DNA from: Escherichia coli
GTDB taxonomy: Bacteria > Pseudomonadota > Gammaproteobacteria > Enterobacterales > Enterobacteriaceae
Strand: one strand, 5' to 3'
NCBI GenBank assembly: GCA_025336725.1
Contig: GCA_025336725.1_3647.1
Length of the DNA: 64,000 nt
Each line of letters starts with the position of its first letter. Positions within the stretch are counted from its first letter, which is position 1. A model generated the notes under the pieces. That model worked only from the letters and a program-made list of their open reading frames with translations. It was not told the origin of the DNA and did no database searches. This document shows positions 1 to 64,000 of the stretch, one piece after another. The translations under genes were made by a program, and so were the position numbers.

Positions 1-158
1 TTGCACATACCAATCGCCATCATCATTACGTAAAAAATATCCGGTGTATGCCGTGTAATCCTCAACCTCCTGAGGAGTCAGCTCCTTGGTCTCCTTGTTG
101 GTGTAGTATTCGCCAGATCCCGGTTGGTAAAGTTTAAACTCTTGAAGTATTTTCATGC
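1..158 (-). CDS. hypothetical protein, 5' part only (continues beyond window start)
   Basis: ATG at 156-158 (minus) preceded by GGAGGA 7 nt upstream; frame stays open to the window edge. Not in the ORF track because it is truncated. Confidence 0.45.
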
Positions 159-170
159 TAGTCCTCCGAT

Positions 171-956
171 CTATGCATAATTAACAGTGATCCATTGACC
201 ATTTACAAGTTTTTGTAAAGGTCCTGCCCAGTAGGTTGAACCACGCATCTCTTTTTTGTCACCGAAATGCCAGCCTGTGACAACGTAGCCGTTGCGGATT
301 GGAGATTCAGAAACGCCGTCCACAAGTCTTGCACCGATTCTGATGTCTTGCACACCTGTCTGCGGGATAGTGATCGTTACATCACCGTTACCGTTAGCCG
401 TCACTCCGTTCACAGAGCGAACCACATTTCTGTTACCTACAACACAGTGCTGGCTTCTTACAACCATACTGTCACAACTTGCACCACCATTAACATATAC
501 TGACCCAGCCGTCAACTGACTGGCAACATTACAGTTGGTGAATGTTGCTGTATTGCTGATAGTAAGGTTATTGCACCTCATGTTATCGACAACTTCAACA
601 TTGCCTACCACTTTCAACAGCGCACGGTTAGCCGTGATCGCGTTAAGGTACATCAAAGTGAACTCTGGATTAATATCCGGCTGAGTTGGCTGGAATCTCC
701 AACGAAACGCATCTACTGTAGATGTGCCACCATCATCAAACGCCCCAGTGTTATCACTTAACCCAAAGTCGAGAGTTGTCTTATCTGGACCGATAGTTGT
801 CTCTATCCAAGCCTTATCTGTCTCGGCAGCTTTAAAGTTGATACGCTGCAAACCTAAGGGGCCTGTCATTGTATCGCCTGTAACTTTTACATACCTGGCG
901 TCTGCCTCTTCCTTAGTAATAATCCCAAGGTTTCTACGGGCAACAGGAATGTTCAA
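171..956 (-). CDS. tail fibre protein (short)
   Basis: 261 aa; N-terminal VTGDTMTGPL motif typical of phage tail fibre shafts; Gly/Asn/Thr/Val-rich beta-type sequence; sits in the fibre cluster. Track start is TTG with no clear RBS, so the true start is uncertain. Confidence 0.5.
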   Translation of the reverse strand: MNIPVARRNLGIITKEEADARYVKVTGDTMTGPLGLQRINFKAAETDKAWIETTIGPDKTTLDFGLSDNTGAFDDGGTSTVDAFRWRFQPTQPDINPEFTLMYLNAITANRALLKVVGNVEVVDNMRCNNLTISNTATFTNCNVASQLTAGSVYVNGGASCDSMVVRSQHCVVGNRNVVRSVNGVTANGNGDVTITIPQTGVQDIRIGARLVDGVSESPIRNGYVVTGWHFGDKKEMRGSTYWAGPLQKLVNGQWITVNYA

Positions 957-971
957 AAATCGCTCAGGTTA

Positions 972-990
972 TTATCACGTATTGTGATAA
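972..990. promoter_or_regulatory. perfect inverted repeat TTATCAC-N5-GTGATAA in intergenic gap
   Basis: Seen directly in the 62-nt gap between two fibre-cluster genes; 7-bp arms. Function unknown (operator-like site or RNA hairpin). Confidence 0.3.
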
Positions 991-1018
991 CGGCCCTCTG
1001 TAAGGTGGGATCTGCTCG

Positions 1019-1213
1019 TCAGCAATATATTTTGCCCAAGTCCCGGAGCATATTGAAAATATAGTTAAGTTCTTCACATGACGGCTTTTGACCAAGATCC
1101 CAACCTTTTCTCCACAAATCATCAATCGGGCGTAGCCTGTTCTGTCTGTGGGTGTTAGGCAGAACCTGATCCTCCTCTGCCCAAATCTCTAATGGAAAAC
1201 TAGGTTTTGACAT
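1019..1213 (-). CDS. hypothetical small protein
   Basis: 64 aa ORF; ATG preceded by AGGAG 5 nt upstream; start overlaps the stop of the upstream gene (translational coupling). Confidence 0.45.
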   Translation of the reverse strand: MSKPSFPLEIWAEEDQVLPNTHRQNRLRPIDDLWRKGWDLGQKPSCEELNYIFNMLRDLGKIYC

Positions 1214-1225
1214 TTTATCTCCTGA

Positions 1226-3298
1226 TTATGAGAAGTCTGGCGGGACAACATCTTCTACATACCCTTTCAGAGCAACCTGCCCCATATGAAGCACGGTAGA
1301 ATCTCTGGCGGTAACAGTGATGCTGTCAGACATTACTTGCGGGTATGCCCACACATACTGTTTTACCTCAGGGTATCTATACTCTATGGTTGCCATGTTC
1401 CCGCAGATACATCTCCATAAAAATTCTTGGTAATTCCTGGTTGGGTCGTAGCCATATACCGGAGCAAGCTCTTTGCTAGGAACGAACCCTGCAAGGTATT
1501 GTATTTCAGACGGTTGCCAACCTAACTTAACGATAGGTATGTTTACAGACTCTTTTGCCTTTTCAATACCACCCTGCATCACCCAATCGTAGCACTCAGT
1601 GCAGAAGAAATCAAGAGCACCTGCTTCCTTTTTATATTGGTCAGCAAGGTTCAGCTTTTGCGTAAGCTCGGTTTCCATAATGGTCGGAAAAAACAGCAAA
1701 GCTGTCATCTGAGCCGATGCAGCGTGTGCTTTTATTGCCTTTGAAATAGCTGCAATACGAGCGCCAAGCTTACCACGACAAAATGCTACATACTTGTCAT
1801 AAACACCACCAGTTTTAGGATCGTCAATAGTCCCAATATCTAATGCATACTCGCCTGTCTCATCATAAAACGCCTGTTTTGTAGGGTAATCATAAATACA
1901 AGGTCTACGAGTATCGGTATTGTACCACCACCATGGTTCACCAACCTGCATAATCACTGGCAGGTTGTTTCTCATAGCGGCTGATGCAAAATTCTTAAAT
2001 ACTGCAGTAAGGAAATTCATACCCTCTTCAATGGTTGGAGACAGGAGGTAGCTACAAGGTGTATACCCTGTTTTAGCGTAGTTATCGTTCCAGTCTCTTT
2101 GGGTCCATTCCAACGGACAGGCATCGCTGAAAAGCTCAAAACTTACAGATTGCATAACGTCGAAGTTATGTCGTTTGGCATTGTACATAAAATCATCATG
2201 CCATTTATAAGCTGCAGCGTTTAGAGCTCCTGTTTTGTTTATAGACCATTGGGTTCCTGACCATGTGTAGTCATAATAATGGCTCATACCAACATAATGG
2301 TTTATGGTTCCTGTATAGCCCAGACGCTTGATATTGCTCAACACCCTTAAAGGGGATACGTTCCACATATCGTCATATGCGGTGCAGATCCCAACGTCAT
2401 GCTCTTTCACTTGAATATTGTTAAGTTGCATCATTTTCCAACCTGTGTCTGGCTGAAGCAGATCTAGGCGCAACTCACACTCTACATTTTCCGTTCTTGG
2501 GTCTGTGCTATTGCTTACCCAATCTTTAGGCATAAGCGGTATTAAAATCCTTCTCACCTGTCGAGGATCAACACCCATCATGTTGTTGTTCTGGTCCATC
2601 CCGACGCAGTCCTCGAAATCAATATGAATTTCTGCAACATTCTTATCCTCTGAGATGCTGACAGCATATTGAGCTAAAGGAACATAGATGATTGTGCCAT
2701 CAACAAGGTCTACAGTCATAATCATCTTTTCAGGGGTGGAGAAGTTGCTGGCATTAGTTATTGACATTCTGAACCAAAGCTTGGTGTTTCTCATCTCATA
2801 GTGATCATCAAATCCAATGCCGAAATGGTCATACTTGTCAACTGTTTCCCAAATGCACCCAGCCATGCCTCCATATGTTCTTGACACTAAACGGTTAATA
2901 CAGCAGTTATTATCCGCAACAATACAGGTGCTTTCAGTCTGCTGTGTGTTTGTAACCCAATATCTTGGGTGAAACATTCTCTCCTCAACGGTATCCCAAG
3001 ATATTCTGTCAAGATTCTCATCTGAAACTATTGTACATTTTGCTCTTTGTGTTCCAATCATAACCCCTTGGGAGTTTGATGAAAACTCCATAAAGAAGCT
3101 TCTTGGCAACCTGTTTGGCAATTTGTCAACAATTTCTACAGGAATCTCAATACTGGTTGCCCCAACCGGGATAGTTACATCGCCCTCAACATGATCATAA
3201 TCCCTACCTGGAACGGCAGTATCTTGAACTGTGCGATAATGAAACCGTGCAGCCATTGTAGAGTAATCACGGTAAGGTTTAAAAACAGCTATTGCCAT
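1226..3298 (-). CDS. tail fibre/tailspike-like protein with Calx-beta-like N-terminal motif
   Basis: 690 aa; N-terminus contains GRDYDHVEGDVTIPVGATSIEIPVEIVDK resembling Calx-beta repeats; large Trp/Tyr-rich C-terminal domain; located between an I-like baseplate gene and a short fibre gene. Confidence 0.4.
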   Translation of the reverse strand: MAIAVFKPYRDYSTMAARFHYRTVQDTAVPGRDYDHVEGDVTIPVGATSIEIPVEIVDKLPNRLPRSFFMEFSSNSQGVMIGTQRAKCTIVSDENLDRISWDTVEERMFHPRYWVTNTQQTESTCIVADNNCCINRLVSRTYGGMAGCIWETVDKYDHFGIGFDDHYEMRNTKLWFRMSITNASNFSTPEKMIMTVDLVDGTIIYVPLAQYAVSISEDKNVAEIHIDFEDCVGMDQNNNMMGVDPRQVRRILIPLMPKDWVSNSTDPRTENVECELRLDLLQPDTGWKMMQLNNIQVKEHDVGICTAYDDMWNVSPLRVLSNIKRLGYTGTINHYVGMSHYYDYTWSGTQWSINKTGALNAAAYKWHDDFMYNAKRHNFDVMQSVSFELFSDACPLEWTQRDWNDNYAKTGYTPCSYLLSPTIEEGMNFLTAVFKNFASAAMRNNLPVIMQVGEPWWWYNTDTRRPCIYDYPTKQAFYDETGEYALDIGTIDDPKTGGVYDKYVAFCRGKLGARIAAISKAIKAHAASAQMTALLFFPTIMETELTQKLNLADQYKKEAGALDFFCTECYDWVMQGGIEKAKESVNIPIVKLGWQPSEIQYLAGFVPSKELAPVYGYDPTRNYQEFLWRCICGNMATIEYRYPEVKQYVWAYPQVMSDSITVTARDSTVLHMGQVALKGYVEDVVPPDFS

Positions 3299-3984
3299 TA
3301 ACCCTCCTGTCTAGTTGCGTTTACTGTAATACTTTCACAATAAATAGTTGTGGTGTCCCAATCAGGTCTTACGTCAGGAACATACAGCAAAGTAGCCAGC
3401 CCACCAACTCCGAACTGGTTTTCTTCCCATACTGATCCGAAGCCAAGAGCTGTGGAGTCTCCTTCAAAACCAAAAGCTTGCCCTTGCGATTCTGTAAGAC
3501 GCAAATGACAAGGCAATGGCAGCATATCTAAGATCTGATCGATGGACTGCAATATGTCAAAGCAGGTTTTTCTAATGTTTATGTCAAATCTAAAGTTGTC
3601 ACCTTTCCACGTATCGAAATTATCTCTTCCGAACAATTGTCGCAAGGTTGAGATGACATCTTCACGAGTCCCGCCCCTCGATGCTGCTGCCTGCTGAATA
3701 ATTAGGGTAGCACGAAAATCAGCATCTGAAAGCCCATTCCGAAGAATACCGAGTTGATTACCAACTTCGTCAAGGTATCTTCCGCTGGCATTGTTAAGCA
3801 ATCTTCCTTCAGCTAAGCCTACCAGCATCTTATCAACATTCTCCAACCTTTTAAGGTACACGGTTAAGAATGTGACTAAATTAACCTTCTCAGCCAGAAA
3901 ATCTCCAGGTAGGTAGTCAAGACCTCCCTGAACAAAATCTGGCAGAGTGTGGATGTGGTTGACATCCGACTTAATCTCTGCCAT
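3298..3984 (-). CDS. baseplate protein (P2 gpI / Mu gp48-like, DUF2313-type)
   Basis: 228 aa; central region LENVDKMLVGLAEGRLLNNASGRYLDEVGNQLGI...ATLIIQQAAASRGGTREDV fits the conserved pattern of I-like baseplate proteins; lies directly downstream of a J-like gene as in P2/Mu. Confidence 0.4.
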   Translation of the reverse strand: MAEIKSDVNHIHTLPDFVQGGLDYLPGDFLAEKVNLVTFLTVYLKRLENVDKMLVGLAEGRLLNNASGRYLDEVGNQLGILRNGLSDADFRATLIIQQAAASRGGTREDVISTLRQLFGRDNFDTWKGDNFRFDINIRKTCFDILQSIDQILDMLPLPCHLRLTESQGQAFGFEGDSTALGFGSVWEENQFGVGGLATLLYVPDVRPDWDTTTIYCESITVNATRQEG

Positions 3985-3995
3985 ATCTCGCCGCC

Positions 3996-5516
3996 TTAAA
4001 TAGTTTGTTGGAAAGTTATATTACTTTCGTCGAGGTCAAACACTTCGGTCATGTTTGCAACAACATCGTTTGTAGTGTAAGCTTCGTCAGAGGCTCCCAC
4101 AGGTTTAACTTGAATTACAAGTCTGTTAAATCTGCCTATTGACACAGCAGCCGATGCAGCGCCAACTAATTGGATATTATACAACGTGTCTGCAACATCC
4201 AAGCCGTTAACAACCTGCAAAAGAGCCTCTGTAATGGCATCTTTTTCGGTAGTGGAAAGTGCAGCACCCGAGTAAGTAATTCTCATATCCAAGCGGTAAG
4301 TGTTTGCCTTAGAATAATAAATCCTTTCAGTCTGACCGTCTGATGTGGTAATATCGTAGAAGATATTCCCATAAGTTCTGTTTGTGCAAGCTATGGTTTG
4401 ATACAGCGCTTGACAAATATCCTCTGTTGCACCACCAAACACTACCACTTGAAATTTGTAAGGTGGTATACCTTTCGCATCCGTTTTATCGGTGTTGTTA
4501 GAGAACACTCTTACTTTCTCAACACCTTTCACTTCGCTTACAGCGCTAAGGATTGCAGGGCGGGTAGCTTTAGATGTCAACTGTTTAGTGCTGGAGGCTC
4601 TTAGGCGGTACTCTGAGTCTTTCTCAACATCTCTGCCCTCATTGAATCTTTCTCGGTTGGTAAGCTTGATAAATCCGCTGGGGGTAGGTGACATTGTTGT
4701 TACAGTTTCTGCCTCTCTTGACAGCTCGCCTGCCTCATTAGCAATAACATCCAAAGTGATAGTTCTTTCCCCTACAATCGGGGATACTCTGAAATCTACT
4801 CTACTATTAAGTCCAACTTGATCAAGATTTGAATTGTACCCTATCCACAACGTTCCTGTCAACATATCGATCTGAATCAAATCGTCGTTCAACAGGGTTG
4901 TATTATCGACAATGAATTGCTTAATCTCTCCGTAAAAGCTTGGCAAATCAGAAGAGTCCAGAGACTTATCTGTTAAAACCAGACTTTTTGTTTTGATACT
5001 TCCATCTGTCTGGTTGGTAATTTGAAAGTTGTATTTCCCAATTCTTAGATCTGGAGCATTTATTCTGTGAGCAATAAGATTCCCTGCTACTTGCACATCA
5101 TTGCTAAGAACAAAGTTGCCACTATCCAGCGTATAAGTTTTGGAATCGTAAATCATATTGTACGGCACAGTTGTGTTGATCGTCAACTGGCAGGTACCTG
5201 ATGATTTAGAACGGCCTCTTCGGTAAATACCCTGTCTTCCAAGAAGTTCGTCTAGGTAAATACCTTCTGCCCCATACAGCGTCTGTGATGCGTATACAGA
5301 TGCTGCCATAAGAATAAGTTGATACTCTCGCTCGTTGAAGATAGTGGTCAGCTTATCCGCAACGGAGTTACTCTGTACGTTGAAGTTTTCGCCAAAAGCA
5401 CGGATCAGGCTTTGCTTAGTTTCAACGATTAGGTCATTTAGGGTTGGTATAACGAAACCAGCCTCTGTCAATCCATACTTAGCCACGTCACTCCTCCGGT
5501 ATGAAAATCTATACAA
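3996..5516 (-). CDS. baseplate wedge protein (J-like)
   Basis: 506 aa; gene order V-like ... J-like, I-like, fibre matches the P2/Mu baseplate module. Assignment by position and size only. Confidence 0.35.
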   Translation of the reverse strand: MYRFSYRRSDVAKYGLTEAGFVIPTLNDLIVETKQSLIRAFGENFNVQSNSVADKLTTIFNEREYQLILMAASVYASQTLYGAEGIYLDELLGRQGIYRRGRSKSSGTCQLTINTTVPYNMIYDSKTYTLDSGNFVLSNDVQVAGNLIAHRINAPDLRIGKYNFQITNQTDGSIKTKSLVLTDKSLDSSDLPSFYGEIKQFIVDNTTLLNDDLIQIDMLTGTLWIGYNSNLDQVGLNSRVDFRVSPIVGERTITLDVIANEAGELSREAETVTTMSPTPSGFIKLTNRERFNEGRDVEKDSEYRLRASSTKQLTSKATRPAILSAVSEVKGVEKVRVFSNNTDKTDAKGIPPYKFQVVVFGGATEDICQALYQTIACTNRTYGNIFYDITTSDGQTERIYYSKANTYRLDMRITYSGAALSTTEKDAITEALLQVVNGLDVADTLYNIQLVGAASAAVSIGRFNRLVIQVKPVGASDEAYTTNDVVANMTEVFDLDESNITFQQTI

Positions 5517-5552
5517 GGTATTTTACCAAATTTTGTAACAATAGTCAATCTG

Positions 5553-5582
5553 AGCATAAAAATAAACCCCGCCGAAGCGGGG
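5553..5582 (-). terminator. rho-independent terminator
   Basis: Minus-strand hairpin CCCCGC-CGAA-GCGGGG (5567-5582) followed by UUUAUUUUUAU on the transcript; lies between the large fibre gene and the J-like gene. Confidence 0.7.
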
Positions 5583-5591
5583 CTTTAAAGG

Positions 5592-6144
5592 TTAGTCGTG
5601 AGACTCGTTCCAAGGTCCCTGGAAGCTTGAGTTAGAACGGCTTACCACAACAGTAGGACAGGATATTGCGACCCCTGTTACAGAAGACGTTGACCATGGT
5701 GTGTAGATTTCAACAACAATATCTATGGTTTGTTCACCAAGACCTGTTATCCCTACCGCACACATGCCGTTGTTGTCGTTTCCGTATTTCTTACCTGCAA
5801 GGATTTGATGTCCGGCTATCCAAACGTTGAGCTGGGGTTTCGGCAAGAGTAGCCATTCAGTTTAAAGAAGAATGTTACGTTCTTACCCTGACCTGAAACG
5901 TTATCTACGTATCTCCACCTCCAACGGCAAACCCTTTGCTTGGGAGTTATATACTGGAGCACAATCCCCGTAAGTCCCTGTGTGTGCAACAATTGCACCG
6001 AACTGGTTAGCACGGATAACAGAAGCTTCTACACGACCACGGAAGGTATCTCCGGTTGCATCTATGGTGCCTCTAAAGCTACCATTATTGGCATAAATAT
6101 CCCCACGGAAGGTACCACTAGTGGCGTTAACTGCCCCCGTGAAG
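5592..6144 (-). CDS. C-terminal continuation of the large tail fibre gene, split over shifted frames
   Basis: Just past the stop of the 1199-aa ORF, a shifted frame reads ...SGNFTGAVNATSGTFRGDIYANNGSFRGTIDATGDTFRGRVEASVIRANQFGAIVAHTGTYGD... and continues into the track ORFs 5816-6013 and 5592-5846; no intergenic signals in this stretch. Confidence 0.45.
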
Positions 6145-9100
6145 TTACCAGAACTGGCGTTGAGCGTTGCCTTTCACCCACACATCCATAAATTGGGGCG
6201 TGCCCGTTCTTGTTAATATACCAACCGTATTTATGGTACTTCCGTTGCCATCGTAGTTGTTTGACGAAATCTCCTGTGCAATCTTGGCTGAAGAGATCGT
6301 GCCATTTTCTATGAAGGCATCTTTCAAGAACGCTTGGTTGTTCTTGATTGCGAAAGCAAGGGTTGCTGTTCCGTTTCCAGGGTTATATACCGCAAAATTG
6401 TTTGCACTAACCATAAAGTAGGATTGAACTTGGCCCCCAGACCCTTCCATCCCCAACTGGATACCTGCAACATATTTATTCCCTGCGGAGTCCACCTGTA
6501 TTTTTGTGCCCCACTGAGCGTTTACTTTACCCTCTAAGTCGGTTACAGCCTTAGATGTTGTAGCTACTGCAGCCCTGATCTCGGACACATCTCCAACATC
6601 ATCAATGATCTCCTGCTTAGCAACAGCAAGTTCTTGACGAATAGCTGACGCTGTTCCGTTAATCAGGTCAACAGTGGCCTGATTAGTTTCAGAAATATTT
6701 GCAGACAAATCTTTCTTAGCTTGGGTAAGCTTATTATCCAACCCCGTAATATTGTTGGTGTTGGTTGTAATCTGCCCTTTAGCAGAGGTTAATTGTTCAG
6801 ATAAGGCTGCAGTTTTCTGATTCAGCAGGTCCGTTGTGGCCTTGTTGGTGGTAGAGATCAATGTATTGAGATCAGATTTAGTGGTGTTGATCTTGCCATC
6901 TAGAGTGGTGTAGTTTTTAGATACCGTGGCGTTAGTCTGGCTAATCTTCTGGTCAAGAGTCTGAGAAGTTCTATTCAGCAAATCCACAGTGGCCTGATTG
7001 GTGCTCAGAATGCTTGCATCCAGCTCAGATCTCTGAGTATTCAACTTACCTTCCAGGCTCTTATCTCCAGCCAGATATCCTTTTTCAACATCACCGATCT
7101 GCTCGGTTAGCTCACCTTGTGCAGCAACCAGTTTTTCATCCAACGCATCTGTTTTCTTGTTAAGAAGATCAGTGGTGGATTTGTTGGTTGTCTCAATCAA
7201 CGACGACAGTTTGGCACTCTCATTATTCAAGTTGTTGGTCAACTCACCTTTCGTTGCCGTCAGCTTATTGTCCAGTGCCTCGGTTTTCCGATTAAGGAGA
7301 TCTGTAGTCGTCTTATTGGTTGATACAATCAGAGAGTTCAGCTCAGAGCTTTCCTGTGCTAAAGCATCTTCCAACTCCCCCCTTGTTGAAACAATCTTCT
7401 CGTCCAAAGCTTCAGTTTTCTGATTTAGCAGATCGGTTGTAGCTTTGTTAGTGGTCTGGATTAGAGAAGTCAGCTTGCCACTTTCTTTAGAAAGATCATC
7501 TGCAAACTTGTTCTGAGTGGCTACCAGTTTCTGGTCTAGAGTGGTAAGCGTTCCATTAACGTCCTGGAAGTTGTCGTGGGTTTCTTGGATGAATATTCCA
7601 ACCCTATCCCCCAACTGAGCATACAGCTTGTCTACTCTAGAGAACTCACCTTCCATGTGGTCAAAAGCCTCGTCAACTCTACCATCCATGTACCTGTTAA
7701 GTTCTGTGACACGATTTTCAACCTCTTCAATAGAGGAATCCAAAGTGCTCATCAACTCTTTATAAGTTTCTGTCTTTTTGAATTCAGCATCTATCTGAGG
7801 CATCAAATCCTCGATAGAGGTGTAGCAGCGTGCAGCGCATTCTACAAACTGAGAGCTACCAAAAGCGTTTGTGGTTCGAATATACCAATAATAAACCTTA
7901 TCGTTCTGCAGGCCTTCAGATGTCCAAGTTGAACCAACACCCATACGGGTGGCGTTTGAAGTAACGGTTGCATCGCTGGTGTCGGGCAACCTTGTCATAC
8001 CAGATGTCCAAAAGTCATACTGGGTGCTTACACTTGCTAAATCCCTGCTGTGTGGAATCAAGGTGATAGCAAAGTATCCCTGCTTAACCTCTACAGAAAC
8101 AGGAGCTTCAGGTGCCTGAATGTTAAACTCGCAGTACGCTTCTGGAGATACACCACCTTTATAAGATGTTGCAACCACGGTTGCTGTGTATGATCCTTTG
8201 GTCAAGCCTTCTACTCGGACAAACTGCTCAACTGTCTGTGCTGTCCAAACAATCTCTCCGTTCTTTCTTACCTGCACAATATTTTGAGCGTAAGTTCCAA
8301 CGTTGTCCCAAGCCAAAACACCGTGAGTTACTTCCCCGGCTTGGAGAACGGAATACCTGAAGTTTTGCGGTTGAGCTACACCAGATGGAGATATCGGAAT
8401 ATCTACATTACCAGAGTCCGGAAGTTGTCCTGTGGCATCATTCCACTCTTTAGCATCTTGACGGAGTTTTACCTTGACACCACCCTTTTTAGTAAACTCC
8501 CATTCAAGAACCCTCATTTCTTGGCCCACTATACCAATACTTGGGAGGTTCATTGTAACGTAACGACCAGGTTTAAATTTAAAACCTCGCATATTGCAGG
8601 TGACTTCAATAATCCTGCCAGCTCTAGCGCGTCTTAAGAAGATTGCAGAAACACGCTGGGCTTGATAAGGGCTGGTAACAAAGCGATAGTCTATATCGAT
8701 TATCTTTCTTTCTCCATCCTTCTCTATCCACTCTGGGACAAACACTGATGGAAAATCTGTTTCAGAATATCCTTTGGTCGGGCTAGTGAATCTGCCAGTT
8801 ATTGTGTTGGATCTTTTGTCAAACGAGGCTTCCGGATAGATCTTAACCTCACCACAGACACAGTCCTCACTCAGTGTCATTGTTGCAGGGCCATAGTATG
8901 CACCAACCAGCAAACCATACTTACCAGCAACATAACTAAGATCTGCACCACAGGCTTTCAGCATTTCTGCCATAATACTTGCTGGGGCCTCATCCATGTC
9001 GAACTCACCGTTAATTGTGTAACGTCGCTCACTGGTTCCGTCAGCGTTTTTTACCGCCTCGTCGCATATGTTGGCAGCCTCCTTGAAGGACTCCCAGTTG

Positions 9101-9744
9101 ATGGTCTCGTCAGGACATTTAAGGTACGTTCTTAAATAGTCTAGGATCACCAAGGCAGCGTTATTGGTATACACCTCTTTACTGATACGAGGATCATAGC
9201 ATTTTTTACCAACCTTGACGAGTGTGACGTTTGGCAACCCAAAAGGAAACTTGTTAGGGTCAAACTTGAAGCTGGCACGTAGCCAACTGATCCCTCTACC
9301 TATCATGTCTGGTGACCAAGATGGGCAGTGTGTCCCCATGAAAGGATCAGCTGTTTTTCTGTCGTTATGTAGCTCCCACGATACCAAATCTCCATACGAG
9401 GAAATAGGATTACCATCGATAAGTATATCTTCTATACCTTCCAGAGGGTGATTGGCAAGAACAATAGCACAATGAAGAGTTTTGTCTCTATCCTGCTCCA
9501 AAAACGCAAGCAATCCGGATGTGCGTGTCTTACCATACACTACAGAGCAAGGTGCAGCAGAAGATCTGAGAAGCTTTTGTCTATCTTGCTGACTTCTGTA
9601 AGATTTGTTGCCCTCAAAAATCTTATCCAGAGTTCTGGTGGTAACAGTGTTCAGGCTGTCAGCCAGAGCTGCCTTGGATGCGTTCCAGTCATAACTTGAA
9701 GATCTTGCAGAAGCAACGATGTTATCAATCATTGCAATTGGCAT
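6145..9744 (-). CDS. large tail fibre / host-specificity protein (lambda gpJ-like C-terminal domain, coiled-coil repeats)
   Basis: 1199 aa; central ~40-aa repeats (xLxSLIxTTNKxTTDLLNxKTxALDxKL) predicted coiled coil; fibronectin-III-like segment; C-terminal YFMVSANNFAVYNPGNG...AFIENGTISSAKI as in gpJ-type fibres. The ORF is truncated by a frameshift at about 6145. Confidence 0.6.
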   Translation of the reverse strand: MPIAMIDNIVASARSSSYDWNASKAALADSLNTVTTRTLDKIFEGNKSYRSQQDRQKLLRSSAAPCSVVYGKTRTSGLLAFLEQDRDKTLHCAIVLANHPLEGIEDILIDGNPISSYGDLVSWELHNDRKTADPFMGTHCPSWSPDMIGRGISWLRASFKFDPNKFPFGLPNVTLVKVGKKCYDPRISKEVYTNNAALVILDYLRTYLKCPDETINWESFKEAANICDEAVKNADGTSERRYTINGEFDMDEAPASIMAEMLKACGADLSYVAGKYGLLVGAYYGPATMTLSEDCVCGEVKIYPEASFDKRSNTITGRFTSPTKGYSETDFPSVFVPEWIEKDGERKIIDIDYRFVTSPYQAQRVSAIFLRRARAGRIIEVTCNMRGFKFKPGRYVTMNLPSIGIVGQEMRVLEWEFTKKGGVKVKLRQDAKEWNDATGQLPDSGNVDIPISPSGVAQPQNFRYSVLQAGEVTHGVLAWDNVGTYAQNIVQVRKNGEIVWTAQTVEQFVRVEGLTKGSYTATVVATSYKGGVSPEAYCEFNIQAPEAPVSVEVKQGYFAITLIPHSRDLASVSTQYDFWTSGMTRLPDTSDATVTSNATRMGVGSTWTSEGLQNDKVYYWYIRTTNAFGSSQFVECAARCYTSIEDLMPQIDAEFKKTETYKELMSTLDSSIEEVENRVTELNRYMDGRVDEAFDHMEGEFSRVDKLYAQLGDRVGIFIQETHDNFQDVNGTLTTLDQKLVATQNKFADDLSKESGKLTSLIQTTNKATTDLLNQKTEALDEKIVSTRGELEDALAQESSELNSLIVSTNKTTTDLLNRKTEALDNKLTATKGELTNNLNNESAKLSSLIETTNKSTTDLLNKKTDALDEKLVAAQGELTEQIGDVEKGYLAGDKSLEGKLNTQRSELDASILSTNQATVDLLNRTSQTLDQKISQTNATVSKNYTTLDGKINTTKSDLNTLISTTNKATTDLLNQKTAALSEQLTSAKGQITTNTNNITGLDNKLTQAKKDLSANISETNQATVDLINGTASAIRQELAVAKQEIIDDVGDVSEIRAAVATTSKAVTDLEGKVNAQWGTKIQVDSAGNKYVAGIQLGMEGSGGQVQSYFMVSANNFAVYNPGNGTATLAFAIKNNQAFLKDAFIENGTISSAKIAQEISSNNYDGNGSTINTVGILTRTGTPQFMDVWVKGNAQRQFW

Positions 9745-10181
9745 TAATACCTCCAGACATCAACAACGATAGAATCTTTCATGTCGAACATAAAGACCCC
9801 TTTATCACCTTTCGCCCAAATCTGGTTGTTCCAGAACACACCAGCGGTGAGCCCGTTCAGACCTTCGAAAATAACAATATCTCCACGCTGAACCTGCTTA
9901 GGAGTGTCCAGTCGAGTCATAAAGAAATCAAAAATAGTAGGCAGGTGTGTAGTTTTGAAACGAAGCATGCACCATCTTTTGCTTTCCAACTCTGTTTTAT
10001 ACGTCCCTTCGAAGTTAGAAAGAAAATCTGTTCCGTATTGGGCATCAACACACTTAGCTGCAAAGGTGCAACAATCGTGGAATCCCCATTCAAAAGGTAT
10101 GGTGGCCTCCTCGTCAAACACTTTCCACAATCTTTCTTGCCAATCCACTAAACGAGGGTGTGTGCTCATTAAACCTCCCAA
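9744..10181 (-). CDS. tail-associated protein with Cys/His motif (possible NlpC/P60-like or assembly factor)
   Basis: 145 aa; FEWGFHDCCTF...QRGDIVIFEG motif; directly upstream of the large fibre gene and translationally coupled to it. Confidence 0.3.
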   Translation of the reverse strand: MGGLMSTHPRLVDWQERLWKVFDEEATIPFEWGFHDCCTFAAKCVDAQYGTDFLSNFEGTYKTELESKRWCMLRFKTTHLPTIFDFFMTRLDTPKQVQRGDIVIFEGLNGLTAGVFWNNQIWAKGDKGVFMFDMKDSIVVDVWRY

Positions 10182-10735
10182 ATGATCGGGCGGCTCGCCA
10201 CCTGATCCACATATTTAAAAAATCTGTCGTTATCGTTTCTTGAGCTGTGGCTTTCCTCCGTGTACCGATAAGGAAAACCTCTTAACCAGCTGTTGAAGAT
10301 GGAAGAGATGGATATGGACAAAGCGCTATTCTCTCCTGTCTGAATAGCCATATCTGTTATAAGGCCGTCAAACAAGCCATTAGTTGTGACAGGCAGACCA
10401 TTCTCCATAGCGGTAATGTACAACGTGGCACGACAACCAGAATACTCCGTCTTCAGCAGATCACCCACATACTTAGGATCAAACCCGTTTAATGTTGCTA
10501 CCACAGATCCGAAGTTGGTGGCATCTTTCTCAGACACAGCAGTTAATGTTGCTGATCCACCTATCCCTATAAAATGTTGCCCCTCAATTACTACAACACC
10601 AGTGCCTGAGCACACCCTAACAGTTCCTGTCGGTAGCTCCAGCTTTGCAGCAATTAAGATCTCAACACCATCAAGCTCCAGCTTTTCAAGAAATAAATTA
10701 TCTAATGGCGCTCTGATCATCTTAGAAATCCTCAA
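10169..10735 (-). CDS. hypothetical tail/baseplate-associated protein
   Basis: 188 aa ORF inside the tightly packed fibre cluster; no recognisable motif. Confidence 0.35.
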   Translation of the reverse strand: MRISKMIRAPLDNLFLEKLELDGVEILIAAKLELPTGTVRVCSGTGVVVIEGQHFIGIGGSATLTAVSEKDATNFGSVVATLNGFDPKYVGDLLKTEYSGCRATLYITAMENGLPVTTNGLFDGLITDMAIQTGENSALSISISSIFNSWLRGFPYRYTEESHSSRNDNDRFFKYVDQVASRPIIWEV

Positions 10736-11312
10736 AGAAGTTGATAACTATATTATCACCTTTTTGCATAGCATCGACTTTTTGCTTAATTTTATAAATA
10801 TCTCTGATATGAAACCTACCCTTCGGGGATTGAGTTATTATCTTCATAGTGTCCCCTGCGGCAATAGGTTTTCTAAGTCTTGGAGATATGCTTATAACAG
10901 CAGACCCAACACCATCGCTACGCACTGGAGCTGTTACCACTTTCAATTCATCATTGACAGATATTTTATCCCCAGCTCTGGCTATGTCTCTGTTTGGCTC
11001 CCACCCAACCGTCCTCAAAAAATCATCGTTACCAGTAGGCCCAAGGGCGATTGGCTCATTAGCTGTTACTGAGTGACCGTAAGTTTTAATAAGAAAGATG
11101 TTTCCATCTTTATACACCTGATCAACAAAGCTCTTAAGCTCTAGCAACTGTGACTCGCTGATATTGGAAACCGTCAAAGTGCCTTTCCAGTTAGGTGTGG
11201 CATAGGTTACTTTTTGCGTTTTACCTGTAAACGGACTTTTAAACGTAACAATATCTGCCAGTAGCTCCAATCTAATATCTGGAAGGTATCTAGGCCTTTC
11301 CCATAAAAACAT
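10722..11312 (-). CDS. hypothetical tail/baseplate-associated protein
   Basis: 196 aa ORF in the fibre cluster, overlapping its neighbour by 14 nt. Confidence 0.35.
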   Translation of the reverse strand: MFLWERPRYLPDIRLELLADIVTFKSPFTGKTQKVTYATPNWKGTLTVSNISESQLLELKSFVDQVYKDGNIFLIKTYGHSVTANEPIALGPTGNDDFLRTVGWEPNRDIARAGDKISVNDELKVVTAPVRSDGVGSAVISISPRLRKPIAAGDTMKIITQSPKGRFHIRDIYKIKQKVDAMQKGDNIVINFFEDF

Positions 11313-11369
11313 TGTGCCTCCAGGTTAAACAATCATGATAGTTATTTTACCAGATTTTGAGTTAATACG

Positions 11370-11404
11370 CAATACAAACAAAAAGCCCCCGCCGAAGCGA
11401 GGGC
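11370..11404 (-). terminator. rho-independent terminator
   Basis: Minus-strand hairpin GCCCUCGC-UUCG-GCGGGGGC followed by UUUUUGUUUGUAUU, immediately after the stop of the 1269-aa fibre gene. Confidence 0.7.
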
Positions 11405-11411
11405 AAAACAG

Positions 11412-14400
11412 TTACTTCAGTTTCTCTTGCAACCCAGTAACAACCTCTGTCAATTTTTTAACCTGCTCCTCAAGGGCGGTTATTTTATCATCCTGTTCCC
11501 TGCAAACCTGGACAAGCAAGCCTGTAACAGCTGCGTAGTCAACGTTATAGAACCTTTCCTCGGTCATCAGAGGAATACCGTCTTGAGTAGGACCTTCTAT
11601 TTCCTTCCTTTTCACGAAAGACCCTACTGCCTCTGGCAATGCTTCCATAACCTCTTGAGCAATCACGCCTGCATAAGGCATACCATTCTCTTTCAAGGTG
11701 TAGGTATAGCCTTTCATCTTTCTAATTGCTTCCAGAGCGTTAGGTATGACCTCTATATTATCCTTCAGGTCACGGTCAGAACTTTGACTAACAGTGGTGC
11801 ACTCTACCGTGCCGTTGACAGCAAAATATCTTGATTTAGCCTCATCTGCCTTAGCTCCACAGTGGAATACCCAGCTGGCGGCTGTTGAGTTATCACTTAT
11901 CTGAAGCTCCAGCACACTCTTCCTATCCGCGCCATTACCCCAATAGAATAATCTAGCATTATCAGCAGGTAGGTTACCGTTGTTGCTGGGATCTTCAGAA
12001 CCACCAACATGAATGCATAGCTCTTTATCTGTTTCATCAACATTTCGATTCGGGCGTAACTGGATAGCTTTACCAGAATCATGCCGCCAAACTTCCCACA
12101 TATAAGTGGAGCCAGTTCTATCCATGTTACCAACACGCGTGTATCTGTCACCAAAACGTGTGATGTACTCCTGTACGCATCCTTTCGGATTGTTTGCATT
12201 GTTCTGGTAAACAATCAGAGTACCAGCGTACGGTGCTGGGTAATGTCTTTCAGATGTCGAGTTGGCATCAAGATGTTGGTGATAGATGCCCTCACAAGTA
12301 CCATCGTAAGTGTTTAGGTCTGTAGATTCAAGACCTGCACCTCTGTGTGAGAAGATCTTGTTCCACGGTCTGTGAGCACCACCCTCAATAGATCTGGTAT
12401 ACAACCTATCAAGGCGACCAGCTATCTGGAAAGCATAATTCCCAGAAAATGCCACAGACAGACCGCCAACAACCATCGAACCTTCCGGCCCGTTGACATT
12501 GCCAGCCATTATCTTGGAGGGGTTTGTATTACCAAACTGATTGTTCCAGTCAGCACCTGTCTGGCAAACATAGCCTCCCGGAGGGAAAAATGTGCCGTCT
12601 TTGTTGAAATTGTAGAACTTATGAGCTGTACCTACAACATCGCGAACGATAACTTGACCAGCTTCCGGAGTAGATCTGAACTCTGCCTGGCCTTGCAGTC
12701 TTGCACCATTACCACATTTAGAGGTAAAGGTGTTGTTGATCAGATCCTCTGTTCCTTCCGATGCAGCCTGGAACCCTGCATTAGAGAACAGTGCTTTTCG
12801 AGTAGTCTGACTACCTGGGCAGATGTAGTTAAGACCGTTGCACCATAACTCTGTCAGGCCAAACTCTGTTTTATTGGACAGGAAATATCTGTCAGAAGAC
12901 CCACGATACATCCACTGATTGGTGTAGAAACCTGTTACACCATTAAATTCAGCCAGAGGTCGAGTGTTTGTTACATTGTCACCTTTGATTGCTAGATTCA
13001 AGTCAGCAGATGCTAGAGGTGCACAGAATTTAACACCGTCTTGGTTGTTTGTTACATTGCCAACCTGCCAGTCTTCCTCTCTTGTTGACACCTCTATTAC
13101 GTCAGCGCTGGCATACACTGTTACAGGGAAGGCACGTGCCTCCACATAGAACGCAACATACTCTTGTTTACCCCTTGTTGGAGCAACGCACCCAAGTATC
13201 GCCTTCTCATTCTGGTAGAAATTTATCGACCCGGTAAAGAAGTCACCACGATCAGTCCAGCCACCAGTTCTGTAGTGGCACTGCAGTGTAGCACAGTTCA
13301 TAGGATCGTTGCCAGAAGAAGATCTGGTAACGATGGTTAAATCTGTCCCGATTGTTGGCGCATGGTTAGGATCGGTTCTGACAATAATCGGATAATACTT
13401 GCCATCCTGCATCGCTGCAGTTCTAGGCAGGTTTATATATGGTCTGACACCTGCTGCAAGAGGGATTCTGAATTGTGCCTGGGCATCTCCCACAGTCCTA
13501 GCACTGGTGCCACCGCAACCTATCGGCAAAGGTTCCCATTTAGCCTTGCGGTTGTTATAAACACCCCATTCCAGAGTACCATTACCGGATTCATCCATCC
13601 CTCCATCCCAGATTACCATTTTTGCGGCTTTCTTGGATCCCCAGAACCCTCTTTCTGCTCCTGAACTACGGATCCATTCTCCAAGACCCCAGTTTGTCAG
13701 CTGACCAGTAAGATCCCCAACCTGCATGTATTTAGGGCAGTCTAACACGCCATCTTCGCGGAAACCTAAATATCTATGAGTTTCAGATCCTTTTGCGCCT
13801 TTGTGCAGGTGGAGTGTCAACCAAGCCTTATTGTCGTTTCTTACCTCAGAGTAGATCCTATACCCATGCTCAAGGACACCGTCAGCGCTGTATTTGTCCC
13901 CGTTAACAATACCTGATGCTGACTTAACATCTCCAGAGTATTGAGCTAAGTAAAGGTGCCCGAAGGCTGGTGAGTTGTTTTTACCAAGGCCGATATGAGA
14001 TCTGAAGGTATCATCGTTACGAGGTCTGACCATCGGCTGCCATGCAGTCCACTGATTTGTGTTGGCCTGATAGGTTCTCAAATACCAAACATCTACGTTA
14101 GAGAATGGATAGTATTCCTGACGACAACCTGTACCGCCGTTAGCGTTGTTCTGCCAAACAATCAAGTGACCAGCACCAGAACCTGCAGGGTAACCATTTG
14201 CCTCAGTTGCATAAGCAGTCATCGGCTGGTAGTATATACCATCCTGATTACCAGTCAAGTTATTGATATTGAAATTTGGCTCAAGGGCTGCACGTTGCTT
14301 ATAGAAAGCACCGATATTGGTACGGATTCCAGCGGCATCTCTAGCCCCTGTGCCGCCCTGCTCTATAGCAAGAGGCTGCCAAGAAGCTGTTTGTTGGTTC

Positions 14401-15221
14401 CACATACCCCAACGGCCTGTTGCATCAAGCTGCAAGTACCCTGCCGTGTTTAAATCATCTCCAGCACGGATAACTGTTCTTGTTGGGTTGTTTGCCTCCA
14501 GGCGTTTAAATTCGTCACGAAGTGCTATTCTTTTTGTTGTTGCTACACCGTTGGTTACTGCAATGGTATACATGGCTCCAGAGGTAGCGCCACGGAAAAT
14601 GCCATCAACAGTTGTAGTATCACGACGAGATACCACACCGTTCAGAAATTTTTCACCAGCCGCTTCAGAAGGGTAATTAGTAGTTCTTCCCTCTTCAATA
14701 ACTGCAGGACCAACAAAGTTGACAAGGTGAATAACATCGCCTACAGTATGCACTGTGCCAAAATCTACCCGCTGTGCAAGTGCTTTAGCATCGTTGGCTG
14801 TCTGAACAGTAACATCCATTACATCCTGGACAGACTGCCCTTCGGCTGTCATGATCATAGATGCGCCAATGGTAGACTCCAGCTCCTCCCTTAAGGACGG
14901 ATCTGTATATACCATCCACGCAGCGTCAGTAATCCCACCGTCAGAATATGGTGAAGACAGTGCAGGGACAGTGTGTGGAAATTCGCCTTTCCAACGCAGG
15001 TATAGATCTTCCTCTTCGAAGTAGGCAAAATCCATTGGGCCGTTTAACTTACCACCTTCCTTAAAGGAGATTACATGAGAAACAGTCCCATCCACATGGA
15101 CAACATCGCCAATTTTTACACGACGGGTCAGGTCTGGTTGTTGAACAACCAGGTAATCATCCTCTGTCACTGCGGTAGTGGCAGGAAGAGATTCAATTCT
15201 GACAACTTTAATATCAGCCAT
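11412..15221 (-). CDS. tail fibre/tailspike with C-terminal intramolecular chaperone (peptidase S74-type) domain
   Basis: 1269 aa; N-terminal anchor region similar to the 17856-18524 product; IEQGGTGARDAAGIR fibre motif; C-terminus ...SSDRDLKDNIEVIPNALEAIRKMKGYTYTLKENG...ITALEEQVKKL matches the auto-cleaving chaperone domain of endosialidase-type fibres. RBS AGGAGAAAGA before ATG. Confidence 0.7.
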   Translation of the reverse strand: MADIKVVRIESLPATTAVTEDDYLVVQQPDLTRRVKIGDVVHVDGTVSHVISFKEGGKLNGPMDFAYFEEEDLYLRWKGEFPHTVPALSSPYSDGGITDAAWMVYTDPSLREELESTIGASMIMTAEGQSVQDVMDVTVQTANDAKALAQRVDFGTVHTVGDVIHLVNFVGPAVIEEGRTTNYPSEAAGEKFLNGVVSRRDTTTVDGIFRGATSGAMYTIAVTNGVATTKRIALRDEFKRLEANNPTRTVIRAGDDLNTAGYLQLDATGRWGMWNQQTASWQPLAIEQGGTGARDAAGIRTNIGAFYKQRAALEPNFNINNLTGNQDGIYYQPMTAYATEANGYPAGSGAGHLIVWQNNANGGTGCRQEYYPFSNVDVWYLRTYQANTNQWTAWQPMVRPRNDDTFRSHIGLGKNNSPAFGHLYLAQYSGDVKSASGIVNGDKYSADGVLEHGYRIYSEVRNDNKAWLTLHLHKGAKGSETHRYLGFREDGVLDCPKYMQVGDLTGQLTNWGLGEWIRSSGAERGFWGSKKAAKMVIWDGGMDESGNGTLEWGVYNNRKAKWEPLPIGCGGTSARTVGDAQAQFRIPLAAGVRPYINLPRTAAMQDGKYYPIIVRTDPNHAPTIGTDLTIVTRSSSGNDPMNCATLQCHYRTGGWTDRGDFFTGSINFYQNEKAILGCVAPTRGKQEYVAFYVEARAFPVTVYASADVIEVSTREEDWQVGNVTNNQDGVKFCAPLASADLNLAIKGDNVTNTRPLAEFNGVTGFYTNQWMYRGSSDRYFLSNKTEFGLTELWCNGLNYICPGSQTTRKALFSNAGFQAASEGTEDLINNTFTSKCGNGARLQGQAEFRSTPEAGQVIVRDVVGTAHKFYNFNKDGTFFPPGGYVCQTGADWNNQFGNTNPSKIMAGNVNGPEGSMVVGGLSVAFSGNYAFQIAGRLDRLYTRSIEGGAHRPWNKIFSHRGAGLESTDLNTYDGTCEGIYHQHLDANSTSERHYPAPYAGTLIVYQNNANNPKGCVQEYITRFGDRYTRVGNMDRTGSTYMWEVWRHDSGKAIQLRPNRNVDETDKELCIHVGGSEDPSNNGNLPADNARLFYWGNGADRKSVLELQISDNSTAASWVFHCGAKADEAKSRYFAVNGTVECTTVSQSSDRDLKDNIEVIPNALEAIRKMKGYTYTLKENGMPYAGVIAQEVMEALPEAVGSFVKRKEIEGPTQDGIPLMTEERFYNVDYAAVTGLLVQVCREQDDKITALEEQVKKLTEVVTGLQEKLK

Positions 15222-15236
15222 TCTTTCTCCTGAAAG

Positions 15237-15253
15237 GGGGCAAACAGCCCCCT
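15237..15253 (-). terminator. intercistronic hairpin (attenuator or weak terminator)
   Basis: GGGGGC-N5-GCCCCC hairpin between the tailspike stop and the next fibre gene's RBS; weak U-tract (UUUC). Confidence 0.35.
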
Positions 15254-15256
15254 ATG

Positions 15257-17854
15257 TTAAAGGTACAATCCACGGTATTGAGCATAAAGTCCCAGACCGC
15301 GAAGGATTTCGCCAGAGTGATAGCCTACCGGATCAGAAACTGCCCAGCAGCCGTTTAAAACATTATCCCCGTTAATGAAGTGGTGCTTTTGCAGTAACTT
15401 CACACAGGCTTCTACAACAATATCTATTTGGGGTATTGTCTCTGAATACCCGCACAGACCTAGCCAGCAGCAACCTGCAAGCCATTCACCAACCACCCAC
15501 ATCCTGTCTCCTCTGTCTTGATAAGAATATCCCCCAGAGGTGTTAAAGTCTGTAGGCAGATTTCCTGAATGAGATGACTGGAATCTGTTGAGGAACCATG
15601 CCCATTTCTGGCAGAACAGGAATAGTCTTTCATCAACAGGTTCTTTATGTTTCTTGAGCTCATATATTGTTCGGCACGCAGCAACAAAAGATCTTGACTG
15701 GAGTTTAGAGTTATCTACCATCTCCCACCAACCAGTCAATCCTTCATTACCTCTCTGCCATACATAACGTGAGGCAACTGGACCCTCTGTCTTAAATGTA
15801 TTATTATACCAGACTTGAGCGTCATACAGAAAGCCTATTGTATTTGACAATCTATGGCGATCTATGTTTTCTGCACCCATGCAGTAGACTGCTGGGTATT
15901 GCATACCAGGGTATGGCCAATTTGGCTTTTCCTCTAAGAGATAGTTTTCCTTATCTATCACCTTTCCGGCAGGGAACACACCCGGTGTGTGCCTGTATGC
16001 ACCTTGCTTGTAGTTTCTGACATAGCAATCACCAACCTTAGCGGTTGATTCTGTCTTGCTTGCCATCCACACGCTAAACCATATTAGATAAGCATCCCTA
16101 TCTGCAATATAGAACTGCGGCAGCGTGTTTACGCAGTACAGATCAAACAAGCCATTACCTATCTGCCTGTCGCTTAGACTGAAATCTACAGAGGTGAGCC
16201 CTTTAGGATTAGCAAAGAAAGGTTTAATCTCTTCTTCGGTGTGATGAGGTTGTGTCGGATCTAGTTTGAAATCTCCTAGAGTAAGAGTTTCTGTTATCCA
16301 TTGTCCATTAGTGGCATATAGATCAGCATACCATAACCACCTATCTTTGTCAAGAAATTTGACCCTTACCATCTCATCATCTGACCGATAAGTTACTGAA
16401 TTTAAAGAAATCTCTCTCCCAAAATTGAAAGTTACTTTACCTCTTGCTATATTACAACGGGTGAAGTTGTCAGAGTGGTTGTAAATGTCGGTATCATACT
16501 GCATACTAACACTAGCGCCACCGCTTACGACAATGTTTTCCTCTTTAGGTAAGAGATACGGATTACCGTCTTTACCAACTACCTCTACGAAATCAGTGAC
16601 CTTGGCAACTGTCTCTGTTACCTCTGACCCTCCAAAAGGGACCCCTATCCTATACTGTTTTTTGTTATTGTTGCCATCATTAAGGATGAAATGTGGCTGG
16701 AACAGAACTCCTTCTCCTCCGAAATTCATAACAATTTCAGCATCTCTGCCGATCTTGTATGTGGTCCCTTTTTGGATTATTTCACAAGGCTGGCGTGCGT
16801 TCATTCTAAAATTGATATACCCGTCGCTGTCCCTACTCATGACAGGAACTGTTCCTGCAACGAGACAGGCTCCATCTGTGAACGGTGCCTTAATCAACGT
16901 GGTCTTTCTAAACAACTTGTCGTAGGCATTTATATCACTGAAATTAAGCAACTTGTTGTAAGACTGTTTAAACGCGGTGTAATACTTTTCCTCACCTGTC
17001 AAGGTGTAGAGTTGATAACAAGCGTCGCACCACATTTCTTCCCCGTCCAACTCTGGGGCTTGATTATCTGCAACCACATTTATAGGATTTACAATTACAG
17101 GGGATCCAGCAGGTATCACCGATCCACCCTGCTCTTGTGGCAATCTCACACAGTAGGTTACCTTGTGGCTGCCTGTAACACCCTTATCCTGCAGTTGGAT
17201 TGTGCCGAACTCTGCAGACGTATGACCACTATCGGCTATGCTACCGTTGGCCCAATAGCGGTTACCGTCCCATGCTATATACCACTCAACCCACCAACTT
17301 AATCCAGATGTTGTCCAATTTGGGTTAGCATCTGTGCCGCCGTAAACATCAGAGTCTACAGTGTTTCTTCCTAACACACCGTTATACGCTTGGAATGCCT
17401 TGTCCAGGTATTCCCCCCATGTTGGAGATCCAGCTGGGATTTTTCCTCTACCGTTGGTAAAAGACACCACCACATCTTTAAACCCACCGTGTGATGGGAC
17501 CCCATCTGTGGATAGAGGGTAGTGGGACAATCTTTGCATTTTACTTTCTACGGCATATGCACCCAGAAGATGACTATTGTACGCTTCCCAAGCATCTTTT
17601 GCCCTATCCAGATAGAAATAGCTTTTCGATGCCCTGTATGCTTCAATGTATCCCAGAATCAACACAGCTTGGGACTCATGCATTGCCCAATCATTATTTA
17701 TCTTACTCCCTGACCAACCTGACGCTATAAGTCCATCTTGGTTTACCAGCTTGTTCTGCGTAGGAAGATTGGTAATACCTGTGTTGTTATCGAGGCACTT
17801 CCTGTGCCCCTCAATCATCTGGAATACGTTATCAATGTTGTGTTGAATACGCAT
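15257..17854 (-). CDS. tailspike-like receptor-binding protein with probable enzymatic domain
   Basis: 865 aa, Trp/Tyr/Gly-rich; translationally coupled (GGAG in the upstream gene's end) to the anchor-like gene; catalytic domain type not assignable by eye. Confidence 0.4.
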   Translation of the reverse strand: MRIQHNIDNVFQMIEGHRKCLDNNTGITNLPTQNKLVNQDGLIASGWSGSKINNDWAMHESQAVLILGYIEAYRASKSYFYLDRAKDAWEAYNSHLLGAYAVESKMQRLSHYPLSTDGVPSHGGFKDVVVSFTNGRGKIPAGSPTWGEYLDKAFQAYNGVLGRNTVDSDVYGGTDANPNWTTSGLSWWVEWYIAWDGNRYWANGSIADSGHTSAEFGTIQLQDKGVTGSHKVTYCVRLPQEQGGSVIPAGSPVIVNPINVVADNQAPELDGEEMWCDACYQLYTLTGEEKYYTAFKQSYNKLLNFSDINAYDKLFRKTTLIKAPFTDGACLVAGTVPVMSRDSDGYINFRMNARQPCEIIQKGTTYKIGRDAEIVMNFGGEGVLFQPHFILNDGNNNKKQYRIGVPFGGSEVTETVAKVTDFVEVVGKDGNPYLLPKEENIVVSGGASVSMQYDTDIYNHSDNFTRCNIARGKVTFNFGREISLNSVTYRSDDEMVRVKFLDKDRWLWYADLYATNGQWITETLTLGDFKLDPTQPHHTEEEIKPFFANPKGLTSVDFSLSDRQIGNGLFDLYCVNTLPQFYIADRDAYLIWFSVWMASKTESTAKVGDCYVRNYKQGAYRHTPGVFPAGKVIDKENYLLEEKPNWPYPGMQYPAVYCMGAENIDRHRLSNTIGFLYDAQVWYNNTFKTEGPVASRYVWQRGNEGLTGWWEMVDNSKLQSRSFVAACRTIYELKKHKEPVDERLFLFCQKWAWFLNRFQSSHSGNLPTDFNTSGGYSYQDRGDRMWVVGEWLAGCCWLGLCGYSETIPQIDIVVEACVKLLQKHHFINGDNVLNGCWAVSDPVGYHSGEILRGLGLYAQYRGLYL

Positions 17855-17855
17855 C

Positions 17856-18524
17856 TTAGATAGCTCCTGCGATAATCAGTGCTCCGTACCAAGTTAACCC
17901 GTTGTCGTAGGTTTCCAACTTGAAAATGTCTGTTGCACCAGCTGTAAATGTCAGGATAGGATCTCTTCCGTATGCCCATTTAACATTATCAGGCCAATAG
18001 ACTTTGTTACCGCCAGAGGTCTGAGTAATGCATACGGTTATAGTTCTCGCCACACCTTCAAGACCTTCTGTTTGATTTTCAAAAGAGATTGTGGTGTTTG
18101 AAGTTAGTCGAACTTTAAAAGTGTCAGCAACTTCAAGATCCATATCAAGCTGACCACCAATAGATCCGTAATCAACTATTCTGCCAGAAGAAGTTGCAGC
18201 AAGCTCACCAAAAACAGACCAGGCTTTTGCAGACACACCCCCAGCACCCTCTACAGTGGAGTCTGGGAGGATTATTTTAGGATAATCCCCGTTCCACGTG
18301 TAGTAGCGCTTAGTTTCTGGGTCATAAGCAAAGTCCTTCTTGCTCTTAAGATAACCACCCTCTGTGAAATAGACTATCTTAGTAATGCTAAGATCGTTGA
18401 CAACATCGTCAATCTTAGCCTTTCTTGTCCCATCAGTCTGGTTGACAACCAAGAAGTCATCACTCAGGACTGTTTCTGCATCTTCAAGATCTGGAATTGG
18501 TATTGTAGGATAAGCTACAGCCAT
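17856..18524 (-). CDS. fibre/spike N-terminal anchor-like (adaptor) protein
   Basis: 222 aa; residues ~20-60 (LVVNQTDGTRKAKIDDVVNDLS...FTEGGYLKSKKDFAY) parallel the N-terminus of the 1269-aa fibre (LVVQQPDLTRRVKIGDVVHVDG...FKEGGKLNGPMDFAY). Confidence 0.5.
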   Translation of the reverse strand: MAVAYPTIPIPDLEDAETVLSDDFLVVNQTDGTRKAKIDDVVNDLSITKIVYFTEGGYLKSKKDFAYDPETKRYYTWNGDYPKIILPDSTVEGAGGVSAKAWSVFGELAATSSGRIVDYGSIGGQLDMDLEVADTFKVRLTSNTTISFENQTEGLEGVARTITVCITQTSGGNKVYWPDNVKWAYGRDPILTFTAGATDIFKLETYDNGLTWYGALIIAGAI

Positions 18525-18533
18525 GATTTCTCC

Positions 18534-19118
18534 TTAGTTAACATCAATAGCACGACCAGACTGGTTGGCAATAGCCTCATCATTGGAGGTAGCAATAACA
18601 CCAGAGTATTCGCGCTCATCTGGAGCAAGCGTCCAGGTATTGCGGTTAATGGTTTGTTCTGCCTCAGTCATCAGCAGATCTTTATCCTGAGTCAACAGAG
18701 AGCCTACAGGGATCGGGTTTTCCATCTCAGGACCAGCATACTGGTTCCACCATGTGGCATCTCCGGTTCTAGGCAATCTGAAGTTGATCAGGTAGTACAG
18801 TTTATTAGCCCACTTAATCCAACCCTCATCATCACAGAGAGAGGTTGTCCCAGAATCAGGCTGTGGGTAGGTGAACTGATCAAGACCTACGAAAGCCAGC
18901 CTTACAATCTCGTTCTCTTTGGTAACAACCTCAAAGAACGCTTGGTATGTTCTAGATCTTCGATCCATGGTAGACTGGAAGTTTATGATGTTTAGCACAT
19001 CCGGCTCTTGTCTTGCCACTTCCATAATCTTGTTATCAAGAACAGTCTTCATGACCTTCTTGCTGAGAAAGTCCATATAAGGGAGCAAACAGCTCGTCAG
19101 CAGCCAGCTCCCTTCCAC
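18534..19118 (-). CDS. hypothetical baseplate-associated protein
   Basis: 194 aa ORF between the spike gene and the fibre cluster; true start may be an internal Met. Confidence 0.35.
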   Translation of the reverse strand: MEGSWLLTSCLLPYMDFLSKKVMKTVLDNKIMEVARQEPDVLNIINFQSTMDRRSRTYQAFFEVVTKENEIVRLAFVGLDQFTYPQPDSGTTSLCDDEGWIKWANKLYYLINFRLPRTGDATWWNQYAGPEMENPIPVGSLLTQDKDLLMTEAEQTINRNTWTLAPDEREYSGVIATSNDEAIANQSGRAIDVN

Positions 19119-19258
19119 GTATTAAACCTCATCCACAAGCGCTGGCGCAGACTTACCTGGTTTGAATCTATCAACTCAAGACCTTTGTCTATCGCCAAAT
19201 CGCCTGTCTGCGGGTCCATCAATATGTCACTATAAAGCGTAGCCATGAAAGCCCTCTA

Positions 19259-19936
19259 TTAGTGCGGTCCACTTGTCTCGCCATCAGGGCAAGAGTGGGT
19301 ATGACCTTTATATTCTGCATAGAATGAATCCAAATCCACACCTGCAGCAGTTATAATTCTACCAGACGGGTCTATTGTGGCACCATTCATTCTGATATTT
19401 CCATCCACAGCAGCTCGCAAATTGGCAGCCCCGTTAGTAAAAGAGAACTCCCCGCTGCTGTCGCACCGTAGTGTCCCACCAGGTGTTTGAAGCTCAAAAT
19501 CTCCAGAAGGTGTCAGTTTAAAATAAACCCTATCATTCCATAACTCTACGTTATCAGGATCGATCTGTAAAGCGTTTGAGTCTGAATGAACAGAGGTTAT
19601 TGCCCACCCAGGAAACAGACCGTGAGTTTGTTGATCGTCGTTATTGTTTTCATTTCTCTCTGAAAACTGCAATCCTACAACATCTCCAGCCTTAATAGGG
19701 AGTGTTAACCTTGCCTTTCCGCTGTTTGCAGACATCACCTGAATTGGAACATCATAGATAAGGGGATACCTCTCTACATCCCCGTCATCAAACATGGTTT
19801 CGGCTATTGGTTGCACGGCTGCAGAGGGGATACTATAATCTACACTGACAACTCTGGCCCTAATACTGGTGTGGTAGTCCCTCATTATTTTTTCTATAAA
19901 GGATCTTACAGCAGCATCTTTCCTGTTTATTGCCAT
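19259..19936 (-). CDS. baseplate central spike protein (P2 gpV / Mu gp45 / T4 gp5-like)
   Basis: 225 aa; N-terminal OB-fold-like segment (DVPIQVMSANSGKARLTLPIKAGDVVGLQF); C-terminal His/Cys motif YKGHTHSCPDGETSGPH consistent with a metal-binding spike apex. Confidence 0.5.
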   Translation of the reverse strand: MAINRKDAAVRSFIEKIMRDYHTSIRARVVSVDYSIPSAAVQPIAETMFDDGDVERYPLIYDVPIQVMSANSGKARLTLPIKAGDVVGLQFSERNENNNDDQQTHGLFPGWAITSVHSDSNALQIDPDNVELWNDRVYFKLTPSGDFELQTPGGTLRCDSSGEFSFTNGAANLRAAVDGNIRMNGATIDPSGRIITAAGVDLDSFYAEYKGHTHSCPDGETSGPH

Positions 19937-20940
19937 TATACCTCCTCAGTTTTGTCAACAACTCCACCCACTGCTTCTCCAAGTCCAAGCTCTGTAATGT
20001 AATCACCACCTTCGATGGTGCCTTTGTGGTGCACCGTGATCACCTTGTAGAAGCCTGTGTATTGTCTACTCTTAAGATAGATGGTGGACTCTGGAAGGAT
20101 AGCCCCGTTAAGGCATGTGGTCACGGTAAGACCAACGTCCTCTTTCGGGTTTTTCTTTTTCTTTTTAGATGTTGAACCGCCTTTTGCAGCAGCTTTAGCT
20201 TTTCGTTTTCTAGCAGGCTCTGGGTTTTTAGGGGTGGGCGATCCATGCATCCCAGACTCTACACTGATTTCAAATACAGAGTCCTTGAACCTTTTTCCAA
20301 CTTTGGTCCAATACAAAGCCCCGTCCTGAACGCTAAATGTTGAGTTGGTCAGTCTTGCAAACCTGCGGAGGTTCTCTGCAGTGTTTCCAGAGAAAGCCAT
20401 AGAGTATTGCAAAGTCTGGTTTCCAAAACCCACAACCCTACCTTTTGGCAAGTTCATATCCTTCAGTAGGTCATTAAGCACAGAGTTCAGAGGTGTGCCT
20501 TTCTGATAAGATCTTGTGCTTTGGCACTTAATGATGTTCTCAGTACCATCCCCAAAGATGAACTTAGTTTTTCTGGTAGGACCTTCCCATCTGTCTTCAA
20601 CAAACTCCACAGTTCCGGAGAATATCAACTGGTTCTCATTATCATAGCCAGCCTCAAACATCACTGCAAGAGCATCAGCTTGGTGCATGTCCAGATAGTT
20701 AACCGTATCGTCAGACAGGTTGTAAACTATCACATAGCCTTTGTTTGGCTCTTTGGTATTGTCCTTTTGTATGTCAAACTCTATATTGGCAGCACCTGTG
20801 TCTGAGCTAACCTCATAAACGCCAGAATCACTTTCTCCTTTCTTTTCAACAGATTTTGGGATATTGGTTTTTGATTTTCCGCCATGTTCTACAGGGCGAC
20901 CAAACAATAATCGCCATGTTCTACGTCTATACTCTGCCAT
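19936..20940 (-). CDS. hypothetical baseplate protein
   Basis: 334 aa; contains a Lys-rich low-complexity patch (KRKAKAAAKGGSTSKKKKKNPKED); position within the baseplate module. Confidence 0.35.
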   Translation of the reverse strand: MAEYRRRTWRLLFGRPVEHGGKSKTNIPKSVEKKGESDSGVYEVSSDTGAANIEFDIQKDNTKEPNKGYVIVYNLSDDTVNYLDMHQADALAVMFEAGYDNENQLIFSGTVEFVEDRWEGPTRKTKFIFGDGTENIIKCQSTRSYQKGTPLNSVLNDLLKDMNLPKGRVVGFGNQTLQYSMAFSGNTAENLRRFARLTNSTFSVQDGALYWTKVGKRFKDSVFEISVESGMHGSPTPKNPEPARKRKAKAAAKGGSTSKKKKKNPKEDVGLTVTTCLNGAILPESTIYLKSRQYTGFYKVITVHHKGTIEGGDYITELGLGEAVGGVVDKTEEV

Positions 20941-21320
20941 TATGCTAACCCTTGCTGTTCCTTGTAAAGATCAACTGGGGTGCCGTATACAAGTTGTAGC
21001 TCAGATCTGGCCCCAAGGTTGTATCTTCCAACCCTGCCCCAATATTGATCGTCTTTAAACGACAGAGCCATCAGCCTACCCTTCGGTAAATCGTCTCTGT
21101 AATGCAGCCCGTCTAAAATGTCTTGACAAGCTGTTACTTTTCTGGTTACTAAAGGACTGTCGCCTACTGGACCAAGGGATAACCACCAGGACTCATCCCT
21201 CTCGTTCCATTGCATACGCATTTCATAGGTTTCATTATCTAAAACCACACGCATGGTCTGATCAGGAAAGCCGTCAATGTCCCACACAAAGGTGATTATG
21301 CACCAATCTTTAAGCTCCAT
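20940..21320 (-). CDS. small baseplate protein (possibly gpW/gp25-like)
   Basis: 126 aa; size and position next to the spike gene only. Confidence 0.3.
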   Translation of the reverse strand: MELKDWCIITFVWDIDGFPDQTMRVVLDNETYEMRMQWNERDESWWLSLGPVGDSPLVTRKVTACQDILDGLHYRDDLPKGRLMALSFKDDQYWGRVGRYNLGARSELQLVYGTPVDLYKEQQGLA

Positions 21321-21332
21321 TACACGCTCCCC

Positions 21333-21878
21333 TTATTTTCCGTTAACTTTGTTGTAGTTCCCCTGCTCAGATGGGACTATGGTGGAAGGTCTTCCATATT
21401 CCTGATAATACCAATCTGCAGCCGATTGGGTAACACCGTTTTCATCTGTCCACATCATGGATTTGTATGGCTGCCACTCTTCTGCAGCATTTGTGGACGC
21501 GGTGTCTGCAAATGCCCCTGTGTCTCTCTTGTTACCTACGTTACTACCATTCTTGCAATCGTTGACAGCCCCTTTTTGCTGGGTCTTGCCGACCTTCTTG
21601 GGGTTGCTGTATACAGTTGCATTAACAACCTTGTTCAAGTAGAATGTGCGGAATTCTGTAAGTTCCACATCAAACACCATTGCAGCACCCTCACCAACAG
21701 ACTTGTTGGCAGAAAGACTGGTTATAATGTAGTTTTCAAGGAGTCTCTCTTCAGTAACTAAAGAAACCAACTGCCGCTTATTAATGATCTCGTCAAAGTT
21801 TCCAGTGCAGCGCCGCAAGTCGCATAGACGCTGCAGGGTTTTTAGAGTCAGTATTCCTGTCAATGTAGTTTTGCTCAT
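21333..21878 (-). CDS. hypothetical structural protein
   Basis: 181 aa ORF; its first 86 nt overlap the upstream ORF in another frame, so either the start is downstream or the two form one frameshifted gene. Confidence 0.35.
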   Translation of the reverse strand: MSKTTLTGILTLKTLQRLCDLRRCTGNFDEIINKRQLVSLVTEERLLENYIITSLSANKSVGEGAAMVFDVELTEFRTFYLNKVVNATVYSNPKKVGKTQQKGAVNDCKNGSNVGNKRDTGAFADTASTNAAEEWQPYKSMMWTDENGVTQSAADWYYQEYGRPSTIVPSEQGNYNKVNGK

Positions 21879-22218
21879 AGATTATATGTGGTGATGTATT
21901 TACCCTACCAGTAAAAGAAAATACACCATCTTTAATTACAGCGTGGTCTGACAGGGTAGATTTATCTTCCACCGCAAACCCAGTCTTATCAACAGAATGT
22001 TTGAAAGAATAGTTCTCAACCTGGTCGAAGATAATGGCAAGATCGTTAGTAAAGTTTTTACCCTTCATCTCCGTATTGCGACCACCATAGTTAAGACCGC
22101 TGACAAACATAGTATACTTTACATCGCTTTCAGTTTGCTGCTCTGCCTTTTCAGCCTTTGGAGATTTAACCTCTTGAGGCTTGTACAGGTCTTTTTCATC
22201 AACTATATTGCTTGGCAT
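21793..22218 (-). CDS. hypothetical structural protein
   Basis: 141 aa ORF; overlaps the following ORF by 86 nt in a different frame. Confidence 0.35.
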   Translation of the reverse strand: MPSNIVDEKDLYKPQEVKSPKAEKAEQQTESDVKYTMFVSGLNYGGRNTEMKGKNFTNDLAIIFDQVENYSFKHSVDKTGFAVEDKSTLSDHAVIKDGVFSFTGRVNTSPHIIYEQNYIDRNTDSKNPAASMRLAALHWKL

Positions 22219-22282
22219 AACCTCTCCAGGACACTCCTATACCATCTAGATATTGTATCATAAACAGCTACGTTTTTACAAC

Positions 22283-22312
22283 ACCGATAAAATAAAGGGG
22301 GCCGGAGCCCCC
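22283..22312 (-). terminator. rho-independent terminator
   Basis: Minus-strand hairpin GGGGGC-UCCG-GCCCCC followed by UUUAUUUUAUCGG; separates the tape-measure region from the baseplate genes. Confidence 0.7.
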
Positions 22313-22637
22313 TGCACAGTTTATTACCAAAGGTCGGTAGACATGAAGTTGATATCTTTATTGTTCTCCCACTCAAGTTTTGCATCAAATATTTTGTTAA
22401 ACTCGCCCTCATCTATTGAAATCGTGATTTTCCCATCACTGATCTCTAAAGGTAGCATTTCCATAGTTCTTAATTGAGAAGCAAAACCGAGGCCACCCCG
22501 GCAACGGAAAATCCCGCCCCATTAAGGTGTCCAAAGGATTAACAAACCCGTTACCTCAAATGAAAGTATCTTTGCGAATCATATCGCTGATAGCATCCAG
22601 CTGCTGATTTCTTTCACTTAGTGGGTTGTAACGGTCA

Positions 22638-23099
22638 TTAAATAATTCCGGCGCTTAGTATTATACCGATAATGCCCAGCTTACCGAGCAGACCAACTTT
22701 GCCACCAGGTGTCTTGAGGCCACCCCCACCTTTTCCTGCCGGAGCTCCACCACCAGATCCTTCTGTAGTAGCGGCACCAGCTGCTGCTGCTGCTCCAGCT
22801 GCACCCCTTAGAGAGTTAAGGAATTTAAAGGTTTTTACAAGCATGGATGCCATGACAAAACCTTTTGTTAGGGCGTTGACTACCAGCATGATGGCAGCAG
22901 CAAACCCTGCCCATTTAGCATAGCTAAAGGTGTCATGAAGCTCTTCAGAATATTCCTTCGTCTTAGCTGTTATGAATCCCCATTTAATCCCCCATTCAAG
23001 GAAAAACATGCGGATCTTGACTATAGTGTTGTTTAGTTCACCAACTACCCAGTTAAGGCCTCTCACAAACCCGCTAACAAAATCACCAGAGGCATCCAC
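22638..23099 (-). CDS. probable C-terminal fragment of the tape measure protein (hydrophobic, Gly-rich)
   Basis: 153 aa; hydrophobic segments plus GAAGAAAAAGAATTEGSGGGAPAGKGGGG...GIIGIILSAGII, as at tape-measure C-termini; lies downstream of the 415-aa helical ORF in another frame. Confidence 0.35.
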   Translation of the reverse strand: MDASGDFVSGFVRGLNWVVGELNNTIVKIRMFFLEWGIKWGFITAKTKEYSEELHDTFSYAKWAGFAAAIMLVVNALTKGFVMASMLVKTFKFLNSLRGAAGAAAAAGAATTEGSGGGAPAGKGGGGLKTPGGKVGLLGKLGIIGIILSAGII

Positions 23100-23161
23100 A
23101 CAAATTACGGGGAGTCTCGCCAGTGCGAATCAGTGTATAATGAACTCTGTTAATTCATCGC

Positions 23162-23371
23162 TTAACGGGTGAACAGCTTCTGACAGGATAATTCGATGAA
23201 GGTTTTCAGTCTGTTTTCTGCCAATGCGTTAGACTTCTGCATTCTTTCATAACCGGCTGCAGATGCCTCGTTCATATACTTAGCCACATACTTCATGATC
23301 TTGGCTGTCTTAACCTCACCTTTCTTCATCATGTCCATGAACTGATCCATGGACAGTTCAGAAAAGACCAA
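23162..23371 (-). CDS. short ORF between tape-measure fragments (possible frameshifted segment)
   Basis: 69 aa ORF (TTG start; first ATG is internal at MDQFMDMM) between the 415-aa and 153-aa tape-measure-like ORFs. Confidence 0.25.
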   Translation of the reverse strand: MVFSELSMDQFMDMMKKGEVKTAKIMKYVAKYMNEASAAGYERMQKSNALAENRLKTFIELSCQKLFTR

Positions 23372-23414
23372 AAGCCTCTTTGGTGGCTTTGATAAAGGTT
23401 ATGCGGGCAATGCT

Positions 23415-24662
23415 TCAGCAAGTTGTTGCTTCAGTTCTTCGGACATTACCTGTCCTTTCCCGAGCAATTTGCTGGATTGCCATGATACCACGCTGGTATT
23501 TTACCTCATCGGCACCATAAGCAGCAGCATACTGTGAGTATGCAGAAAACAGCTCATGCACTTCCTGATTTGTCATCTGGTTTTTGGCGTTTACCGACAT
23601 CTGGGCGTAACCTTGAAGACCAGATTTGAGATCAAAACCAAGACGCATAGCCTCTTGCTGGACAAACGCAACCTCACTGTTGGCTTTGTTTGGATCTCCA
23701 GTAACAGCAGTAAGAGCAGCACTTGCCCCCTCCATCATGTGACCAGATCTGTTCACAGCAGTAAATCCAGAGAAAGCCGTATACGCAGCTGTTGCATTAA
23801 TAACAGACCTACGTAAGTCTCTCATGGCATCACCAAGTGTAAGCGTTTGGCTGGTGGCGCTTTTAAATCCAGACTGCAGAGCTGACAGGTGGGCGTTAAA
23901 GGTTGACTTTTTCATCTCCCCGCGAGCAAACCTGGACTCTAACTCTGAGTATCCAGGCAAGCTTCCACGGAATCCGGCTCCATACTTGGCAGAAAGTCTT
24001 ATCGCAGAGTTGTAGAGGTGGGTTCTCCTTGCCTCACGATCCGACATAAGCCTATTATCCATGCCAGCTTTACTGTCCCTTCTTAGCTGTCTATGATAAC
24101 GATTCATAGCAGCTGTCTGAGCTTTCACAAGGTTAGGGTCGGAAGCCACACCACCCATATTAGGGTTACCAGGGATATACTTGAAAGATTTGGCATTAGC
24201 CAAAACTCTTGCCTTAGGTGCCTTATAACCGCCGTAAGACACTGGTGTAGATTTGGCAGCCTTTTTGGCCTCTTTAGCTTGCTGCTGGTAGAACTTACGC
24301 ATCCTAGCCATTTCTGGATTTTTAGCGGTAAGATTGCCTACAGCTTGTTTACGTCTCGCGTTCTCCCTACGTTCTATTGCGGCCCTTACTGCAGCCTCTT
24401 TCTTGGCTTGTGCTACGCTCTCCCTGTGCAGTTTAGCATTTGCCTGAGATTGCTGTCTGGCAACCCGCTGCATTGTTTGCTGGGTTTTAACAGCCACTGC
24501 CTGCCATCTACTCATCGGGTTGGCTGAGTTAAAATCCTCGCCAAGTTTCCTGAACTCCCTCCCAATACTGCGAATTTTCTCTACAGCTTTTTTGTAGGAG
24601 GAGTTCTCTATCTCAAAGCCAATCTTGTTGACTGTTGTGGCAACTATTTTGTTTGTAGCCAT
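23415..24662 (-). CDS. tail tape measure protein (N-terminal and central part)
   Basis: 415 aa, Ala/Lys/Arg/Gln-rich helical sequence; canonical position after the chaperone pair and before the baseplate genes; RBS GAGGAAAG before ATG. Confidence 0.45.
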   Translation of the reverse strand: MATNKIVATTVNKIGFEIENSSYKKAVEKIRSIGREFRKLGEDFNSANPMSRWQAVAVKTQQTMQRVARQQSQANAKLHRESVAQAKKEAAVRAAIERRENARRKQAVGNLTAKNPEMARMRKFYQQQAKEAKKAAKSTPVSYGGYKAPKARVLANAKSFKYIPGNPNMGGVASDPNLVKAQTAAMNRYHRQLRRDSKAGMDNRLMSDREARRTHLYNSAIRLSAKYGAGFRGSLPGYSELESRFARGEMKKSTFNAHLSALQSGFKSATSQTLTLGDAMRDLRRSVINATAAYTAFSGFTAVNRSGHMMEGASAALTAVTGDPNKANSEVAFVQQEAMRLGFDLKSGLQGYAQMSVNAKNQMTNQEVHELFSAYSQYAAAYGADEVKYQRGIMAIQQIARERTGNVRRTEATTC

Positions 24663-24670
24663 GCTTTCCT

Positions 24671-24711
24671 CATAATAAAAAGGGCCAGATCCCAGAAAAG
24701 GAATCCGGCCC
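24671..24711 (-). terminator. terminator-like hairpin between chaperone and tape-measure genes (possible attenuator)
   Basis: Imperfect 12-bp stem (GGGCCAGATCCC / GGAATCCGGCCC) with 6-nt loop, followed by UUUUUAUUAUG and then the tape-measure RBS. Confidence 0.4.
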
Positions 24712-24716
24712 TTAGA

Positions 24717-24965
24717 TTATCCTCTCCTGCGCTTAGCTTTCGCAGCAGCTGCGGCAGCCTTCTGCTCCCGCTCCATTTCCCTGTTTTGGACGGTATCTAG
24801 GAATTCTTCGATATCAAGATACTCACAGAGCTTCAGGAAATACGCCATATCTGCAAGATTTAGCGATTCAAAATTTTCCCCTTTGAAATTCTTGAGCACC
24901 CTGCACCAAAGAAAGTCGAACCAGTTAAGTGAACTGTTCTTGGCTGCCCACTCACTGGCCCTCAC
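24717..24965 (-). CDS. possible frameshift-extension ORF of the tail assembly chaperone
   Basis: 82 aa ORF (GTG start) in the +1 frame, overlapping the end of the 157-aa ORF by 13 nt; this frame stays open upstream across the overlap. Confidence 0.3.
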   Translation of the reverse strand: MRASEWAAKNSSLNWFDFLWCRVLKNFKGENFESLNLADMAYFLKLCEYLDIEEFLDTVQNREMEREQKAAAAAAKAKRRRG

Positions 24966-24976
24966 AACAACCTTGC

Positions 24977-25450
24977 TTATTCCTGCTCTTCCGGAGTCTG
25001 ATCCAGATTGTTCACCTGCTGGATCATACCCATCTGCTGTAACATCTCCAGAAGGCTTCCTAAACCGTCTTGTGTGAAAAAACAGCCGTAGTTAACCTCC
25101 AGAACCTTACCTGCCAGCTTAATCATCTCCAGCAGATGCCCTGCAAACACAACATCAGGGTTAAGCTTATCCACACCATCCACGGTAATATCTTCGAACA
25201 AGATTTTAAATAACTCTTCAATAGAGTTATCATCAAGTTCCTGGAACAGGTAAGCTAGGGCTGTAGGAAGGACCTCTGCCATATTCTGACCGCCTGAGAG
25301 AATAGATCCACCGATAGCACCTAGCGGGACAGCCACAATCTTACCGATTTTAGGCATGTTTTTCATTGCTTTCATCGGCCCCCAGTGAGTGATCACAAAG
25401 TTGTGCCCTGCTAAATCAATCTCTGTTGTAGGTCTAAAGTTTATAGCCAT
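24977..25450 (-). CDS. tail assembly chaperone
   Basis: 157 aa, acidic C-terminus; located between tube and tape measure, the conserved chaperone position. Confidence 0.4.
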   Translation of the reverse strand: MAINFRPTTEIDLAGHNFVITHWGPMKAMKNMPKIGKIVAVPLGAIGGSILSGGQNMAEVLPTALAYLFQELDDNSIEELFKILFEDITVDGVDKLNPDVVFAGHLLEMIKLAGKVLEVNYGCFFTQDGLGSLLEMLQQMGMIQQVNNLDQTPEEQE

Positions 25451-25523
25451 TTTATAGCATCCTTATTAGTCATGTTGTGCACCATATTTGTGTATTTTAC
25501 CATGATTATAGCGCATTGTCAAT

Positions 25524-26762
25524 TTAACCTTTCAACCAATCCAAGTATGCAGGATCATTTTTACCTTCATCGCTGTGCCATTCGAAGCGAGAGTTGCCGC
25601 TGTTTTCAAGGATATAGCAGCCTGCATTTTTAGCATTCCACTCTTGTGTTTTCTCAGGATCGTATAAGGACTCGTCCAACCCTAAATGCTTCAGTGTCTC
25701 TTGGATGTTTGACTTCCACCAAGCCTGTCTTGGCATTCTGCCACCACGGTAGCTCCAGAAGCTGGTAGATACCTGATCGTCCTCTGCCAAAATCCAGCCA
25801 TCCTCCTCCTTATAGGACACACCTGTGAAGTAATCCCTGTCAAGGAAGGATTGAACATGATCCATCTTAAACTCTTTTTGGATATGCTTAAACAGCTTAC
25901 TACGCCCACCAGGAACGTTACAGCTTGTTGCATACCTTACCATGTCCCACATAACGAAAGGGGTTACCTTTTGATCTCTGTTTTTCAATACCTTAAAACT
26001 CATACAAGCTACCAGCTCACCGTCAGATGTAAACAGACCCTTCTTCACTTCCTTGGCGGGAGCATACCCTTGAATGTGGTTTTTCTCCATAAAGTCACGG
26101 TAAGTTTTATTGTCCACATCCCTAACTGTGCACTTTCTGGCATAGACGGTCTTCTCGTCTTTGACTCCTAAAGCATTCTTAAGATATCTCTCAATGATAG
26201 GTCTTTTCCGAGCATCCTGCCAATCACAATCCCATATAGACAACATGCGAATACCTTGTTTTTCACAGGCCTTCCTTTTCAGGATGTGGTACCATTTCCC
26301 CTTACTATCCACGGAGTGCCAATAGGCACCATTATATTCCACAGCAAGCTTAAGCTCCGGGATATAAATGTCCAGCTCCATCTTTTTCTTGGAAGGATCT
26401 TTAAAGTTGTCCAGAATCCGCACGTTCTCTTCAATATCTCCGCTATAGACACTTTTAATGAACGTCAGGATCTCTTTTTCACCATTAGACTGATTGCGAC
26501 AGCAACGAGGGCATCCTTGTCCTTTCCCGTAATGGAATTCAGGACGCTGCATGAAGATATTCCCACACTCTTTGTGGCGCATCATCATAGGCGTTGAGGC
26601 GTTCACATAAGAGTCTTCAAAATACTCATAATCCCCACCATGAACTTCTACACATCTCTCAACTATTTCTTGGAAGCTAGGAACTTTTTTCACAGAAACA
26701 GACCTTGCTGCGCAAGTCTTGCACCCTTGCCCAGATAAATGCTTGCTGGGTTTCTGATACAT
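25524..26762 (-). CDS. homing-endonuclease-like protein (Zn-ribbon N-domain plus restriction-endonuclease-like core)
   Basis: 412 aa; N-terminal VHGGDYEYF...C...GQGCPRC zinc-ribbon; then GEKEILTFIKS...LDIYIPELKLAVEYNGAYWHS resembling Vsr/DUF559-type nuclease folds; inserted between tail genes. Confidence 0.45.
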   Translation of the reverse strand: MYQKPSKHLSGQGCKTCAARSVSVKKVPSFQEIVERCVEVHGGDYEYFEDSYVNASTPMMMRHKECGNIFMQRPEFHYGKGQGCPRCCRNQSNGEKEILTFIKSVYSGDIEENVRILDNFKDPSKKKMELDIYIPELKLAVEYNGAYWHSVDSKGKWYHILKRKACEKQGIRMLSIWDCDWQDARKRPIIERYLKNALGVKDEKTVYARKCTVRDVDNKTYRDFMEKNHIQGYAPAKEVKKGLFTSDGELVACMSFKVLKNRDQKVTPFVMWDMVRYATSCNVPGGRSKLFKHIQKEFKMDHVQSFLDRDYFTGVSYKEEDGWILAEDDQVSTSFWSYRGGRMPRQAWWKSNIQETLKHLGLDESLYDPEKTQEWNAKNAGCYILENSGNSRFEWHSDEGKNDPAYLDWLKG

Positions 26763-26849
26763 TATTCTTCCGCACGTTTTGCAATGAATCTCAACCTTAT
26801 CCCAGAGGTCTTGCTTACTACATGGCTATGACCATACTTTTCAGCATTT

Positions 26850-27149
26850 TCAAGGATATCTTTTTAATACCTTTTTGATCCACTCCTCGGTAGTGCACCT
26901 GTTACCACGCTCATGTGGGAATTTCTTACCCTTTCTTGATTTTGCAGATCTCTCAGCTCCACAAACAGGGCATCCTCTTTTTAGATTTATATGGTTATCA
27001 GGTGTCTGGTTGAAGTGGTTACCGCAGGTATTGCAGACTATTTCTACCTTATCTTTGCATGTTTTGTATTCTATAAGAGAATAATCGTACTTATCTCCGT
27101 GAACCCTACGAGCTTTTTCGATAAACCTTTCTGCACTCAATTTAGCCAT
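26850..27149 (-). CDS. Zn-ribbon protein paralogous to the N-domain of the adjacent endonuclease-like gene
   Basis: 99 aa; ARRVHGDKYDYSLIEY...CNTCGNHF...GCPVC parallels the N-terminus of the 25524-26762 product. Confidence 0.45.
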   Translation of the reverse strand: MAKLSAERFIEKARRVHGDKYDYSLIEYKTCKDKVEIVCNTCGNHFNQTPDNHINLKRGCPVCGAERSAKSRKGKKFPHERGNRCTTEEWIKKVLKRYP

Positions 27150-27199
27150 AACTGTCTCCTCCTTTATTGTAGGATACTAAAAACAAACAAATATGTCAA

Positions 27200-27237
27200 A
27201 ACCCTAAAAGCAAAAAAGCCCCACCCGAAGGTGAGGC
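27200..27237 (-). terminator. rho-independent terminator
   Basis: Minus-strand hairpin GCCUCACC-UUCG-GGUGGGGC followed by UUUUUUGCUUUUAGGGUUUUG, immediately after the tail tube gene. Confidence 0.65.
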
Positions 27238-27255
27238 TTATACTAAAGTGTGCCC

Positions 27256-27729
27256 TTAGATAATACCTGCAAGACCTGCGAGGCCAGTGAGAGCACCAGT
27301 GATGTTGTCACGGTTGAGCCATGCATCCAGAATACCGATATCCCAGTCCAGTTGACCTACTTCGGTTCCGTAAGTCAGGTCAGGCTGTTTCTGGATCCAA
27401 CCGATTGTAGAAATACCAGGGCCTTGGCTACCTTCCAGCAGAACCGGGAAGAATACCAGACCAGTAATCGATGCCTGTTTCTGCCAGTCGGAAAGGTAGG
27501 CGTTCCATACAGAAGTGTTCTGCAAAGATACAGTCATAACACCGGATTGGTTACGAGACAGAGCCGCAGACATTTCGCCATCCACACCAACGTGAGGGTA
27601 GATGTTGTCTTCATTTCTTGAAACAACGATCTTGGTGTCAGCAGCGAAGCCAGTGACACGCTGCTGCATCAGATACAGTTTGACCTTTTTAGGGTCATAC
27701 GCATAAGGAGTTAAAATTTGAGTTTCCAT
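27256..27729 (-). CDS. tail tube protein
   Basis: 157 aa; directly downstream of the sheath-like gene; size typical of myoviral tube proteins. Confidence 0.5.
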   Translation of the reverse strand: METQILTPYAYDPKKVKLYLMQQRVTGFAADTKIVVSRNEDNIYPHVGVDGEMSAALSRNQSGVMTVSLQNTSVWNAYLSDWQKQASITGLVFFPVLLEGSQGPGISTIGWIQKQPDLTYGTEVGQLDWDIGILDAWLNRDNITGALTGLAGLAGII

Positions 27730-27739
27730 CTAGTATTCC

Positions 27740-29116
27740 TTATTCAGTCATTGCAACAGCATTGGTGGATTTAGAACCAACTTTGTCCAGAAGAACGTTG
27801 ATCCGGATACGAACGAAGTGCAGAGCGTTGTTATACACCAGTTCTACTTTCACACCTTCCAGAACACGAGCAGCCAACTGGTTGGTCGGGATTTCTGCAC
27901 GTTTTGGAACTGTAATGATCGGGTCGTAGAATACATTGTTGTCTTCGTCAAAACCTGTCAGGATAGCACCGTTCTTAATGCCCGTATTGATCGGGTTGTT
28001 CATCAGAACAGACTTGATAACTGGCAGATCATCATCAGACATCTTCATGCTCAGGCCCATATTAGAGCGGCGGTGCATATATCCGAACATGGACTCTTCA
28101 GATCTAAACTTAATCCAGTGAGCGAAGCGGATAGCATCTGCATACTGACCAGAGGCACATTTACCTTCCCAGAAAGCACCAACACCGTTGATTGTTCTGT
28201 AGAAGTTAATGTTGTTCTCCCAAATCGCCATGCGCTGGGTCAATGTCAGTGATGGTGCAAGCACACCAGGCATCTGTTTTAAGTGTAAGCTGTCTCCGTA
28301 AGATGGATCGTTGGATGCCATAGCACCGATAATACCGCCCTCTGGGAAGTCTTTGTCGGCGCGAGGGTCGTACATACCAACACTGTCATATTTTGCAGCT
28401 TTCAGTTTAGCGGCGATGTTGCTGTCTTTACCAGTTACATCTTCTGAAGTAGAGTAGACATGTAACTTGTAGTTAGCCTGAGCCCACTTAGCACACGCCT
28501 CAATGTCTGTGTGGTCTTCATGACACAGGAAGTACCAATTGTCCCGCTCAGCATTGATCTTGTCAATTACTGTAGAAGGTTTTTCAGCATTGGCGATATT
28601 TTTGATTGTATAGTTACCAGTATGATAACCAACAGTGCAGTCACCAGTGATGGTGAGAACACCTTCAGAAGCCTCTACAGTGATATCGTTCAAGCTATCA
28701 TCTGCTTCAATTTTAGTCTTCATTGACTCTGCAATCTGAGTTGCACCTGTTCCACCAGAAACAGGGACTATCAAGGCAGTATTGTAGTCACCTTTTGCAA
28801 TAGTCATTACGACATCGGTATCAGCTGCAGCAGCAATGCCTTTGAAATCTACAGTGGTTTTTTCTTTGGCTTGTCTGCCGATCATAACATATTGTGGAGG
28901 GAATACACCACCAAAAGCTTTTGCTGCAAACTCATATGCTGCAGAGCCTTGTGCGAAACCATCTTCCACCATCTGGTCCAGCTCAGCATATACGCGAGCT
29001 CGCTCAGTAAAGTTATTGTGGATAGCGATGAACAGGGGAGTTTCGAAACCTACAGTGTCAATAGGCTGGGTTCCGAGGTTAACTGTAACATCTACCACTT
29101 TATCTAAATATGGCAT
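27740..29116 (-). CDS. tail sheath protein
   Basis: 458 aa; paired with a 157-aa tube gene and followed by chaperones and tape measure, the canonical contractile-tail order. Confidence 0.5.
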   Translation of the reverse strand: MPYLDKVVDVTVNLGTQPIDTVGFETPLFIAIHNNFTERARVYAELDQMVEDGFAQGSAAYEFAAKAFGGVFPPQYVMIGRQAKEKTTVDFKGIAAAADTDVVMTIAKGDYNTALIVPVSGGTGATQIAESMKTKIEADDSLNDITVEASEGVLTITGDCTVGYHTGNYTIKNIANAEKPSTVIDKINAERDNWYFLCHEDHTDIEACAKWAQANYKLHVYSTSEDVTGKDSNIAAKLKAAKYDSVGMYDPRADKDFPEGGIIGAMASNDPSYGDSLHLKQMPGVLAPSLTLTQRMAIWENNINFYRTINGVGAFWEGKCASGQYADAIRFAHWIKFRSEESMFGYMHRRSNMGLSMKMSDDDLPVIKSVLMNNPINTGIKNGAILTGFDEDNNVFYDPIITVPKRAEIPTNQLAARVLEGVKVELVYNNALHFVRIRINVLLDKVGSKSTNAVAMTE

Positions 29117-29188
29117 TTGTTTCCTCTTAATATCTGTGCACGGATATCAAACACGCAGTGTAATCATTACACTACACAATTATAACGA

Positions 29189-29740
29189 TTACTGACCGCT
29201 GTCTGTAACCGCTTGACCAGCATCGGGTGAAGGGAAATGTGTGGTTACTTCAGCCTTTATTCCCTGGAGATCTTCAAAAGCCCCAATGTCTGTCTCAACA
29301 AACCTTACGTTAAATGTCAACATTACAGTGGCTCTATTTTCATACGTCTGCTTATTCAACGGCACCCTTTGAGGTGAGATTGTTGAATTGTTAGAGTAGG
29401 CAAAGCACGATCCCAGAGGGAAATACTTGTCATAAAACATTGGGAGATTTATTGCTTGCAGCACTCTACTCAGTGCAGCATATGCCCTGCCACGATAAGC
29501 TGTTAACAGATAAGTAACAGTGTAACTATGGGTGACGTAAGCATTACCCTCCGCATCTTGAAACTCATTGTCTTCCCAAGTGGTAGGATTGATCGCCAAT
29601 GTTTGTAAAAGTACAAACTCACCTTCCGGCTTCGGTATGGTAGAACTTTCTGCCAGAACCACAGTTCTTCCTGTAGCAACCTTGACGAGTTTAGCAATAG
29701 TGGTTTCAAGATCAGAAAAAACTTTTTCGAAAGCTTCCAT
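29189..29740 (-). CDS. hypothetical head-tail joining / tail completion protein
   Basis: 183 aa ORF between the head and tail modules. Confidence 0.35.
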   Translation of the reverse strand: MEAFEKVFSDLETTIAKLVKVATGRTVVLAESSTIPKPEGEFVLLQTLAINPTTWEDNEFQDAEGNAYVTHSYTVTYLLTAYRGRAYAALSRVLQAINLPMFYDKYFPLGSCFAYSNNSTISPQRVPLNKQTYENRATVMLTFNVRFVETDIGAFEDLQGIKAEVTTHFPSPDAGQAVTDSGQ

Positions 29741-30165
29741 TAGTTTTCTCCTTCAGGCTCTTCTACCACAAAAAATCTATATCTTCCCCCACCAGACGTG
29801 ATATATGCATCACACTTTAAAACGGTAAACCATTTCAAGTCACCGCGGATGTCAGGCAGTTGAATTTGATCAGCCATTGCATACGTTCCTTCATCCGGAC
29901 TATACAACTTGGTTGATGAGTAAACTGTAAAAGCCTCATACTGTCTGTCACCCTCAGGGTTTATTTGAGAGGAGTAATCTTTAGCTGCCCTTCCTGTCAA
30001 CGGCTGCACAACACACTCTAAGACATCAAACTCTTCATATTCAAGTTCTAACCCCTCGTTAGCAAAAGGCCCACCAATTGTTTTGTTATACACTCTGTGG
30101 CGACCTTTGAATGTTTTACGAGGTATTAGCCTGTTCTTTCCTATCAGCCTATAACCTGCTGCCAC
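29740..30165 (-). CDS. hypothetical head-tail joining protein
   Basis: 141 aa ORF between the head and tail modules; start overlaps the upstream stop. Confidence 0.35.
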   Translation of the reverse strand: MAAGYRLIGKNRLIPRKTFKGRHRVYNKTIGGPFANEGLELEYEEFDVLECVVQPLTGRAAKDYSSQINPEGDRQYEAFTVYSSTKLYSPDEGTYAMADQIQLPDIRGDLKWFTVLKCDAYITSGGGRYRFFVVEEPEGEN

Positions 30166-30174
30166 TCAACCCCC

Positions 30175-30651
30175 TTATTTTTGCTGTCCAATTTTAAAGG
30201 TTGCAGATTCAAGCAGCACATCGTAATGCCGCATAGCTTCGTTGAAGCCCTTCTCTTGTGCCCACTGCTCACTAACCGTAGGATTACTAAACTGCCCCGC
30301 CTCAATAACAAACTGGATAGCTTTAGCCCCTGTATCCCCCATCTGCTTAAGAATAGCCTCTGCACTTGATCCTCTAGCCATAGCTCTCAACAATTTTTCT
30401 GTCAAGGTCTGCAGTTGCGTGCTGTGAAATGCAAAGGCCGTCTCCATGAAATTGCGAACAGGCAGCCCGTTCCAACCGAAGTTGTGAATAGCTGCCAATG
30501 TTGCCATATTTAAGCCTGACGGGTGAGGTTCATCATAAAAGCCGTAGGTTATTGTTTTGCTTTCTAGTTTCACAAGGTCTTTGTAAAAGCGATCTAAACG
30601 CTTTAGGTTGAACCTGGTTTGACATCTAACCTTTAGCATTATATTCCTCAC
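30175..30651 (-). CDS. hypothetical head-tail joining / neck protein
   Basis: 158 aa ORF between the head and tail modules. Confidence 0.35.
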   Translation of the reverse strand: MRNIMLKVRCQTRFNLKRLDRFYKDLVKLESKTITYGFYDEPHPSGLNMATLAAIHNFGWNGLPVRNFMETAFAFHSTQLQTLTEKLLRAMARGSSAEAILKQMGDTGAKAIQFVIEAGQFSNPTVSEQWAQEKGFNEAMRHYDVLLESATFKIGQQK

Positions 30652-30692
30652 TAATGTATTTTACCACAAAGATACATCAAAAGCAACAATTT

Positions 30693-31313
30693 TTAAAAAC
30701 TGCGTTTGCGTCTTGGGTGGCGAGGAGGTTGGTTATTTAGACCACTGATAGGTGTAATCCCCTGGACATCGAACGGTCCGTTGCTGTTTTCATTAAATTT
30801 AACCCGAATTCCTTCATCTACACGAACACCCCCAATGATAATCATTCTGCTGTAAGCATCTAGCTCAGAATCTACATAGTCTGGGTTTGCCAGCAACCAA
30901 TCAAGGAAATCTTTCCATTGGGCGTAGGAAGATCCACCACGAATCTCTATGGTCTCATCACCTATTTTTTCCAGACGGGAAGTTATACTTGCATTACCGC
31001 TGGACACTTCCTGCATCATCAGCCACCGCACAAGCTGCACAAGCACATTGTACTTAAGTAGGGGAAGCTTATCAGGGTCTGCCGGATAATTTAATTTCAA
31101 CTTTTCCATGTCAAGGAATGTTTTAATTACCTCATCAGGGAGGGTTTCCTCATCAACATTGCCAAGCAACAACCTCATAATATTAATAAGAGGTTGGTCT
31201 GGATCAGGTTCCGGAGGTACAGGATCTTCTTTTGGTGGTTCTTCTGGGGTATCGACTACACCATCATGGTTAGGCGGGGACGGGATAATCTCTTCATCTT
31301 CATACCATGCCAT
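30693..31313 (-). CDS. hypothetical structural protein (Pro/Glu-rich N-terminal linker)
   Basis: Track ORF 30693-31370 reads through the upstream hairpin; likely start is ATG at 31311-31313 (MAWYEDEE) with GAGG RBS; contains PPKEDPVPPEPDPDQP linker. Confidence 0.4.
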   Translation of the reverse strand: MAWYEDEEIIPSPPNHDGVVDTPEEPPKEDPVPPEPDPDQPLINIMRLLLGNVDEETLPDEVIKTFLDMEKLKLNYPADPDKLPLLKYNVLVQLVRWLMMQEVSSGNASITSRLEKIGDETIEIRGGSSYAQWKDFLDWLLANPDYVDSELDAYSRMIIIGGVRVDEGIRVKFNENSNGPFDVQGITPISGLNNQPPRHPRRKRSF

Positions 31314-31326
31314 TTGAAAATACCTC

Positions 31327-31362
31327 GTAAAAATAAAGCCCCATTCCTGATTTGGAAGGGGC
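31327..31362 (-). terminator. intercistronic hairpin / weak terminator
   Basis: GCCCC / GGGGC stem with 15-nt loop followed by UUUAUUUUUAC on the minus transcript. Confidence 0.35.
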
Positions 31363-31372
31363 CTTAACAAAA

Positions 31373-32188
31373 TTATGCCAGTGCAGCCTCAAAATCTTTC
31401 ATCATATTTTGGAAAGTTTTTGCCTTACTTAAGGTAACACCGTGCTCTTTAGCGAAGGTTTGGAGTGCATCTTTTGAACCACTTTTGTCATCTTCGTTGT
31501 TAAGAGCTGCGGCCTGTTTAAGGATTTCATCCTTATTCTCAACAGCTGCAGATGCGAAAGAGGCTACAGTCACATCTTGTGGATCTGCTACAGGACCTTC
31601 ACCGTCACCCTCAAGAGGTGGTTCCGGAACTTCAGGTTCAGGCTCTGGGGCCACTGTAGAGGTCAGCCCAAGATTTACAACCTGAGAGCGTTTCTTAGGC
31701 CATTCGATGGTGAAAGTTTGGGTATCTTCTTCATAAACAATGTTGCATTGCTCATCGTTTATGGTCACTTTCTTAGGCATACCTTCAGGGTCCCACAGAT
31801 GGCCCTCTGCAACGGAAACTTGGAAAGCAGCATCTACTTCTTTAAATACTGACGGGGTGAGTGTGATATTGACATCCCCACTTTGCAGTGTTAAAGTGCT
31901 TTCATCAAGGTTTTCTGTGAAGAACAGAAGAATAACACCCATACGGATAGTTGAAATACCAGTATCAATTGGCAGGCCTGTGTGTTTTGCAATCTTCTGG
32001 AAGAAGTCTACAATCGTTCTACATGGATAGTGAACACTGCCAATAACGAATTCTGTTGGGGGCAGCAGAGCTGATAAACCAACATTGATTTCTGGATTGT
32101 ATTGTGCTAAAAATTGATAAAAACTTAATTGATTGTTGAAAACTCTTAATAGAGGATCATACTCAACTGGATATACGGCTCTCTTCAC
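31373..32188 (-). CDS. hypothetical head-associated protein
   Basis: 271 aa; immediately downstream of the capsid gene; contains PEPEPEVPEPP linker. Confidence 0.35.
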   Translation of the reverse strand: MKRAVYPVEYDPLLRVFNNQLSFYQFLAQYNPEINVGLSALLPPTEFVIGSVHYPCRTIVDFFQKIAKHTGLPIDTGISTIRMGVILLFFTENLDESTLTLQSGDVNITLTPSVFKEVDAAFQVSVAEGHLWDPEGMPKKVTINDEQCNIVYEEDTQTFTIEWPKKRSQVVNLGLTSTVAPEPEPEVPEPPLEGDGEGPVADPQDVTVASFASAAVENKDEILKQAAALNNEDDKSGSKDALQTFAKEHGVTLSKAKTFQNMMKDFEAALA

Positions 32189-32267
32189 GGGACACTCCTG
32201 TTAAACCCTAATAAAATAAAAAAGGGGGGGAGAACCCCTCCCCATATGGGATGAATCACCTTAGTGA

Positions 32268-33278
32268 TTAGCCACCGTTTTTCAGAGTTACTTTAACAAC
32301 CAGCTCTGGACGGGTGTTAACTGCCAGCATAGAAGTTTCAGATTCAATCTTCTCTTCACGCAGGTATGCAGAGTGTTTATACCACATATACAGTTCCTGT
32401 GCTGGGGTATTTGCTTCGTTAACATCGTCTGCCGGAGCAAAGTGCAGCTGGAACATCTGATCAATACCCATCGGCAGAATGCGAGCTTCTTTCGTAGGAA
32501 TATTGCCAGAGATATCTTCGATAAAGGTGATACCTTTATGCTCAAACACACGGTATACGCTGTCTTGACCGCCAGCACCAAGACGGCGACGCAGAGGTTC
32601 CTGAGCAGAGCCGTAATAGGTGTATGCCAGTTCTACCAGAGGGTGATGGGTAATAGCACTGAAGAACTCCGGTGAGCACAGAGCTACAATACGATAGCCA
32701 GCTGCGTTATCGCCAGCTTGCAGCGCGATGTGCAGACGAGCTTCTTCCAGAACCTCCATCGGATCCTGATCTGCTTTTGCAGGGTCGATCTCAACAGATT
32801 TCTGAGACACACCCCACAGAGTGTAGTAGTCATACTGACAAGTTGTGTCGCCAGGTGCATAGGATTTACCCAGAATAGCCTGGAACAGCGCTTTCTCACG
32901 CAGTGCTTCATGAGAAACACGGATACGGCGAACAACGCGGGTTACTACGTCCTGAACAGTTTTCGGAGCATCAGGGGTGAAGTAACGACGGAAGTTCTGA
33001 ACATCTGCGGCAGTGATGCCTTTATCCAGAGGGAAGAACGGGATGTTCAGGTTTTTAACCTGGGCACGTTCACTACCAACGTAGTTACGCTCACCACCAC
33101 GACGGCGTGCCGGAATGTCGGTTACAACTTCATCAACACGCTCGATCTGAGCAATTGTTGAGGTGCCGAGACGGGTTTCGAACAGATCCATACCAGTGAT
33201 CAGTCGGAATTGGCGCGGAACAAGGTCCAGAGTAGCACCTAAATCAACAATGCCAAATTCATCTTTACGAGTAATCAT
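32268..33278 (-). CDS. major capsid protein (lambda gpE-like)
   Basis: 336 aa; directly downstream of a decoration-like and a scaffold-like gene (portal-scaffold-D-E order as in lambda); size matches gpE-family capsid proteins. Confidence 0.6.
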   Translation of the reverse strand: MITRKDEFGIVDLGATLDLVPRQFRLITGMDLFETRLGTSTIAQIERVDEVVTDIPARRRGGERNYVGSERAQVKNLNIPFFPLDKGITAADVQNFRRYFTPDAPKTVQDVVTRVVRRIRVSHEALREKALFQAILGKSYAPGDTTCQYDYYTLWGVSQKSVEIDPAKADQDPMEVLEEARLHIALQAGDNAAGYRIVALCSPEFFSAITHHPLVELAYTYYGSAQEPLRRRLGAGGQDSVYRVFEHKGITFIEDISGNIPTKEARILPMGIDQMFQLHFAPADDVNEANTPAQELYMWYKHSAYLREEKIESETSMLAVNTRPELVVKVTLKNGG

Positions 33279-33328
33279 TTATTTCTCCAAAGTAAAACTT
33301 AAATATTTCCCGAACAATTTAGGGCTTA

Positions 33329-33715
33329 TTATTCACCAATAGTCTGGACGTGAACTTTGTTACCTAAAGCTTCCAACTTATCCAGAATTCTTTGGTCTGC
33401 TTTAGCTCCGTCTGCACCTAACAGCATATCTTTTGCAAAGGTAACACCGTGGACGGCAACAACCAGGTTATAGGACTGACCCACTTCTAATGGTTTTGCA
33501 AGATGAACTTTTCCTGCATCTTTGACAAGAGCACGGTCAACAAGAACGCCGTACACATCAGAACCGTCTGCGTTAGCGATAGTCCCAGTTTTTGTTACAA
33601 CAGTGCCAGCGTGGTGATGCTCTGTCAGTGTTACCTTGATCTCTTTAAAATTGTAGCCAGCATCGCTAGAATCAACTTTGCCGAGCACGATATCAGAATA
33701 TTGAGCGGTAATCAT
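33329..33715 (-). CDS. head decoration protein (lambda gpD-like)
   Basis: 128 aa; position immediately upstream of the capsid gene; Gly/Val/Ala-rich beta-type sequence. Confidence 0.45.
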   Translation of the reverse strand: MITAQYSDIVLGKVDSSDAGYNFKEIKVTLTEHHHAGTVVTKTGTIANADGSDVYGVLVDRALVKDAGKVHLAKPLEVGQSYNLVVAVHGVTFAKDMLLGADGAKADQRILDKLEALGNKVHVQTIGE

Positions 33716-33735
33716 TTATTTCCCCCGTTAATGTC

Positions 33736-34209
33736 TTATTTGTTAGATTCTGCACGTGCACGAGCAAGTGCTTTTGCAACGTTTTCAGCAAGAATTTCTT
33801 CTGCGGATTTTGCAATATCATCCACAACAGGTTCGCCATCATTACCATGTTCAGTGGTGGCAAACTCTTCTTTGGTTTTATGCACCTCTGCTTCCAGCTC
33901 TTCAATTTTTGCTTGAGCTTTCTCCAGCATAGCTACGATAGGTTCGTTAGCTTTTTCCAGCATGAAGTCAACCAGGGTTGCATGATCTTCTTCACCAACA
34001 AAGCTTAAAGCTTGAGCTTTAGCCAGCATTTTAGCTTTTTCAACTTCAACCTGGGCCTTGATGATTTCTTCAGCTTTACTCTGGGTTGCTTTCAGCTCTT
34101 CTACTTGCTTCAGCAGATCCAGATACTCTTTAGTTTTGGTTACGTCCACCGGATTCTCCTCGGTATTTGCGGATTTTGCAACATCATCCACCTCGGTAGT
34201 TTTATCCAC
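33736..34209 (-). CDS. scaffolding protein
   Basis: 157 aa, highly charged and helical (EELKATQSKAEEIIKAQVEVEKAKMLAKAQ...KIEELEAEVHKTKEE); located between portal and capsid genes. Confidence 0.5.
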   Translation of the reverse strand: MDKTTEVDDVAKSANTEENPVDVTKTKEYLDLLKQVEELKATQSKAEEIIKAQVEVEKAKMLAKAQALSFVGEEDHATLVDFMLEKANEPIVAMLEKAQAKIEELEAEVHKTKEEFATTEHGNDGEPVVDDIAKSAEEILAENVAKALARARAESNK

Positions 34210-34229
34210 CTCAGCAGGTTCCTGTCTAC

Positions 34230-34715
34230 TTAACAGATCAGGTTCCCTTCTTTATCGAAGAGATCAGCGGTTACTTGTTCAAAAATCTGTTGTGTTTTTA
34301 ACGAACTGCTCTGATCTACCACGTTAAGCTGCTTGCCTTCTTTTGCAGCTTTATGAATGGTCACGTTATCACAACGCTCTTCCAGCCATGCAATGCAAGA
34401 CTCTGCGTCAGCTTGCGCCCATTCCCAATCAGGATGCTCTTTAGCCCAAGCTTCCTCTTCAATCTCAAAACCAAGCATGTGTGCGAGTGCTTTGGCATCG
34501 TCATACCACATATCGAAGAAACGACGCAGGTATTCTTCAAAACTCAGCTCCACAGTAACTTGGCGAAGTGCCTTAACAATATCGTCTGTTAACTGCTCAG
34601 GCTGAAGATCACTCTTCATCAAAAGAGATACAGGTCTGTTGTTAGCGCTATAGCCTTGCGCCTTATGGCACAGGGCAATCCCCTTCTCTTTAATAGTGAT
34701 TGTTTTTTCAGACAT
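34230..34715 (-). CDS. hypothetical head morphogenesis protein
   Basis: 161 aa ORF in the head module. Confidence 0.35.
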   Translation of the reverse strand: MSEKTITIKEKGIALCHKAQGYSANNRPVSLLMKSDLQPEQLTDDIVKALRQVTVELSFEEYLRRFFDMWYDDAKALAHMLGFEIEEEAWAKEHPDWEWAQADAESCIAWLEERCDNVTIHKAAKEGKQLNVVDQSSSLKTQQIFEQVTADLFDKEGNLIC

Positions 34716-35134
34716 TATTCATTGCCCTCTTCTACAACACTGATCCCGAAATTTACATTGGTAATTTCGCCCGTCTCTTCATCAACATTACCTGTTGCCT
34801 GAATGCTTAGGCCACCAACAATGCCAGCCTTCTTAGCTTCCCATAATTCAGGATTATTGTATTTAACTTTAGCAACCCAAGAGCCAGCCTTGATGACCTG
34901 CTCAGTACCAATTACTACAACATCAAACTCTTCTTGAATCCACGTCTTTTCAATAGTGAAAGCATCTGTAGAGGTCAAGTGAAAAAGGTTTTCAGAAACT
35001 AGGCCTGCGGCGTATGCTGCGTCCCAATTATCTTTAGCCTTTTTGATAGTGTCTTTACTCATCCACTCACCGTGAGCATCTTTAGTGTCAGGTTCGTAGA
35101 TGATTTCGTAGGAAATCATTTCTTCCTGTGGCAT
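34715..35134 (-). CDS. hypothetical head morphogenesis protein (possible prohead protease)
   Basis: Track ORF 34715-35290 overlaps the portal gene by 88 nt; likely start is the internal ATG at 35132-35134 (MPQEEMISYEI). Function by position only. Confidence 0.3.
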   Translation of the reverse strand: MPQEEMISYEIIYEPDTKDAHGEWMSKDTIKKAKDNWDAAYAAGLVSENLFHLTSTDAFTIEKTWIQEEFDVVVIGTEQVIKAGSWVAKVKYNNPELWEAKKAGIVGGLSIQATGNVDEETGEITNVNFGISVVEEGNE

Positions 35135-35201
35135 CTTATTCCCCATGTGGATTATTTTATCACGCCAAAGGAGGTTTTGCAACCCCCTGTGTTGATAATT
35201 T

Positions 35202-36758
35202 TTAATTTTCCATGTTAGATATGGAATTATCTCTGGTTGATGACATCTTAGAAGTGCCGTTGCCAGTGGATCCTGCAGCCATACCATCACCAGCTCTACT
35301 GATGTCCTGGCCCAAGAGTTTCATTAGCTCTTCCTGATCCATGTCCTCGTCAAATCTTTCATCAAACCCGCCTACTTCAAGAATCTTATTAATTACTGCA
35401 GGAGTTTTTGGCAAGTAACCTACAGCACCGATCCTCTGGACAAACTTGGAGAAGCTCTCCATGTCCACTTCTTCAATCAGACCGGGTTTCAGTTTAGGCA
35501 TATCATCATCTTCAAGGATGATACCATTCAATGCCAGAAGCTGTGGAATAAGATCTTTATTGAAGGCCTCAGTGATAATATCTATATCACGCTGAACAAA
35601 ATGCCCATGGATAGACTGTTTTGACTCAGACAGGGAGAAGGATCCAACGTTATCGTTACCGAGGTTAATAAATCCAGCACCGAAACGGTCAAGAATCGCC
35701 TTCTTACGGGCATCAATCAAATCTTTAGTTGAATACTGCTTACCCATGCCGTCAACACCCTTCAGGGTCATGGAGTAAAGCTCTTTACCAGACTTATCTC
35801 TATCAGACGGAAGTATAAAGAAACTTTGCTCCCCACTGTGGGCATTTGCTGCGTCAAGCATAAGATCTGCAACCATTCTCCCTTCCATTGAATTCGGGTC
35901 AATACTGGCCTTGTTCAGAATATTGGAAGGAATTTTCAGCTCAAGCACACCACCAAGGTCTTTGGAGCAGCCAACAACCTCAAGGTTTTCAATCAGAACT
36001 TTCTCACGGAAAGATCTGTAGCAACCTATCATCGGTGACACACCTGCAGGATTAGACTCTGTTCCTGACAAGGTCATGAGCATAAGCTTCTTGGCAGGGA
36101 TGAAAATTTCAGGCTCATTAAAGCCTTTTGAAGGCATTGCAGCAAGAGGACCAGCCCAGCGTGCATTCTGCGTGTTTAGAAATGCATTAGGTGATTGATA
36201 AATACCTGTCAGTGTTCTACTATTCTTGTCAAAGACAAACGGCTCTGATCTGGACAAACTGGCCTGAGGTCGGAATGCAATTTTATCAATAAGAAGCATC
36301 CCGGCATATTTACCTTCTTTCTCTCTGCGGTATACTTTCTCAAACAGTGAAAAACCATACTCGTTAAAGGTAGCTGCGCTTCTTGCAATATCTCGAAGAG
36401 TTTGCTGGTTTGCCAAATTACGCAAAGAATACTCTATAAGCTCGGCAGCTTTCCTAGAGTCTTCACTTTTAACATTATAAAGGATCTTAAAATCATTAAA
36501 TGCTTTCGTGATGAAAACATATTTTGTATCTAAGGCAGTAGCAACTGTGGAATCACATTTCATAGTCTCCACTGTGGCAATCAGCTGAGGCCAACGCAAT
36601 TCCTCAACCATCATAGATTGTGATTCTGCCATAATTTGGGAAAGTGCGCCAGAACCGATCTCACTCATACGAACATTATGAGTTGGTGCGCCTGCGTTCC
36701 CAGATTTATTCACAGTTTTGGCTGTGGCGTTGTGTTTCCTGCGGTTCTTTTTGGACAC
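35202..36758 (-). CDS. portal protein
   Basis: 518 aa; immediately downstream of the terminase gene; acidic C-terminus; GTG start with GAGGGG RBS (an internal ATG start is also possible). Confidence 0.6.
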   Translation of the reverse strand: MSKKNRRKHNATAKTVNKSGNAGAPTHNVRMSEIGSGALSQIMAESQSMMVEELRWPQLIATVETMKCDSTVATALDTKYVFITKAFNDFKILYNVKSEDSRKAAELIEYSLRNLANQQTLRDIARSAATFNEYGFSLFEKVYRREKEGKYAGMLLIDKIAFRPQASLSRSEPFVFDKNSRTLTGIYQSPNAFLNTQNARWAGPLAAMPSKGFNEPEIFIPAKKLMLMTLSGTESNPAGVSPMIGCYRSFREKVLIENLEVVGCSKDLGGVLELKIPSNILNKASIDPNSMEGRMVADLMLDAANAHSGEQSFFILPSDRDKSGKELYSMTLKGVDGMGKQYSTKDLIDARKKAILDRFGAGFINLGNDNVGSFSLSESKQSIHGHFVQRDIDIITEAFNKDLIPQLLALNGIILEDDDMPKLKPGLIEEVDMESFSKFVQRIGAVGYLPKTPAVINKILEVGGFDERFDEDMDQEELMKLLGQDISRAGDGMAAGSTGNGTSKMSSTRDNSISNMEN

Positions 36759-36775
36759 AAGCTTTACCCCTCAAA

Positions 36776-36810
36776 ACAGTATAACAAAATAGCCCTCGTG
36801 TCAGAGGGCT
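36776..36810 (-). terminator. terminator/attenuator hairpin between terminase and portal genes
   Basis: Hairpin AGCCCUC-N6-GAGGGCU followed by AUUUUGUUAUACUGUUUUG on the minus transcript. Confidence 0.45.
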
Positions 36811-36860
36811 AGTATCTCCGATTACTCTATTCTACCACATCTAATTAAGATTGGCAACAC

Positions 36861-38003
36861 TTAGATAAAACGCTTGAACATAGAGGGTGATGAGATTGAT
36901 GGAATCACACAAGGCAGCGCTACCTCCTCTTTCTCCAGGAAATTAATCGCAGAAGCTACACAGTCGGCCCAGTCGTCTTTTCTGTTAAATGTTGATCTTT
37001 CCCCGTTGAATTTTTCAAGTTCAGTCAGAAATGCTTCCAGAGTATCAGGATGAAAACTGGATTTTACAATCCTCACCATCCCTTGTTGGGCAAGATTGGC
37101 AAAAGGTGAGAACCTTGTCAGTTTAGATTTGTTGGAAGGCATTGGGTCTTCTTCAACCCTGAACCCTTCGGCGAGCAAGGATCTGGATGAGGTTAAGAAC
37201 TCACTCTTACCTGCCTGACCAGGGTCCACAGAAAATACGATTATGCAATCATCTCCATCAAACTGCGCCTGTTTTCTGATGATCACATCTCGTTCCCCAG
37301 CCTTTTTACAGAACTTGCCTTCCAGACCTGTGGAATACCTCCCGTCATCCACGTTCTCAGGACAATAGTCCCCAGATAGGTAATAAAAGCCGTCGCTATC
37401 TTTACTTACCTTAACACTGGCGGTAAAGTCAGGAAATTTATTACCGGAAGTTCTCTCGGTTCCTGCCTTATCCCATGCCCTGCAAGATACTGATCCAAGA
37501 GGTACTCTATCGGCATCACGAAGGAAAGATCTTTGGAAATAGTTTGCACCCTCAGGTTTGGCAAACCAGTTGCCATGAAGAAGCTGGGCTTTTTCCAGCT
37601 CTGGCAGACCTTCAAGGAAAGCAAGGTATTCTGGGTTGTCTCTCAGGCATACAGGATTATCGAAAATTGTTGCGCCTATAAACGAGAATGACAACGGTCT
37701 TGGCTTGATTTCCACACCTAGTCCATTGACCGTAGTGTATTTCTCTATTAACTCCTCTTTAGAGTCTCCCCAGATAAACTCACCGTCGCGTCGGATAAAA
37801 TATCTTTTCTTACCACATTTCTCCGGATCTGGATACCCTTCATCGTCCAACCACCACCTAACCAGTTTGGCAAGCATGTGTTCTGAGTCGGGGTTACAAC
37901 TGATAACCATTCTTGATGGATACTTTGACTGAGATCGCAGACGAGACATCAAATAGTCTATCTGCTCCCATTCGAATTGCGTGCCTTCATCGAAGCAAAC
38001 CAT
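36861..38003 (-). CDS. terminase large subunit, C-terminal portion (Walker B plus nuclease domain)
   Basis: 380 aa; starts ...MVCFDEGTQF (hydrophobic run plus DE = Walker B). In the same reading frame as the upstream 125-aa ORF, separated only by TAA at 38031-38033. Confidence 0.6.
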   Translation of the reverse strand: MVCFDEGTQFEWEQIDYLMSRLRSQSKYPSRMVISCNPDSEHMLAKLVRWWLDDEGYPDPEKCGKKRYFIRRDGEFIWGDSKEELIEKYTTVNGLGVEIKPRPLSFSFIGATIFDNPVCLRDNPEYLAFLEGLPELEKAQLLHGNWFAKPEGANYFQRSFLRDADRVPLGSVSCRAWDKAGTERTSGNKFPDFTASVKVSKDSDGFYYLSGDYCPENVDDGRYSTGLEGKFCKKAGERDVIIRKQAQFDGDDCIIVFSVDPGQAGKSEFLTSSRSLLAEGFRVEEDPMPSNKSKLTRFSPFANLAQQGMVRIVKSSFHPDTLEAFLTELEKFNGERSTFNRKDDWADCVASAINFLEKEEVALPCVIPSISSPSMFKRFI

Positions 38004-38030
38004 GGTGTATTCAAGTCCTTGATGGTTAGT

Positions 38031-38408
38031 TTATCTTGGACATACTCCATGTGGCAGTATTTTACAACGGCCTCCTTTTTTGCTCCTGTCCCACTTGCCA
38101 GTGCTCGGATCAAACCGTGGAAAAATAAACTTATGATCCTTCTCTCTGAACTTTGGTTTAATGTTTTCAGGCAGATCACTGTAAATAGCTACTGCTTTAG
38201 GCCATAGCCCACCCTCACCTTCCAACTGTGGAGTTGTTCTTCGGAACATAACCACAGAGCTGTGTGGGTCATCAATAATTTTAAGTGGCATTAGCTGCAA
38301 GAGGAACGACTTGCCAGAACCGGCTGCACCTCCGATCACCAAAATATCTGCATCGTTCTCAAGGATCATCTTCTGCTTTTCAGAACACGGTCCGTAAATC
38401 TTAGACAT
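38031..38408 (-). CDS. terminase large subunit, N-terminal ATPase portion (Walker A)
   Basis: 125 aa; Walker A VIGGAAGSGKSF; ends at an in-frame TAA 27 nt before the Walker-B ORF. Confidence 0.6.
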   Translation of the reverse strand: MSKIYGPCSEKQKMILENDADILVIGGAAGSGKSFLLQLMPLKIIDDPHSSVVMFRRTTPQLEGEGGLWPKAVAIYSDLPENIKPKFREKDHKFIFPRFDPSTGKWDRSKKGGRCKILPHGVCPR

Positions 38409-38695
38409 TAACCTCTCTCCTTTGGAAACAGTGTTCTTATATAGTCTTGCAAAATGATCAATTTAGCTCTATCATTACTACAAGACAGGTTATTATCCCT
38501 CATAATGCCAGAATTCACCGCATCTGGCGCACCTTTCTTCAAAGGGATAGCTTTAGCAGGTGGTTTCATAGCACCCTCGGGAGGTTTAACAATCAACCTT
38601 CCTACATCAGGAGGGTCAATCTTATATTCTTTTTCGACACTTGTCGCACATCCGCACAGCAGTAAGCAAGCAACTAACAATACGGTGGCTCTCAT
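38408..38695 (-). CDS. o-spanin (Rz1-like outer-membrane lipoprotein)
   Basis: 95 aa; signal peptide with lipobox-like LLLCGC; Pro-rich mature region (PPDVGRLIVKPPEGAMKPPAKAIPLKKGAPD); overlaps the i-spanin gene end by 4 nt. Confidence 0.5.
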   Translation of the reverse strand: MRATVLLVACLLLCGCATSVEKEYKIDPPDVGRLIVKPPEGAMKPPAKAIPLKKGAPDAVNSGIMRDNNLSCSNDRAKLIILQDYIRTLFPKERG

Positions 38696-39090
38696 CTACC
38701 CTCCTGATTTATACTCTCATTATAAATCTCTATAAGCTGATCAGGGAGTGTTGACTTCTTACCCTCAGGAGACTGGAGGTAAATAATCTGCTTTTCTTTA
38801 CCTGCCTTCTCAGCTATACTTAATTTATCCTGCAGGTCAGAAAGGGATTTTTCAAGGTTTTTAACCTCCTCTGCGTGACCCATTTTAATCCTGTCCGCTT
38901 GCTTTTGTTGCTGATCAAGGATCCGTTCCCACTTCAACTCTGTTGCTGTCACACCTTCCTGGTAAGCAGTGTCAAGCTTAGAATTAAACCAATATACGGC
39001 ACCAAGATAGGCTATACCAAGAGTTGCTGCAAAAACTAAACCTTTTATGACCCCTTTATACCTGCCCAGTCCTGTTAAAACTGAAATCAT
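38692..39090 (-). CDS. i-spanin (Rz-like)
   Basis: Likely start ATG 39088-39090 (MISVLTGLG...) with GGAG RBS; N-terminal transmembrane helix then coiled-coil periplasmic domain (QQQKQADRIKMGHAEEVKNLEKSLSDLQDKL). Confidence 0.5.
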   Translation of the reverse strand: MISVLTGLGRYKGVIKGLVFAATLGIAYLGAVYWFNSKLDTAYQEGVTATELKWERILDQQQKQADRIKMGHAEEVKNLEKSLSDLQDKLSIAEKAGKEKQIIYLQSPEGKKSTLPDQLIEIYNESINQEGR

Positions 39091-39195
39091 TTTACGGCTC
39101 CAGAAACGAAAAAACCCCGCAGCCATACAGCTAACGGGGCGGGTTAAAATTGAGTAACCTAAATAGATCGAAACTAACTAAAAGGAGACTAATAC

Positions 39196-39465
39196 TTATC
39201 GAGGCACTCGGTGGATGATTCTAACAGTAACTGCATTCTCATTCATCAAGTAAGCATCCACATCTCTGTAAATATAAAACTTCTGCTCGCTATCAACAAC
39301 ACAAGCTACTGCCCCTTCAGAGTTGTCTTCAAAGAAGACCACTACTGCATCGCAGCTTAGTTCATGATACGACTCTCGAAGATTTACAGCAAGAGGGTTG
39401 AAATCGTCACGAAAATCTACAGTATGGGTTGGATTTACACGTTCTACAATTTTAAGTGTATACAT
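39196..39465 (-). CDS. hypothetical protein
   Basis: Track ORF 39196-39621 runs into the tRNA-Pro gene; realistic start is ATG at 39463-39465 (MYTLKIVERV...) with AAAGGAA RBS; 89 aa. Confidence 0.4.
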   Translation of the reverse strand: MYTLKIVERVNPTHTVDFRDDFNPLAVNLRESYHELSCDAVVVFFEDNSEGAVACVVDSEQKFYIYRDVDAYLMNENAVTVRIIHRVPR

Positions 39466-39508
39466 TTTTAGGATTCCTTTTGTATATATGTTTAAGGTAT
39501 GGTGAAAT

Positions 39509-39585
39509 TGGTCTCCACGGAGTGATTCGAACACTCGACCTCCTGATCCCAAATCAGGCGCTCTACCAAGCTGAGCTACGCGGAG
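39509..39585 (-). tRNA. tRNA-Pro (anticodon UGG)
   Basis: Manual cloverleaf: 7-bp acceptor (one G-U), D-stem GCTC/GAGC, anticodon loop UUUGGGA, T-loop TTCGAAT, encoded CCA; 77 nt. Confidence 0.8.
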
Positions 39586-39594
39586 TTTATAATT

Positions 39595-39669
39595 TGGTGG
39601 CCCTGGGTGGAATTGAACCACCGTCTGGCGATTATGAGTCGCTTGCTTGAACCTTCCAGCTACAGGGCC
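39595..39669 (-). tRNA. tRNA-Met or tRNA-Ile2 (anticodon CAU)
   Basis: Manual fold: acceptor GGCCCTG/CAGGGCC, anticodon loop CUCAUAA, T-arm GGTGG-TTCAATT-CCACC, encoded CCA; D-stem only 3 bp; 75 nt. Confidence 0.65.
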
Positions 39670-39670
39670 A

Positions 39671-39746
39671 TGGTGCTGATGGCAGGACTCGAACCTGCAA
39701 CCTATTGATTACAAATCAATTGCACTACCAATTGTGCTACATCAGC
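39671..39746 (-). tRNA. tRNA-Thr (anticodon UGU)
   Basis: Manual fold: perfect 7-bp acceptor GCTGATG/CATCAGC, D-stem GCAC/GTGC, anticodon stem ATTGA/TCAAT, loop UUUGUAA, T-arm GCAGG-TTCGAGT-CCTGC, CCA; 76 nt. Confidence 0.8.
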
Positions 39747-39751
39747 AAAAA

Positions 39752-39850
39752 GGTGCTAGGCGATGGAATCGAACCACCTATGTATTCAACGACTACTTCG
39801 TCTATTTTCAGGATTAAAAATCCTCGCCCTTGCCAAAGGGCCTACCTAGC
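39752..39850 (-). tRNA. aberrant tRNA-like element (Lys-UUU-like anticodon loop, ~30-nt extra segment); possible pseudo-tRNA
   Basis: Good acceptor (GCTAGGT / GCCTAGC), D-arm (GCCC-N8-GGGC) and T-arm (GGTGG-TTCGATT-CCATC), but the anticodon stem is only 4 bp (loop UUUUUAA) and ~30 nt separate it from the T-arm; no encoded CCA; 99 nt. Confidence 0.3.
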
Positions 39851-39948
39851 ATATTATGCGAATCATGCTGCTAGTCGGCGATGACGACTGTAACATTTGT
39901 TAATCCGGTTCTGCTTCCGGAGCTCGCTTAATTTCATGATCCACGATC

Positions 39949-40038
39949 TGGCAGAGAGTAATGGAATCGAACCATCATCGAGGATATCTCAACGGGACGG
40001 TTTTCAAGACCGCTTGAGCACCATGCTCCCTACTCTCT
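39949..40038 (-). tRNA. tRNA-Ser (anticodon UGA)
   Basis: Manual fold: acceptor AGAGAGT/ACTCTCT, anticodon stem-loop GCGGT-CUUGAAA-ACCGT, ~20-nt variable arm with small hairpin, T-arm GATGG-TTCGATT-CCATT, CCA; 90 nt (type II). Confidence 0.7.
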
Positions 40039-40150
40039 TTTTATAAACAACACTGATAATGACACTGATTTTCGAACAGTTAGTGACTAGTATAAACGAC
40101 GATAAACATCAATGTCATTATCTATGTTATTTATCACAAATATGTAATTT

Positions 40151-40237
40151 TGGTGGGGAGTGATGGAGTCGAACCACCCGAGTCGCAATGACAATAGATT
40201 TACAGTCTACACCGCTACCCCTACGGTATAACTCCCC
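40151..40237 (-). tRNA. tRNA-Tyr (anticodon GUA)
   Basis: Manual fold: acceptor GGGGAGT/ACTCCCC, anticodon loop CUGUAAA, 15-nt variable arm hairpin (GTC-ATTGC-GAC), T-arm GGTGG-TTCGACT-CCATC, CCA; 87 nt. Confidence 0.75.
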
Positions 40238-40241
40238 GATT

Positions 40242-40316
40242 TGGCACCCCGTACTGGACTCGAACCAGTGTCAACGGCTTAGAAGGCCGCTGCTTTATCC
40301 ACTAAGCTAACAGGGC
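40242..40316 (-). tRNA. tRNA-Arg (anticodon UCU)
   Basis: Manual fold: acceptor GCCCTGT/ACGGGGT (two G-U pairs), D-stem GCTT/AAGC, anticodon stem GCGGC/GCCGT, loop CUUCUAA, T-arm ACTGG-TTCGAGT-CCAGT, CCA; 75 nt. Confidence 0.7.
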
Positions 40317-40374
40317 ACTGGGTGGCTTTCTTTTACACCTGAGCCGCCAGAAAAGGTGGGAGACCATGTTTATA

Positions 40375-40403
40375 ATATTACACTGTTAAGCAAAGTTTGT
40401 CAA
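40375..40403 (-). promoter_or_regulatory. sigma70-like promoter upstream of the tRNA cluster
   Basis: On the minus strand: TTGACA, 17-bp spacer ending in TG, then TAATAT; about 60 nt upstream of the tRNA-Arg 5' end. Confidence 0.5.
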
Positions 40404-40412
40404 GAAAATATT

Positions 40413-40606
40413 TTAACTGTTGCTAACAGGCTGTATTTCGGTGGTAAACGGCATAAAAGGTGCTGGTTTTTCAGCCTCTTCTACTACCACCTCTTCTTCC
40501 TCTTCACCAAACATCTCATCATATTCTTCCTGCATTCTGTCTGCCTTGTCAAGGACATACTCTGCAATGCTTTGACGAATATTTTGTTTGGTTTTCGGAT
40601 CCAACA
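40413..40606 (-). CDS. hypothetical acidic protein (may extend into the assembly gap)
   Basis: ATG at 40604-40606 (MLDPKTKQNIRQ...), Glu-rich C-terminus; the track ORF extends through the N-run, which cannot be trusted. Confidence 0.35.
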
Positions 40607-40607
40607 T

Positions 40608-40708
40608 CNNNNNNNNNNNNNNNNNNNNNNNNNNNNNNNNNNNNNNNNNNNNNNNNNNNNNNNNNNNNNNNNNNNNNNNNNNNNNNNNNNNNNNNNNNNN
40701 NNNNNNNN
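40608..40708. other. assembly gap (run of N)
   Basis: Unresolved bases seen directly in the sequence. Confidence 0.99.
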
Positions 40709-40716
40709 AAACAACC

Positions 40717-40959
40717 TCATTGTAAAGCACAAATAAATAAAACATACTTAATTTGTTTGTTATCGGGCTCAGGGTAGAAGTAGAAGATCTTGCTATCACC
40801 AATCTGAACACCACCATCCCAACAACATAAACCATAACCCGTATTCATACAAGCTAAGTCGTTGGCAAAATCTATTGCATCATCTAGTGCACGAAATTCA
40901 CCTTCATCTTCTAAATAATCCTCATTCATGGAGCGGAAAACGAGCTTAACCTTAAACAT
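40717..40959 (-). CDS. hypothetical protein
   Basis: 80 aa ORF; ATG with AGGTAA 6 nt upstream; stop lies just before the N-run. Confidence 0.4.
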   Translation of the reverse strand: MFKVKLVFRSMNEDYLEDEGEFRALDDAIDFANDLACMNTGYGLCCWDGGVQIGDSKIFYFYPEPDNKQIKYVLFICALQ

Positions 40960-41035
40960 AGCATTACCTGTAGACCTCGTAAGTTAAAATTGCATCACAT
41001 CATATTGCAGATCTTATCAGGTAACACTGTTTTTG

Positions 41036-41224
41036 TCAACAGATTCCGGCCTTATCCTTCCTGTCTGCGTACTCTTTAATCGCAATCTCATCTGCATTGA
41101 GGGCCAAGCCTTCAAAGTAATCCTCAAGCTCCTCGTCAATATCAGGAGACCAGCTCTTTTTCCTGTCAGTGTGAATTGCAGACTTGTTGAACTTATTACA
41201 GTTCTTTGCTACCGGATTGTTCAT
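41036..41224 (-). CDS. hypothetical protein
   Basis: 62 aa ORF; ATG preceded by GAGGAG RBS. Confidence 0.45.
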   Translation of the reverse strand: MNNPVAKNCNKFNKSAIHTDRKKSWSPDIDEELEDYFEGLALNADEIAIKEYADRKDKAGIC

Positions 41225-41244
41225 TAGCTCTCCTCAGCGTTCAT

Positions 41245-41480
41245 AGTAAATTTTATTTAACATTACCTCATTCTTTGCAGAAAGAATACCGAGATATGCA
41301 TCACCGAACCTACCTGCAACAACCTCTGCATGATACATCACTTCGTTAATATCGTCAAGAGTGATAACTGGATGACCGTATCTCTCTGAATATTGTCTTA
41401 GAGTGCGATGTAGAGAGTCGTCATCGTAGGCAGACTTTTTAATATCGCAAACACGACGAATAGCCTTGATGTCGAAAAAC
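41245..41480 (-). CDS. open frame without start codon; probable frameshifted C-terminal continuation of the upstream gene
   Basis: About 75 codons open in a shifted frame (...GFFDIKAIRRVCDIKKSAYDDDSLHRTLRQYSERYGHPVITLDDINEVMYHAEVVAGRFGDAYLGILSAKNEVMLNKIYYER) directly after the stop of the 41492-41812 ORF; no in-frame ATG until the last 35 codons. Confidence 0.3.
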
Positions 41481-41491
41481 CCTGTGCGATA

Positions 41492-41812
41492 CTAACCAAA
41501 GGAAAGTGTCTCATCAGTATCAACATCTACATCAATACTAGCAAGAACCTTATCTACAAGATAGCTGTCATCCTTTGGACTAGCTTCCTTAGTGCGAATG
41601 TAGTTGCCATCTTTCCCTGGTGACAACTCCTTCTCATCACCAACTCGCATGTCATCGTTTGGCGGTGTTAACCACTTATCTGGATGCTTACGATCACGAG
41701 CGTCCGAATGATTGCGCTGGAAACCTGGCTTCCACTTGAAAGTTTTCCCCATCTGTTCTTCATCCTGATAACGTTTTGCAATCTTTTCTCGGTCATGTTT
41801 GCGTGAGCTCAT
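41492..41812 (-). CDS. hypothetical basic protein
   Basis: 106 aa ORF; ATG preceded by GAGGAG RBS. Confidence 0.45.
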   Translation of the reverse strand: MSSRKHDREKIAKRYQDEEQMGKTFKWKPGFQRNHSDARDRKHPDKWLTPPNDDMRVGDEKELSPGKDGNYIRTKEASPKDDSYLVDKVLASIDVDVDTDETLSFG

Positions 41813-41934
41813 AGCTGACTCCTCTTCAGGTTATAGAAAAACTCACTGTATCGCTTTGTAACAAGCTTTTCTATCAATCTGGTGTGATTGCCTTACCTAA
41901 TGTAGTTCACACAGCTGTAGAGCGATTTAGAGGC

Positions 41935-42180
41935 CTTCTTGCCAGTTTCCACACATAAACTTTAAACAAACTCGCGCGGGAGACTCTCAACCGACTCCTT
42001 ACGGCGCTTGCAAGCTTTCGTCGGCGGTCCACATTAGTGCTCGGCCTTTGGCCTGCGCTATAGCTTCGCTACCACACATGTGAACAGTCATGCATGTATG
42101 CACGCCTGTTATTGTGTGCACTATGGAGGCCCGGCATCTCGCCCCTCATAGGCGAGTGCCAATGAAGGGCCGACACTATA
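41935..42180. other. GC-rich non-coding island with nested inverted repeats (candidate structured RNA or cis element)
   Basis: No ORF of 60 aa or more on the minus strand; visibly GC-richer than flanks; perfect palindrome GCTTGCAAGC; hairpins GGCC-TTT-GGCC and CTCGCC-N7-GGCGAG nested within GGCCC...GGGCC. Confidence 0.3.
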
Positions 42181-42315
42181 CCAGTAAGTAATAAATTTAA
42201 AACATAATACTTTAGATCTAGTATATTCTACATAAGTTAAGTATATGTACTTTAGTACCATAAGTACTAGATCTTTTATTTTTTATTATTTAGTTATTTT
42301 AGTTATATTCTTTAT
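42181..42315. promoter_or_regulatory. AT-rich region with 10-bp inverted repeat pair (possible DNA-unwinding element)
   Basis: Highly AT-rich; AGATCTAGTA (42214-42223) and its reverse complement TACTAGATCT (42265-42274); lies directly beside the palindrome array. Confidence 0.3.
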
Positions 42316-42398
42316 GTGTCCGTATCACGGACAGTTAGTGTCCGTATTACGGACAGATGTGTCCGCGTGGCGGACAGTAGTGTCCGTCTCACGGACAG
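42316..42398. repeat. array of four tandem 17-bp palindromes TGTCCGY-N3-RCGGACA at 21-22 bp spacing (iteron/operator array)
   Basis: Four units start at 42316, 42338, 42359 and 42380: GTGTCCGTATCACGGACAG, GTGTCCGTATTACGGACAG, GTGTCCGCGTGGCGGACAG, GTGTCCGTCTCACGGACAG; each core is a perfect inverted repeat with 7-bp arms and 3-bp spacer. Confidence 0.8.
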
Positions 42399-42419
42399 TT
42401 GGTAATCTTTGTGCTGTTG

Positions 42420-42448
42420 TGGACATAAAACATACATACCTTTATAAT
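42420..42448 (+). promoter_or_regulatory. sigma70-like promoter adjacent to the palindrome array
   Basis: TGGACA (42420-42425), 17-bp spacer, TATAAT (42443-42448); the -35 overlaps a DnaA-box-like TTGTGGACA; it would fire antisense to the winged-helix gene. Confidence 0.4.
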
Positions 42449-42472
42449 ACAAATATTTAAGTTTTTACTGGT

Positions 42473-42823
42473 CTAACCAGTTGTCGACATGTGAATCACT
42501 TCTTCTGGTGGTAAAACTTTAGAAAATGTGCATCTTTTCCCTCTCCCTTGTGTGGAAGTTTCAACTATCCCAGCACACTCTAAAGTTCTAACGCATTCTG
42601 CTGCTTTCGTTTTCTTAATCCCTGTATCAGCTGCAATTTTCCTTGTGCTTGGTGTGAATCGTGAATTTCCTCCAAGCTTATACCAGTTGTGCAGATAGCA
42701 GTATACTACCTTGTCATACAGATCAAGAATAACCACCTCTCCTGTTGTAGTATTCAAAACTTTCGACAGAGAAAGTATCCCAAGCGGGACTTTAAGATAG
42801 GGCAGCTTATCCTCATCTTTCAT
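42473..42823 (-). CDS. putative winged-helix DNA-binding protein (candidate iteron/operator binder)
   Basis: 116 aa; C-terminal half PSTRKIAADTGIKKTKAAECVRTLECAGIVE looks like a helix-turn-helix/winged-helix recognition segment; stop lies 75 bp from the palindrome array. Confidence 0.4.
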   Translation of the reverse strand: MKDEDKLPYLKVPLGILSLSKVLNTTTGEVVILDLYDKVVYCYLHNWYKLGGNSRFTPSTRKIAADTGIKKTKAAECVRTLECAGIVETSTQGRGKRCTFSKVLPPEEVIHMSTTG

Positions 42824-42870
42824 ATCTCCTGATTCTCCTTGTGTGGATATTTTCTTTAATATAGCAGGGA

Positions 42871-43425
42871 TTACTCCCTGCTGTCAATATCAAAACCCAT
42901 TGCAAGGCCGTATGCCTCTTCTAGCGGTAACAGTCTCCCCCACACATCCCAACCAACATCCAACTGCCTGCCAAATAACTGTTGTGTGGTTCCGTGAGCA
43001 TGACCAAACAGTTGAACTGATCCGTGGGGCTTTCTGTTCCACGTTGCAAACTGGTAATGGCTCATACAGATCAGATTCTTGTTGTGGCGAAGCTCGTAAT
43101 AATCTACAACCTCATGACAGAACTCTTTCATAATTCTGACAGTCGTCCTTGTGTCATGGTTACCACGAACAAGAATAATATGTCCGTTCAGCATATTTAG
43201 AATTTCAGGCAGTAAGTTGTTGATATTCTTATCCTTAGTGCATGCAATGTCTCCCAAGTGGAACACGGTGTCCCATGGTGACACAATTGAGTTCCACTTG
43301 TCTATGATCCCTGCATTCATGCTATCAAGATCGTGGTTATACTGCGATCTGTGCTTTTGACAAGAATCGAACTCCATAACACGCTGGTGGAGAAAGTGTG
43401 TGTCACTTGTTATAAAATATTTCAT
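42871..43425 (-). CDS. calcineurin-like metallophosphatase (candidate RNA 3'-phosphatase)
   Basis: 184 aa; metallophosphoesterase motifs ITSDTHF, GD (HLGDIA), VRGNHD, and a His cluster (HAHG); adjacent to a P-loop kinase and divergent from an Rnl1-like ligase. Confidence 0.6.
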   Translation of the reverse strand: MKYFITSDTHFLHQRVMEFDSCQKHRSQYNHDLDSMNAGIIDKWNSIVSPWDTVFHLGDIACTKDKNINNLLPEILNMLNGHIILVRGNHDTRTTVRIMKEFCHEVVDYYELRHNKNLICMSHYQFATWNRKPHGSVQLFGHAHGTTQQLFGRQLDVGWDVWGRLLPLEEAYGLAMGFDIDSRE

Positions 43426-43432
43426 ACTATCC

Positions 43433-43843
43433 TCATTTAAGTTTAATACAGTTTTTCAGTTCACGTTCCATACGATCCACAACCCTTTCTGGAACATTGT
43501 GGATACTTTTGTTACCGTGGCGATTCTCCACCACGATTACGGTGTAATTATACCCATTACGGATCGCCATGTCAATATACTCTTGCACATGCTTTTCTTT
43601 TGTGAATGTGTTGCTTACCACGACACGGTCGTATCCCATACGCATCATATCTTCTATATTATCTTTGCACCATTTTGCAGCAAGTGTGACTTTACTTGCA
43701 TCCCAGTTGTAATTTCCATCATCGTCGTACCAGAACATGTCGTTCTCAAAATGTGGATACAGACCTTCTAAAGATAGCGCATTTGCCAGTGTTGATTTGC
43801 CAGACCCTGGTAGACCACGCACGATATACAGCATTTTAGACAT
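43433..43843 (-). CDS. polynucleotide-kinase-like P-loop kinase
   Basis: Likely start ATG 43841-43843 (MSKMLYIVRGLPGSGKST...) with GGAGGG RBS; Walker A GLPGSGKST and VVVSNT segment resemble the T4 Pnk kinase domain. Confidence 0.55.
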   Translation of the reverse strand: MSKMLYIVRGLPGSGKSTLANALSLEGLYPHFENDMFWYDDDGNYNWDASKVTLAAKWCKDNIEDMMRMGYDRVVVSNTFTKEKHVQEYIDMAIRNGYNYTVIVVENRHGNKSIHNVPERVVDRMERELKNCIKLK

Positions 43844-43961
43844 AGCGACCCTCCGTTTTAATTTTAACGACAGTATACCGTGTTCTTTTGAACATTTCAA
43901 GTGTTGACATGATGCTGTTTGTGTGGGAAGATTGTGTAACAAAATGACAAACGAGGAACGT

Positions 43962-44879
43962 ATGATGAAGTATTTTAATGCAGATGATTTAGTGGATAAA
44001 GGTCTTGTAACCAGTCGGTATTATCCAAATCTCGGATTAAAGATCTACAAATATGCCAGAAAAGTATTCTACAACAATTTATGGCATTTGTCTCCGCGTC
44101 TACTGGAGTGCCGAGGCATTGTTGTCGGTAACGAGGGGAATGTTGTGGCATGGCCCTTCACAAAAGTGTTTAACTTAGGAGAAAACTCCACCAACCTACC
44201 TGACAATAAGCTTGTGACGGCTGTAGAGAAAAAGAACGGGTTCCTTGGCGTGGTATCCTCTCATAAAGGTGAACTATTGTTCTCAACGACTGGGTCTCTT
44301 GATTCTCCATATTGTAACCTTGCAAAGGAAACCATCCAGGAGCAATGTGGCAATTTAGATCTTATCAAGAAGGTTATGGGCCATGAAAACATGACATTTA
44401 TGTTTGAAATTTGTCACCCTTCAGACCCGCATATTGTTCATGAGGATCATGGTGCGTATTTGATAGGTTGTAGATACAATGATTCTGGAATAATGCTACC
44501 AGAAGCGGCTTTAGACGGTATTGCCAAGTATCTTGGTGCAAAACGTCCTCACACTGTGCGTGAAATTCCGTTCAGCTATGCAAAAGAATTAGCTGCAGAA
44601 ACAAGAGGTGAAGGGTATATGATTCGTAAGCCTTACTACCCTTATGATCTGCAGCTGAAGATCAAGTCTCCATACTATTTGGCACGGAAGGCCGTAATGA
44701 GGGGTAAAGCTTGGAAGATTTGGGATGATGATATCTTTAAACGTGTTGACGAAGAGTTTTATGGCATGGTAAACTTCATTCGTAGCAATTACACAGAAGA
44801 TGTGTGGAACTGCCTCCTGGAGCAAGAACGTCGTGAGATACTTGACTGCTATTTCCACAACGAGGACTATATGCAATGA
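43962..44879 (+). CDS. RNA ligase, T4 Rnl1-like
   Basis: Shares LECRGI, KVFNLGEN (T4 KFFNLNEN) and nucleotidyltransferase motif I lysine VEKKNGFLG (T4 KEDG); motif IV EGYMIRK and V LKIKSP. Track start is GTG 43923; ATG 43962 has GAGGAA RBS. Confidence 0.7.
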   Translation: MMKYFNADDLVDKGLVTSRYYPNLGLKIYKYARKVFYNNLWHLSPRLLECRGIVVGNEGNVVAWPFTKVFNLGENSTNLPDNKLVTAVEKKNGFLGVVSSHKGELLFSTTGSLDSPYCNLAKETIQEQCGNLDLIKKVMGHENMTFMFEICHPSDPHIVHEDHGAYLIGCRYNDSGIMLPEAALDGIAKYLGAKRPHTVREIPFSYAKELAAETRGEGYMIRKPYYPYDLQLKIKSPYYLARKAVMRGKAWKIWDDDIFKRVDEEFYGMVNFIRSNYTEDVWNCLLEQERREILDCYFHNEDYMQ

Positions 44880-44924
44880 AGAAGTGGAAAGTTCTTTTTA
44901 ATCATTCCAGCTTAAGGGAGCTGT

Positions 44925-45533
44925 ATGAAACTTGTGCATGGTGTTGGTGTTAATGATGCAGACTATCCTGTCAGGGTTTTAGACAAGGATACCGGAAAGA
45001 GAATCATGTGTCCTTTTTATATGACATGGTCAAATATGCTAGGAAGGTGCTACCTTAAAAACAAGAAATTTGAAGCTTATGCTATGGTAGAAGTTTGTGA
45101 AGAATGGAAAATCTTCAGCAACTTTAAGCGCTGGATGGAAAAACAAGATTGGCGGGATAAATTTTTAGATAAAGATATCCTGTTTGAAAATAATCTTATA
45201 TACTGTCCAGAAGCGTGTATTTTTGTTCCTCGTGAAATAAACAACTTCTTTGTAGCAAGGGTACCACAAAGAGGGGAGTGTTTGATGGGAGTAAGAAGAA
45301 AAGGCCCATCTTTTGCTGCCTATTGCAAAGATGGGGTTAATGACACACAGGTTTATCTTGGAACCTTTCCCACGCAGATTGAGGCACATATGAAATACTT
45401 GGAATGCAAACTGCAACTTCTTAGAGACTTGATTAGAACTGTAGATGACAGTAGGTTGCTATTAGGATTACGAAGAATTGAGAGTAAGATAGTTTTAGCT
45501 TTATCTTCAAAAACACCGATAGAAAATTTTTAG
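44925..45533 (+). CDS. homing-endonuclease-like protein with AP2-type DNA-binding domain
   Basis: 202 aa; N-terminal YMTWSNMLGRCY...EAYAMVEVCEEW motif common to phage endonuclease-associated domains; C-terminal VYLGTFPTQIEAHMKY AP2-like segment. Confidence 0.45.
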   Translation: MKLVHGVGVNDADYPVRVLDKDTGKRIMCPFYMTWSNMLGRCYLKNKKFEAYAMVEVCEEWKIFSNFKRWMEKQDWRDKFLDKDILFENNLIYCPEACIFVPREINNFFVARVPQRGECLMGVRRKGPSFAAYCKDGVNDTQVYLGTFPTQIEAHMKYLECKLQLLRDLIRTVDDSRLLLGLRRIESKIVLALSSKTPIENF

Positions 45534-45541
45534 AGGGATGT

Positions 45542-45889
45542 ATGAAAGTCTGGATAGATGATTTGCGTAACCCAGCTGATTACGGACAGGCAGATGCAGT
45601 TTGGTTTAAAACTTCACAAGAGGCTATGGAGTTTCTCAATACTCCTGCTAAAATGTATCGAAGAGTGACAGAGTGGTTTTTTGACCACGATTTGGGTGAA
45701 GACTCTGATCAAGACGGGTATGCTGTTTTATTGCGCCTGGAAGAGCTATTTGTATTTGGCAAGCCACCTGTTGTTGACAACGTGAAGATTTTCGTGCATA
45801 CTTCTAACCCATCAGCAGCTCGTAAATTTATGCTTGCTGCAGATTCGTTCAGAAAGTTTGGAATAGAGATCAAACAGAACATTTACTGA
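45542..45889 (+). CDS. hypothetical protein
   Basis: 115 aa ORF; conserved-looking Asp-rich motifs (WIDDLRNP, DHDLGEDSDQDG); function unknown. Confidence 0.4.
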   Translation: MKVWIDDLRNPADYGQADAVWFKTSQEAMEFLNTPAKMYRRVTEWFFDHDLGEDSDQDGYAVLLRLEELFVFGKPPVVDNVKIFVHTSNPSAARKFMLAADSFRKFGIEIKQNIY

Positions 45890-45897
45890 GGACACCT

Positions 45898-46659
45898 ATG
45901 CGACGACTGATTATTATCTCTGGTGCTGGCTTGAGTGCTGAATCCGGTATCCCCACCTTTCGATCTGGTAGCACTGCAATGTGGGAGAATTTCAGCATCG
46001 ATGAGGTGTGTAACATCCACACCTTTGCCAAGAACTACTATAAGGTGCATGACTTTTACAATGCACGGCGTGTAGCTCTGGGTAGTGTTGAGCCCAATCT
46101 TGCACATCTCCGGATCGCCGAGTGGTATTCTCGCTGGTCTGGTCGTGTAATCAACCTGACCACCAATGTAGATGATTTGCTGGAGCGTGCTGGTGTAAAA
46201 CATGAAGATATTTTACATGTCCACGGGTATTTGCCAGAAATAGTCTATGAGGACGATGAAGGAAGTAATGTCATTAAAGACGTTGGGTATTCGGAGGTAG
46301 ATGCAGGAGAGTATATTTGGGTTAAGCCTAATGTGGTATTCTTCGGAGAAGTTGCTCCAAAGTACACAGACATGTATGACCTATTGACTTCTCTGACAAG
46401 CAATGATATGGTTATCCTTGTAGGGTGCTCAAACACAGTTATCAATTTTAACTGGGAGCTGTTCCCTGCCTGTAACAAGGGCACTAAGCTGTTGATTGTT
46501 AACAAATACGACTCACAGCATTTGGAGGAGAATGGCATTTCACGTAGTGACATTTACCAGTATGAGGATCGCGGCATTCCTGTTTGGTTTAACGGGGCGG
46601 TTGACGCTTTCTCTGATAAAACATTTATTGAAACTGTAGAAAACTTCATGGAACTTTAA
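45898..46659 (+). CDS. Sir2 (sirtuin)-family NAD-binding protein
   Basis: 253 aa; sirtuin Rossmann motif GAGLSAESGIPTFRSG, catalytic-type His (ILHVHGY), VVFFGE and LVGCSNTV motifs; no obvious Zn-ribbon Cys pairs. Confidence 0.7.
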   Translation: MRRLIIISGAGLSAESGIPTFRSGSTAMWENFSIDEVCNIHTFAKNYYKVHDFYNARRVALGSVEPNLAHLRIAEWYSRWSGRVINLTTNVDDLLERAGVKHEDILHVHGYLPEIVYEDDEGSNVIKDVGYSEVDAGEYIWVKPNVVFFGEVAPKYTDMYDLLTSLTSNDMVILVGCSNTVINFNWELFPACNKGTKLLIVNKYDSQHLEENGISRSDIYQYEDRGIPVWFNGAVDAFSDKTFIETVENFMEL

Positions 46660-46672
46660 AAGGAGACCTTTA

Positions 46673-47386
46673 ATGCTGAATACTAAGTTAATTGACAATC
46701 TGGAAAAACTGTCCCAACCTGAAAACTACCTTTGGTCTGCCAACTGGGTGGAAAACTGGAACCGTGTGGCAGCTAAAGTGAAAAAATCATACACACCATT
46801 CGAATTACAGCTTAGCTTCATTGAGGAAGAGTTTAATGAAGTTCTGGAAGAGCTGGAGAAAGGTGATGGTGGAGATCATCTGCTAAAAGAGGCCTGCGAT
46901 CTTCATGTTGTTACAAGCTATGCCGCTTATCTTGTTAATGATAATCATGAAAAGTGGTCAAACCTGTTTGATAATCCGCGAGGTCTTAAGTTTAAGATCG
47001 GTGAGTTCTATGACACACTGATCGCTGCGAAAAACACCTCCAAGCAAAAAGCTTCTGCTTACCGCCTGGCGGAGTTGTCAACAGCTTTGCTATTCCAGCT
47101 TCGCGGTGATGTGTGCGGGATGATGCGGAAGGTTCTCAAATCTAATGACAGCAAGTTTGCACGGGTCAACCATCTACGGTATTCACACGGTGCCAGTGCA
47201 GATATGCCTGCTGAACAACTCGTAGAGTTAGAGATTAAAGATCTTGAGCGACGCTTCGATGGTCGATATGAAGGTTTTGTTGCTAAAGAAGAATTCTACA
47301 ACGGTAATAAGGTTATCATCTTCCTTGACAGCAAAGGTAAGATCATGAAGCCTTCAAGCTTCAAGGATGTAACAGAGTATATTTAA
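46673..47386 (+). CDS. hypothetical protein, possibly MazG-like NTP pyrophosphohydrolase domain
   Basis: 237 aa; N-terminal FIEEEFNEVLEELEKGDGGDHLLKEACDLHVV resembles the MazG/HisE helical EExxE...D motif. Confidence 0.3.
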   Translation: MLNTKLIDNLEKLSQPENYLWSANWVENWNRVAAKVKKSYTPFELQLSFIEEEFNEVLEELEKGDGGDHLLKEACDLHVVTSYAAYLVNDNHEKWSNLFDNPRGLKFKIGEFYDTLIAAKNTSKQKASAYRLAELSTALLFQLRGDVCGMMRKVLKSNDSKFARVNHLRYSHGASADMPAEQLVELEIKDLERRFDGRYEGFVAKEEFYNGNKVIIFLDSKGKIMKPSSFKDVTEYI

Positions 47387-47392
47387 CAACAT

Positions 47393-47418
47393 AGCCGGGG
47401 TTACCCGGCTTTACCTGT
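47393..47418 (+). terminator. rho-independent terminator-like hairpin
   Basis: AGCCGGG-GTTA-CCCGGCT followed by TTACCTGTTGTGG; immediately after the stop of the 46673-47386 gene. Confidence 0.45.
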
Positions 47419-47449
47419 TGTGGAAAGTAGTAAAGTGAGGTAGTTAGTT

Positions 47450-47758
47450 ATGTACAAGCACTCCAGGTATCTTGAAAACGATGCTGTGTTTGGGGATCAG
47501 ATGAAAGAATTGGTTAAACTTATAGGCAGGATAGAGGATAAGTTTGACACTAAGATCTACATCGACAGCAAGGTCTTCAACCACAAAATATGGACAAATG
47601 TGTGTGTTGGACTACATGGGGATAGAGATGTAGTAAATTTAGTTGTAATTAAGTTCATAGTGTGGCAGAATAAGACTATAAGTTATTACGATCCACATCT
47701 GCTTGTTTACCCGATAAAAGATCTATTAGAGAAGGAGGACTGCAATGCCATTATTTAA
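47450..47758 (+). CDS. hypothetical protein
   Basis: 102 aa ORF; GTGAGGTAG RBS-like sequence upstream. Confidence 0.4.
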   Translation: MYKHSRYLENDAVFGDQMKELVKLIGRIEDKFDTKIYIDSKVFNHKIWTNVCVGLHGDRDVVNLVVIKFIVWQNKTISYYDPHLLVYPIKDLLEKEDCNAII

Positions 47759-48011
47759 TCTTGCTAAACCTGTAGAAGCACACCAGTTTGATGGAAGCTC
47801 TTCCTCAGCATCTGATCTGCAACGGTGGATTGATACAGGTGAGTTTACATCGTCACCTGTTCGGACCAGAGATATTCGTCGCATGTGTGAGCTTGTCGAG
47901 CGTTTGGTAACCTGGTCTTTTACAGGGGATTGGTTAGTTGACTTTATGGGAGACTGGCTGGTAATGAGTAAAGAAGAAATGTTTAAAATTTTTAAGGAGG
48001 AGACTGAGTAA
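47745..48011 (+). CDS. hypothetical protein
   Basis: 88 aa ORF overlapping its neighbours by a few nt (operon packing). Confidence 0.4.
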   Translation: MPLFNLAKPVEAHQFDGSSSSASDLQRWIDTGEFTSSPVRTRDIRRMCELVERLVTWSFTGDWLVDFMGDWLVMSKEEMFKIFKEETE

Positions 48012-49312
48012 TGCATCAAATCAAAACACCCCTGTACGCACTAAACAAAGATGGCAGTTACCAGCAGTGGAAAGTATTCACAGATGGTGAAAAGGTTATC
48101 GTAGAGTTTGGCAAGCTTGGCGGTAAATTGCAGTATAAAGAAACAGTATGCACGCCTAAGAACGTAGGTCGATCCAACGAGACTACAGCTGAGCAACAGG
48201 CCGAGCTGGAAGCGATCAGTAAGTGGGAAAAACAAGTTCGCCTGGGGTATGTTGAGAATATGGAAAATTGCGAGCAGGGTGTTGACCTTTTACCCATGCT
48301 GGTGCATGACTACCTGAAGCGTGGCAAGGCACTTAAATTACCTTGCTGGATCTTGCGTAAGTTAGATGGCCTTCGTCTGCTTGTTGTTTTCCAAAATGGT
48401 GAGCCTAAATTTATTTCCCGTGGTAATAAGTCCTACCCTATTCAAGGAAAGCTTTTAGAGCAACTTCGTTCTTTCCATTCTACCACTGGGATTAAACAAC
48501 TTGATGGGGAACTATACATTCATGGTCTTCCTTTGCAGAAAATAGTGTCTCTTGCTAAACGGTGGCGCACACAGGAAGAGATTCAGGCCGAGATCGATAA
48601 AGACTACGAGGCAGATAAAAAACGCCGTCATGCCGCAATTAAGGCAGGCTTATCAACATACAAAAACTTCAATAAGGTAGATATTCCTGTTGATGTTGAG
48701 CCTGTTCGTGATGATTTGCGTTACGGAGGGTATTGTAGCTATGACTTAGAGTATCATATTTTCGACATCCCTAGCGACAAGGTATGGTGGGATCCGGAAA
48801 CAGAATCTGGACGCTGTAAGGATCTTATGGATGCAGAAAATACCATTACCACTCTGATGCTTGACCATATCAAGGTTGTTGACGCAGAACTTGCGTACAC
48901 AGTTGATCATTGCGAAGAATCTGTTGGTGTATTCATGTCCGAAGGGTATGAAGGCACTATCATGCGTAACTTCTGTGGTAAATATGAATACGGTCAGCGA
49001 ACATCTGAAGCGTTGAAATGGAAAAAATTCAACGACACGGAAGCCAAAGTGGTGGATGTAGAAAAGGATAAGAACGATGAGGGTGTTCTTGTCTGTGTTG
49101 ACAAGGAAGGTGTTGTTGTTAAAATGAAGATGAAAGGGACGCACGAGGAGCGTAGTTATGACCGGATGCTGGAGTTGATTGGTAAGTTTGTGACTTTTAA
49201 ATATCAGGCGCGAACAGAGGATAACAACTTCCAGTTCCCGGTGGCTATATGCGTCCGAAATGTTAACCAGACACTTGGGAGGTGCTGGAATAATATAGGG
49301 TTTAGTAGGTAA
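48011..49312 (+). CDS. ATP-dependent DNA ligase (nucleotidyltransferase superfamily)
   Basis: 433 aa; motif I KxDGxR (LRKLDGLRLLVV), motif IV EGYEGTIMR, motif V ALKWKKF. DNA versus RNA ligase not resolved by eye. Confidence 0.55.
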   Translation: MHQIKTPLYALNKDGSYQQWKVFTDGEKVIVEFGKLGGKLQYKETVCTPKNVGRSNETTAEQQAELEAISKWEKQVRLGYVENMENCEQGVDLLPMLVHDYLKRGKALKLPCWILRKLDGLRLLVVFQNGEPKFISRGNKSYPIQGKLLEQLRSFHSTTGIKQLDGELYIHGLPLQKIVSLAKRWRTQEEIQAEIDKDYEADKKRRHAAIKAGLSTYKNFNKVDIPVDVEPVRDDLRYGGYCSYDLEYHIFDIPSDKVWWDPETESGRCKDLMDAENTITTLMLDHIKVVDAELAYTVDHCEESVGVFMSEGYEGTIMRNFCGKYEYGQRTSEALKWKKFNDTEAKVVDVEKDKNDEGVLVCVDKEGVVVKMKMKGTHEERSYDRMLELIGKFVTFKYQARTEDNNFQFPVAICVRNVNQTLGRCWNNIGFSR

Positions 49313-49326
49313 CGGGGGTCAATTGA

Positions 49327-49428
49327 ATGATGGTTTTTCAATTGTCTCCTGCATATGCCCTGATATTCTCACTGTGCAACATAACCATGCTGTGCAGTGT
49401 TGTTGATCGGGTTCGTTATGAGTGAACT
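49327..49428 (+). CDS. tiny hydrophobic ORF upstream of the endolysin (speculative membrane peptide)
   Basis: 33 codons (MMVFQLSPAYALIFSLCNITMLCSVVDRVRYE) with one hydrophobic stretch; G-rich sequence upstream; below the ORF-track size cutoff. Confidence 0.2.
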
Positions 49429-49442
49429 GGAGAGTATGGAAA

Positions 49443-49931
49443 ATGAAACTTGATAAAAATGTTCAACGAAAAGCTTTCTTGGATATGATCGCATATTCAG
49501 AAGGCACAGATAATGGTAGACAACCTACCAAGGATCGGGGATACGATGTCATAGTTGGTGGCAAGCTGTTTAGCGATTACAGCAAGCATCCAGGTGTGTA
49601 CGTTAAGCTAAATTCTAAACTTACCTCCTCTGCCGCTGGTCGTTACCAAGTTTTGGAGAAGTTTGCTAAACACTATATGAAGCAGTTAGGATTGCCAGAT
49701 TTTGGCCCTGACAGTCAGGATAAGATTGCCTTACAGCTAATCCGTGAGTGCAAGGCACTTGATGATATTGATGAAGGGCGTATTCATCAGGCCATTTATA
49801 AATGCCGCAGCCGCTGGGCAAGCTTCCCACCACCACCAGGGGCTGGAAAGCTGTACAATCAGCGAGCAGAAAGTATAGACAAGATGCTGGAGATCTTTAA
49901 GAAGGCAGGTGGAGTTGTTACAGATGAGTAA
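49443..49931 (+). CDS. endolysin, lambda R-like lytic transglycosylase
   Basis: From ATG 49443 (GGAGAG RBS): MKLDKNVQRKAFLDMIAYSEGTDNGRQPTKDRGYDVIVGG...AAGRYQ closely parallels lambda R (NQRKAFLDMLAWSEGTDNGRQ...GYDVIVGG...GAGRYQ). Confidence 0.75.
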   Translation: MKLDKNVQRKAFLDMIAYSEGTDNGRQPTKDRGYDVIVGGKLFSDYSKHPGVYVKLNSKLTSSAAGRYQVLEKFAKHYMKQLGLPDFGPDSQDKIALQLIRECKALDDIDEGRIHQAIYKCRSRWASFPPPPGAGKLYNQRAESIDKMLEIFKKAGGVVTDE

Positions 49932-50607
49932 CGGGATTGACTGGTGGAGTGTCTTTAGATACGATACAGGCACTGGAAGGTTGTTTTGGAAGTCCCCACC
50001 AAAAAACAAACCTCAACTGATGGGAAAGGAGGCTGGATGTACTAACATGGACGGGTACAGGGATATAATCTATCGCGGCGTGCATTACTACAGGCATAGA
50101 TTGGTGTGGGAGATGCATTATGGACCAATTCCAGAAGGGTACGAAGTTGATCACATAAAGCCACTTTTCTATTCCGATGGTGTTGCTGATGACAGGATAG
50201 AAAACCTACAGCTGTTAACACCAGAAGAAAACGCAAAAAAGGCGGCAGATGACGGATGCCTGGCACGCAAGATACCTAAATCTAACACTGGACACTTGGG
50301 TGTATATTTTCATGCTAGAACTGGAAGGTATGCTGCTTTTGGTAAGGTAGGTCATTACTATAAGAAAGACCTAGGAGAATACGATACCTTAGAAGAGGCC
50401 CTTGCTGCTCAAAAGTCTTTTGAAAGTGGCACGTTTGTCAGGGAATATCGTGGACAGCCTTTAGGGAGGGATAAATCTAGAGGTGTCAGATTTGAAGCAG
50501 ATAGGGGCAAATGGAAAGTAACTTTCAGAGGAAAAACGATAGGCAGGTTTGACACCAAAGAGTCTGCTGAAGCGTGTTACGCAAAGGCTCTTGCTGAAAG
50601 ATTGTAA
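49909..50607 (+). CDS. HNH homing endonuclease with AP2 domains
   Basis: 232 aa; HNH motif YRHRLVWEMHYGPIPEGYEVDHI...ENLQLLTPEEN; two AP2-like segments (GVYFHARTGRYAAFGK, GVRFEADRGKWKVTFRGKTIGRFDTKESAEACY). Confidence 0.7.
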   Translation: MELLQMSNGIDWWSVFRYDTGTGRLFWKSPPKNKPQLMGKEAGCTNMDGYRDIIYRGVHYYRHRLVWEMHYGPIPEGYEVDHIKPLFYSDGVADDRIENLQLLTPEENAKKAADDGCLARKIPKSNTGHLGVYFHARTGRYAAFGKVGHYYKKDLGEYDTLEEALAAQKSFESGTFVREYRGQPLGRDKSRGVRFEADRGKWKVTFRGKTIGRFDTKESAEACYAKALAERL

Positions 50608-50615
50608 CAGTATCA

Positions 50616-50644
50616 TTGACATGACCACACGGACGTGGTATTGT
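50616..50644 (+). promoter_or_regulatory. candidate sigma70-like promoter
   Basis: TTGACA (50616-50621), 17-bp spacer, TATTGT; followed by AAGGAGGG RBS and ATG of the 50676 gene. Confidence 0.35.
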
Positions 50645-50675
50645 TTCCTCATAAAATATTAAGGAGGGTTTAACC

Positions 50676-50882
50676 ATGAAAGATTTTCTGTTGGCAATTT
50701 TGTTCATGGTAGCATGTTTGGCCTGTGGTGTCGTATTTGCAGGTGAAACAGCGTACCTTGTCGATGTATATCGAGACAATGGTAAACGTATTTGCCTTTA
50801 TGAAACAAGCCAAGGTGAACTCTATGAGCTTGTGAAACAAGGCGAGGCAGGTTCCTGTCCTCGCACCCATTTCTTTGAATGA
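50676..50882 (+). CDS. small secreted or membrane protein
   Basis: 68 aa; N-terminal hydrophobic signal/TM segment (FLLAILFMVACLACGVVFA); strong RBS AAGGAGGG. Confidence 0.45.
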   Translation: MKDFLLAILFMVACLACGVVFAGETAYLVDVYRDNGKRICLYETSQGELYELVKQGEAGSCPRTHFFE

Positions 50883-50894
50883 GCGGGGGATTAC

Positions 50895-51357
50895 GTGGAA
50901 GACGGTCGTTTAATGAAGTCTGAACGCAGGCTTATTGTGCAGCTGATCCCAGAAACAGCTTGGTATAATAACCTACGAAACGCTGTGAAGAAGAGCGAGT
51001 GGGATAAGATCCGTAAGAAGTGCTACAGAGAGGCCAACTACACTTGTGAGGTGTGTGGCGGTAAAGGTAGCAAACACCCAGAATTAGTGTCATGAACTTT
51101 ACACTTTCGAAGGGGGTGATCGGCTTGTAGGACTGATAGCGTTGTGCCCAGACTGTCACACATCGGTGCATCCAGGGTTAGCAAATATCCGTGGAAAGTA
51201 TGCTCAGGCAGTTAATCAGTTGGCTAAGGTGAATAAGATCACCAAGGGTATGGCAGAGGCCTATTACCGAGACTGCTTTGCAGAGTGGCGTGAGCTTAGT
51301 AAAGTTCCAGAATGGAAGACTGACTTTTCGTGGATAGAGGGTTACCTTGATGGCTAA
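50895..51357 (+). pseudogene. HNH-type nuclease split by a frameshift near 51085-51095
   Basis: ORF 50895-51095 ends ...CEVCGGKGSKHPELVS; the next frame is open from 51088 and reads CHELYTFEGGDRLVGLIALCPDCHTSVHPG...; together they give a CxxC...H...CxxCH...H HNH signature. Confidence 0.45.
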
Positions 51358-51640
51358 GAAACCTGCAAAAGAGAAATTTGATAAGACAGCTTTTGTATTC
51401 GATACACCTTTGGACGATATCATCAGAGGTATGCAAGCCTTGTATCGGAAGTCTGAATCTGAGCAGTTGTCGGAATCAGAGCTTTACTGGTTGGGTTGGT
51501 GGGAGCTTAATCTGCCTAAAGCTGAAAGCTCTAATCTAAAAATCGTTAAAACGTGTGCCCAAGAAAATGCTGCACTTGGGATTTACCACAAAAGAAAAAG
51601 ATCAACAAAAAGCTCTCCAAGAAAGACTAAAAAGTCTTGA
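51347..51640 (+). CDS. hypothetical protein (basic C-terminus)
   Basis: 97 aa ORF ending in a Lys/Arg-rich tail. Confidence 0.4.
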   Translation: MMAKKPAKEKFDKTAFVFDTPLDDIIRGMQALYRKSESEQLSESELYWLGWWELNLPKAESSNLKIVKTCAQENAALGIYHKRKRSTKSSPRKTKKS

Positions 51641-51666
51641 CAAAAGTGTTATTAATCTGATATTAT
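51637..51666 (+). promoter_or_regulatory. candidate sigma70-like promoter
   Basis: TTGACA (51637-51642), 18-bp spacer, TATTAT (51661-51666); upstream of the RBS (AGGAGAA) and ATG at 51700. Confidence 0.45.
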
Positions 51667-51699
51667 CGGTCAGATACATATAAACTAGGAGAACTAGAT

Positions 51700-52008
51700 A
51701 TGCTTAAAATTTTTATTGTTGAAGATAAAGATATTGTCCAGTTGTATGCAAACGAGAATCATAAAGGTATGATTCTGAAGAAGGCAAGCAACCTTCATGA
51801 AAACACAATTCAACCTGGTGATGTAATTAAGATCTGTGGTTATATGATGCCAGACTCCTTGATGAAAATAACCCACCACTGGGGGTCTAATCCGTTCCTT
51901 TTTGAAAAGTATTGGGATGTTGAATCACTTATTGCAGAGAGTGATGATGCATTCCATTACAGCATCCAACCATCTTGCAGAATAACTAACAGGAGGGTCT
52001 TTGAGTAG
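51700..52008 (+). CDS. hypothetical protein
   Basis: 102 aa ORF with AGGAGAA RBS. Confidence 0.4.
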   Translation: MLKIFIVEDKDIVQLYANENHKGMILKKASNLHENTIQPGDVIKICGYMMPDSLMKITHHWGSNPFLFEKYWDVESLIAESDDAFHYSIQPSCRITNRRVFE

Positions 52009-53140
52009 AGAATATCCACTTATTGAGTCCATAGATTGTCTGGCTGATCTTCTTGAACCTGACGCTATAGTTTATTATGACTTCGATCAGGTTGCGTATC
52101 AAGCTGCAGCAAGTTGTGAAAAAAGGACAATTGAGGTAACACACAAAGCCTCCGGACGTAAGAAGATGTTTAAAACACGAACAGAGTTCTGGGGGCGGCA
52201 GAAGAACACCGTTGGTGGTTGGTTAAAAGCTGAGAATACCAACCGTGAAGCTGCATGTAAAAAGGCTGGCAAGGAGTTTATTCCGTGGACACGAGAAGAT
52301 TTCGATGTCTTGGATATCCAAACACCTGATCCTGTAGAGAACTGCTTGCACACAATTAAGTGTAAAGCTAATGCAGTTCTTAATTATCTTGGTATTCCTG
52401 AAGATCGGTGCGTGGGGGTACTTGGAGGCACAGGTAATTTCAGACTAGATCTTCCCATGCCGGAAAGATATAAAGCCAACCGTAACAATACTCTTCGACC
52501 ACTGCTGCTTGGAGATGCAAGACAGTATCTCCAAAAGCAGTATAATGCTCAAGTGATCAACGGTATCGAGGCTGACGACTGGTTAGCTATCCAGCAATTT
52601 GAAGGTTGGAACCACTACCAAAAAACAGGTAAGTTCAACAAGTTTATTATCTCTATTGATAAGGACCAAAGAACACTACCGGGGCTTGTGTTCGATCCCA
52701 TGCGAAACGATAAGGGAGATTTTGTAAGGGAAACCCCTATGCTGATCGATAACGGTATGGGGAACATCTTCATGAAGCCTAATGGAGAGGTTGGTGGTTA
52801 CGGAATGCTGTTCTTCGGATACCAAATGCTGTGTGGTGACTCTGCTGACAACATCAAGCCGTATCAAGGACTTATCGGTAAGGGTAAGTTCGGGGATGCC
52901 TCAGCATTCTACCTGCTGTCTCAGTGCAGCACTCCAAAGGAGATGTGGGTGGCTATTATTGATCAGTACAAGAAGTGGTTCCCGAAAGGTGTTGTTAAGT
53001 ATACTGACTTCAATGGTATTGATCGTAGAATTTCCGTAGGTCAATGGATGAGTATAATTTTTGACTGTTTGTATATGAAGCGAACATTCAATGATCAAAC
53101 AAAACTTGTTAACGTTCTTAGAAATGTTGGAGCAATTTGA
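52001..53140 (+). CDS. 5'-3' exonuclease / flap endonuclease (RNase H-like)
   Basis: 379 aa; motifs IEADDWLA and LCGDSADNIKPYQG typical of FEN/Pol I 5'-nuclease family. Confidence 0.6.
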   Translation: MSREYPLIESIDCLADLLEPDAIVYYDFDQVAYQAAASCEKRTIEVTHKASGRKKMFKTRTEFWGRQKNTVGGWLKAENTNREAACKKAGKEFIPWTREDFDVLDIQTPDPVENCLHTIKCKANAVLNYLGIPEDRCVGVLGGTGNFRLDLPMPERYKANRNNTLRPLLLGDARQYLQKQYNAQVINGIEADDWLAIQQFEGWNHYQKTGKFNKFIISIDKDQRTLPGLVFDPMRNDKGDFVRETPMLIDNGMGNIFMKPNGEVGGYGMLFFGYQMLCGDSADNIKPYQGLIGKGKFGDASAFYLLSQCSTPKEMWVAIIDQYKKWFPKGVVKYTDFNGIDRRISVGQWMSIIFDCLYMKRTFNDQTKLVNVLRNVGAI

Positions 53141-53472
53141 TGACTAAAAATGCTGTAGATAACGCAATTATGGAAGCTGTTTTTGAGGATGACCATACAA
53201 CAGGGACACTTAAAACAAAAAACACATTCGTTGTTGCCACAGGTATGTGGCGGTTGTATGAAGATGACACCATTTCATACATCCTGTACACGGATGATTA
53301 CGCAGATGACCGTGTATGGTCTGCTGTTTTAAAAGAGGATTGTGAGCTGATTGATGGCGAGCGGTTATGCATGTTCACCAGTGTGGAAACCGATGTTAAG
53401 CTTTGCTCTCTCGTCTTGTTCAAAGATAAGGCTTATGCTCCTGATGAAGGAGAGGAGGATAAGGAAGCATGA
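53137..53472 (+). CDS. hypothetical acidic protein
   Basis: 111 aa ORF. Confidence 0.4.
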   Translation: MMTKNAVDNAIMEAVFEDDHTTGTLKTKNTFVVATGMWRLYEDDTISYILYTDDYADDRVWSAVLKEDCELIDGERLCMFTSVETDVKLCSLVLFKDKAYAPDEGEEDKEA

Positions 53473-54096
53473 GAGAGCGTCTATTATCCATAGACCAGTC
53501 GTTGACACACACAGCTTGTGTTGTATGGGACGATGGAAAGCCTGTTCATAAGGTTGTATTACGAACTCAAAGCTCATCTGCAAAAGAGAAGAAACCAGGG
53601 ACGGTTTCTTTTGCAACAGCTGCTGAGCGTATTGACTGGATCTGCAAACAGGTCAGATATTATATCCACACGCACGGAGTTGACACCGTGGTTATGGAAG
53701 GGCTTTCCTTTGGATCACGCGGGGATGCCACACGTGAACTGGCGGGTTGTTTTACGGTCTCGAAGTATGCTTTGGGATGCTTTAGCAGATTGTGAAAATG
53801 ACGGCCTGTTTAAGGTCCACACAGTAACACCGACAACCGCCAAAAAGTTTGCTCGTAGTCATCTTCCTGAAGAACTTGCTTTTGAGGAGAAGAAAAAGCT
53901 TGACAAAAAGACAGGTAAAGAGCATACTGTGAAGAAACCTGTTACGATGGATAAAAAGTTAATGGTTAAGGCCTGTGAAGTATCTGAACCAGGGTTTCTG
54001 GATGGGATCAATTTAAGATACAAGGTAAGGCCGATCTGCAGATGCCTACGGATAGGCAGGGCGCATCTGGAGGGATTATCGCAAAGCGTAAAATAA
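53469..54096 (+). CDS. RuvC-like resolvase-family protein, reading frame shifted near 53770-53800
   Basis: Frame A (53469-53795) has LLSIDQSLTHTACVVWDDG...VVMEGLSFGS (RuvC-like Asp/Glu motifs); frame A then hits stops while frame B continues ...LWDALADCENDGLF... to 54096. Confidence 0.35.
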
Positions 54097-54651
54097 GAAA
54101 GAAAGCTGTCAAAGCTCCCGTTCATAGCGGGTGGCTAAAAGATTCTAAGGACATAGCCAACTTTCGGAAAGAATTGTCAGAAGAGCAGGATGGCCTTGAT
54201 CCGATCTTGTGCGAGCCACTTCGTAAGCCTTGTTTAGATCATGATCATCTGACTGGTCGTTGCAGAGGTGTTTTGTCCCAATGCACTAATACCTTTGAAA
54301 GATATGTGCTTAAATACTGGATGAAATACTGTAGCGAGTATCAGGTGCAGTTTATCAGAGGCGTTGCGCCGGATGGCTGACTATCTGGAGAAAGACTACA
54401 GCGACTTCCCGCTCCACAAAAACTACAGAGACGATATGACAAAGTTCTTGAGGAGATGCTCTAAAGCCACAATTATTGCACGAGCAGAATCGGATCTCGA
54501 TCTTGTCATTAATCCAGAGTACACTAAGCATGAGGCTATTGAAGCCTACATGCAGGAGTTCATAAAGAAAACTGAGGAGAGAGACTTCTATGGGGATGAA
54601 AAAGGTATTCAATCCTTGCGATTCAGTTCTGATCAGGATGAAATACCGTAA
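54042..54651 (+). CDS. endonuclease VII-like resolvase (T4 gp49-like), reading frame shifted near 54365
   Basis: Frame A has QDGLDPILCEPL...CLDHDHLTGRCRGVLSQCTN (T4 gp49: QNGKCLICQREL...LDHDHELNG...RGLLCNLCN); after the stop at 54378-54380 the next frame continues ADYLEKDYSDF... (T4: VDYLEWLENLL). Confidence 0.45.
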
Positions 54652-54811
54652 CTGGAAAGGTGTTGTTGCAGATCGCCGCGTTACTGAACCTAATTTATGG
54701 TTTGGTTCTACAGAGTATCATAAAGAAGAGCAGTGGTTGATGCATGCCTTTGATGTAGACAAGGGCGAATATCGTGACTTCGCTTTAAAAGACATTCTTC
54801 AGTTTTACTAA
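54590..54811 (+). CDS. hypothetical protein
   Basis: 73 aa ORF; overlaps the end of the resolvase reading frame, so its start is uncertain. Confidence 0.3.
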   Translation: MGMKKVFNPCDSVLIRMKYRNWKGVVADRRVTEPNLWFGSTEYHKEEQWLMHAFDVDKGEYRDFALKDILQFY

Positions 54812-54823
54812 GGAATCTTAACG

Positions 54824-55807
54824 ATGATGACAAAGTTAACTCTTGAGCAAATTTTAACACTAAAGCAACAGGGATACACTAATAGACAAATTGCTCGTGA
54901 ATTTTTAGGCCGTGAGTCACGTGAGAGCTGGATCCGACTACAGCTTAAACGTGCACAAGAGAATATGTCAGAGATTGTAGGAGAAGCAACGGAGCGCTTC
55001 CTTGAAGAGCACAAAGGCGCTAAAGTTTGGGTGTATGATACAGAGACATCCCCAACAAACGGCTGGTTCTTTGGGCACTATAAGACCAACATTCAAACCT
55101 GTGGTATTGAAGTTATGCCTTATATGCTAACTTTCGCAGGTAAGTGGTTAGACAGCCCTAGTGTGGTTGACTGCGCTCTTCCCGATTACAAAATGTGGAA
55201 TGAGGATATTCACAATGATCTCGAATTGATTCAGGATTTGTGGTATTATCTGGATAAATGTGATGTCGCAGTAGCCCACAATTCAGGTTTTGACTGTGGG
55301 TGGGCCAACCAACGATTTGCATTTCACGGGTTGCCGCCAACAAGCCCATACAAAGAGGTTGACACCCTCAAAATGATCAAGAAGGCATTCCGTTTGAATG
55401 CAAACACTTTGGAGTATGCATGCAAATACTTCCAACTTGCCAGACAGAAACTGATTGACCACACATTTGAAATGTGGATCAAGTGTGTTCACGGTGATCT
55501 TGAGGCGTTTAAACAGATGCGGGAGTACAATGTTGGTGATATCCTATCTCTGGAAGGCCTGTATTTGCTGGCTCGTCCGTTTGCTAAGCAGCACCCCAAC
55601 ATGTCATTGTACTACCAGGACGAGGAGCCAAAAGTTCGTTGCCCACGCTGTGGTGGAGAACACCTTCACGAGGAAGAAGCTTTGGCGTATACTCAATTGA
55701 GTGCATTTAAAACATACCGCTGCGAAGGTTGTGGATCTGTTGTTCGTGATCGTAACAACATCCGTACCAGAGAAGAAATGAAAAACACCCTGATTCAGAT
55801 AGTCTAA
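54824..55807 (+). CDS. DnaQ-like 3'-5' exonuclease with N-terminal HTH and C-terminal zinc ribbon
   Basis: 327 aa; HTH-like N-terminus (LTLKQQGYTNRQIAREF); DEDD exonuclease motifs VWVYDTETSP and VAHNSGFDCGW; C-terminal CPRCGG...CEGCGS. Confidence 0.5.
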   Translation: MMTKLTLEQILTLKQQGYTNRQIAREFLGRESRESWIRLQLKRAQENMSEIVGEATERFLEEHKGAKVWVYDTETSPTNGWFFGHYKTNIQTCGIEVMPYMLTFAGKWLDSPSVVDCALPDYKMWNEDIHNDLELIQDLWYYLDKCDVAVAHNSGFDCGWANQRFAFHGLPPTSPYKEVDTLKMIKKAFRLNANTLEYACKYFQLARQKLIDHTFEMWIKCVHGDLEAFKQMREYNVGDILSLEGLYLLARPFAKQHPNMSLYYQDEEPKVRCPRCGGEHLHEEEALAYTQLSAFKTYRCEGCGSVVRDRNNIRTREEMKNTLIQIV

Positions 55808-55815
55808 CAATTATA

Positions 55816-55843
55816 GGGAGGCTTGCGCCTCCCTTTTCATTTT
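55816..55843 (+). terminator. rho-independent terminator
   Basis: GGGAGGC-TTGC-GCCTCCC followed by TTTTCATTTT, immediately after the exonuclease gene. Confidence 0.75.
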
Positions 55844-55852
55844 GGAGGCACT

Positions 55853-56671
55853 TTGAGCAAGAAAGAGTCCAACGACAAATATTACACAAACCCTGAGTAT
55901 GCAGAATACCTTGTTGGTAAAGTAAAAGATAAGTATGGGAATTGTGCATACGTTGAGCCTTCTGCTGGAAGGGGTTCTTTTTCAAAACTATTTTCAGAGA
56001 TACTGTCGTACGATTTAGTACCAGATCCTGAATTTGAAGGACCAACACCGTGCATTCAGGCAAACTTCTTGGAGGTGTATCCCAAGGCAGATGTCTTCAT
56101 AGGTAACCCACCATTTGGCAAGAATTCATCCTTAGCTTGCAAATTCTTTAACCATTGTGCATCATTGCTGGAGATTGGAGGAGCTATAGCCTTCATCTTG
56201 CCACGGACATTTGAAAAAATATTTTTTGCAAACAAACTTAACCTGTCGATGCACATTGTCTACAGCGAAAGGTGCCCTAAGAACTCGTTTTTACTTAATG
56301 GCAAACCTTATGACGTGCCATGTGTTTTCCAAATTTGGGAGAAAAAGGCGTGCAATAGGGATCCTGTAGAGGTTGGAGAGAATAAGTTATTTTCTTTTAG
56401 CACTCCAGATGACTACGACTTCTGTGTAAGACGTGTTGGGTATAATGCTGGAAAAGTATTGGAGGAGGATGACCCAAAATCTGAAGAATCAACATATTTC
56501 ATAAAATCTTTAGTTGACGGTGTTGACAGAGTGTTTGCTGAATGCTATTCTTCCTTTCAAGAAGAAGCAGGTAAGACTGCCGGAATGAAGAGTATAGGTA
56601 AGAAAGAACTACAATACATTTTGGAGACTAGGTATGATCAAAAGCATAGACTTGACCAAAGAACTTACTGA
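55853..56671 (+). CDS. DNA N6-adenine methyltransferase (orphan)
   Basis: Motif I-like VEPSAGRGSF and catalytic motif IV NPPF (FIGNPPFG). Track ORF starts at TTG 55823 inside the terminator hairpin; a TTG at 55853 after GGAGG is the more likely start. Confidence 0.6.
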   Translation: MSKKESNDKYYTNPEYAEYLVGKVKDKYGNCAYVEPSAGRGSFSKLFSEILSYDLVPDPEFEGPTPCIQANFLEVYPKADVFIGNPPFGKNSSLACKFFNHCASLLEIGGAIAFILPRTFEKIFFANKLNLSMHIVYSERCPKNSFLLNGKPYDVPCVFQIWEKKACNRDPVEVGENKLFSFSTPDDYDFCVRRVGYNAGKVLEEDDPKSEESTYFIKSLVDGVDRVFAECYSSFQEEAGKTAGMKSIGKKELQYILETRYDQKHRLDQRTY

Positions 56672-57092
56672 TGCAAAAGCTTTTGGTGAGACAGCGGTAC
56701 AAAGGGGGCAGGCGATGGGACTGGCACTACCTTTCGTCTTAAAAGAGCACTTTACAGATTTTCAACTTATCAAGGGTGATAAGGGAATGCTTATTCTGGA
56801 GCATAAGTTGAGTAAGAAACGCTACAAAGTTGTTTTTAATTCTAAAGCCCCAACAAAACTAGGATTCAGAACTTACAATCTCAACCCATCCTACACCAAG
56901 GGTGTTGGAAGGGTAGAACAACAACATTTCAGTGCCAGAGCTTCTTTAGCCCCTTTGATGCTAAATTTCTCAGGGGTGGCTTTAGGATACCTTGATAAGA
57001 AAAGAGTTCTTCATGTTCGTTTCACAGACTTTGTAACGCTTTTAGCTAACAACGAGGTTGATGAAAAGGGACGTGTAAAAACAAACTTCTAA
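56634..57092 (+). CDS. hypothetical protein
   Basis: 152 aa ORF directly downstream of, and overlapping, the methyltransferase gene. Confidence 0.4.
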   Translation: MIKSIDLTKELTDAKAFGETAVQRGQAMGLALPFVLKEHFTDFQLIKGDKGMLILEHKLSKKRYKVVFNSKAPTKLGFRTYNLNPSYTKGVGRVEQQHFSARASLAPLMLNFSGVALGYLDKKRVLHVRFTDFVTLLANNEVDEKGRVKTNF

Positions 57093-57107
57093 TAACGCAT
57101 AGTATGA

Positions 57108-57311
57108 TTGGAGGCCACAATGACACTAAAGTTAACAATTCCAGACAGCTTTTCAGAAAACTTTATCCCAGAAATGATGGATAAGATGCGATCATTGCTT
57201 GATCAGATCGAGGAAGCTGTTTGGGAAGACGATGCTGTAGTGGCTAACGAGCTGGTAGATAAGTGTAAAAGTATTATTGATGCAGTTGAAGAATACCACG
57301 GAGGTTTTTGA
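57108..57311 (+). CDS. hypothetical acidic protein
   Basis: 67 aa ORF with GGAGG RBS. Confidence 0.4.
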   Translation: MEATMTLKLTIPDSFSENFIPEMMDKMRSLLDQIEEAVWEDDAVVANELVDKCKSIIDAVEEYHGGF

Positions 57312-58879
57312 TGGATATTATTGTTCTTAATGCACCACCGTGCTGCGTCCCGAGTGGTACAGAGTTCCTCACCAAATCCGGGTGGAAAAGTATAGAAGAT
57401 TTTGATAATGATTTCGTGGCGGTGTGCGATAAATTTGGGGCAATGCATTGGGAGATACCTGAATTTATTGAAGGCAATACTCCAGTTTTTGAAAAGGGCG
57501 TTTTTGCCACATGGTCTATGGTTTTAACACCTAACCACAAAGTTCTGTATGAAAACAGAAGAGGATCAAGAATTGCTAGAGAGTGGTCAGAGATAACTTT
57601 GGAATCCAAAACTGGCTACGATGGATATATACCTGCCACCTTCCATCAAGAGTCTGGAGAGGATGTGGACGATTTTGACCTGCTTAGAGTTGCAATCCTA
57701 GCAGACTCTTCTGAGGTTAAAAACCGAGAAGGTGTGTTAATGTTTAATATTAAAAAGGACCGTAAAAAGGAGAGGCTGCGATACTTATTTAAAAGAACTG
57801 GAGTAACCTTTTCCGAAAAAGAGTTTGAGAGTATGCCTGGTTACACCCGTTTTTTCATTCACAACAGCCCTTTCATGAAGAAAGATGGTATACCTAGCCA
57901 CTGGTGGAATCTCTCTTCCAAGGCCAGTGAAAAACTACTAAACGAGATGCTGAAATGGGATGGGTGCGAGAAATACAAATCTTTCTCAACCACTTCTAAA
58001 GAGGAGGCAGATCTATTTCAGCTTTTAGCAGCAAAATGTGGGAGAAAGGCCAAAATTGAAATAGATAACTACAAAAGGGAGTGTGATGAAGAGAGCAGAA
58101 CTCGTAGCGTTTGCTATGCGGTAAAAATTCTAAAGTCAGACTCTTATTCGATGCGTAAAAGTGGCGGATATGATAATCCCGATAAAGCTTTTCAACCTTA
58201 CAAAGAGGAGTTACCTGGGGGTAAGTGTTACTGCTTTACCACAACAACCGGATTTTGGGTGGCAAGACAAAACGGTATGGTGTTTTTAACAGGTAACAGT
58301 GGAAAAGACCATATTGCAGATCTCTTGTTGGAAGCTATTCCTAACTCACACCACCGTGAGGTTAAGGAGATGCTATTCAGTGTGGCAATTAAGGCAGCTG
58401 GTGTAACTCCTCAGCTCTGGAATGCACTTTATGACCGCCACTACAAAGAAGAGCCTTGCCCTTTCTTAATGATAGACGGCAAGCATGTTTCTCCGCGAGA
58501 ATGGATGATCCATTGTAGTGAAAATCTGATTAAACCTATCTTTGGTGAAGATGCTTTCGGTAAAGCCGCAGTCGCATCTTTGAAGAAAGATTTCCCTGAA
58601 GGTAAAGGGGTTATTGTTTACTCCGATGGTGGATTCAAAGAGGAGCTGGCATGCCTTAGTGAGTACGCATACAGCACAGGTGGAGATCTGTTGTTGTTCC
58701 GTATTCACCGTGTCGGATATGACTGGGGAAATGATTCCAGAACCTATCTAAGTCTGGAAAAGAACGGAATAAAAGGGATTGAGTTTGATGTTGTAAACCC
58801 TGAAGGTGCACCTTGGGAATGTGCATCGGAGATTGTGTGCAAGTATATTGATGCTAAAGAGGCACAAGAAGAATGTTAA
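57311..58879 (+). CDS. dNMP-kinase-like P-loop kinase interrupted by an intein
   Basis: ATG 57311 after GGAGG. Exteins MDIIVLNAPPC + SGKDHIADLL... reconstitute a T4 gp1-like P-loop (T4: MKLIFLSGVKRSGKDTTADFI); the C-extein (193 aa) has further kinase-like segments. Confidence 0.5.
   Translation: MDIIVLNAPPCCVPSGTEFLTKSGWKSIEDFDNDFVAVCDKFGAMHWEIPEFIEGNTPVFEKGVFATWSMVLTPNHKVLYENRRGSRIAREWSEITLESKTGYDGYIPATFHQESGEDVDDFDLLRVAILADSSEVKNREGVLMFNIKKDRKKERLRYLFKRTGVTFSEKEFESMPGYTRFFIHNSPFMKKDGIPSHWWNLSSKASEKLLNEMLKWDGCEKYKSFSTTSKEEADLFQLLAAKCGRKAKIEIDNYKRECDEESRTRSVCYAVKILKSDSYSMRKSGGYDNPDKAFQPYKEELPGGKCYCFTTTTGFWVARQNGMVFLTGNSGKDHIADLLLEAIPNSHHREVKEMLFSVAIKAAGVTPQLWNALYDRHYKEEPCPFLMIDGKHVSPREWMIHCSENLIKPIFGEDAFGKAAVASLKKDFPEGKGVIVYSDGGFKEELACLSEYAYSTGGDLLLFRIHRVGYDWGNDSRTYLSLEKNGIKGIEFDVVNPEGAPWECASEIVCKYIDAKEAQEEC
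57344..58297 (+). mobile_element. intein (Hint domain with LAGLIDADG-like endonuclease segment) in the kinase P-loop
   Basis: Starts CVPSGTEFLTKSGWKSIEDF (Hint block A), has TPNH (block B), LAGLIDADG-like LLRVAILADSS and FQLLAAKCG, ends ...MVFLTGN followed by Ser +1; 318 aa. Confidence 0.5.
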
Positions 58880-59466
58880 TCGGAATTGATGTAGATTTGA
58901 CACTGGTAGATTCAGGAACAGCATGGTGGGAGTGGTTGGAGCGTTTGTATGGTCCAGCCAGTAAGACAGTCGCTAAACCTTCTAACGGACTGATGTATTA
59001 CGATCTGTCAAAGTATTGGCCTGATCGCCCCAAAGAAAACATCATAGGGCCTTTTGATTTTTGGAGTGACCCGTTCCTCTACGACTTTCTTAAGCCTGAA
59101 GAGGGGGCTATTGAGGTTATGAAAGATTTGGTGGCTCGTGGTCACAAGCTTGCATTTATCTCGGTATGCAAGAAAGGTCACCTTGCATCTAAATCAAGGT
59201 TCTTAAAGCGTTGGACCAGTGATTTTATGGATCTTGACGATCACACCCAGGGCCACGGCTTCTACGCCACACATTTCAAAGGAAATGTGGCTGTAGATGT
59301 TATAATTGACGACAGGCATGAATACCTAAACCAATTCGCTTCACGACCTGAAGTTATTAAAATCCTAAAAGATACGCCTTATGAGCAATTCGAGGAGTTA
59401 AAGGTCAGTGTTGACTATACCGCTAATAGCTGGTATAAAATAGGAAAGTTTTTAGAAGGTATTTGA
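58873..59466 (+). CDS. HAD-superfamily phosphatase (probable 5'-deoxynucleotidase)
   Basis: 197 aa; N-terminal HAD motif I IGIDVDLTLVDS (DxDxT) and later Asp motif VIIDDR; sits among nucleotide-metabolism genes. Confidence 0.55.
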   Translation: MLIGIDVDLTLVDSGTAWWEWLERLYGPASKTVAKPSNGLMYYDLSKYWPDRPKENIIGPFDFWSDPFLYDFLKPEEGAIEVMKDLVARGHKLAFISVCKKGHLASKSRFLKRWTSDFMDLDDHTQGHGFYATHFKGNVAVDVIIDDRHEYLNQFASRPEVIKILKDTPYEQFEELKVSVDYTANSWYKIGKFLEGI

Positions 59467-59467
59467 A

Positions 59468-59668
59468 ATGGGCAGATGTTCTAAAGGTGGCGATCCTGTA
59501 GTCAGATACGGTGACTGGCTAGAGGTGTATGATCTGGGAGGTAAGCTGGTGTATGCCTCCAGGATCACCCAAGACATGTGCTCCGATATGTTCAACAGAT
59601 ACCTTGCATTTAAGGCCAACATAAACCCAGACGAAATTTCCAAAATTAAAACAAGGAGAGCTAAATAA
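59468..59668 (+). CDS. hypothetical protein
   Basis: 66 aa ORF between the phosphatase and thyX. Confidence 0.35.
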   Translation: MGRCSKGGDPVVRYGDWLEVYDLGGKLVYASRITQDMCSDMFNRYLAFKANINPDEISKIKTRRAK

Positions 59669-60651
59669 TGCTAAAACTGTGCACTGCAAAGATCATTGCT
59701 GACAGCATTTCCGAGAAAGGTAAGCGCATCACCACTTTTGAGCTAGAGTATCCTCGAATTATTCACTCAGAGCTTATGACGCATCGAGTATTCAGCCGAA
59801 ACGCCATGTCTTCCCGTGCAGTTCCTGTCGGCAAGATGCTGCAACAGATTGTGGAGAATCCTGCAATGCCAGTTCGCTTCGGTGCAAATAAGCGAGGGAT
59901 GGAAGATGGTGGGGAACACGATCAAAAGATCCGTGTAGAGTACACTGACATGGAGTTAACTCCTGAAGAATTTTGGAAAGAAGCTGCAAAAAACGCCGCT
60001 TGGCATGCAGAGAAGTTCGCACTTGCTGGTTACCATAAGCAAGTATGTAACCGCTTAGTGGAGCCTTTTCAACGCATGAAAACAGTTGTAACAAGCACCG
60101 AGTGGAATAATTTTTTCCACCTCCGTTGCTGGCACGATGCGGATCCTACGATTCAGATGTTGGCTAATTGTATGTGGGAAGCTCTTGTGAATAGCACCCC
60201 TGAGATCCTTAAACCAGGTCAATGGCACACCCCATATGTAGAGCACGTTTATTTGGACGGAGAGTTTAACTACGCTGTACGTGACACAGAAGGAAAGCTC
60301 TGCATCCTCGATACTAAAGAAGCTCTGTCTATCAGTGCTAGTTGCTGTGCACAAGTATCTTATCGAAATATTGACAGCACGTTTGAAAAGGCAGACAGTG
60401 TGGCTAAAAAATTGATTGGTGGGGATCGTATTCATGCAAGCCCTTACGAGCACCAGGCAACACCTATGGATCACGATAACGCAATGGAACGTTTAAACTA
60501 CTATCTATCTTCATGTGAAATCACACAAGACAGCTGTGTTTGGCAGGAAGGTGTAACCCATCAAGACCGTGATGGTAAATTCTGGTCTGCCAACTTTTGT
60601 GGGTGGGTTCAGCACAGACAACTGCTTAATAACCACTTCGTGAAAGGTTAA
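59668..60651 (+). CDS. thyX: flavin-dependent thymidylate synthase ThyX-like
   Basis: 327 aa; TFELEYPRIIHSELMTHRVFSRNAMSSRA matches the ThyX signature region (..[30 protein letters not shown] in T. maritima); longer than typical ThyX. Confidence 0.6.
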   Translation: MLKLCTAKIIADSISEKGKRITTFELEYPRIIHSELMTHRVFSRNAMSSRAVPVGKMLQQIVENPAMPVRFGANKRGMEDGGEHDQKIRVEYTDMELTPEEFWKEAAKNAAWHAEKFALAGYHKQVCNRLVEPFQRMKTVVTSTEWNNFFHLRCWHDADPTIQMLANCMWEALVNSTPEILKPGQWHTPYVEHVYLDGEFNYAVRDTEGKLCILDTKEALSISASCCAQVSYRNIDSTFEKADSVAKKLIGGDRIHASPYEHQATPMDHDNAMERLNYYLSSCEITQDSCVWQEGVTHQDRDGKFWSANFCGWVQHRQLLNNHFVKG

Positions 60652-60680
60652 TCCTATCACAGCGATAGGTAACTTCTGTG

Positions 60681-60709
60681 TTGACTAATACTATCAGATA
60701 ATCTATAAT
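60681..60709 (+). promoter_or_regulatory. near-consensus sigma70-like promoter
   Basis: TTGACT (60681-60686), 17-bp spacer, TATAAT (60704-60709); preceded by hairpin CCTATC-N5-GATAGG. The -10 abuts the first ATG of the downstream ORF. Confidence 0.5.
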
Positions 60710-60710
60710 A

Positions 60711-61211
60711 ATGGCTCACTTTGTTGGTGAGCCAGAAATGGAGACAGATATGAGTAATGTTATGATTCCTAAAAAGACATTTATTTCAGTTACTTTAGAT
60801 TTTCTATCTACCGTTCCCGGGTTTAACGTTCGCACACGAAACGGTCTCCGAGCTGCACTCTTTGCCATAGGGTTTGATTTAAAAAGTATTGATGTTCTTC
60901 GTGGAAAAAACGTTCGATGCAGAAATAAGCCAACACATTATCGAAAGACAGATGTATTTGCTGGTGTCATGCGTGCAGACTTTAGATACCCACAAATGTA
61001 TAACGGTGTAGATATTTTAGATGTAGATAAAGCACCCGGTGAGGCAATGCTTGTTCAAGATCTTCCGTATGATATCCCTGTAGAGGATCGTGTTAATGTA
61101 AGAAAGTATACAAAACAATCTGAAAAGGCTGAAGATATTCATATTGTTGATGAACCTTTCAATTTTGAAGATCTGCATCGCCTGGAAAAATTATTCGGTA
61201 TTGAAAGCTAA
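60711..61211 (+). CDS. hypothetical protein (start probably at internal ATG 60738 or 60750)
   Basis: 166 aa ORF; first ATG lies one nt after the -10 hexamer, so a downstream start with GGAG RBS is more plausible. Confidence 0.4.
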   Translation: MAHFVGEPEMETDMSNVMIPKKTFISVTLDFLSTVPGFNVRTRNGLRAALFAIGFDLKSIDVLRGKNVRCRNKPTHYRKTDVFAGVMRADFRYPQMYNGVDILDVDKAPGEAMLVQDLPYDIPVEDRVNVRKYTKQSEKAEDIHIVDEPFNFEDLHRLEKLFGIES

Positions 61212-61221
61212 GGTGGTGAAG

Positions 61222-61452
61222 ATGAGTCATAACTCCAAGTGGAAGGATCTTGGTTTTGCAAGTCGGGCAGAATATGTTGGTTGGCTTTGGTTCAACGGTC
61301 TGACAAACGATATTAAAATGTATGATGATGTTTATTATGACGAGTATACAGGTAAAATTATAAATATCTCTGTAGAAGAGGATACCTTTACTCGGCAAGA
61401 TACTGATACCTGCCTTGATAAATACGTGGATGAAGTGGAGGAAGCAAATTGA
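61222..61452 (+). CDS. hypothetical protein
   Basis: Track ORF 61144-61452; likely start ATG 61222 (MSHNSKWKDL...) with AAGGTGG RBS; about 76 aa. Confidence 0.4.
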   Translation: MSHNSKWKDLGFASRAEYVGWLWFNGLTNDIKMYDDVYYDEYTGKIINISVEEDTFTRQDTDTCLDKYVDEVEEAN

Positions 61453-63764
61453 TCACCAAAGTAATTAAAAGTAACGGATGTGAAGTTGAATTCGATCCAG
61501 AACGTTTAAATAAGGCAGCTATTTTCGGTGACGACGGTAACGGCAATTGGTCACATATTGCAATGGATGCATACAAACGTCTGTATGATGGATGCACAAC
61601 CAAAGAAGTTAACCAAGCTATTATAGATTCATGTGTTAGCCGTAAAGACGAAGCACATTCCCGTATGGCTGGTCGTGTTCTTATTGGTCAGATCTATAAA
61701 GAGGCTTTTGGAGGGTTTACAAAGATCCCTTCCTTACCATCATTCTACAATACCATGGTTGAGAAAGGGTATTGGGAGGATATGGGTTATAGCTTTACTG
61801 AGTTAAACACTTTAAACACTGTTATTGATCACAGTAAAGATCTCGGTTATGGCTATGCAGTCCTTAAACAGTTTCGTGACAAATACGGGATCAAGGATAC
61901 TCTTAAAGACACCCTGTTTGAATCTCCCCAGATGATGTTTATGGGGATAGCAATGGCTGTAATGAAGAATATGCCTAAAGAACGCCGTATTAACGATGTT
62001 GTAAAATTATACACTTATCTGTCAGACTTAAAGATCAATGCCCCGACACCGTACTTAAACGGTCTACGCACAGGCAAGACAGGGTATGCATCTTGTTGCG
62101 TAATAAAAGCTGACGATACAGCAAAGTCTATTGGTGTGGCACGTGAAGTTGCTTACACAATGACGGTTAACCAAGCAGGCATTGGCTACTATTTATCGTC
62201 AAGATCTGCAGGTGATGGTGTTCGTGGTAACACGATTAAACATATGGGAAAGCTCCCATATTATCGTGGTATTGATGCTGGGGTTAAGGAGAATAGACAA
62301 CAATCCCGTGGTGGTTCGGCAACAGTGTCATTCCTTGCACTGGATCCTCAGATTGATGAGCTAATCCGTTTGAGAAACCCTATGACTGTTGCTTCAAAAA
62401 GAATCAACACTATGGATTATTCCATAGGTATTAATAGGTCGTTTATCAACCGTGTGGCTAAAAATTTAGATTGGATGCTTGTTTCTTATAAGCACGCACC
62501 TCAGCTGCATGAAGGCATCTTCACCATGTCTATGGAGGAGTTTGATGCAGAGGTTGATCGGATCGCTAAAGATGACAGTATTCCTAAAACATGGATCCGT
62601 GCTAGAGATCTTGCTGCTGAACTTATCACGCAGCGTACTGAGGTAGGAAGACTGTATGTATACTGGACAGACGAGATGAATAGGCATACACCTTTTAAAG
62701 ATGTAATCTATTCAAGCAACCTGTGTGCAGAGATAGCCCTTCCGACAAAAGGCTATTCAGATATGCGTAATATCTTCAAGTATGATGCTGATGATGGTGA
62801 GGTTGCATTGTGCTTCCTATCATCTCTTGTAGCTGGGAGGGTTACCCCAGAGGAGTATGAGGACGTTGCATACTACACGGTGCTTATGATTGACAATGTT
62901 ATGGAAATCATGACATATCCGTATGAAAATATGGAGAGCACTGTTAAAAAACGCAGATCCATCGGGGTTGGCCTTACCAATGTTGCACATTTTATTGCCA
63001 GCCACAAGGTTACTTACGGATCTCCTGAAAGTAAACAGCTTGTTCACGATCTTGCAGAACTCCACAGCTACAGCTTGCATAAGGCAAGTTTACGGTTGGC
63101 AAAAGAGCGTGGTGTCTGCGAGTGGATGCATAAAACAAAATATCCAGAAGGTTGGTTACCAATCGACACCTATAACAAAGAGGTCGATAGCGTGGTGAAA
63201 GATCCTTCTCTTAAACAGGATTGGGAAGGGTTACGTAAAGAAATAATTGAAAATGGTGGGCTACGTAATAGCGTTCTTGAAGCATATATGCCTAATGAAA
63301 GCTCTTCGCTGGCAACAAACACCACTAACGGGGTTTATCCTGTCCGTGAGCACATTATCTTTAAAAAGTCGCCACAAGGGCAGGTGCTGTTTATCGTTCC
63401 TGACTATGATGAGTTGAAAGAGTATTACACTTCGGCTTGGGACGTTGATACTAACGACATGATCGATATGTATGCTGTGATTCAAAAATTCACAGGTCAG
63501 GCAATCAGCGCGGATTTATACATCGACTACACCAAGTTGAAAGATGGTAAAATTTCAATGAAGGAGCAGCTGGGTTACCTTATCCGTGCTACTAAATTCG
63601 GGATGAAGACATGGTATTATTTAAACTCCAGGGTTGGTGCTGGTGACTCCTTGGCAGAGGAACTTCATGCCAAGAAACAGGCTGAAGATGAAACCAGAAA
63701 GAACTATCCTTTGATTGCAGATAGTTCAGTTGAAGATCCGTATTGCGAAAGCTGTGCACTATAA
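61449..63764 (+). CDS. nrdA: ribonucleoside-diphosphate reductase alpha subunit (class Ia)
   Basis: 771 aa; active-site SNLCAEIALPT...EVALCFLSSL as in E. coli NrdA (SNLCLEIALPT...EIALCTLSAF); N-terminal ATP-cone-like segment; C-terminal CESC pair. TTG start with GGAGG RBS. Confidence 0.9.
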   Translation: MITKVIKSNGCEVEFDPERLNKAAIFGDDGNGNWSHIAMDAYKRLYDGCTTKEVNQAIIDSCVSRKDEAHSRMAGRVLIGQIYKEAFGGFTKIPSLPSFYNTMVEKGYWEDMGYSFTELNTLNTVIDHSKDLGYGYAVLKQFRDKYGIKDTLKDTLFESPQMMFMGIAMAVMKNMPKERRINDVVKLYTYLSDLKINAPTPYLNGLRTGKTGYASCCVIKADDTAKSIGVAREVAYTMTVNQAGIGYYLSSRSAGDGVRGNTIKHMGKLPYYRGIDAGVKENRQQSRGGSATVSFLALDPQIDELIRLRNPMTVASKRINTMDYSIGINRSFINRVAKNLDWMLVSYKHAPQLHEGIFTMSMEEFDAEVDRIAKDDSIPKTWIRARDLAAELITQRTEVGRLYVYWTDEMNRHTPFKDVIYSSNLCAEIALPTKGYSDMRNIFKYDADDGEVALCFLSSLVAGRVTPEEYEDVAYYTVLMIDNVMEIMTYPYENMESTVKKRRSIGVGLTNVAHFIASHKVTYGSPESKQLVHDLAELHSYSLHKASLRLAKERGVCEWMHKTKYPEGWLPIDTYNKEVDSVVKDPSLKQDWEGLRKEIIENGGLRNSVLEAYMPNESSSLATNTTNGVYPVREHIIFKKSPQGQVLFIVPDYDELKEYYTSAWDVDTNDMIDMYAVIQKFTGQAISADLYIDYTKLKDGKISMKEQLGYLIRATKFGMKTWYYLNSRVGAGDSLAEELHAKKQAEDETRKNYPLIADSSVEDPYCESCAL

Positions 63765-63771
63765 TTTTAAA

Positions 63772-63790
63772 GGGGCTTCGGCCCCATTTT
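63772..63790 (+). terminator. intercistronic hairpin between nrdA and nrdB (attenuator or weak terminator)
   Basis: GGGGC-TTCG-GCCCC followed by ATTTT, then the nrdB RBS AGAGGTAGAATA. Confidence 0.4.
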
Positions 63791-63801
63791 AGAGGTAGAA
63801 T

Positions 63802-64000
63802 AATGGCTGTATTTAATGCTGAGAACACCGCTCATAAAACTGGTGACTATCCGCTGTTTCTGGGACAGCAAATGGGCATGTACGACTCTATCAACAAAAA
63901 ATATCCACAACTGTTTGAACTATACAAAAAACAAAAAGAGCAAGATTGGGCAGAGGATGAAGTGGATTTGTCGCAATCTATTTCAGATTTTGTAACATGC
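63802..64000 (+). CDS. nrdB: ribonucleoside-diphosphate reductase beta subunit, 5' part (continues beyond window)
   Basis: N-terminus MAVFNAENTAHKTGDYPLFLGQQMGMYDSINKKYPQLFELYKKQKEQDWAEDEVDLSQS parallels E. coli NrdB (..[44 protein letters not shown]). Confidence 0.8.

Follow-up and report, generated by a model that had tools for sequence, protein, structure and literature searches.

Genes at the locus

The window (the whole stretch of DNA that was analysed, 64,000 nucleotides) comes from a Vequintavirinae (rV5-like) coliphage. A metallophosphoesterase gene and a kinase gene, separated by a 7-nt gap, diverge here from the gene of an RNA ligase across a 118-bp intergenic region (Table 1). All three open reading frames that an earlier, sequence-only reading had placed here are present, and the genes are genuine and conserved. 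The ligase frame is, as that reading had it, longest when opened at GTG 43923, but the ATG at 43962 is the more likely start; it is preceded by GAGGA and yields a protein of 305 amino acids, as annotated in phage JohannBauhin. An ATG at 43944 is a further possible start. A 2.6-kb block is kept at about 91% identity in about 118 phage records and this, together with the co-occurrence of the three families in distant phage lineages, puts the conservation of the trio well beyond chance. A promoter scan and consensus matching predicted a promoter-like site for the kinase-phosphatase operon on the minus strand (43900..43872), and phage Gotham carries a PhagePromoter annotation of a minus-strand promoter at the equivalent place. 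On the plus strand the same approach found a TTGACA at 43904-43909, followed only by a weak -10.

Table 1. Features of the putative repair locus and its surroundings
Feature	Position	Strand	Basis
Phage tRNA cluster	39509..40316	-	six ARAGORN calls: Pro, Met/Ile-CAT, Thr, Ser, Tyr, Arg
Binuclear metallophosphoesterase, 184 aa, aq_1665-like clade	42871..43425	-	
Stand-alone P-loop polynucleotide-kinase-like protein, 136 aa; candidate 5'-OH RNA kinase	43433..43843	-	
Divergent intergenic region, 118 bp	43844..43961		promoter scan and sequence
Rnl1-like ATP-dependent RNA ligase, 305 aa	43962..44879	+	PF09511 and phrog_562 matches
HNH homing-endonuclease gene, between ligase and cREC	44925..45533	+	phrog_953 1.7e-69
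cREC protein (cyclic-phosphate-processing receiver domain), 115 aa	45542..45889	+	PF20274 cREC_REC 1.2e-16
Sir2-family NAD+-dependent enzyme, 253 aa	45898..46659	+	PF02146 3.8e-27; phrog_2162 2e-109
MazG-like nucleotide pyrophosphohydrolase, 237 aa, last gene of the ligase operon	46673..47386	+	phrog_671 6e-22
GC-rich palindromic hairpin AGCCGGGGTTACCCGGCT	47393..47410	.	terminator scan and sequence

The ligase operon continues with genes for cREC, a Zn-less sirtuin and a MazG-like protein, none of which the sequence-only reading had mentioned. The order of the six genes is common to the phages HMD-6, JohannBauhin and Gotham, in which the HNH gene is absent from this place and the ligase stop overlaps the cREC start; the cREC gene lies immediately 3' of the ligase gene in relatives. 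The HNH gene, which was found inserted in only one other phage record (SKA64, 87.7%), is a mobile insertion and no working part of the module. The Sir2 sequence contains GAGLS, TTNVD and HVHG; a search of it for CxxC pairs found none, thus the usual Cys4 zinc module is missing. The MazG-like protein had no match in Pfam; a MazG gene lies near the ligase gene in distant phages too. From its sequence, the hairpin downstream of it probably ends the ligase-cREC-Sir2-MazG operon, and the annotation of phage Gotham has a terminator at the corresponding position. An ATP-dependent DNA ligase gene (48011-49312) lies 3.1 kb downstream of the RNA ligase gene.

In Bas54, a relative, the orthologues of the six genes (bas54_0206-0211) tolerate transposon insertions and are dispensable in the laboratory, as would be expected for an accessory counter-defence module. 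When two uropathogenic isolates served as hosts, Bas54 mutants in the module genes were not depleted. The HTH gene on the other flank (42473-42823) is probably not a member of the module: it has its own promoter-like site, it is unlinked to the ligase in other lineages and, unlike the six dispensable genes, its Bas54 orthologue had low insertion counts.

The tRNA gene nearest to the phosphatase gene, that of tRNA-Arg, ends at 40316, at a distance of 2.55 kb. In addition to the six ARAGORN calls the cluster region holds, at about 39753-39850, a gene that resembles tRNA-Lys(UUU) but is atypical. When 39300-44000 was scanned with Rfam, tRNAs and sub-threshold noise were the only results. The neighbourhood of module and tRNA genes, to which the earlier reading had drawn attention, holds within Vequintavirus but does not extend to four non-Vequintavirus lineages, where we saw no tRNA gene within 4 kb of the ligase.

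Family assignment of the kinase, phosphoesterase and ligase

Single-sequence searches of the PDB gave nothing with the ligase and noise only with the kinase, therefore profiles of homologues were needed for both proteins. The kinase, whose ATG start has GGAGG ahead of it, matched AAA_33 (1.4e-10), phrog_2071 (1e-57) and phrog_505, labelled 'polynucleotide kinase' (5e-10). Its family profile gave weak but consistent matches in the PNK clade (T4 Pnk 1e-3, CthPnk 1.6e-3, Pnkp1 3e-4, PSTK 8e-5). The best Foldseek TMq values of the predicted structure (pLDDT 83.8) were those to T4 Pnk (0.70-0.76), CthPnk (0.73-0.75) and PSTK (0.70-0.72), whereas every small-molecule kinase listed stayed at 0.65 or less. 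Judged on this model, the kinase, which has an adenylate-kinase-like fold, resembles polynucleotide and tRNA kinases most closely, rather than small-molecule kinases, and the resemblance to T4 Pnk suggested earlier from the sequence was borne out. With its 136 amino acids the protein is a kinase domain only, lacking a fused HAD (DxDxT) 3'-phosphatase domain, and its more than 100 homologues are each 107-143 aa long.

The P-loop of the kinase reads GLPGSGKST (pattern GxxxxGK(S/T)). In polynucleotide kinases a catalytic Asp follows strand 2 (D35 in T4, D38 in Cth), and in the HMM alignment the invariant D35 of the kinase family falls on D35 of T4 Pnk and VSNT on T4 ISDT. A plain pairwise alignment with T4 Pnk was unreliable and was discarded in favour of the HMM alignment; the T4 Pnk sequence used matched PDB 1ltq in score and coordinates. 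For the binding of the 5'-terminal nucleotide and for the lid, the comparison used the T4 residues R38 and R122/R126. At the Arg38 position, three residues past the Asp, the family has Phe or Trp, not Arg. An invariant ENRHG (R108) and H115 lie at the place expected of a lid, in a region which the HMM left unaligned and where pLDDT is 50-76.

The phosphoesterase belongs to the calcineurin-like binuclear metallophosphoesterase superfamily, and at this level the earlier assignment was right. The motifs of the superfamily (DxH, GD, GNH(D/E), H, GH, GHxH) and its beta-sandwich fold are all kept, the motif residues being D8 H10, G58 D59, G88 N89 H90, H123, G141 H142 and H144. In a set of 28 homologues the metal ligands (D8, H10, D59, N89, H90, H123, H142, H144) do not vary, and the top fold matches of the model (pLDDT 91.7) are all metallophosphoesterases. 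The protein scored 23.4 bits with Pfam Metallophos (cut-off 21.5) and 26.9 bits with Metallophos_2 (cut-off 27), and matched phrog_547 'phosphoesterase' with 3e-50. The likeness to bacterial Pnkp that had also been proposed did not hold: the closest solved relative is aq_1665, whereas lambda phosphatase and CthPnkp, whose activity as RNA 2',3'-cyclic phosphodiesterases and phosphomonoesterases is proven, are distant, and we rejected a Pnkp/lambda-type assignment in favour of the uncharacterised aq_1665 clade. We regard the protein as a candidate RNA 3'-end healing enzyme (2',3'-cyclic phosphodiesterase and/or 3'-phosphatase).

The description of the third protein as an Rnl1-like ligase was confirmed by matches to Pfam PF09511 RNA_lig_T4_1 (1.5e-14) and, with the family profile, to T4 Rnl1 (2c5u; 9e-14, covering T4 residues 50-249); the match to phrog_562 was 7e-66. 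The profile alignment matches motifs I, Ia, IV and V as well as the T4 segments ECRG and KFFN. Motif I has Lys90 in KKNG, and the other motifs are STTGS, FEI (E149), EG(Y/F)M (E217 G218) and KIKSPYY (K233 K235). The Rnl1-specific N-terminal elements are present as LLECRG (R51 G52) and PFTKVFN (K68 F70 N71), which align with T4 ECRG and KFFN; mutagenesis by the Shuman laboratory reportedly identified essential residues of T4 Rnl1 that include Arg54 in ECRG and Lys75/Phe77 in KFFN. In 22 homologues R51 G52, K68 F70 N71, K90, the motif-III residue E149, E217 G218 and K233 K235 are invariant. On its nucleotidyl-transferase motifs and N-terminal elements the ligase can be classified as Rnl1-type. 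It does not fall among DNA ligases: its matches were to PF09511 and T4 Rnl1 only, and the DNA ligase downstream is a separate gene. The ligase profile found no Trl1 ligase domain in the PDB at E <= 1.

By the full-length equivalog criterion the ligase does not appear to be a T4 RnlA orthologue. With the NCBIfam T4 RnlA equivalog TIGR02308 it scored 39.4 bits, the cut-off being 242, and the match covered only positions 32-250 of the 373 in the model. No similarity could be detected to the T4 Rnl1 C-terminal domain (about T4 residues 255-374), the PDB profile alignment stopping at T4 residue 249. In T4 Rnl1 this domain confers tRNA specificity; the C-terminal region of the ligase described here is short, about 65 aa, and unrelated to it.

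Linkage of the three genes and the repair reading

The sequence-only reading had called this set of genes an unusual combination for a phage. This proved wrong: the ligase family was found in 763 phage records, and the phosphoesterase-ligase-kinase trio forms an operon in Phapecoctavirus, Pakpunavirus, Otagovirus, Vibrio phages and many IMG/VR contigs, named examples being ESCO5 and Vibrio phage PS17B-2. In JG004 and phiPsa267 all three are clustered, within about 2 kb of one another, and they are linked on the metagenomic contigs L003 and L004. When we surveyed 80 IMG/VR ligase loci (35-49% identity), the phosphoesterase was present in 64 and the kinase in 55; both were present in 45, always on the ligase strand and mostly at a distance of <=1.5 kb. 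A DNA ligase was found 0.6-4.4 kb off in 22 of the loci, and Sir2 and cREC, which were looked for by less sensitive single-sequence searches, in nine and eight, respectively. Kinase-ligase fusion ORFs of about 430 aa occurred in 11 loci (domain order checked in four), and phrog_8238 was matched by both the kinase and the ligase. The conserved linkage and the fusions support a joint heal-and-seal function. Linkage fades with distance: a distant homologue of the phosphoesterase (P0280, 35% identity) had no ligase or kinase within 6 kb at either of its loci (L006 and L007).

We think it likely that the rV5-like phage has here an RNA repair system of the heal-and-seal type, split over separate genes, with host-cut tRNA as the likely substrate. 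From the existence of the genes, their family assignment, catalytic residues, fold similarity, linkage and fusion we infer the activities, the tRNA substrate and the counter-defence role. Cleavage of tRNA by host ribotoxins such as anticodon nucleases would produce ends with a 2',3'-cyclic phosphate and a 5'-OH. The 5'-OH would be phosphorylated by the 136-aa P-loop kinase, with Asp35 as general base as in T4 Pnk, and the metallophosphoesterase would generate a 3'-OH by opening and/or removing the cyclic or 3'-phosphate, a step in which cREC, with its predicted role of opening cyclic phosphates (PMC7824862, PMC9503650), may help. The Rnl1-like ligase would then adenylylate itself on Lys90, transfer the AMP to the 5'-phosphate and seal the break. 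The cREC protein, the Zn-less sirtuin and the MazG-like enzyme probably form an NAD+-linked branch for the processing of 2'-phosphate or ADP-ribose-cyclic-phosphate, an idea which comes from Iyer et al. 2022 (PMC9503650). Others have already predicted RNA repair for phage V5 (PMC9503650) and, in Pakpunavirus, for the kinase-ligase pair (PMC12846349); the literature searched held no biochemical or genetic evidence for any member of the three families.

A more far-reaching version, which also originates with Iyer et al. (PMC9503650) and to which we give a low probability, makes the six genes a full RNA repair pathway, in which the activities of the phosphoesterase, cREC and the sirtuin would be new: 3'-ends would be healed by the aq_1665-type enzyme, cREC would open 2',3'-cyclic phosphates, the Zn-less sirtuin would remove the 2'-phosphate by ADP-ribosyl transfer, as the KptA/Tpt1 analogue that it has been suggested to be, and MazG would clear the nucleotide by-product. 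With it goes our own suggestion that the phosphoesterase-kinase-ligase trio may be the ancestral core.

It is unlikely, in our view, that the module serves mainly NAD+/ADP-ribose counter-defence, with the kinase and the phosphoesterase acting together with Sir2, cREC and MazG on small nucleotide or ADP-ribose derivatives and the ligase as a passenger or a user of metabolites. The composition of the ligase operon would fit such a role, as would the small-molecule phosphodiesterases LpxH, GpdQ, YfcE and MJ0936 among the fold neighbours of the phosphoesterase and the Prs-like and Nampt-like NAD genes which adjoin the ligase-kinase pair in JG004 and phiPsa267; moreover, Iyer et al. name the kinase merely 'a nucleotide kinase' and allow for a calcineurin-like enzyme acting on ADPr>P (PMC9503650). 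However, Sir2 and cREC were, with their less sensitive searches, much rarer in the survey than the phosphoesterase and the kinase, the kinase fold is closest to polynucleotide and tRNA kinases, and the kinase-ligase fusions argue for a kinase that works on the polynucleotide substrate of the ligase.

The same fusions bear on the still less probable alternative that it is DNA whose ends (5'-OH, 3'-phosphate) the kinase and the phosphoesterase heal, as partners of the ATP-dependent DNA ligase close by, in replication, in repair or in countering host nucleases. T4 Pnk also acts on DNA, and a DNA ligase is found near the trio not only here but also in L003, ESCO5, JG004 and phiPsa267, and in the 22 survey loci. 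The kinase and the phosphoesterase usually adjoin the RNA ligase directly, though, and the kinase is sometimes fused to it, whereas in the survey loci the DNA ligase stands further off and is often absent; the partner ligase is Rnl1-like and has no DNA-ligase OB domain. We consider it very improbable that the genes adjoin one another but serve separate pathways, as they would if, for example, the ligase catalysed the attachment of tail fibres (a second activity that T4 gp63 has) and the others had unrelated housekeeping roles: rV5-like phages have many tail fibres and the T4 label 'RNA ligase and tail fiber protein attachment catalyst' is copied in many database records, but this label is inherited annotation and no evidence, Bas54 ligase mutants gave viable phage, the invariance of all nucleotidyl-transferase catalytic residues indicates that the ligase chemistry is under selection, and trio linkage over several divergent phage lineages, with fusion, is hard to reconcile with it.

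Comparison with known repair systems

Defences that cleave tRNA are a major arm of bacterial immunity and include PrrC, RloC, Cas13a collateral cleavage, PARIS, and retron-linked and OLD-type tRNases. To our knowledge T4 Pnkp with Rnl1 is the sole phage repair system that has experimental backing, and the split kinase/phosphoesterase/short-Rnl1 trio has a much wider distribution. Members of the ligase family also occur in therapeutic candidates (rV5-like, phi92-like and Pakpunavirus phages). If the trio works as proposed, this would give a function to the aq_1665 clade, help to account for host range and allow a test of a sirtuin replacing Tpt1.

It is instructive to set the module beside T4 Pnkp (PseT) and Rnl1 (gp63), which act against PrrC. 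The two follow one logic (5'-kinase, 3'-end healing, Rnl1-type ligase); the two ligases have the nucleotidyl-transferase domain and the essential residues in common, the two kinases the fold, the P-loop and the catalytic Asp. In contrast to T4, end-healing is divided here between two genes, the phosphatase is a binuclear metallophosphoesterase and not an HAD/DxDxT acylphosphatase, the ligase has a short C-terminal region and stays below the RnlA equivalog cut-off, and the kinase appears to have no equivalent of Arg38. With Pnkp/Hen1 of Clostridium thermocellum and Pnkp1-Rnl-Hen1 of Capnocytophaga the module shares a P-loop polynucleotide kinase and a calcineurin-superfamily metallophosphoesterase for RNA end healing. 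In those systems, however, a single polypeptide carries both domains together with a ligase-like one, and a Hen1 methyltransferase is the partner, whereas the ligase here is Rnl1-like and Hen1 is absent from this locus. The nearest solved relative of the phosphoesterase, aq_1665 of Aquifex aeolicus (PDB 1xm7), is a structural-genomics protein of cellular, not phage, origin and is uninformative on activity.

Fungal and plant tRNA splicing by Trl1 and Tpt1 likewise combines a kinase, a cyclic phosphodiesterase, an Rnl1-superfamily ligase and, as the last step, NAD+-dependent removal of the 2'-phosphate at the junction, but its 2H cyclic phosphodiesterase and Tpt1/KptA are missing here. The analogy for the sirtuin and cREC genes was drawn by Iyer et al. 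(PMC9503650), and a Tpt1-like role of the sirtuin is pure prediction.

The closest counterpart is the type 2 sirtuin-centred NAD+-utilising RNA-repair neighbourhood 'Escherichia phage V5 / Proteus phage Mydo' of Iyer, Burroughs, Anantharaman and Aravind 2022 (PMC9503650), whose description is itself a prediction. It is essentially this locus, since its T4-like tRNA ligase, cREC, nucleotide kinase, sirtuin, MazG and calcineurin-like phosphoesterase are all found at 42871-47386, the HNH insertion being additional here. The trio is common in phages and already described by comparative genomics, and our genome-scan finding adds nothing to the existing annotation and that published description; the observation is real, and the repair reading is probably correct and already known as a prediction. 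The two accounts differ in emphasis: the published one is centred on the sirtuin and treats the phosphoesterase as 'occasional' (PMC9503650), whereas in our survey, which started from the ligase, the phosphoesterase and the kinase accompanied it most often, Sir2 and cREC less often.

Gene organization of the probable repair locus

The window derives from a Vequintavirinae (rV5-like) coliphage. In a phage database search, 120 records matched the 2.6 kb around the kinase, metallophosphoesterase (phosphatase) and RNA ligase genes, and 118 of them held at least 80% of this block in one place, mostly at ~91% identity; the top match was Vequintavirinae sp. EcoIv14a_Aya (97.4%). Eighteen unannotated 'Campylobacter phage' records (e.g. 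A135, A147, C11) are ~91% identical to window positions 42400-45000; probably their host labels are wrong or the isolates were contaminated.

The gene trio noticed in the sequence-only reading is real, and ORF calls on the window recovered its three members as described (Table). The strand and the end of the ligase ORF stand, whereas its proposed start, GTG 43923, is the start of the longest ORF; ATG 43962, which is preceded by GAGGA and gives a 305-aa ligase as annotated in phage JohannBauhin, is the more likely one. A gap of 7 nt lies between the kinase gene and the phosphatase gene, and a 118-bp spacer, whose promoter-like site is predicted in phage Gotham too, separates both from the divergent ligase.

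Features of the probable repair locus and its surroundings
Feature	Position	Strand	Remarks
Phosphatase ORF	42871-43425	-	184 aa
Kinase ORF	43433-43843	-	136 aa; GGAGG before ATG
Promoter-like site in spacer	43900..43872	-	promoter scan
Ligase ORF	end 44879	+	ORF call
HNH homing-endonuclease gene	44925-45533	+	inserted exactly at ligase-stop/cREC-start overlap
cREC	45542-45889		PF20274, 1.2e-16
Sir2-family	45898-46659	+	3.8e-27
MazG-like	46673-47386		phrog_671
Hairpin	47393-47410		terminator scan

Upstream of the phosphoesterase gene, within the kinase ORF, is a perfect sigma-70 consensus (TTGACA-17 nt-TATAAT; 43547-43575, minus strand) that has no second copy in the 64-kb window (0.01 expected by chance); in relatives the -35 element is conserved and the -10 element varies (TACAAT, TATAGT), the same sequence being under coding constraint.

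The module first noticed is half of the locus, which continues with the cREC, Sir2 and MazG-like genes. Relatives have an overlapping ligase stop and cREC start, with the Sir2-family gene, the MazG-like gene and then a terminator hairpin behind them. The HNH gene, which supplants the first codons of cREC in the window, is absent from this site in the relatives HMD-6, JohannBauhin and Gotham, and was found in only one other phage record, SKA64 (87.7% identity).

The closest tRNA gene, with its end at 40316, is 2.55 kb from the trio. Between the tRNA cluster and the module, 100 consecutive N (40609-40708) stand for masked or unknown bases and give X residues in the ORFs listed across this stretch. 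The cluster includes an atypical tRNA-like gene of ~97 nt (~39753-39850, minus strand) between tRNA-Thr and tRNA-Ser. ARAGORN did not call it in the window and called it 'tRNA-??? (atcc)' in JohannBauhin; relatives annotate it as tRNA-Lys-TTT, and its Rfam match is tRNA-Sec-like and sub-threshold (29.5 bits). It folds like a cloverleaf and shows a long extra arm and what may be a UUU anticodon. Since tRNA-Lys(UUU) is a target of PrrC/PARIS, the gene could encode a nuclease-resistant replacement tRNA.

Predicted properties of the three proteins

The kinase matches Pfam AAA_33 (1.4e-10) and the PHROG families 'ATPase' (1e-57) and 'polynucleotide kinase' (5e-10), and has more than 8000 stand-alone homologues of ~130 aa. 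Its family profile gave weak but consistent matches to PSTK (8e-5), Pnkp1 (3e-4), T4 Pnk (1e-3) and Clostridium thermocellum Pnk (1.6e-3). The best query-normalised TM-scores of the AlphaFold model (pLDDT 83.8; low confidence in the lid region) were obtained with T4 Pnk (0.70-0.76), CthPnk (0.73-0.75) and PSTK (0.70-0.72), and small-molecule kinases among the structural matches listed scored at most 0.65. The invariant Asp35 pairs with the general base Asp35 of T4 Pnk and VSNT with T4 ISDT; no equivalent of T4 Arg38 is present in the family alignment. The description 'Pnk-like' is borne out for the fold and the catalytic core.

The ligase matches Pfam RNA_lig_T4_1 (1.5e-14) and phrog_562 (7e-66). 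A single-sequence search of the PDB gave no match; a profile built from 22 homologues (41-49% identity) matched residues 50-249 of T4 Rnl1 (2c5u) at 9e-14. Among the invariant positions are lysine K90 of motif I (within KKNG), STTGS, E149, E217 G218 and K233/K235, and the N-terminal ECRG and KxFN elements line up with the corresponding T4 segments. Orthology to T4 RnlA was rejected (39 bits against the 242-bit cut-off of the NCBIfam equivalog model). Because this cut-off was missed and no counterpart of the T4 C-terminal domain was detectable in the final ~65 residues, the protein is placed in a separate clade of short Rnl1-like ligases, present in 763 phage records.

In the phosphatase all ligands of the binuclear metallophosphoesterase centre are invariant among 28 homologues, thus 'calcineurin-like' was the right term; the likeness to bacterial Pnkp does not extend beyond the superfamily level.

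Linkage of the genes and possible functions

The combination had been thought unusual for a phage. This was wrong: the trio is linked across distant phages, and the ligase clade is widespread. On a 124-kb contig a phosphoesterase (42% identity) sits beside an AAA_33 kinase and an Rnl1-like ligase (42% identity), and another phosphoesterase (33% identity) has a ligase (37% identity) and a kinase within 5 kb. ESCO5 (Phapecoctavirus) and Vibrio phage PS17B-2 carry a co-directional phosphoesterase-ligase-'ATPase' operon, and in Pakpunavirus JG004 and Otagovirus phiPsa267 the trio genes lie within ~2 kb; the phosphoesterases of all four align with the window phosphatase family. We scanned 80 IMG/VR loci with ligase homologues (35-49% identity) using family profiles. 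The phosphoesterase was found in 64 (58 within 1.5 kb of the ligase), the kinase in 55 (51 within 1.5 kb), and both in 45, on the ligase strand every time. The gene neighbourhoods thus say that the trio genes work together, and Vequintavirus, where they diverge, has a local inversion of the operon found elsewhere.

In 11 of the 80 loci kinase and ligase form a single ORF of ~430 aa; in the four whose domain order was checked, the kinase is N-terminal (~7-142) and the ligase C-terminal (149-428). These fusions are strong evidence that both proteins act on one substrate. The fusion ORFs of loci L039, L042-L044, L046 and L048-L052 (IMG/VR contigs) join an AAA_33 kinase to an Rnl1-like ligase, and no phosphoesterase of the trio family was detected in these loci.

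The RNA-repair interpretation is probably right. We think it likely that the trio forms a split heal-and-seal pathway that mends RNA cut by ribotoxins, with tRNA as the most plausible substrate; all enzymatic activities are inferred. The kinase would phosphorylate the 5'-OH of the cut RNA, the metallophosphoesterase, possibly with cREC, would make the 3'-OH, and the ligase would seal the break via Lys90-AMP; Sir2 and MazG may provide an optional NAD+-linked branch.

A small-molecule role in NAD+/ADP-ribose metabolism is unlikely: Sir2 and cREC seldom accompany the trio, and the fusions of kinase and ligase speak against it. At 48011-49312 (plus strand), 3.1 kb beyond the RNA ligase, the window carries an ATP-dependent DNA ligase gene, and a DNA ligase is also near the trio in the comparison locus L003, ESCO5, JG004, phiPsa267 and 22 of the 80 IMG/VR loci. 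Healing of DNA ends for this enzyme is nevertheless less probable still, the linkage to the RNA ligase being much tighter. Unrelated functions, tail-fibre attachment included, are very improbable.

In JG004 and phiPsa267 the ligase-kinase pair adjoins genes similar to those of ribose-phosphate pyrophosphokinase and nicotinamide phosphoribosyltransferase. Their likeness to NAD+-reconstitution genes hints at an extended RNA-repair/NAD+ neighbourhood.

Dispensability and relation to known systems

Transposon data (HIDEN-SEQ) on the Vequintavirinae phage Bas54 show that the orthologues of six module genes (bas54_0206 to bas54_0211) all tolerated insertions (mean counts 88-406). The module is thus accessory, which agrees with a counter-defence function. 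In the comparison tables, which according to the HIDEN-SEQ paper refer to two uropathogenic isolates, no significant depletion was seen for any of the six (log2 fold change +0.13 to +0.43, q at least 0.75). Downstream of the phosphoesterase lies an HTH gene (42473-42823, minus strand; DUF6945/HTH_36, PHROG 'replication initiation protein'). This gene has its own promoter-like site (42887..42858) and is probably outside the module. The mean count of its Bas54 orthologue, 13.6, is far below those of the six module genes, which suggests that the gene may matter to the phage.

The locus is already known from computational description. GenBank records carry the labels polynucleotide kinase, phosphoesterase and RNA ligase for the trio, and our literature search turned up no biochemical work on these protein families. 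As a genome-scan finding the locus is ordinary; as a predicted, very widespread phage RNA-repair system it retains moderate value.

The neighbourhood was described by Iyer, Burroughs, Anantharaman and Aravind in 2022 (section 3.7.3) with 'Escherichia phage V5' as prototype; they proposed that the sirtuin works like KptA/Tpt1 on a 2'-phosphate, and suggested that opening of the cyclic phosphate or processing of ADP-ribose cyclic phosphate falls to the other enzymes (PMC9503650). The Sir2-family protein of the window retains GAGLS, TTNVD and HVHG, the motifs for NAD binding and catalysis. It has no CxxC pairs, hence lacks the usual zinc module, and fits their 'distinct clade of sirtuins'. The same group's 2021 jumbo-phage survey defined cREC (PMC7824862) and noted that calcineurin-like phosphatases occasionally replace HAD phosphatases beside ATP-grasp RNA ligases. 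A 2025 Pakpunavirus paper regards the kinase-ligase pair as a tRNA-repair device, with a kinase that, unlike T4 Pnk, has no phosphatase domain (PMC12846349).

Follow-up and report, generated by a model that had tools for sequence, protein, structure and literature searches.

The window analysed here, a stretch of 64,000 nucleotides, represents a Vequintavirus (rV5/FV3-like) and shares 92-97% nucleotide identity with genomes of the rV5 group. On its plus strand, an open reading frame with an ATG start at 45898..46659 encodes a 253-amino-acid protein, which we assigned using Pfam, PHROG, AF2 and Foldseek as a predicted zinc-less, class III-derived phage sirtuin. A preliminary description of this DNA had proposed a Sir2-like NAD-binding protein, an idea to be given up if profile searches placed the product outside the SIR2 superfamily. 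When performed, the search returned the Pfam family SIR2 (PF02146) over residues 9-181 with 95.8 bits (E=3.8e-27) against a cut-off of 24 bits, upholding the proposal, and further matches were obtained with PHROG 2162 (E=2e-109) and with the PDB sequences of SIRT5 (2.9e-21) and CobB (4.7e-21). The AF2 model (pLDDT 90.8, pTM 0.88) displays the Rossmann large domain and the small domain of sirtuins. Its Foldseek matches are all sirtuins; CobB, SIRT5 and Af-Sir2 scored between E=1e-15 and 6e-19, and the top match was E. coli CobB in complex with peptide (6rxq/1s5p; E=6e-19, TM 0.75/0.84). Based on sequence and model, we are confident that this reading frame is a real gene encoding a member of the SIR2 superfamily. 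The protein is acidic (pI 4.76; clade range 4.6-5.9) and consists of a single domain, SIR2 being its only Pfam family match. Its similarity to CobB does not reach equivalog level, with scores under half of the NCBIfam cut-offs (NF001753, 122 bits versus 243; NF040867, 103.5 versus 320).

Genes flanking the sirtuin

The sirtuin gene is part of a tight block of genes on the same strand. Its start codon is preceded by 8 nt by the stop codon of a 115-amino-acid cREC (cyclic-phosphate-processing receiver-like) gene at 45542..45889 (plus strand; Pfam PF20274, E=1.2e-16; PHROG 1479), a reading frame previously listed as unknown. Beginning 13 nt past the sirtuin stop is a candidate gene for a MazG-like all-alpha nucleotide pyrophosphohydrolase of 237 amino acids (46673..47386, plus strand), and cREC, the sirtuin and the MazG-like gene are each preceded by a Shine-Dalgarno-like sequence. 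The earlier MazG-like assignment gained from a match to PHROG 671 (E=6e-22) and lost from a Pfam PRA-PH score below cut-off (E=0.066). Within this family, E51-E53, E56, E59 and D76 are invariant and E73 is kept in at least 90% of members. Since the AF2 model is of moderate quality (pLDDT 74) and its top fold matches, to dimeric dUTPases, are weak (E=0.2-0.9), we keep the label tentative.

Further upstream, a gene for a T4 Rnl1-type RNA ligase is located at 43944..44879 on the plus strand (Pfam RNA_lig_T4_1, E=1.5e-14; PHROG 562, E=7e-66). Both the assignment and the start codon agree with the FV3 annotation, from which the latter was taken (the mechanical reading frame starts at 43923), and the match to NCBIfam TIGR02308 (E=3.9e-10) is below that model's cut-off. 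The minus strand carries a P-loop kinase of 135 amino acids at 43433..43840 (AAA_33, E=1.4e-10; PHROG 2071, E=3.5e-57) and a calcineurin-like metallophosphoesterase of 184 amino acids at 42871..43425 (Metallophos, E=9.1e-5; Metallophos_2, E=5.7e-6; PHROG 547, E=3e-50; PDB 1xm7, E=1.1e-9). We describe the kinase as polynucleotide-kinase-like solely on the basis of AAA_33 and PHROG 505 'polynucleotide kinase' (E=5.4e-10), and a PDB sequence search with it gave no match. The neighbours once regarded as uncharacterised form a predicted cluster for healing and sealing RNA ends (Rnl1, cREC, kinase-like ATPase, metallophosphoesterase and MazG-like protein), and all five partners published for this sirtuin clade lie within 3 kb of the gene.

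The block is interrupted between Rnl1 and cREC by an HNH homing-endonuclease-like gene (44925..45533, plus strand; PHROG 953, E=1.7e-69). FV3 has no HNH gene at this position, the segment 44889-45736 lacks DNA homology to FV3 and the cREC allele of the window is diverged; the HNH gene is an insertion and lies outside the pathway discussed below. Six phage tRNA genes (Pro, Met, Thr, Ser, Tyr, Arg), identified with ARAGORN at 39509..40316 on the minus strand, are located 2.5 kb from the repair-gene cluster, and the corresponding site of FV3 carries tRNA-Tyr and tRNA-Arg. As genomic context, these tRNAs are possible substrates of, or backups for, tRNA damage. A Pfam search revealed no Macro gene among the neighbours of the sirtuin, and no homologues of NAMPT, PRS or HAD_SAK_2 were found within the 64-kb window. 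Scans for promoters and terminators yielded promoter-like sites in numbers no higher than in shuffled sequences.

Catalytic core, anion pocket and zinc site of the sirtuin

All motifs quoted in the preliminary description could be located, namely the Rossmann signature GAGLSAESGIPTFRSG (residues 9-24), the catalytic-type histidine (H109 in LHVHG), VVFFGE (residues 146-151) and LVGCSNTV (residues 174-181). The NAD-binding and catalytic residues of sirtuins (GAGxS, FR, the N and D of QNxD, His-Gly, FGE, GxS and the distal N) are all present. Across 29 clade representatives, which share just 52-62% identity with the window sirtuin, 46 positions are invariant and include every catalytic and NAD-binding residue (among them G9-A10-G11, F21-R22, Y54, R57, N90, D92, H109-G110, F149, E151, G176, S178 and N202), while S13 and G150 are kept in at least 90%. 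The glutamine of TQNID is replaced by T89, and the VYPAA peptide-binding motif of CobB reads VINFN in the phage protein.

The class III Tyr-x-x-Arg pair is also found in the phage sirtuin, where Y54 and R57 align to SIRT5 Y102 and R105 in HMMER's own alignment. In class III sirtuins this pair binds the anionic acyl group. At the position of the small pocket residue SIRT5 A86/CobB A76 the phage proteins have an invariant cysteine, C38, so the enlarged pocket is kept as well. In these alignments the reference sequences of CobB, SIRT5 and Sir2Tm are confirmed for the N-terminal half of SIRT5 by the HMMER PDB alignment and approximate for the rest. What has been lost is the zinc site, considered important for the structure of canonical sirtuins. 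As had been noted before, the segment aligned to the zinc ribbons of CobB, SIRT5 and Sir2Tm (residues 111-143) contains no cysteine, and the same holds throughout the subclade; the three cysteines of the protein are C38, C177 and C192. The ribbon segment is still modelled by AF2 as beta-hairpins, and zinc cysteines persist in two jumbo-phage relatives (L067 and L069). Judged by sequence and model, the sirtuin is probably an active NAD-using enzyme.

Spread of the sirtuin clade and recurrence of its partners

Homologues of the sirtuin were found in 1011 phage records from several families. They are widespread in T5-, rV5-, phi92- and KVP40-like phages and in jumbo phages, with T5-like phages forming the largest group. 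A scan of 185,579 prokaryotic genomes for cellular members of the clade gave one solid match only, on a MAG contig, and together these searches indicate that the clade is phage-restricted. Proteins that share 96-99% identity with the window sirtuin already carry the annotation "Sir2-like", and since the family is annotated in hundreds of phage genomes, this copy is not a new observation; the family, its zinc loss and a predicted role have already been published. A literature search for experimental work on the sirtuins of T5 or rV5 phages found none.

In three distant lineages the sirtuin is linked to phosphate- or ADP-ribose-processing enzymes, which independently reproduces the three published neighbourhood types of the clade. 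The module of Rnl1, kinase, phosphoesterase, MazG and in some cases cREC was found in five rV5/Mydovirus-like sirtuin clusters, and a sixth retains phosphoesterase and MazG only; because of their shared ancestry, rV5-like contexts are not independent observations. The Mydovirus module has NAMPT and PRS as neighbours. HAD_SAK_2 (PF18143, E=2.9e-20) is positioned between a 20-nt overlap with the sirtuin and 459 nt downstream of it in 29 of the 30 loci that have this gene, almost all of them T5-like. In the jumbo phages K64-1 and Asteriusvirus, the sirtuin is directly followed by a Nudt16-like Nudix gene and cREC (E of the cREC match 1.9e-24 in K64-1 and 1.5e-22 in Asteriusvirus). Since cREC is kept while the pyrophosphatase is lineage-specific (MazG-like here, Nudix in jumbo phages), this looks like functional displacement within one pathway.

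Linkage is far from universal. Within 10 kb of the sirtuin, Rnl1, kinase and cREC were all absent in 20 of the 25 lineages sampled from IMG/VR, and about half of the sampled lineages have no recognisable partner. The sirtuin of phi92-like phages lies ~30 kb from their Rnl1-cREC module, no Rnl1-type ligase was found in T5-like phages, the neighbours of the ValKK3 sirtuin gave no RNA-repair signal, and some phages carry the core of kinase, metallophosphoesterase and Rnl1 without a sirtuin. Two candidates were set aside. A family that replaces cREC in two rV5-like lineages (f61; L061:9090-9575) was considered as NADAR and rejected, with no Pfam match at E<1 and only PHROGs of unknown function. 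In Streptomyces phage SparkleGoddess, a Sir2 gene lies 4 kb from an RNA ligase-PNK pair; we left this out as support because its sirtuin is of another type, containing zinc, lacking Y-x-x-R and having a weak Macro-like partner.

Possible functions and relation to known systems

Taking the observed family membership, catalytic residues, fold, gene cluster and recurrence as a starting point, we tentatively propose, from sequence comparisons, that the sirtuin supplies the NAD-dependent reaction in a gene cluster for the repair of RNA, probably tRNA, by removing an RNA 2'-phosphate. It would do so as a catalytically competent, NAD+-consuming member of a phage-restricted, CobB/SIRT5-derived clade that has lost the structural zinc site and appears to have retained the NAD pocket, the catalytic histidine and the anion-binding Tyr/Arg pair. 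Following PMC9503650, cleavage by a host anticodon nuclease would leave 2',3'-cyclic-phosphate and 5'-OH ends. The cyclic phosphate would then be opened by cREC and/or the metallophosphoesterase, the 5' end phosphorylated by the kinase and the break sealed by Rnl1, after which the sirtuin would take off the remaining 2'-phosphate. More specifically, and more doubtfully, a sirtuin fold acting on nucleic-acid phosphate may be a non-homologous replacement of Tpt1/KptA in a fungal/plant-type, Trl1-Tpt1-like tRNA repair, where cREC and the pyrophosphatase (MazG-like or Nudix) would clear the by-product ADP-ribose cyclic-phosphate. Exactly such a neighbourhood was described by Iyer et al. (2022; PMC9503650, section 3.7.3), who predicted a KptA/Tpt1-like removal of RNA 2'-phosphate.

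In weighing RNA repair, we counted in its favour the departure from true CobB (sub-cut-off scores, zinc loss, the Q-to-T change and VINFN) and the restriction to phages. Counted against it were the partnerless lineages, the separation in phi92-like phages and T5-like phages lacking an Rnl1-type ligase. On the same side we counted that kinase, metallophosphoesterase and Rnl1 would suffice for a T4-type heal-and-seal reaction, which leaves no 2'-phosphate, that the sirtuin is acidic, unlike typical RNA-binding enzymes, and that its nearest characterised relatives are protein deacylases. The argument is also partly circular in that it draws on a function of cREC that has itself only been predicted. 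The preliminary description had suggested roles in NAD metabolism, ADP-ribosylation or counter-defence. These terms are broad enough to hold RNA repair under counter-defence, and a setting among RNA-repair genes makes RNA repair a better fit than NAD depletion or a generic counter-defence.

The kinship with deacylases lends some weight to the main alternative, namely that the sirtuin is a CobB/SIRT5-like lysine deacylase (desuccinylase, demalonylase or deacetylase) resetting the acylation of host or phage proteins, which we regard as possible but doubtful. It might act on Acs, the substrate proposed for KVP40-like phages (PMC5107563), or on enzymes that depend on a lysine, for example the RNA and DNA ligases encoded nearby. 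Not only are the top sequence and fold matches bona fide deacylases (SIRT5, CobB), but all residues needed for sirtuin deacylation are present, among them the Y-x-x-R pair that is specific for acidic acyl-lysines. The ribbon segment still forms hairpins in the model despite cysteine loss, and the many genomic contexts without RNA-repair genes are those expected of a general-purpose enzyme. Deacylation is harder to reconcile with the lost zinc site, the replaced VYPAA peptide-binding strand, the Q-to-T change in the NAD-ribose motif and scores far under the CobB equivalog cut-offs. Moreover, the recurrent partners cREC, HAD_SAK_2, Nudix and MazG are not obviously needed for O-acyl-ADP-ribose, a Macro/ARH partner is absent and the host already has CobB.

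Some of the same partners can be read in terms of NAD+ consumption with a target other than RNA or acyl-lysine, the sirtuin being a protein/DNA ADP-ribosyltransferase or an enzyme of small-molecule or nucleotide metabolism. Together with cREC/HAD and a pyrophosphatase, it would form a pathway, coupled to NAD salvage, that makes or destroys a metabolite derived from NAD or ADP-ribose; this metabolite may be an immune signal of the host. We consider this unlikely, even though the jumbo-phage trio of sirtuin, cREC and pyrophosphatase has no adjacent RNA ligase and follows immediately after NAMPT and an NMNAT/Nudix gene, the T5-like sirtuin and HAD phosphatase sit inside a nucleotide-metabolism block (NrdD, PhoH) without Rnl1, one jumbo phage has a Nuc_deoxyri_tr2 gene beside the sirtuin, and NAMPT and PRS adjoin the Mydovirus module. 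No particular substrate suggests itself, the window lacks NAMPT and PRS, and there is neither a Macro partner, as in ADP-ribosylating SirTM systems, nor similarity to defence NADase sirtuins; in addition, the catalytic histidine and Y-x-x-R favour a two-step transfer of the sirtuin type onto an anionic group over plain NAD hydrolysis. That the protein is degenerate, a non-catalytic binder of NAD or ADP-ribose or a structural remnant, could be argued from its lost zinc-binding cysteines and substituted TQNID glutamine. This is highly improbable given the invariance of all catalytic and NAD-binding residues, retention of the gene in so many phage records of several families and the confident fold prediction.

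The window adds no discovery but a further copy of a published gene, and its value is that of an E. coli phage in which the predicted role could conveniently be put to a direct test. If RNA repair were correct, it would represent a new reaction class for sirtuins, extending their chemistry to RNA phosphates, and would explain how large phages counter tRNA-cleaving defences. It would also assign a first biochemical role to cREC and a function to the MazG-like partner. Deacylation, if true, would mean that phages reprogramme the host acylome.

With regard to known systems, the likeness to Tpt1/KptA is a proposed functional analogy only. The NAD+-dependent transfer by Tpt1/KptA proceeds in two steps, of which the first is the attack of an oxyanion on C1'' of NAD+ and the second the attack by the 2''-OH of ADP-ribose (PMC11417386), and the sirtuin's context of RNA ligase, kinase and cyclic phosphodiesterase resembles the fungal/plant Trl1-Tpt1 pathway. 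Tpt1/KptA has an ART fold, to which neither Pfam nor Foldseek linked the sirtuin; because the Rossmann-type phage protein has an unrelated fold and no sequence similarity, it is not a member of that family. The defence SIR2 NADases (ThsA, DSR1/2, SIR2-HerA, SPARSA) belong to the same superfamily and use NAD+ as substrate. In contrast to them, the window sirtuin falls into the class III deacylase branch, consists of one domain, lacks sensor and partner domains, is encoded by a virulent phage and shows no fusion or operon with SLOG, HerA, pAgo or a DSR C-terminal domain. It had no significant match to the PADLOC SIR2 models, the only PADLOC hit being a partial one to an unrelated candidate model (13.6 bits, E=0.0075). 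We therefore rejected a defence-type NADase, and the earlier link to NAD-depleting sirtuins did not hold, the closest relatives being the deacylases CobB and SIRT5. The Macro operon that characterises SirTM is likewise missing.

CobB and SIRT5 are the closest characterised relatives (~27-31% identity) and share with the phage sirtuin the fold (TM 0.75-0.84), the catalytic histidine, the NAD motifs, the Y-x-x-R anion pocket and a small residue at the A86/A76 position. Unlike them, the phage sirtuin has no zinc cysteines, carries the Q-to-T and VYPAA-to-VINFN replacements and has a ~14-amino-acid C-terminal insert and a 3-4-amino-acid insert in the cofactor loop. The Sir2/CobB protein of KVP40-like Vibrio phages is homologous (~45% identity over 79% of the query) and also lacks the zinc ligands, a loss described in 2016 together with the proposal that host Acs is deacetylated (PMC5107563). 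The closest correspondence is with the clade of PMC9503650, whose prototypes are found in Escherichia phage V5, Proteus phage Mydo, T5-like SP15 and Serratia phage BF. The window sirtuin has the partner genes that define this clade, of which the calcineurin-like phosphoesterase is present in some members only, no adjacent Macro gene and a distribution confined to phages. It belongs to the same family and lies in the same neighbourhood of T4-like RNA ligase, cREC, nucleotide kinase, MazG and calcineurin-like phosphoesterase, with the HNH insertion between Rnl1 and cREC and the diverged cREC allele as differences that are not essential.

Identity and anatomy of the phage sirtuin

The ORF at 45898-46659 on the plus strand, which opens with an ATG and encodes 253 residues, can be assigned unambiguously to the sirtuin family. 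The protein scored 95.8 bits against Pfam SIR2 (E=3.8e-27; cut-off 24 bits) and matched PHROG 2162 'Sir2' (E=2e-109), and its PDB sequence matches included SIRT5 (2.9e-21) and E. coli CobB (4.7e-21). An AlphaFold2 model using 29 homologues (pLDDT 90.8, pTM 0.88) had CobB-peptide complexes as its top structural matches (E=6e-19, TM 0.75/0.84), followed by SIRT5 and Archaeoglobus Sir2. The preliminary description had proposed a Sir2-like protein and named a profile search as the result that could overturn this; the profile and fold matches place the protein inside the SIR2 superfamily. All of the motifs it quoted are present, namely GAGLSAESGIPTFRSG (residues 9-24), the catalytic-type His (H109, within LHVHG), VVFFGE (146-151) and LVGCSNTV (174-181). 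It was also right that Zn-ribbon cysteines are absent: none of the three cysteines (C38, C177 and C192) falls in residues 111-143, the segment that corresponds to the Zn ribbon in an alignment with CobB, SIRT5 and Sir2Tm. The link it drew to NAD-depleting defence systems fared less well, as we found no meaningful match of the sirtuin to defence-system SIR2 models.

We compared the sirtuin with CobB, SIRT5 and Sir2Tm and with 29 representatives of the Zn-less phage clade, which are 52-62% identical to it. Invariant residues comprised G9-A10-G11, F21-R22, N90, D92, H109-G110, F149, E151, G176, S178 and N202, while S13 and G150 were conserved in at least 90%. The NAD-binding and catalytic core is conserved, and the sirtuin has all residues for NAD+ binding, nicotinamide release and use of the catalytic His. 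The class III signature is conserved as well, with Y54/R57 aligning to SIRT5 Y102/R105 and CobB Y92/R95, a correspondence confirmed by HMMER's own PDB alignment, and with an invariant C38 where the pocket has a small residue in SIRT5 (A86) and CobB (A76). In SIRT5, the carboxylate of succinyl- or malonyl-lysine is accommodated in a pocket made up of Y102, R105 and A86; a predicted anion-binding Tyr/Arg pocket is kept in the phage protein.

Several departures are specific to the clade. All four Zn ligands are gone, although beta-hairpins at 110-128 and 142-146 remain in the model. In addition, the Q of TQNID is replaced by T89, VYPAA, the strand that pairs with peptide substrates, has become VINFN, and there are inserts of approximately 14 residues at the C-terminus and 3-4 residues in the cofactor loop. 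Since both TQN and the Zn cysteines are retained in the jumbo-phage relatives at loci L067 and L069, the loss of Zn and the Q-to-T change were derived within the phage lineage. The sirtuin is acidic (pI 4.76; clade range 4.6-5.9) and scores less than half of the curated cut-offs of the NCBI CobB/deacylase models.

An RNA heal-and-seal cluster around the gene

The sirtuin, cREC and MazG-like genes are co-located inside an RNA heal-and-seal cluster. Genes for an Rnl1-type RNA ligase (43944-44879), an HNH endonuclease (44925-45533) and the cyclic-phosphate-processing receiver-like protein cREC (45542-45889; PF20274, E=1.2e-16) precede the sirtuin on the plus strand, and a MazG-like gene (46673-47386) follows it on the same strand, with an ATP-dependent DNA ligase (48011-49312) 3' of the latter. 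Two divergent genes upstream encode a calcineurin-like metallophosphoesterase and a P-loop kinase that matches AAA_33 and PHROG 505 'polynucleotide kinase' (E=5e-10). The HNH-cREC, cREC-Sir2 and Sir2-MazG gaps (8, 8 and 13 nt) each contain a Shine-Dalgarno-like sequence, and the sirtuin, cREC and MazG-like genes are probably co-transcribed.

The neighbours had been described as uncharacterised, and 45542-45889 as unknown, which does not hold given that Rnl1, cREC, the kinase and the metallophosphoesterase are all recognisable; of the earlier interpretation as a whole, it is the Sir2 assignment that stands. The MazG-like label is upheld in part, by PHROG 671 (E=6e-22) and by acidic motifs in which E51-E53, E56, E59 and D76 are invariant and E73 is conserved in at least 90%, but the match to Pfam PRA-PH is below threshold and the fold similarity to dimeric dUTPases is weak.

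In Escherichia phage FV3, Rnl1, cREC, Sir2 and MazG are contiguous, indicating that the HNH gene is an insertion. Window positions 44889-45736, covering the HNH gene and the first ~195 nt (the 5' half) of cREC, showed no DNA homology to FV3 or to phage locus L006. Across 342 phage records, the identity of the cREC protein never exceeds 72.6%, compared with 92-97% for the flanking genes, a pattern suggestive of a mosaic allele that arrived together with a homing endonuclease.

The strand switch at ~44 kb is accompanied by a change of GC-skew sign (~43841-43943), with 100 nt separating the kinase (minus strand) from Rnl1 (plus strand), whose start is probably ATG 43944, as annotated in FV3, rather than the mechanically listed GTG 43923. 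Six tRNA genes on the minus strand (Pro-TGG, Met-CAT, Thr-TGT, Ser-TGA, Tyr-GTA and Arg-TCT; 39509-40316) lie ~2.5 kb away from the genes for the phosphoesterase and the kinase. Within the 63 nt that follow the MazG-like gene is a GC-rich palindromic hairpin (47393-47410; 7 pairs, 6 of them G-C), flagged by the scan on the minus strand only, where the Rnl1-cREC-Sir2-MazG transcription unit may end.

Distribution and linkage across phage lineages

Over 6 kb, the region shares 97% identity with Vequintavirinae sp. EcoIv14a_Aya and ~92% with FV3 and over 100 further rV5-like phages; their records list the gene as 'Sir2-like protein / NAD-dependent deacetylase'. Searches with tblastn found homologues in 1011 phage records, from rV5-like (91-99% identity), T5-like Demerecviridae (~58%), Mydovirus (~55%), phi92-like and Phapecoctavirus (~47-51%) and KVP40-like Vibrio phages (~45%) to jumbo phages (33-42%). 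Clade-specific patterns gave a single solid match, on a MAG contig, among 185,579 prokaryotic species (one genome each), and the clade is therefore phage-restricted. Some 18-25 GenBank records labelled 'Campylobacter phage' (MG0656xx; host C. jejuni) are 91-98% identical to the region; this host label looks doubtful and may reflect a contaminant or mislabel. A Klebsiella phage homologue (P0065) is misnamed 'tail assembly protein'.

We surveyed 69 sirtuin loci from IMG/VR and GenBank (25 clusters at 75% identity), with flanks of up to 10 kb each side, using iterated profiles of the window proteins and de novo neighbour families. Five rV5/Mydovirus-like clusters (Type A) carry phosphoesterase, Rnl1, kinase, Sir2, DNA ligase and MazG in rearranged order, three of them also cREC; a sixth has phosphoesterase and MazG only. 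Between kinase and sirtuin, two rV5-like lineages without cREC (L048 and L061, at 9090-9575 in the latter) encode a 161-residue family, f61 (PHROG 652/11222), which had no match in a Pfam search and may be a non-homologous replacement for cREC. In the jumbo phages K64-1 and Asteriusvirus the order is NMNAT/Nudix, NAMPT, two small ORFs, Sir2, a Nudt16-like Nudix gene overlapping the sirtuin stop, cREC (E=1.9e-24 and 1.5e-22), membrane protein and PIN-PhoH. A sirtuin-cREC-pyrophosphohydrolase trio thus recurs in two very distant lineages, the pyrophosphohydrolase being MazG-like in the window lineage and Nudix in jumbo phages.

Five T5-like clusters (Type B; 32 loci) share PhoH, NrdD, Sir2 and DUF7415, and three also have HAD_SAK_2 (PF18143, E=2.9e-20), the HAD phosphatase known from 'Swiss Army Knife RNA repair proteins'. 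In 29 of the 30 loci having it, this gene shares the strand of the sirtuin and follows the sirtuin stop at a distance that ranges from a 20-nt overlap up to 459 nt, and so forms a sirtuin-phosphatase pair in a third lineage. One such ORF (L002 8797-9309; Salmonella phage Spc35 SPC35_0095) carries the erroneous name 'Sir2 (NAD-dependent deacetylase)', which seems to derive from PHROG 18062. In seven phi92-like clusters (Type C), DUF7275, a DNA methyltransferase-like gene and uncharacterised acidic proteins precede Sir2, and its vicinity contains no enzyme recognisable as acting on RNA or ADP-ribose; the Rnl1, cREC and metallophosphatase genes of these phages lie at other places in the genome (in vB_EcoM_DE16, Sir2 is at ~20 kb and Rnl1 at ~51 kb). 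The evidence for linkage has its limits: no partner accompanies the sirtuin in roughly half of the lineages, KVP40-like phages and several singletons among them, and no Rnl1-type ligase was found at all in T5-like phages.

The Rnl1-kinase-phosphoesterase core also occurs without a sirtuin in Pakpunavirus PA10 and Vibrio phage Cody, adjoining NAMPT and PRS in both. In Mydovirus, Pakpunavirus, Thalassavirus and Alcyoneusvirus (L003 600-3129; L075 6322-9148; L076 7753-10759; L078 1767-4379), NAD-salvage genes (NAMPT with PRS, or with NMNAT/Nudix) adjoin either the Rnl1 module or the Sir2-Nudix-cREC trio, even where the sirtuin is absent; a search of the 64-kb window found no NAMPT or PRS homologue.

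The sirtuin is not new: its gene family has been annotated before, and hypotheses on its function have been published. Exactly these three neighbourhood types were described by Iyer, Burroughs, Anantharaman and Aravind (Viruses 2022, PMC9503650, section 3.7.3), with Escherichia phage V5 as a prototype. Earlier, Skliros et al. (Front Microbiol 2016, PMC5107563) had pointed out that the sirtuins of KVP40-like phages lack the zinc site, and had suggested Acs as the target of a CobB-like deacetylase. Literature searches turned up no phage sirtuin of the clade that had been tested biochemically or genetically, and the E. coli phage of the window is a convenient source for direct enzymatic study.

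Candidate functions

We tentatively favour a reading in which the sirtuin would act NAD+-dependently on an RNA 2'-phosphate, as Tpt1 does. The 2'-phosphate, held by Y54/R57, would attack C1'' of NAD+, and removal of the by-product would fall to cREC and the pyrophosphatase. Against this count the acidic pI, the T5-like phages without a ligase, the role of cREC, itself a prediction, and the fact that kinase, metallophosphoesterase and Rnl1 suffice for T4-type repair. The main rival, a genuine acidic-acyl-lysine deacylase, would agree with the nearest characterised relatives and with the many contexts that have no repair genes, and we consider it only slightly less likely; against it stand the lost peptide-binding motif, the sub-threshold CobB model scores and the phosphoesterase and pyrophosphatase partners. 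A role in another NAD/ADP-ribose-metabolite pathway, tied to NAD salvage, seems unlikely. A non-catalytic remnant is highly improbable, given the conservation of the sirtuin residues.

The favoured RNA 2'-phosphate reaction would formally be the same two-step chemistry as that of Tpt1 (summarised in PMC11417386), and would also parallel the imidate mechanism of sirtuins.

Follow-up and report, generated by a model that had tools for sequence, protein, structure and literature searches.

The window, by which we mean the whole 64,000-nt stretch of DNA that was analyzed, is part of an rV5-like (Vequintavirus) phage contig inside an Escherichia coli draft assembly. When positions 53100-55000 were used as a megablast query, 121 phage records matched at 90-97% identity, each covering at least 80% of the query. 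The matching records were nearly all titled Escherichia, Shigella or Campylobacter phages, and those inspected were Vequintavirus; among the matches listed (25 of 121), each spanned 1905 bp versus 1901 bp in the window. Complete E. coli genomes were searched for the locus or a closer copy of it, and no match was found. Exact-sequence look-up identified products of the window as MCT7477476.1, MCT7477477.1 and MCT7477479.1 (N5V81_22020, N5V81_22025 and N5V81_22035), deposited under 'Escherichia coli'. The products of N5V81_22020 and N5V81_22035 were unique to this assembly, each being recorded on one contig of 122,420 bp, and most complete relatives, at 132-140 kb, are longer than that contig.

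The genes of the locus lie on the plus strand in the order 5'-3' exonuclease, 110-aa gene, RuvC-like gene, endonuclease VII (EndoVII) gene, 73-aa WYL-like gene and DnaQ-like exonuclease. The 5'-3' exonuclease gene (52001-53140, 379 aa, phrog_107 at E=6e-71) is intact, with 99.5% amino acid identity to magaca_66 of the Vequintavirus relative magaca, and its exact protein was present on 200 contigs. It is followed by an intact gene of 110/111 aa (53137-53472), 97.3% identical in amino acids to its magaca orthologue (the orthologue matches phrog_7583, E=6e-57), which lies directly upstream of the RuvC-like gene and overlaps it by 4 nt. On the far side, an intact 73-aa WYL/Sm-like gene (54590-54811, phrog_3715) overlaps the 3' end of the EndoVII gene; it shares 98.6% amino acid identity with magaca, and its Pfam WYL match is weak (E=0.005). 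The intact DnaQ-like 3'-5' exonuclease, or DNA polymerase exonuclease subunit, comes last (54824-55807, 327 aa); it matches phrog_403 at E=2e-110 and PF00929 weakly, and its exact sequence is that of MCT7477479.1 (N5V81_22035).

The two genes in the middle are broken. In the ORF list of the window, 53469-54651 is tiled by four ORFs in alternating frames: ORF1 (53469-53795, frame 0, 108 aa), ORF2 (53518-54096, frame 1), ORF3 (54042-54380, frame 0, 112 aa) and ORF4 (54364-54651, frame 1). Using tblastn, the 209-aa RuvC-like protein of magaca was placed with aa 1-95 at 53469-53753 and aa 101-209 at 53767-54093, in different frames (E=4.5e-99), and the 201-aa magaca EndoVII with aa 2-98 at 54051-54341 and aa 101-201 at 54346-54648, also in different frames (E=7.4e-109), matches far stronger than chance would give. 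The alternating ORFs, these alignments and the family matches given below bore out the preliminary description, which had seen here the pieces of a RuvC-like and an EndoVII-like gene, each interrupted. Profile searches, which had been set as a possible refutation, supported both families (phrog_159 for the first gene, phrog_423 and PF02945 for the second).

The first of the pair is a broken RuvC-like Holliday-junction resolvase gene at 53469-54096. It runs in frame 0 from 53469 to about 53743, in frame 2 for 22 nt and then in frame 1 to a TAA at 54094-54096. ORF1 (53469-53792) matched phrog_159, 'RuvC-like Holliday junction resolvase', at E=8e-26 over profile positions 86-183, and the intact orthologue matched the same family at E=3e-39. 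Pfam searches of the window fragments and of the intact orthologue gave no match to RuvC (PF02075), and phmmer of the protein against the PDB returned nothing meaningful. A homologue search from the RuvC-like protein reached proteins of 157-161 aa, two of which (P0075 and P0077) carry PF02075. In a 30-sequence alignment of the homologues, E77, D189 and D192 were invariant and D9 was present in at least 90%; G186, D189, D192 and A193 were invariant in these 30 homologues, down to 30% identity. The sole PDB match at E<=1 for the 30-sequence profile was Deinococcus radiodurans RuvC (E=0.54). The fold was examined in P0047, a 95%-identical orthologue, and not in the broken window sequence. Its AlphaFold2 model (pLDDT 92.9, pTM 0.89) retrieved RuvC at all of Foldseek PDB ranks 1-13 (E 2.6e-7 to 7.9e-5, target-normalized TM 0.68-0.77), with matches from Thermus, Deinococcus, Pseudomonas, E. 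coli and lactococcal phage bIL67. Thus, the PHROG match, the (near-)invariant acidic tetrad and the RuvC fold of the orthologue model support the assignment of this gene as a RuvC-like resolvase, as had been proposed from the bare sequence.

The second gene, at 54042-54651, is a broken endonuclease VII-like gene, read in frame 0 over its catalytic half (54042/54051-54341) and in frame 1 over its C-terminal half (54346-54648, stop at 54649-54651). ORF3 matched phrog_423, 'endonuclease VII', at E=2e-20 over profile positions 4-81, and ORF4 matched the same profile over positions 88-158. The intact orthologue matched phrog_423 at E=3e-37 and scored 31.8 bits against PF02945, versus a gathering cut-off of 23.6; the window fragment 54042-54380 fell just under that cut-off, at 23.1 bits, because the frame break cuts the domain. 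T4 EndoVII (PDB 1e7d) matched the orthologue by phmmer at E=1e-4 over T4 residues 37-153. In the 1e7d alignment, the T4 catalytic residues D40, H41, H43, N62 and E65 were matched by LDHDH and by the N and E of CTNTFEG, and the window ORF keeps the H-N-H catalytic residues (CLDHDH...CTNTFER). Of the four T4 zinc cysteines (C23, C26, C58 and C61), C58 and C61 align to S and T, with Cys at neighboring columns (GRCRG, SQCTN, ILCEPLRKPC), some of which are absent from a more distant EndoVII homologue. The Pfam score above the cut-off and the 1e7d match support the identification of the second gene as an EndoVII with parallels to T4 gp49, and this part of the preliminary description therefore stood.

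Alignment to magaca and 241Ecol014PP revealed six small indel events in the window relative to its relatives, with a net change of -4 nt and with adjacent substitutions at several of them: -1 at 53744, -1 at 53767, +2/-1/-1 at 54016-54050 and -2 at 54342-54346. The first two are single-base deletions against all relatives (53743-53767, plus strand), and ten relatives were without an indel there. A T is absent after 53743 (CTGGC^GGG), and at about 53766/7 a TT pair is reduced to a single T (GAAG^TATG); together, with a net change of -2, they change the reading frame of the RuvC-like gene from 0 to 1. A frameshift had been described near 53770-53800; the break itself was confirmed and its position was corrected to these two deletions, the stop at 53795 being where the break becomes visible.

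The third lesion of the RuvC-like gene is a garbled patch of net zero length at 54016-54050 (plus strand), consisting of 2 extra nt at 54016-54018 (TTTAAGATAC versus TTTGGTAC), a C absent after 54037 and a T absent after 54048/9. It turns the invariant GKADxADAY catalytic motif INLVQGKADLADAYWIG into INLRYKVRPICRCLRIG, or, in wider context, ...VQGKADLADAYWIG... into ...RYKVRPICRCLRIG.... The patch also removes the TTG that is annotated as the EndoVII start in magaca and, by coincidence, brings an upstream ATG (54042) in frame with EndoVII. As written, the window holds no D-E-D-D tetrad in one polypeptide: D9 and E77 are in frame 0, and the D189 and D192 codons lie inside the patch, which reads ...RYKVRPICRCLRIG in frame 1. 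One break per gene had been counted before; this held for EndoVII and not for the RuvC-like gene, in which the patch had been missed.

The last event is a 2-nt loss with adjacent substitutions at 54342-54346 (plus strand; TATCAGG--TGCAG versus TATACAGATTGCAG), which leaves the catalytic half of EndoVII in frame 0, puts its C-terminal half into frame 1 and leads to a premature stop at 54378-54380. The EndoVII break had been expected near 54365; a break was indeed found, and it lies at the 2-nt loss rather than there, ahead of that stop. Consequently, the catalytic and C-terminal (dimerization) domains are not in one chain in the window, which stops at 54380 after 112 aa with the C-terminal 101 aa in the other frame, whereas relatives have one 201-aa chain. 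The window as written has no full coding sequence for the RuvC-like protein or for EndoVII. When the indels were undone, ORFs of 209 and 201 aa were obtained again, and the acidic tetrad D9/E77/D189/D192 was brought back. A methylation-motif (GATC) signature of errors was considered and rejected, as just two of the six sites are near GATC.

In magaca, both genes are intact and overlap by 49 nt; the RuvC-like CDS of 630 nt is annotated 'RNaseH', and the EndoVII CDS of 606 nt is annotated 'packaging and recombination endonuclease', with a TTG start. The 209-aa RuvC-like gene was also called in 241Ecol014PP and in eight Logan assemblies, and in many public annotations EndoVII is reduced to its last 92 aa. 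The module recurs in more distant members of the Vequintavirinae, and published genome descriptions of the subfamily list a RuvC-like resolvase and an endonuclease VII (PMC12942863; PMC11370258). The RuvC-like and EndoVII tandem is therefore conserved across Vequintavirinae and already annotated. The preliminary description had regarded two resolvase types side by side as unusual in itself, a view that did not hold for this lineage, as the pair was found intact in all 121 matching phage records and occupied 1187 bp in ten aligned relatives.

The same relatives bear on whether the frames are joined in expression. It is extremely unlikely that programmed ribosomal frameshifting or recoding joins them, or that RuvC and EndoVII domains belong to one gene covering the span, the latter having been offered earlier as an alternative; the relatives refute the multi-domain gene, and their single-frame orthologues refute frame joining at the shift sites of the window. 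Such readings would fit the EndoVII ORF of the relatives, which is without an ATG upstream of the catalytic motif and overlaps the RuvC-like ORF in the -1 frame. However, all relatives examined read each shift site in one uninterrupted frame, and in all of them the RuvC-like ORF ends with TAA and a separate EndoVII ORF lies in another frame. Moreover, the two genes are set apart in Salmonella phage SSBI34, in which a 212-aa gene is inserted between them, and in L014 (a 147-kb ENA contig), in which the next called gene downstream of the RuvC-like gene lies about 250 nt away and the EndoVII ORF begins inside this gap. An X XXY YYZ slippery heptamer was sought in the 49-nt overlap by eye, not systematically, and none was seen; on this ground and because distant relatives keep the genes apart, a natural RuvC-EndoVII fusion by -1 frameshifting in that overlap was rejected. 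In the preferred reading, the frame breaks are not part of how the two genes work.

The length conservation of the span was quantified. All ten relatives measured exactly 1187 bp over the two genes, and their 45 pairwise comparisons gave 902 mismatches and 0 gaps, whereas the window compared with each of the ten gave 7-8 gap openings and 36-44 mismatches. Substitutions were then counted against magaca in the ancestral codon register. The RuvC-like gene had 18 synonymous to 2 non-synonymous changes, both of the latter inside the garbled patch, and EndoVII had 16 to 8; the corresponding counts for neighbor genes were 10:2, 5:3, 3:1 and 23:5. The ratios of 18:2 and 16:8 indicate that purifying selection acted on both genes throughout essentially the whole of their divergence. 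A long-standing pseudogene was ruled out by this pattern, which gives no sign of relaxed selection. Almost certainly, then, the indels are errors of sequence or assembly or, at most, very recent lesions.

We then looked for the shifted products in other sequences. Among about 15 billion proteins, the 187-aa frame-1 product clustered with no other and was recorded on one contig; an exact look-up of it in a gene-position index had none on record, and four other fragment variants, looked up exactly, were absent from the collection. Contigs with an identical copy of the 92-aa C-terminal piece were about 94% identical over the locus of about 6 kb, and their genes were intact.

Breaks were also found elsewhere in the window. 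The tape measure gene (778 aa) is broken into open stretches of 427, 78, 163 and 65 aa, with about 20 indel events relative to magaca. Also broken compared with magaca are two tail/baseplate-region genes (m107 and m111), the head decoration gene m94 and the HNH gene m69, and the frames of m118 and m122 are broken in part. The sequence is garbled over short patches, several of which involve a changed homopolymer length; patches outside the two resolvase genes lie at 19085-19110, 21792-21817, 22499-23467, 34226 and 50884-51121. A second relative, A51.2, gave the same breaks as magaca. Over a 6.6-kb tail region, the window differed from A51.2 by 243 mismatches and 29 gap openings, whereas A51.2 differed from magaca by 124 mismatches and 1 gap. 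Since a virulent phage with its tape measure gene in five pieces would not be viable, patchy error is the simplest reading. Vequintaviruses are virulent and are not known to be maintained by lysogeny.

Taken together, we infer, with a probability of roughly 0.85, that the indels are sequence or assembly errors in one draft contig and that both proteins are probably encoded whole in the actual phage. Unpolished or low-coverage patches may have led to base-calling or assembly errors, for example in a long-read consensus lacking short-read depth. Several observations counted against this reading. The closest relatives are about 97% identical, and no near-identical genome that would isolate the indels was found. 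Several indels lie outside homopolymers and have adjacent substitutions, which real local mutation could produce likewise; the +2/-1/-1 patch regains the downstream frame, as compensatory evolution would; and the amino acid change in EndoVII (16:8) is somewhat above that of the neighbors.

If the indels were real, the contig could derive from a defective, recently decaying rV5-like genome, for example in a carrier state, in which the resolvase and structural genes are new pseudogenes. In keeping with this, the breaks sit in the deposited assembly, from whose shifted frames PGAP called proteins, many genes on the contig are broken, as in a decaying element, and the 122,420-bp contig is shorter than a full genome. 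We nevertheless consider such decay unlikely. It would require that the indels arose very recently and in a burst while the amino acids hardly changed, and the indel-to-substitution ratio is more than 10 times that between true relatives. Furthermore, the substitution pattern is that of a functional gene (18:2 for the RuvC-like gene), protein identity is high in most of the other genes compared, and the shifted products are common to no other assembly.

The clustering at the two resolvase genes could alternatively mean that a viable phage shed the two junction nucleases adaptively, as a targeted loss, for example to escape a host defense that senses them, the other breaks being unrelated errors. 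Six events do fall within 600 bp over exactly two functionally related genes, and the flanking genes are intact within about 1.5 kb on each side. However, one frameshift per gene would have been enough, which leaves six unexplained; comparable indel clusters occur in unrelated genes, as in the tape measure gene; and neither gene was lost in any relative. Adaptive loss is accordingly very unlikely. More generally, that the indels are real and that this lineage recently lost both junction nucleases is quite unlikely. If it were true, the RuvC-like and EndoVII-like enzymes would both be non-essential in an rV5-like phage, or the contig would represent a non-lytic, decaying episome in E. coli; real breaks would in either case bear on whether the two resolvases are dispensable.

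With sequence error as the preferred explanation, what was found is a gene pair known before, which a contig of low quality shows in broken form. The contig then serves as a quality flag: what look like pseudogenes, split genes or novel ORFs in it, including the 187-aa product deposited as MCT7477476.1, should not be taken at face value. Annotation of the pair could also be improved, as EndoVII is often cut to its C-terminal 92 aa and the RuvC-like gene is labeled 'RNaseH'. In the intact phages, the two nucleases belong to a replication/recombination module, placed between the 5'-3' exonuclease and the DnaQ-like exonuclease, the first being a RuvC-like enzyme whose fold is RNase H-like and whose acidic active site is of the D-E-D-D type and the second an EndoVII-like H-N-H nuclease related to T4 gp49. 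By analogy with bIL67 RuvC and T4 gp49, the intact proteins would cut Holliday junctions and other branched DNA, with predicted roles in recombination-dependent replication and ahead of packaging. In intact relatives, the conserved tandem may represent a division of labor between a RuvC-type and an EndoVII-type resolvase in one phage. Why phages keep both nucleases is a question of the whole subfamily Vequintavirinae and not of this window; our literature search found no paper treating the tandem as such or that question.

Compared with known systems, the second gene resembles T4 gp49, the well-characterized prototype of endonuclease VII. T4 gp49 (1e7d, 1en7 and 2qnc; PF02945) shares with the phage protein the LDHDH...N..E motif and the C-terminal helical domain, and they differ in length, the phage EndoVII having 201 aa as annotated (its start may be the TTG that overlaps the RuvC-like gene or a TTG farther downstream) versus 157 aa in T4 gp49. 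The RuvC-like protein shares with RuvC (4ld0, 7xhj, 6lw3 and 1hjr; bIL67, 4ktw) the RNase H-like fold and, in the phage family, the acidic tetrad. Its identity to the RuvC structures is 12-16%, and the 157-161-aa homologues lack a stretch of about 40 inserted residues that it carries at roughly aa 130-160, modeled as a beta-hairpin. RuvC of lactococcal phage bIL67 is the well-characterized prototype of a phage RuvC (PMC3864405). Finally, in the Vequintavirus pairs (magaca_64, QHR71122.1, with magaca_63, QHR71121.1; 241Ecol014PP, rV5 and CM1, among others), the genes, their order and their neighbors match those of the window, and the DNA is 95.6-96.3% identical across the two-gene span and about 97% identical across the locus around it. 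With the indels undone, the 209- and 201-aa proteins of the window are near-identical to these orthologues; the window alone carries the six small indel events, which are without counterpart in any Vequintavirus relative.

Frame breaks in the window are not restricted to the RuvC-like and endonuclease VII-like (EndoVII) genes. Short garbled indel patches also break the frames of further genes within 18537-24698 and 33739-34718 on the minus strand and 50883-51354 on the plus strand, and the same genes are intact in the related phages magaca and A51.2. On the minus strand, the affected genes are the tape measure gene (22327-24698) and the counterparts of the magaca genes m107 (patch at approximately 21792-21817), m111 (approximately 19085-19110), and m94, a head decoration gene (approximately 34226); on the plus strand, the HNH gene m69 is affected (approximately 50884-51121). 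The break pattern in these genes matches that of the RuvC-like/EndoVII pair and points to a quality problem of the whole contig.

Annotation of the pair itself varies between records. For the RuvC-like gene (53469-54096) and its orthologues, many GenBank entries give the name "RNaseH," "ribonuclease H," or "hypothetical protein"; fold and motif evidence indicate that the product is a putative RuvC-type resolvase carrying an approximately 40-residue insertion. As for the EndoVII gene (54042-54651, corresponding to 2451-3056 in L001, a relative's locus), no ATG occurs 5′ of the catalytic LDHDH motif in rV5-like phages, and the annotated start differs: some records use a TTG that gives a 49-nt overlap with the RuvC-like gene, whereas others use an internal ATG, leaving only the C-terminal 92 aa. 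In L014, the locus of a more distant subfamily relative, a TTG aligned with residue 43 opens the EndoVII ORF (3244-3663).

Comparison with magaca also revealed additional sequence. An approximately 1.65-kb insert absent from magaca lies between two tail-region genes (25524-27149, minus strand) and carries two ORFs: one of 412 aa, which contains zinc-ribbon-like CxxC pairs, and one of 99 aa, which matches DUF723 and treble-clef zinc-finger models. The insert may be a free-standing homing-endonuclease-type insertion. Furthermore, a 523-aa ORF (57308-58879, plus strand) matches magaca_57 (204 aa) over its C-terminal 194 aa, while approximately 950 nt of it (57339-58297) have no counterpart in magaca. 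Judged from its junctions (..NAPPC/CVPSGTEF.. and ..FLTGN/SGKD..), this extra stretch looks like a putative intein placed in a P-loop; a Pfam search of the 523-aa ORF returned no match. Four stretches in the tail-fiber and early-gene regions (7244-7667, 11975-12994, 44888-45750, and 49819-50612) lacked a megablast-level match to magaca, appearing as HSP gaps, and are probably ordinary mosaic variation.

In other Vequintavirinae, an intervening element between the terminase large-subunit pieces has been described (PMC12942863). The two pieces are annotated separately in magaca and lie approximately 350 nt apart, whereas those in the window (36864-38408, minus strand) share one frame and are separated by approximately 34 nt; the window appears to lack the intervening element.
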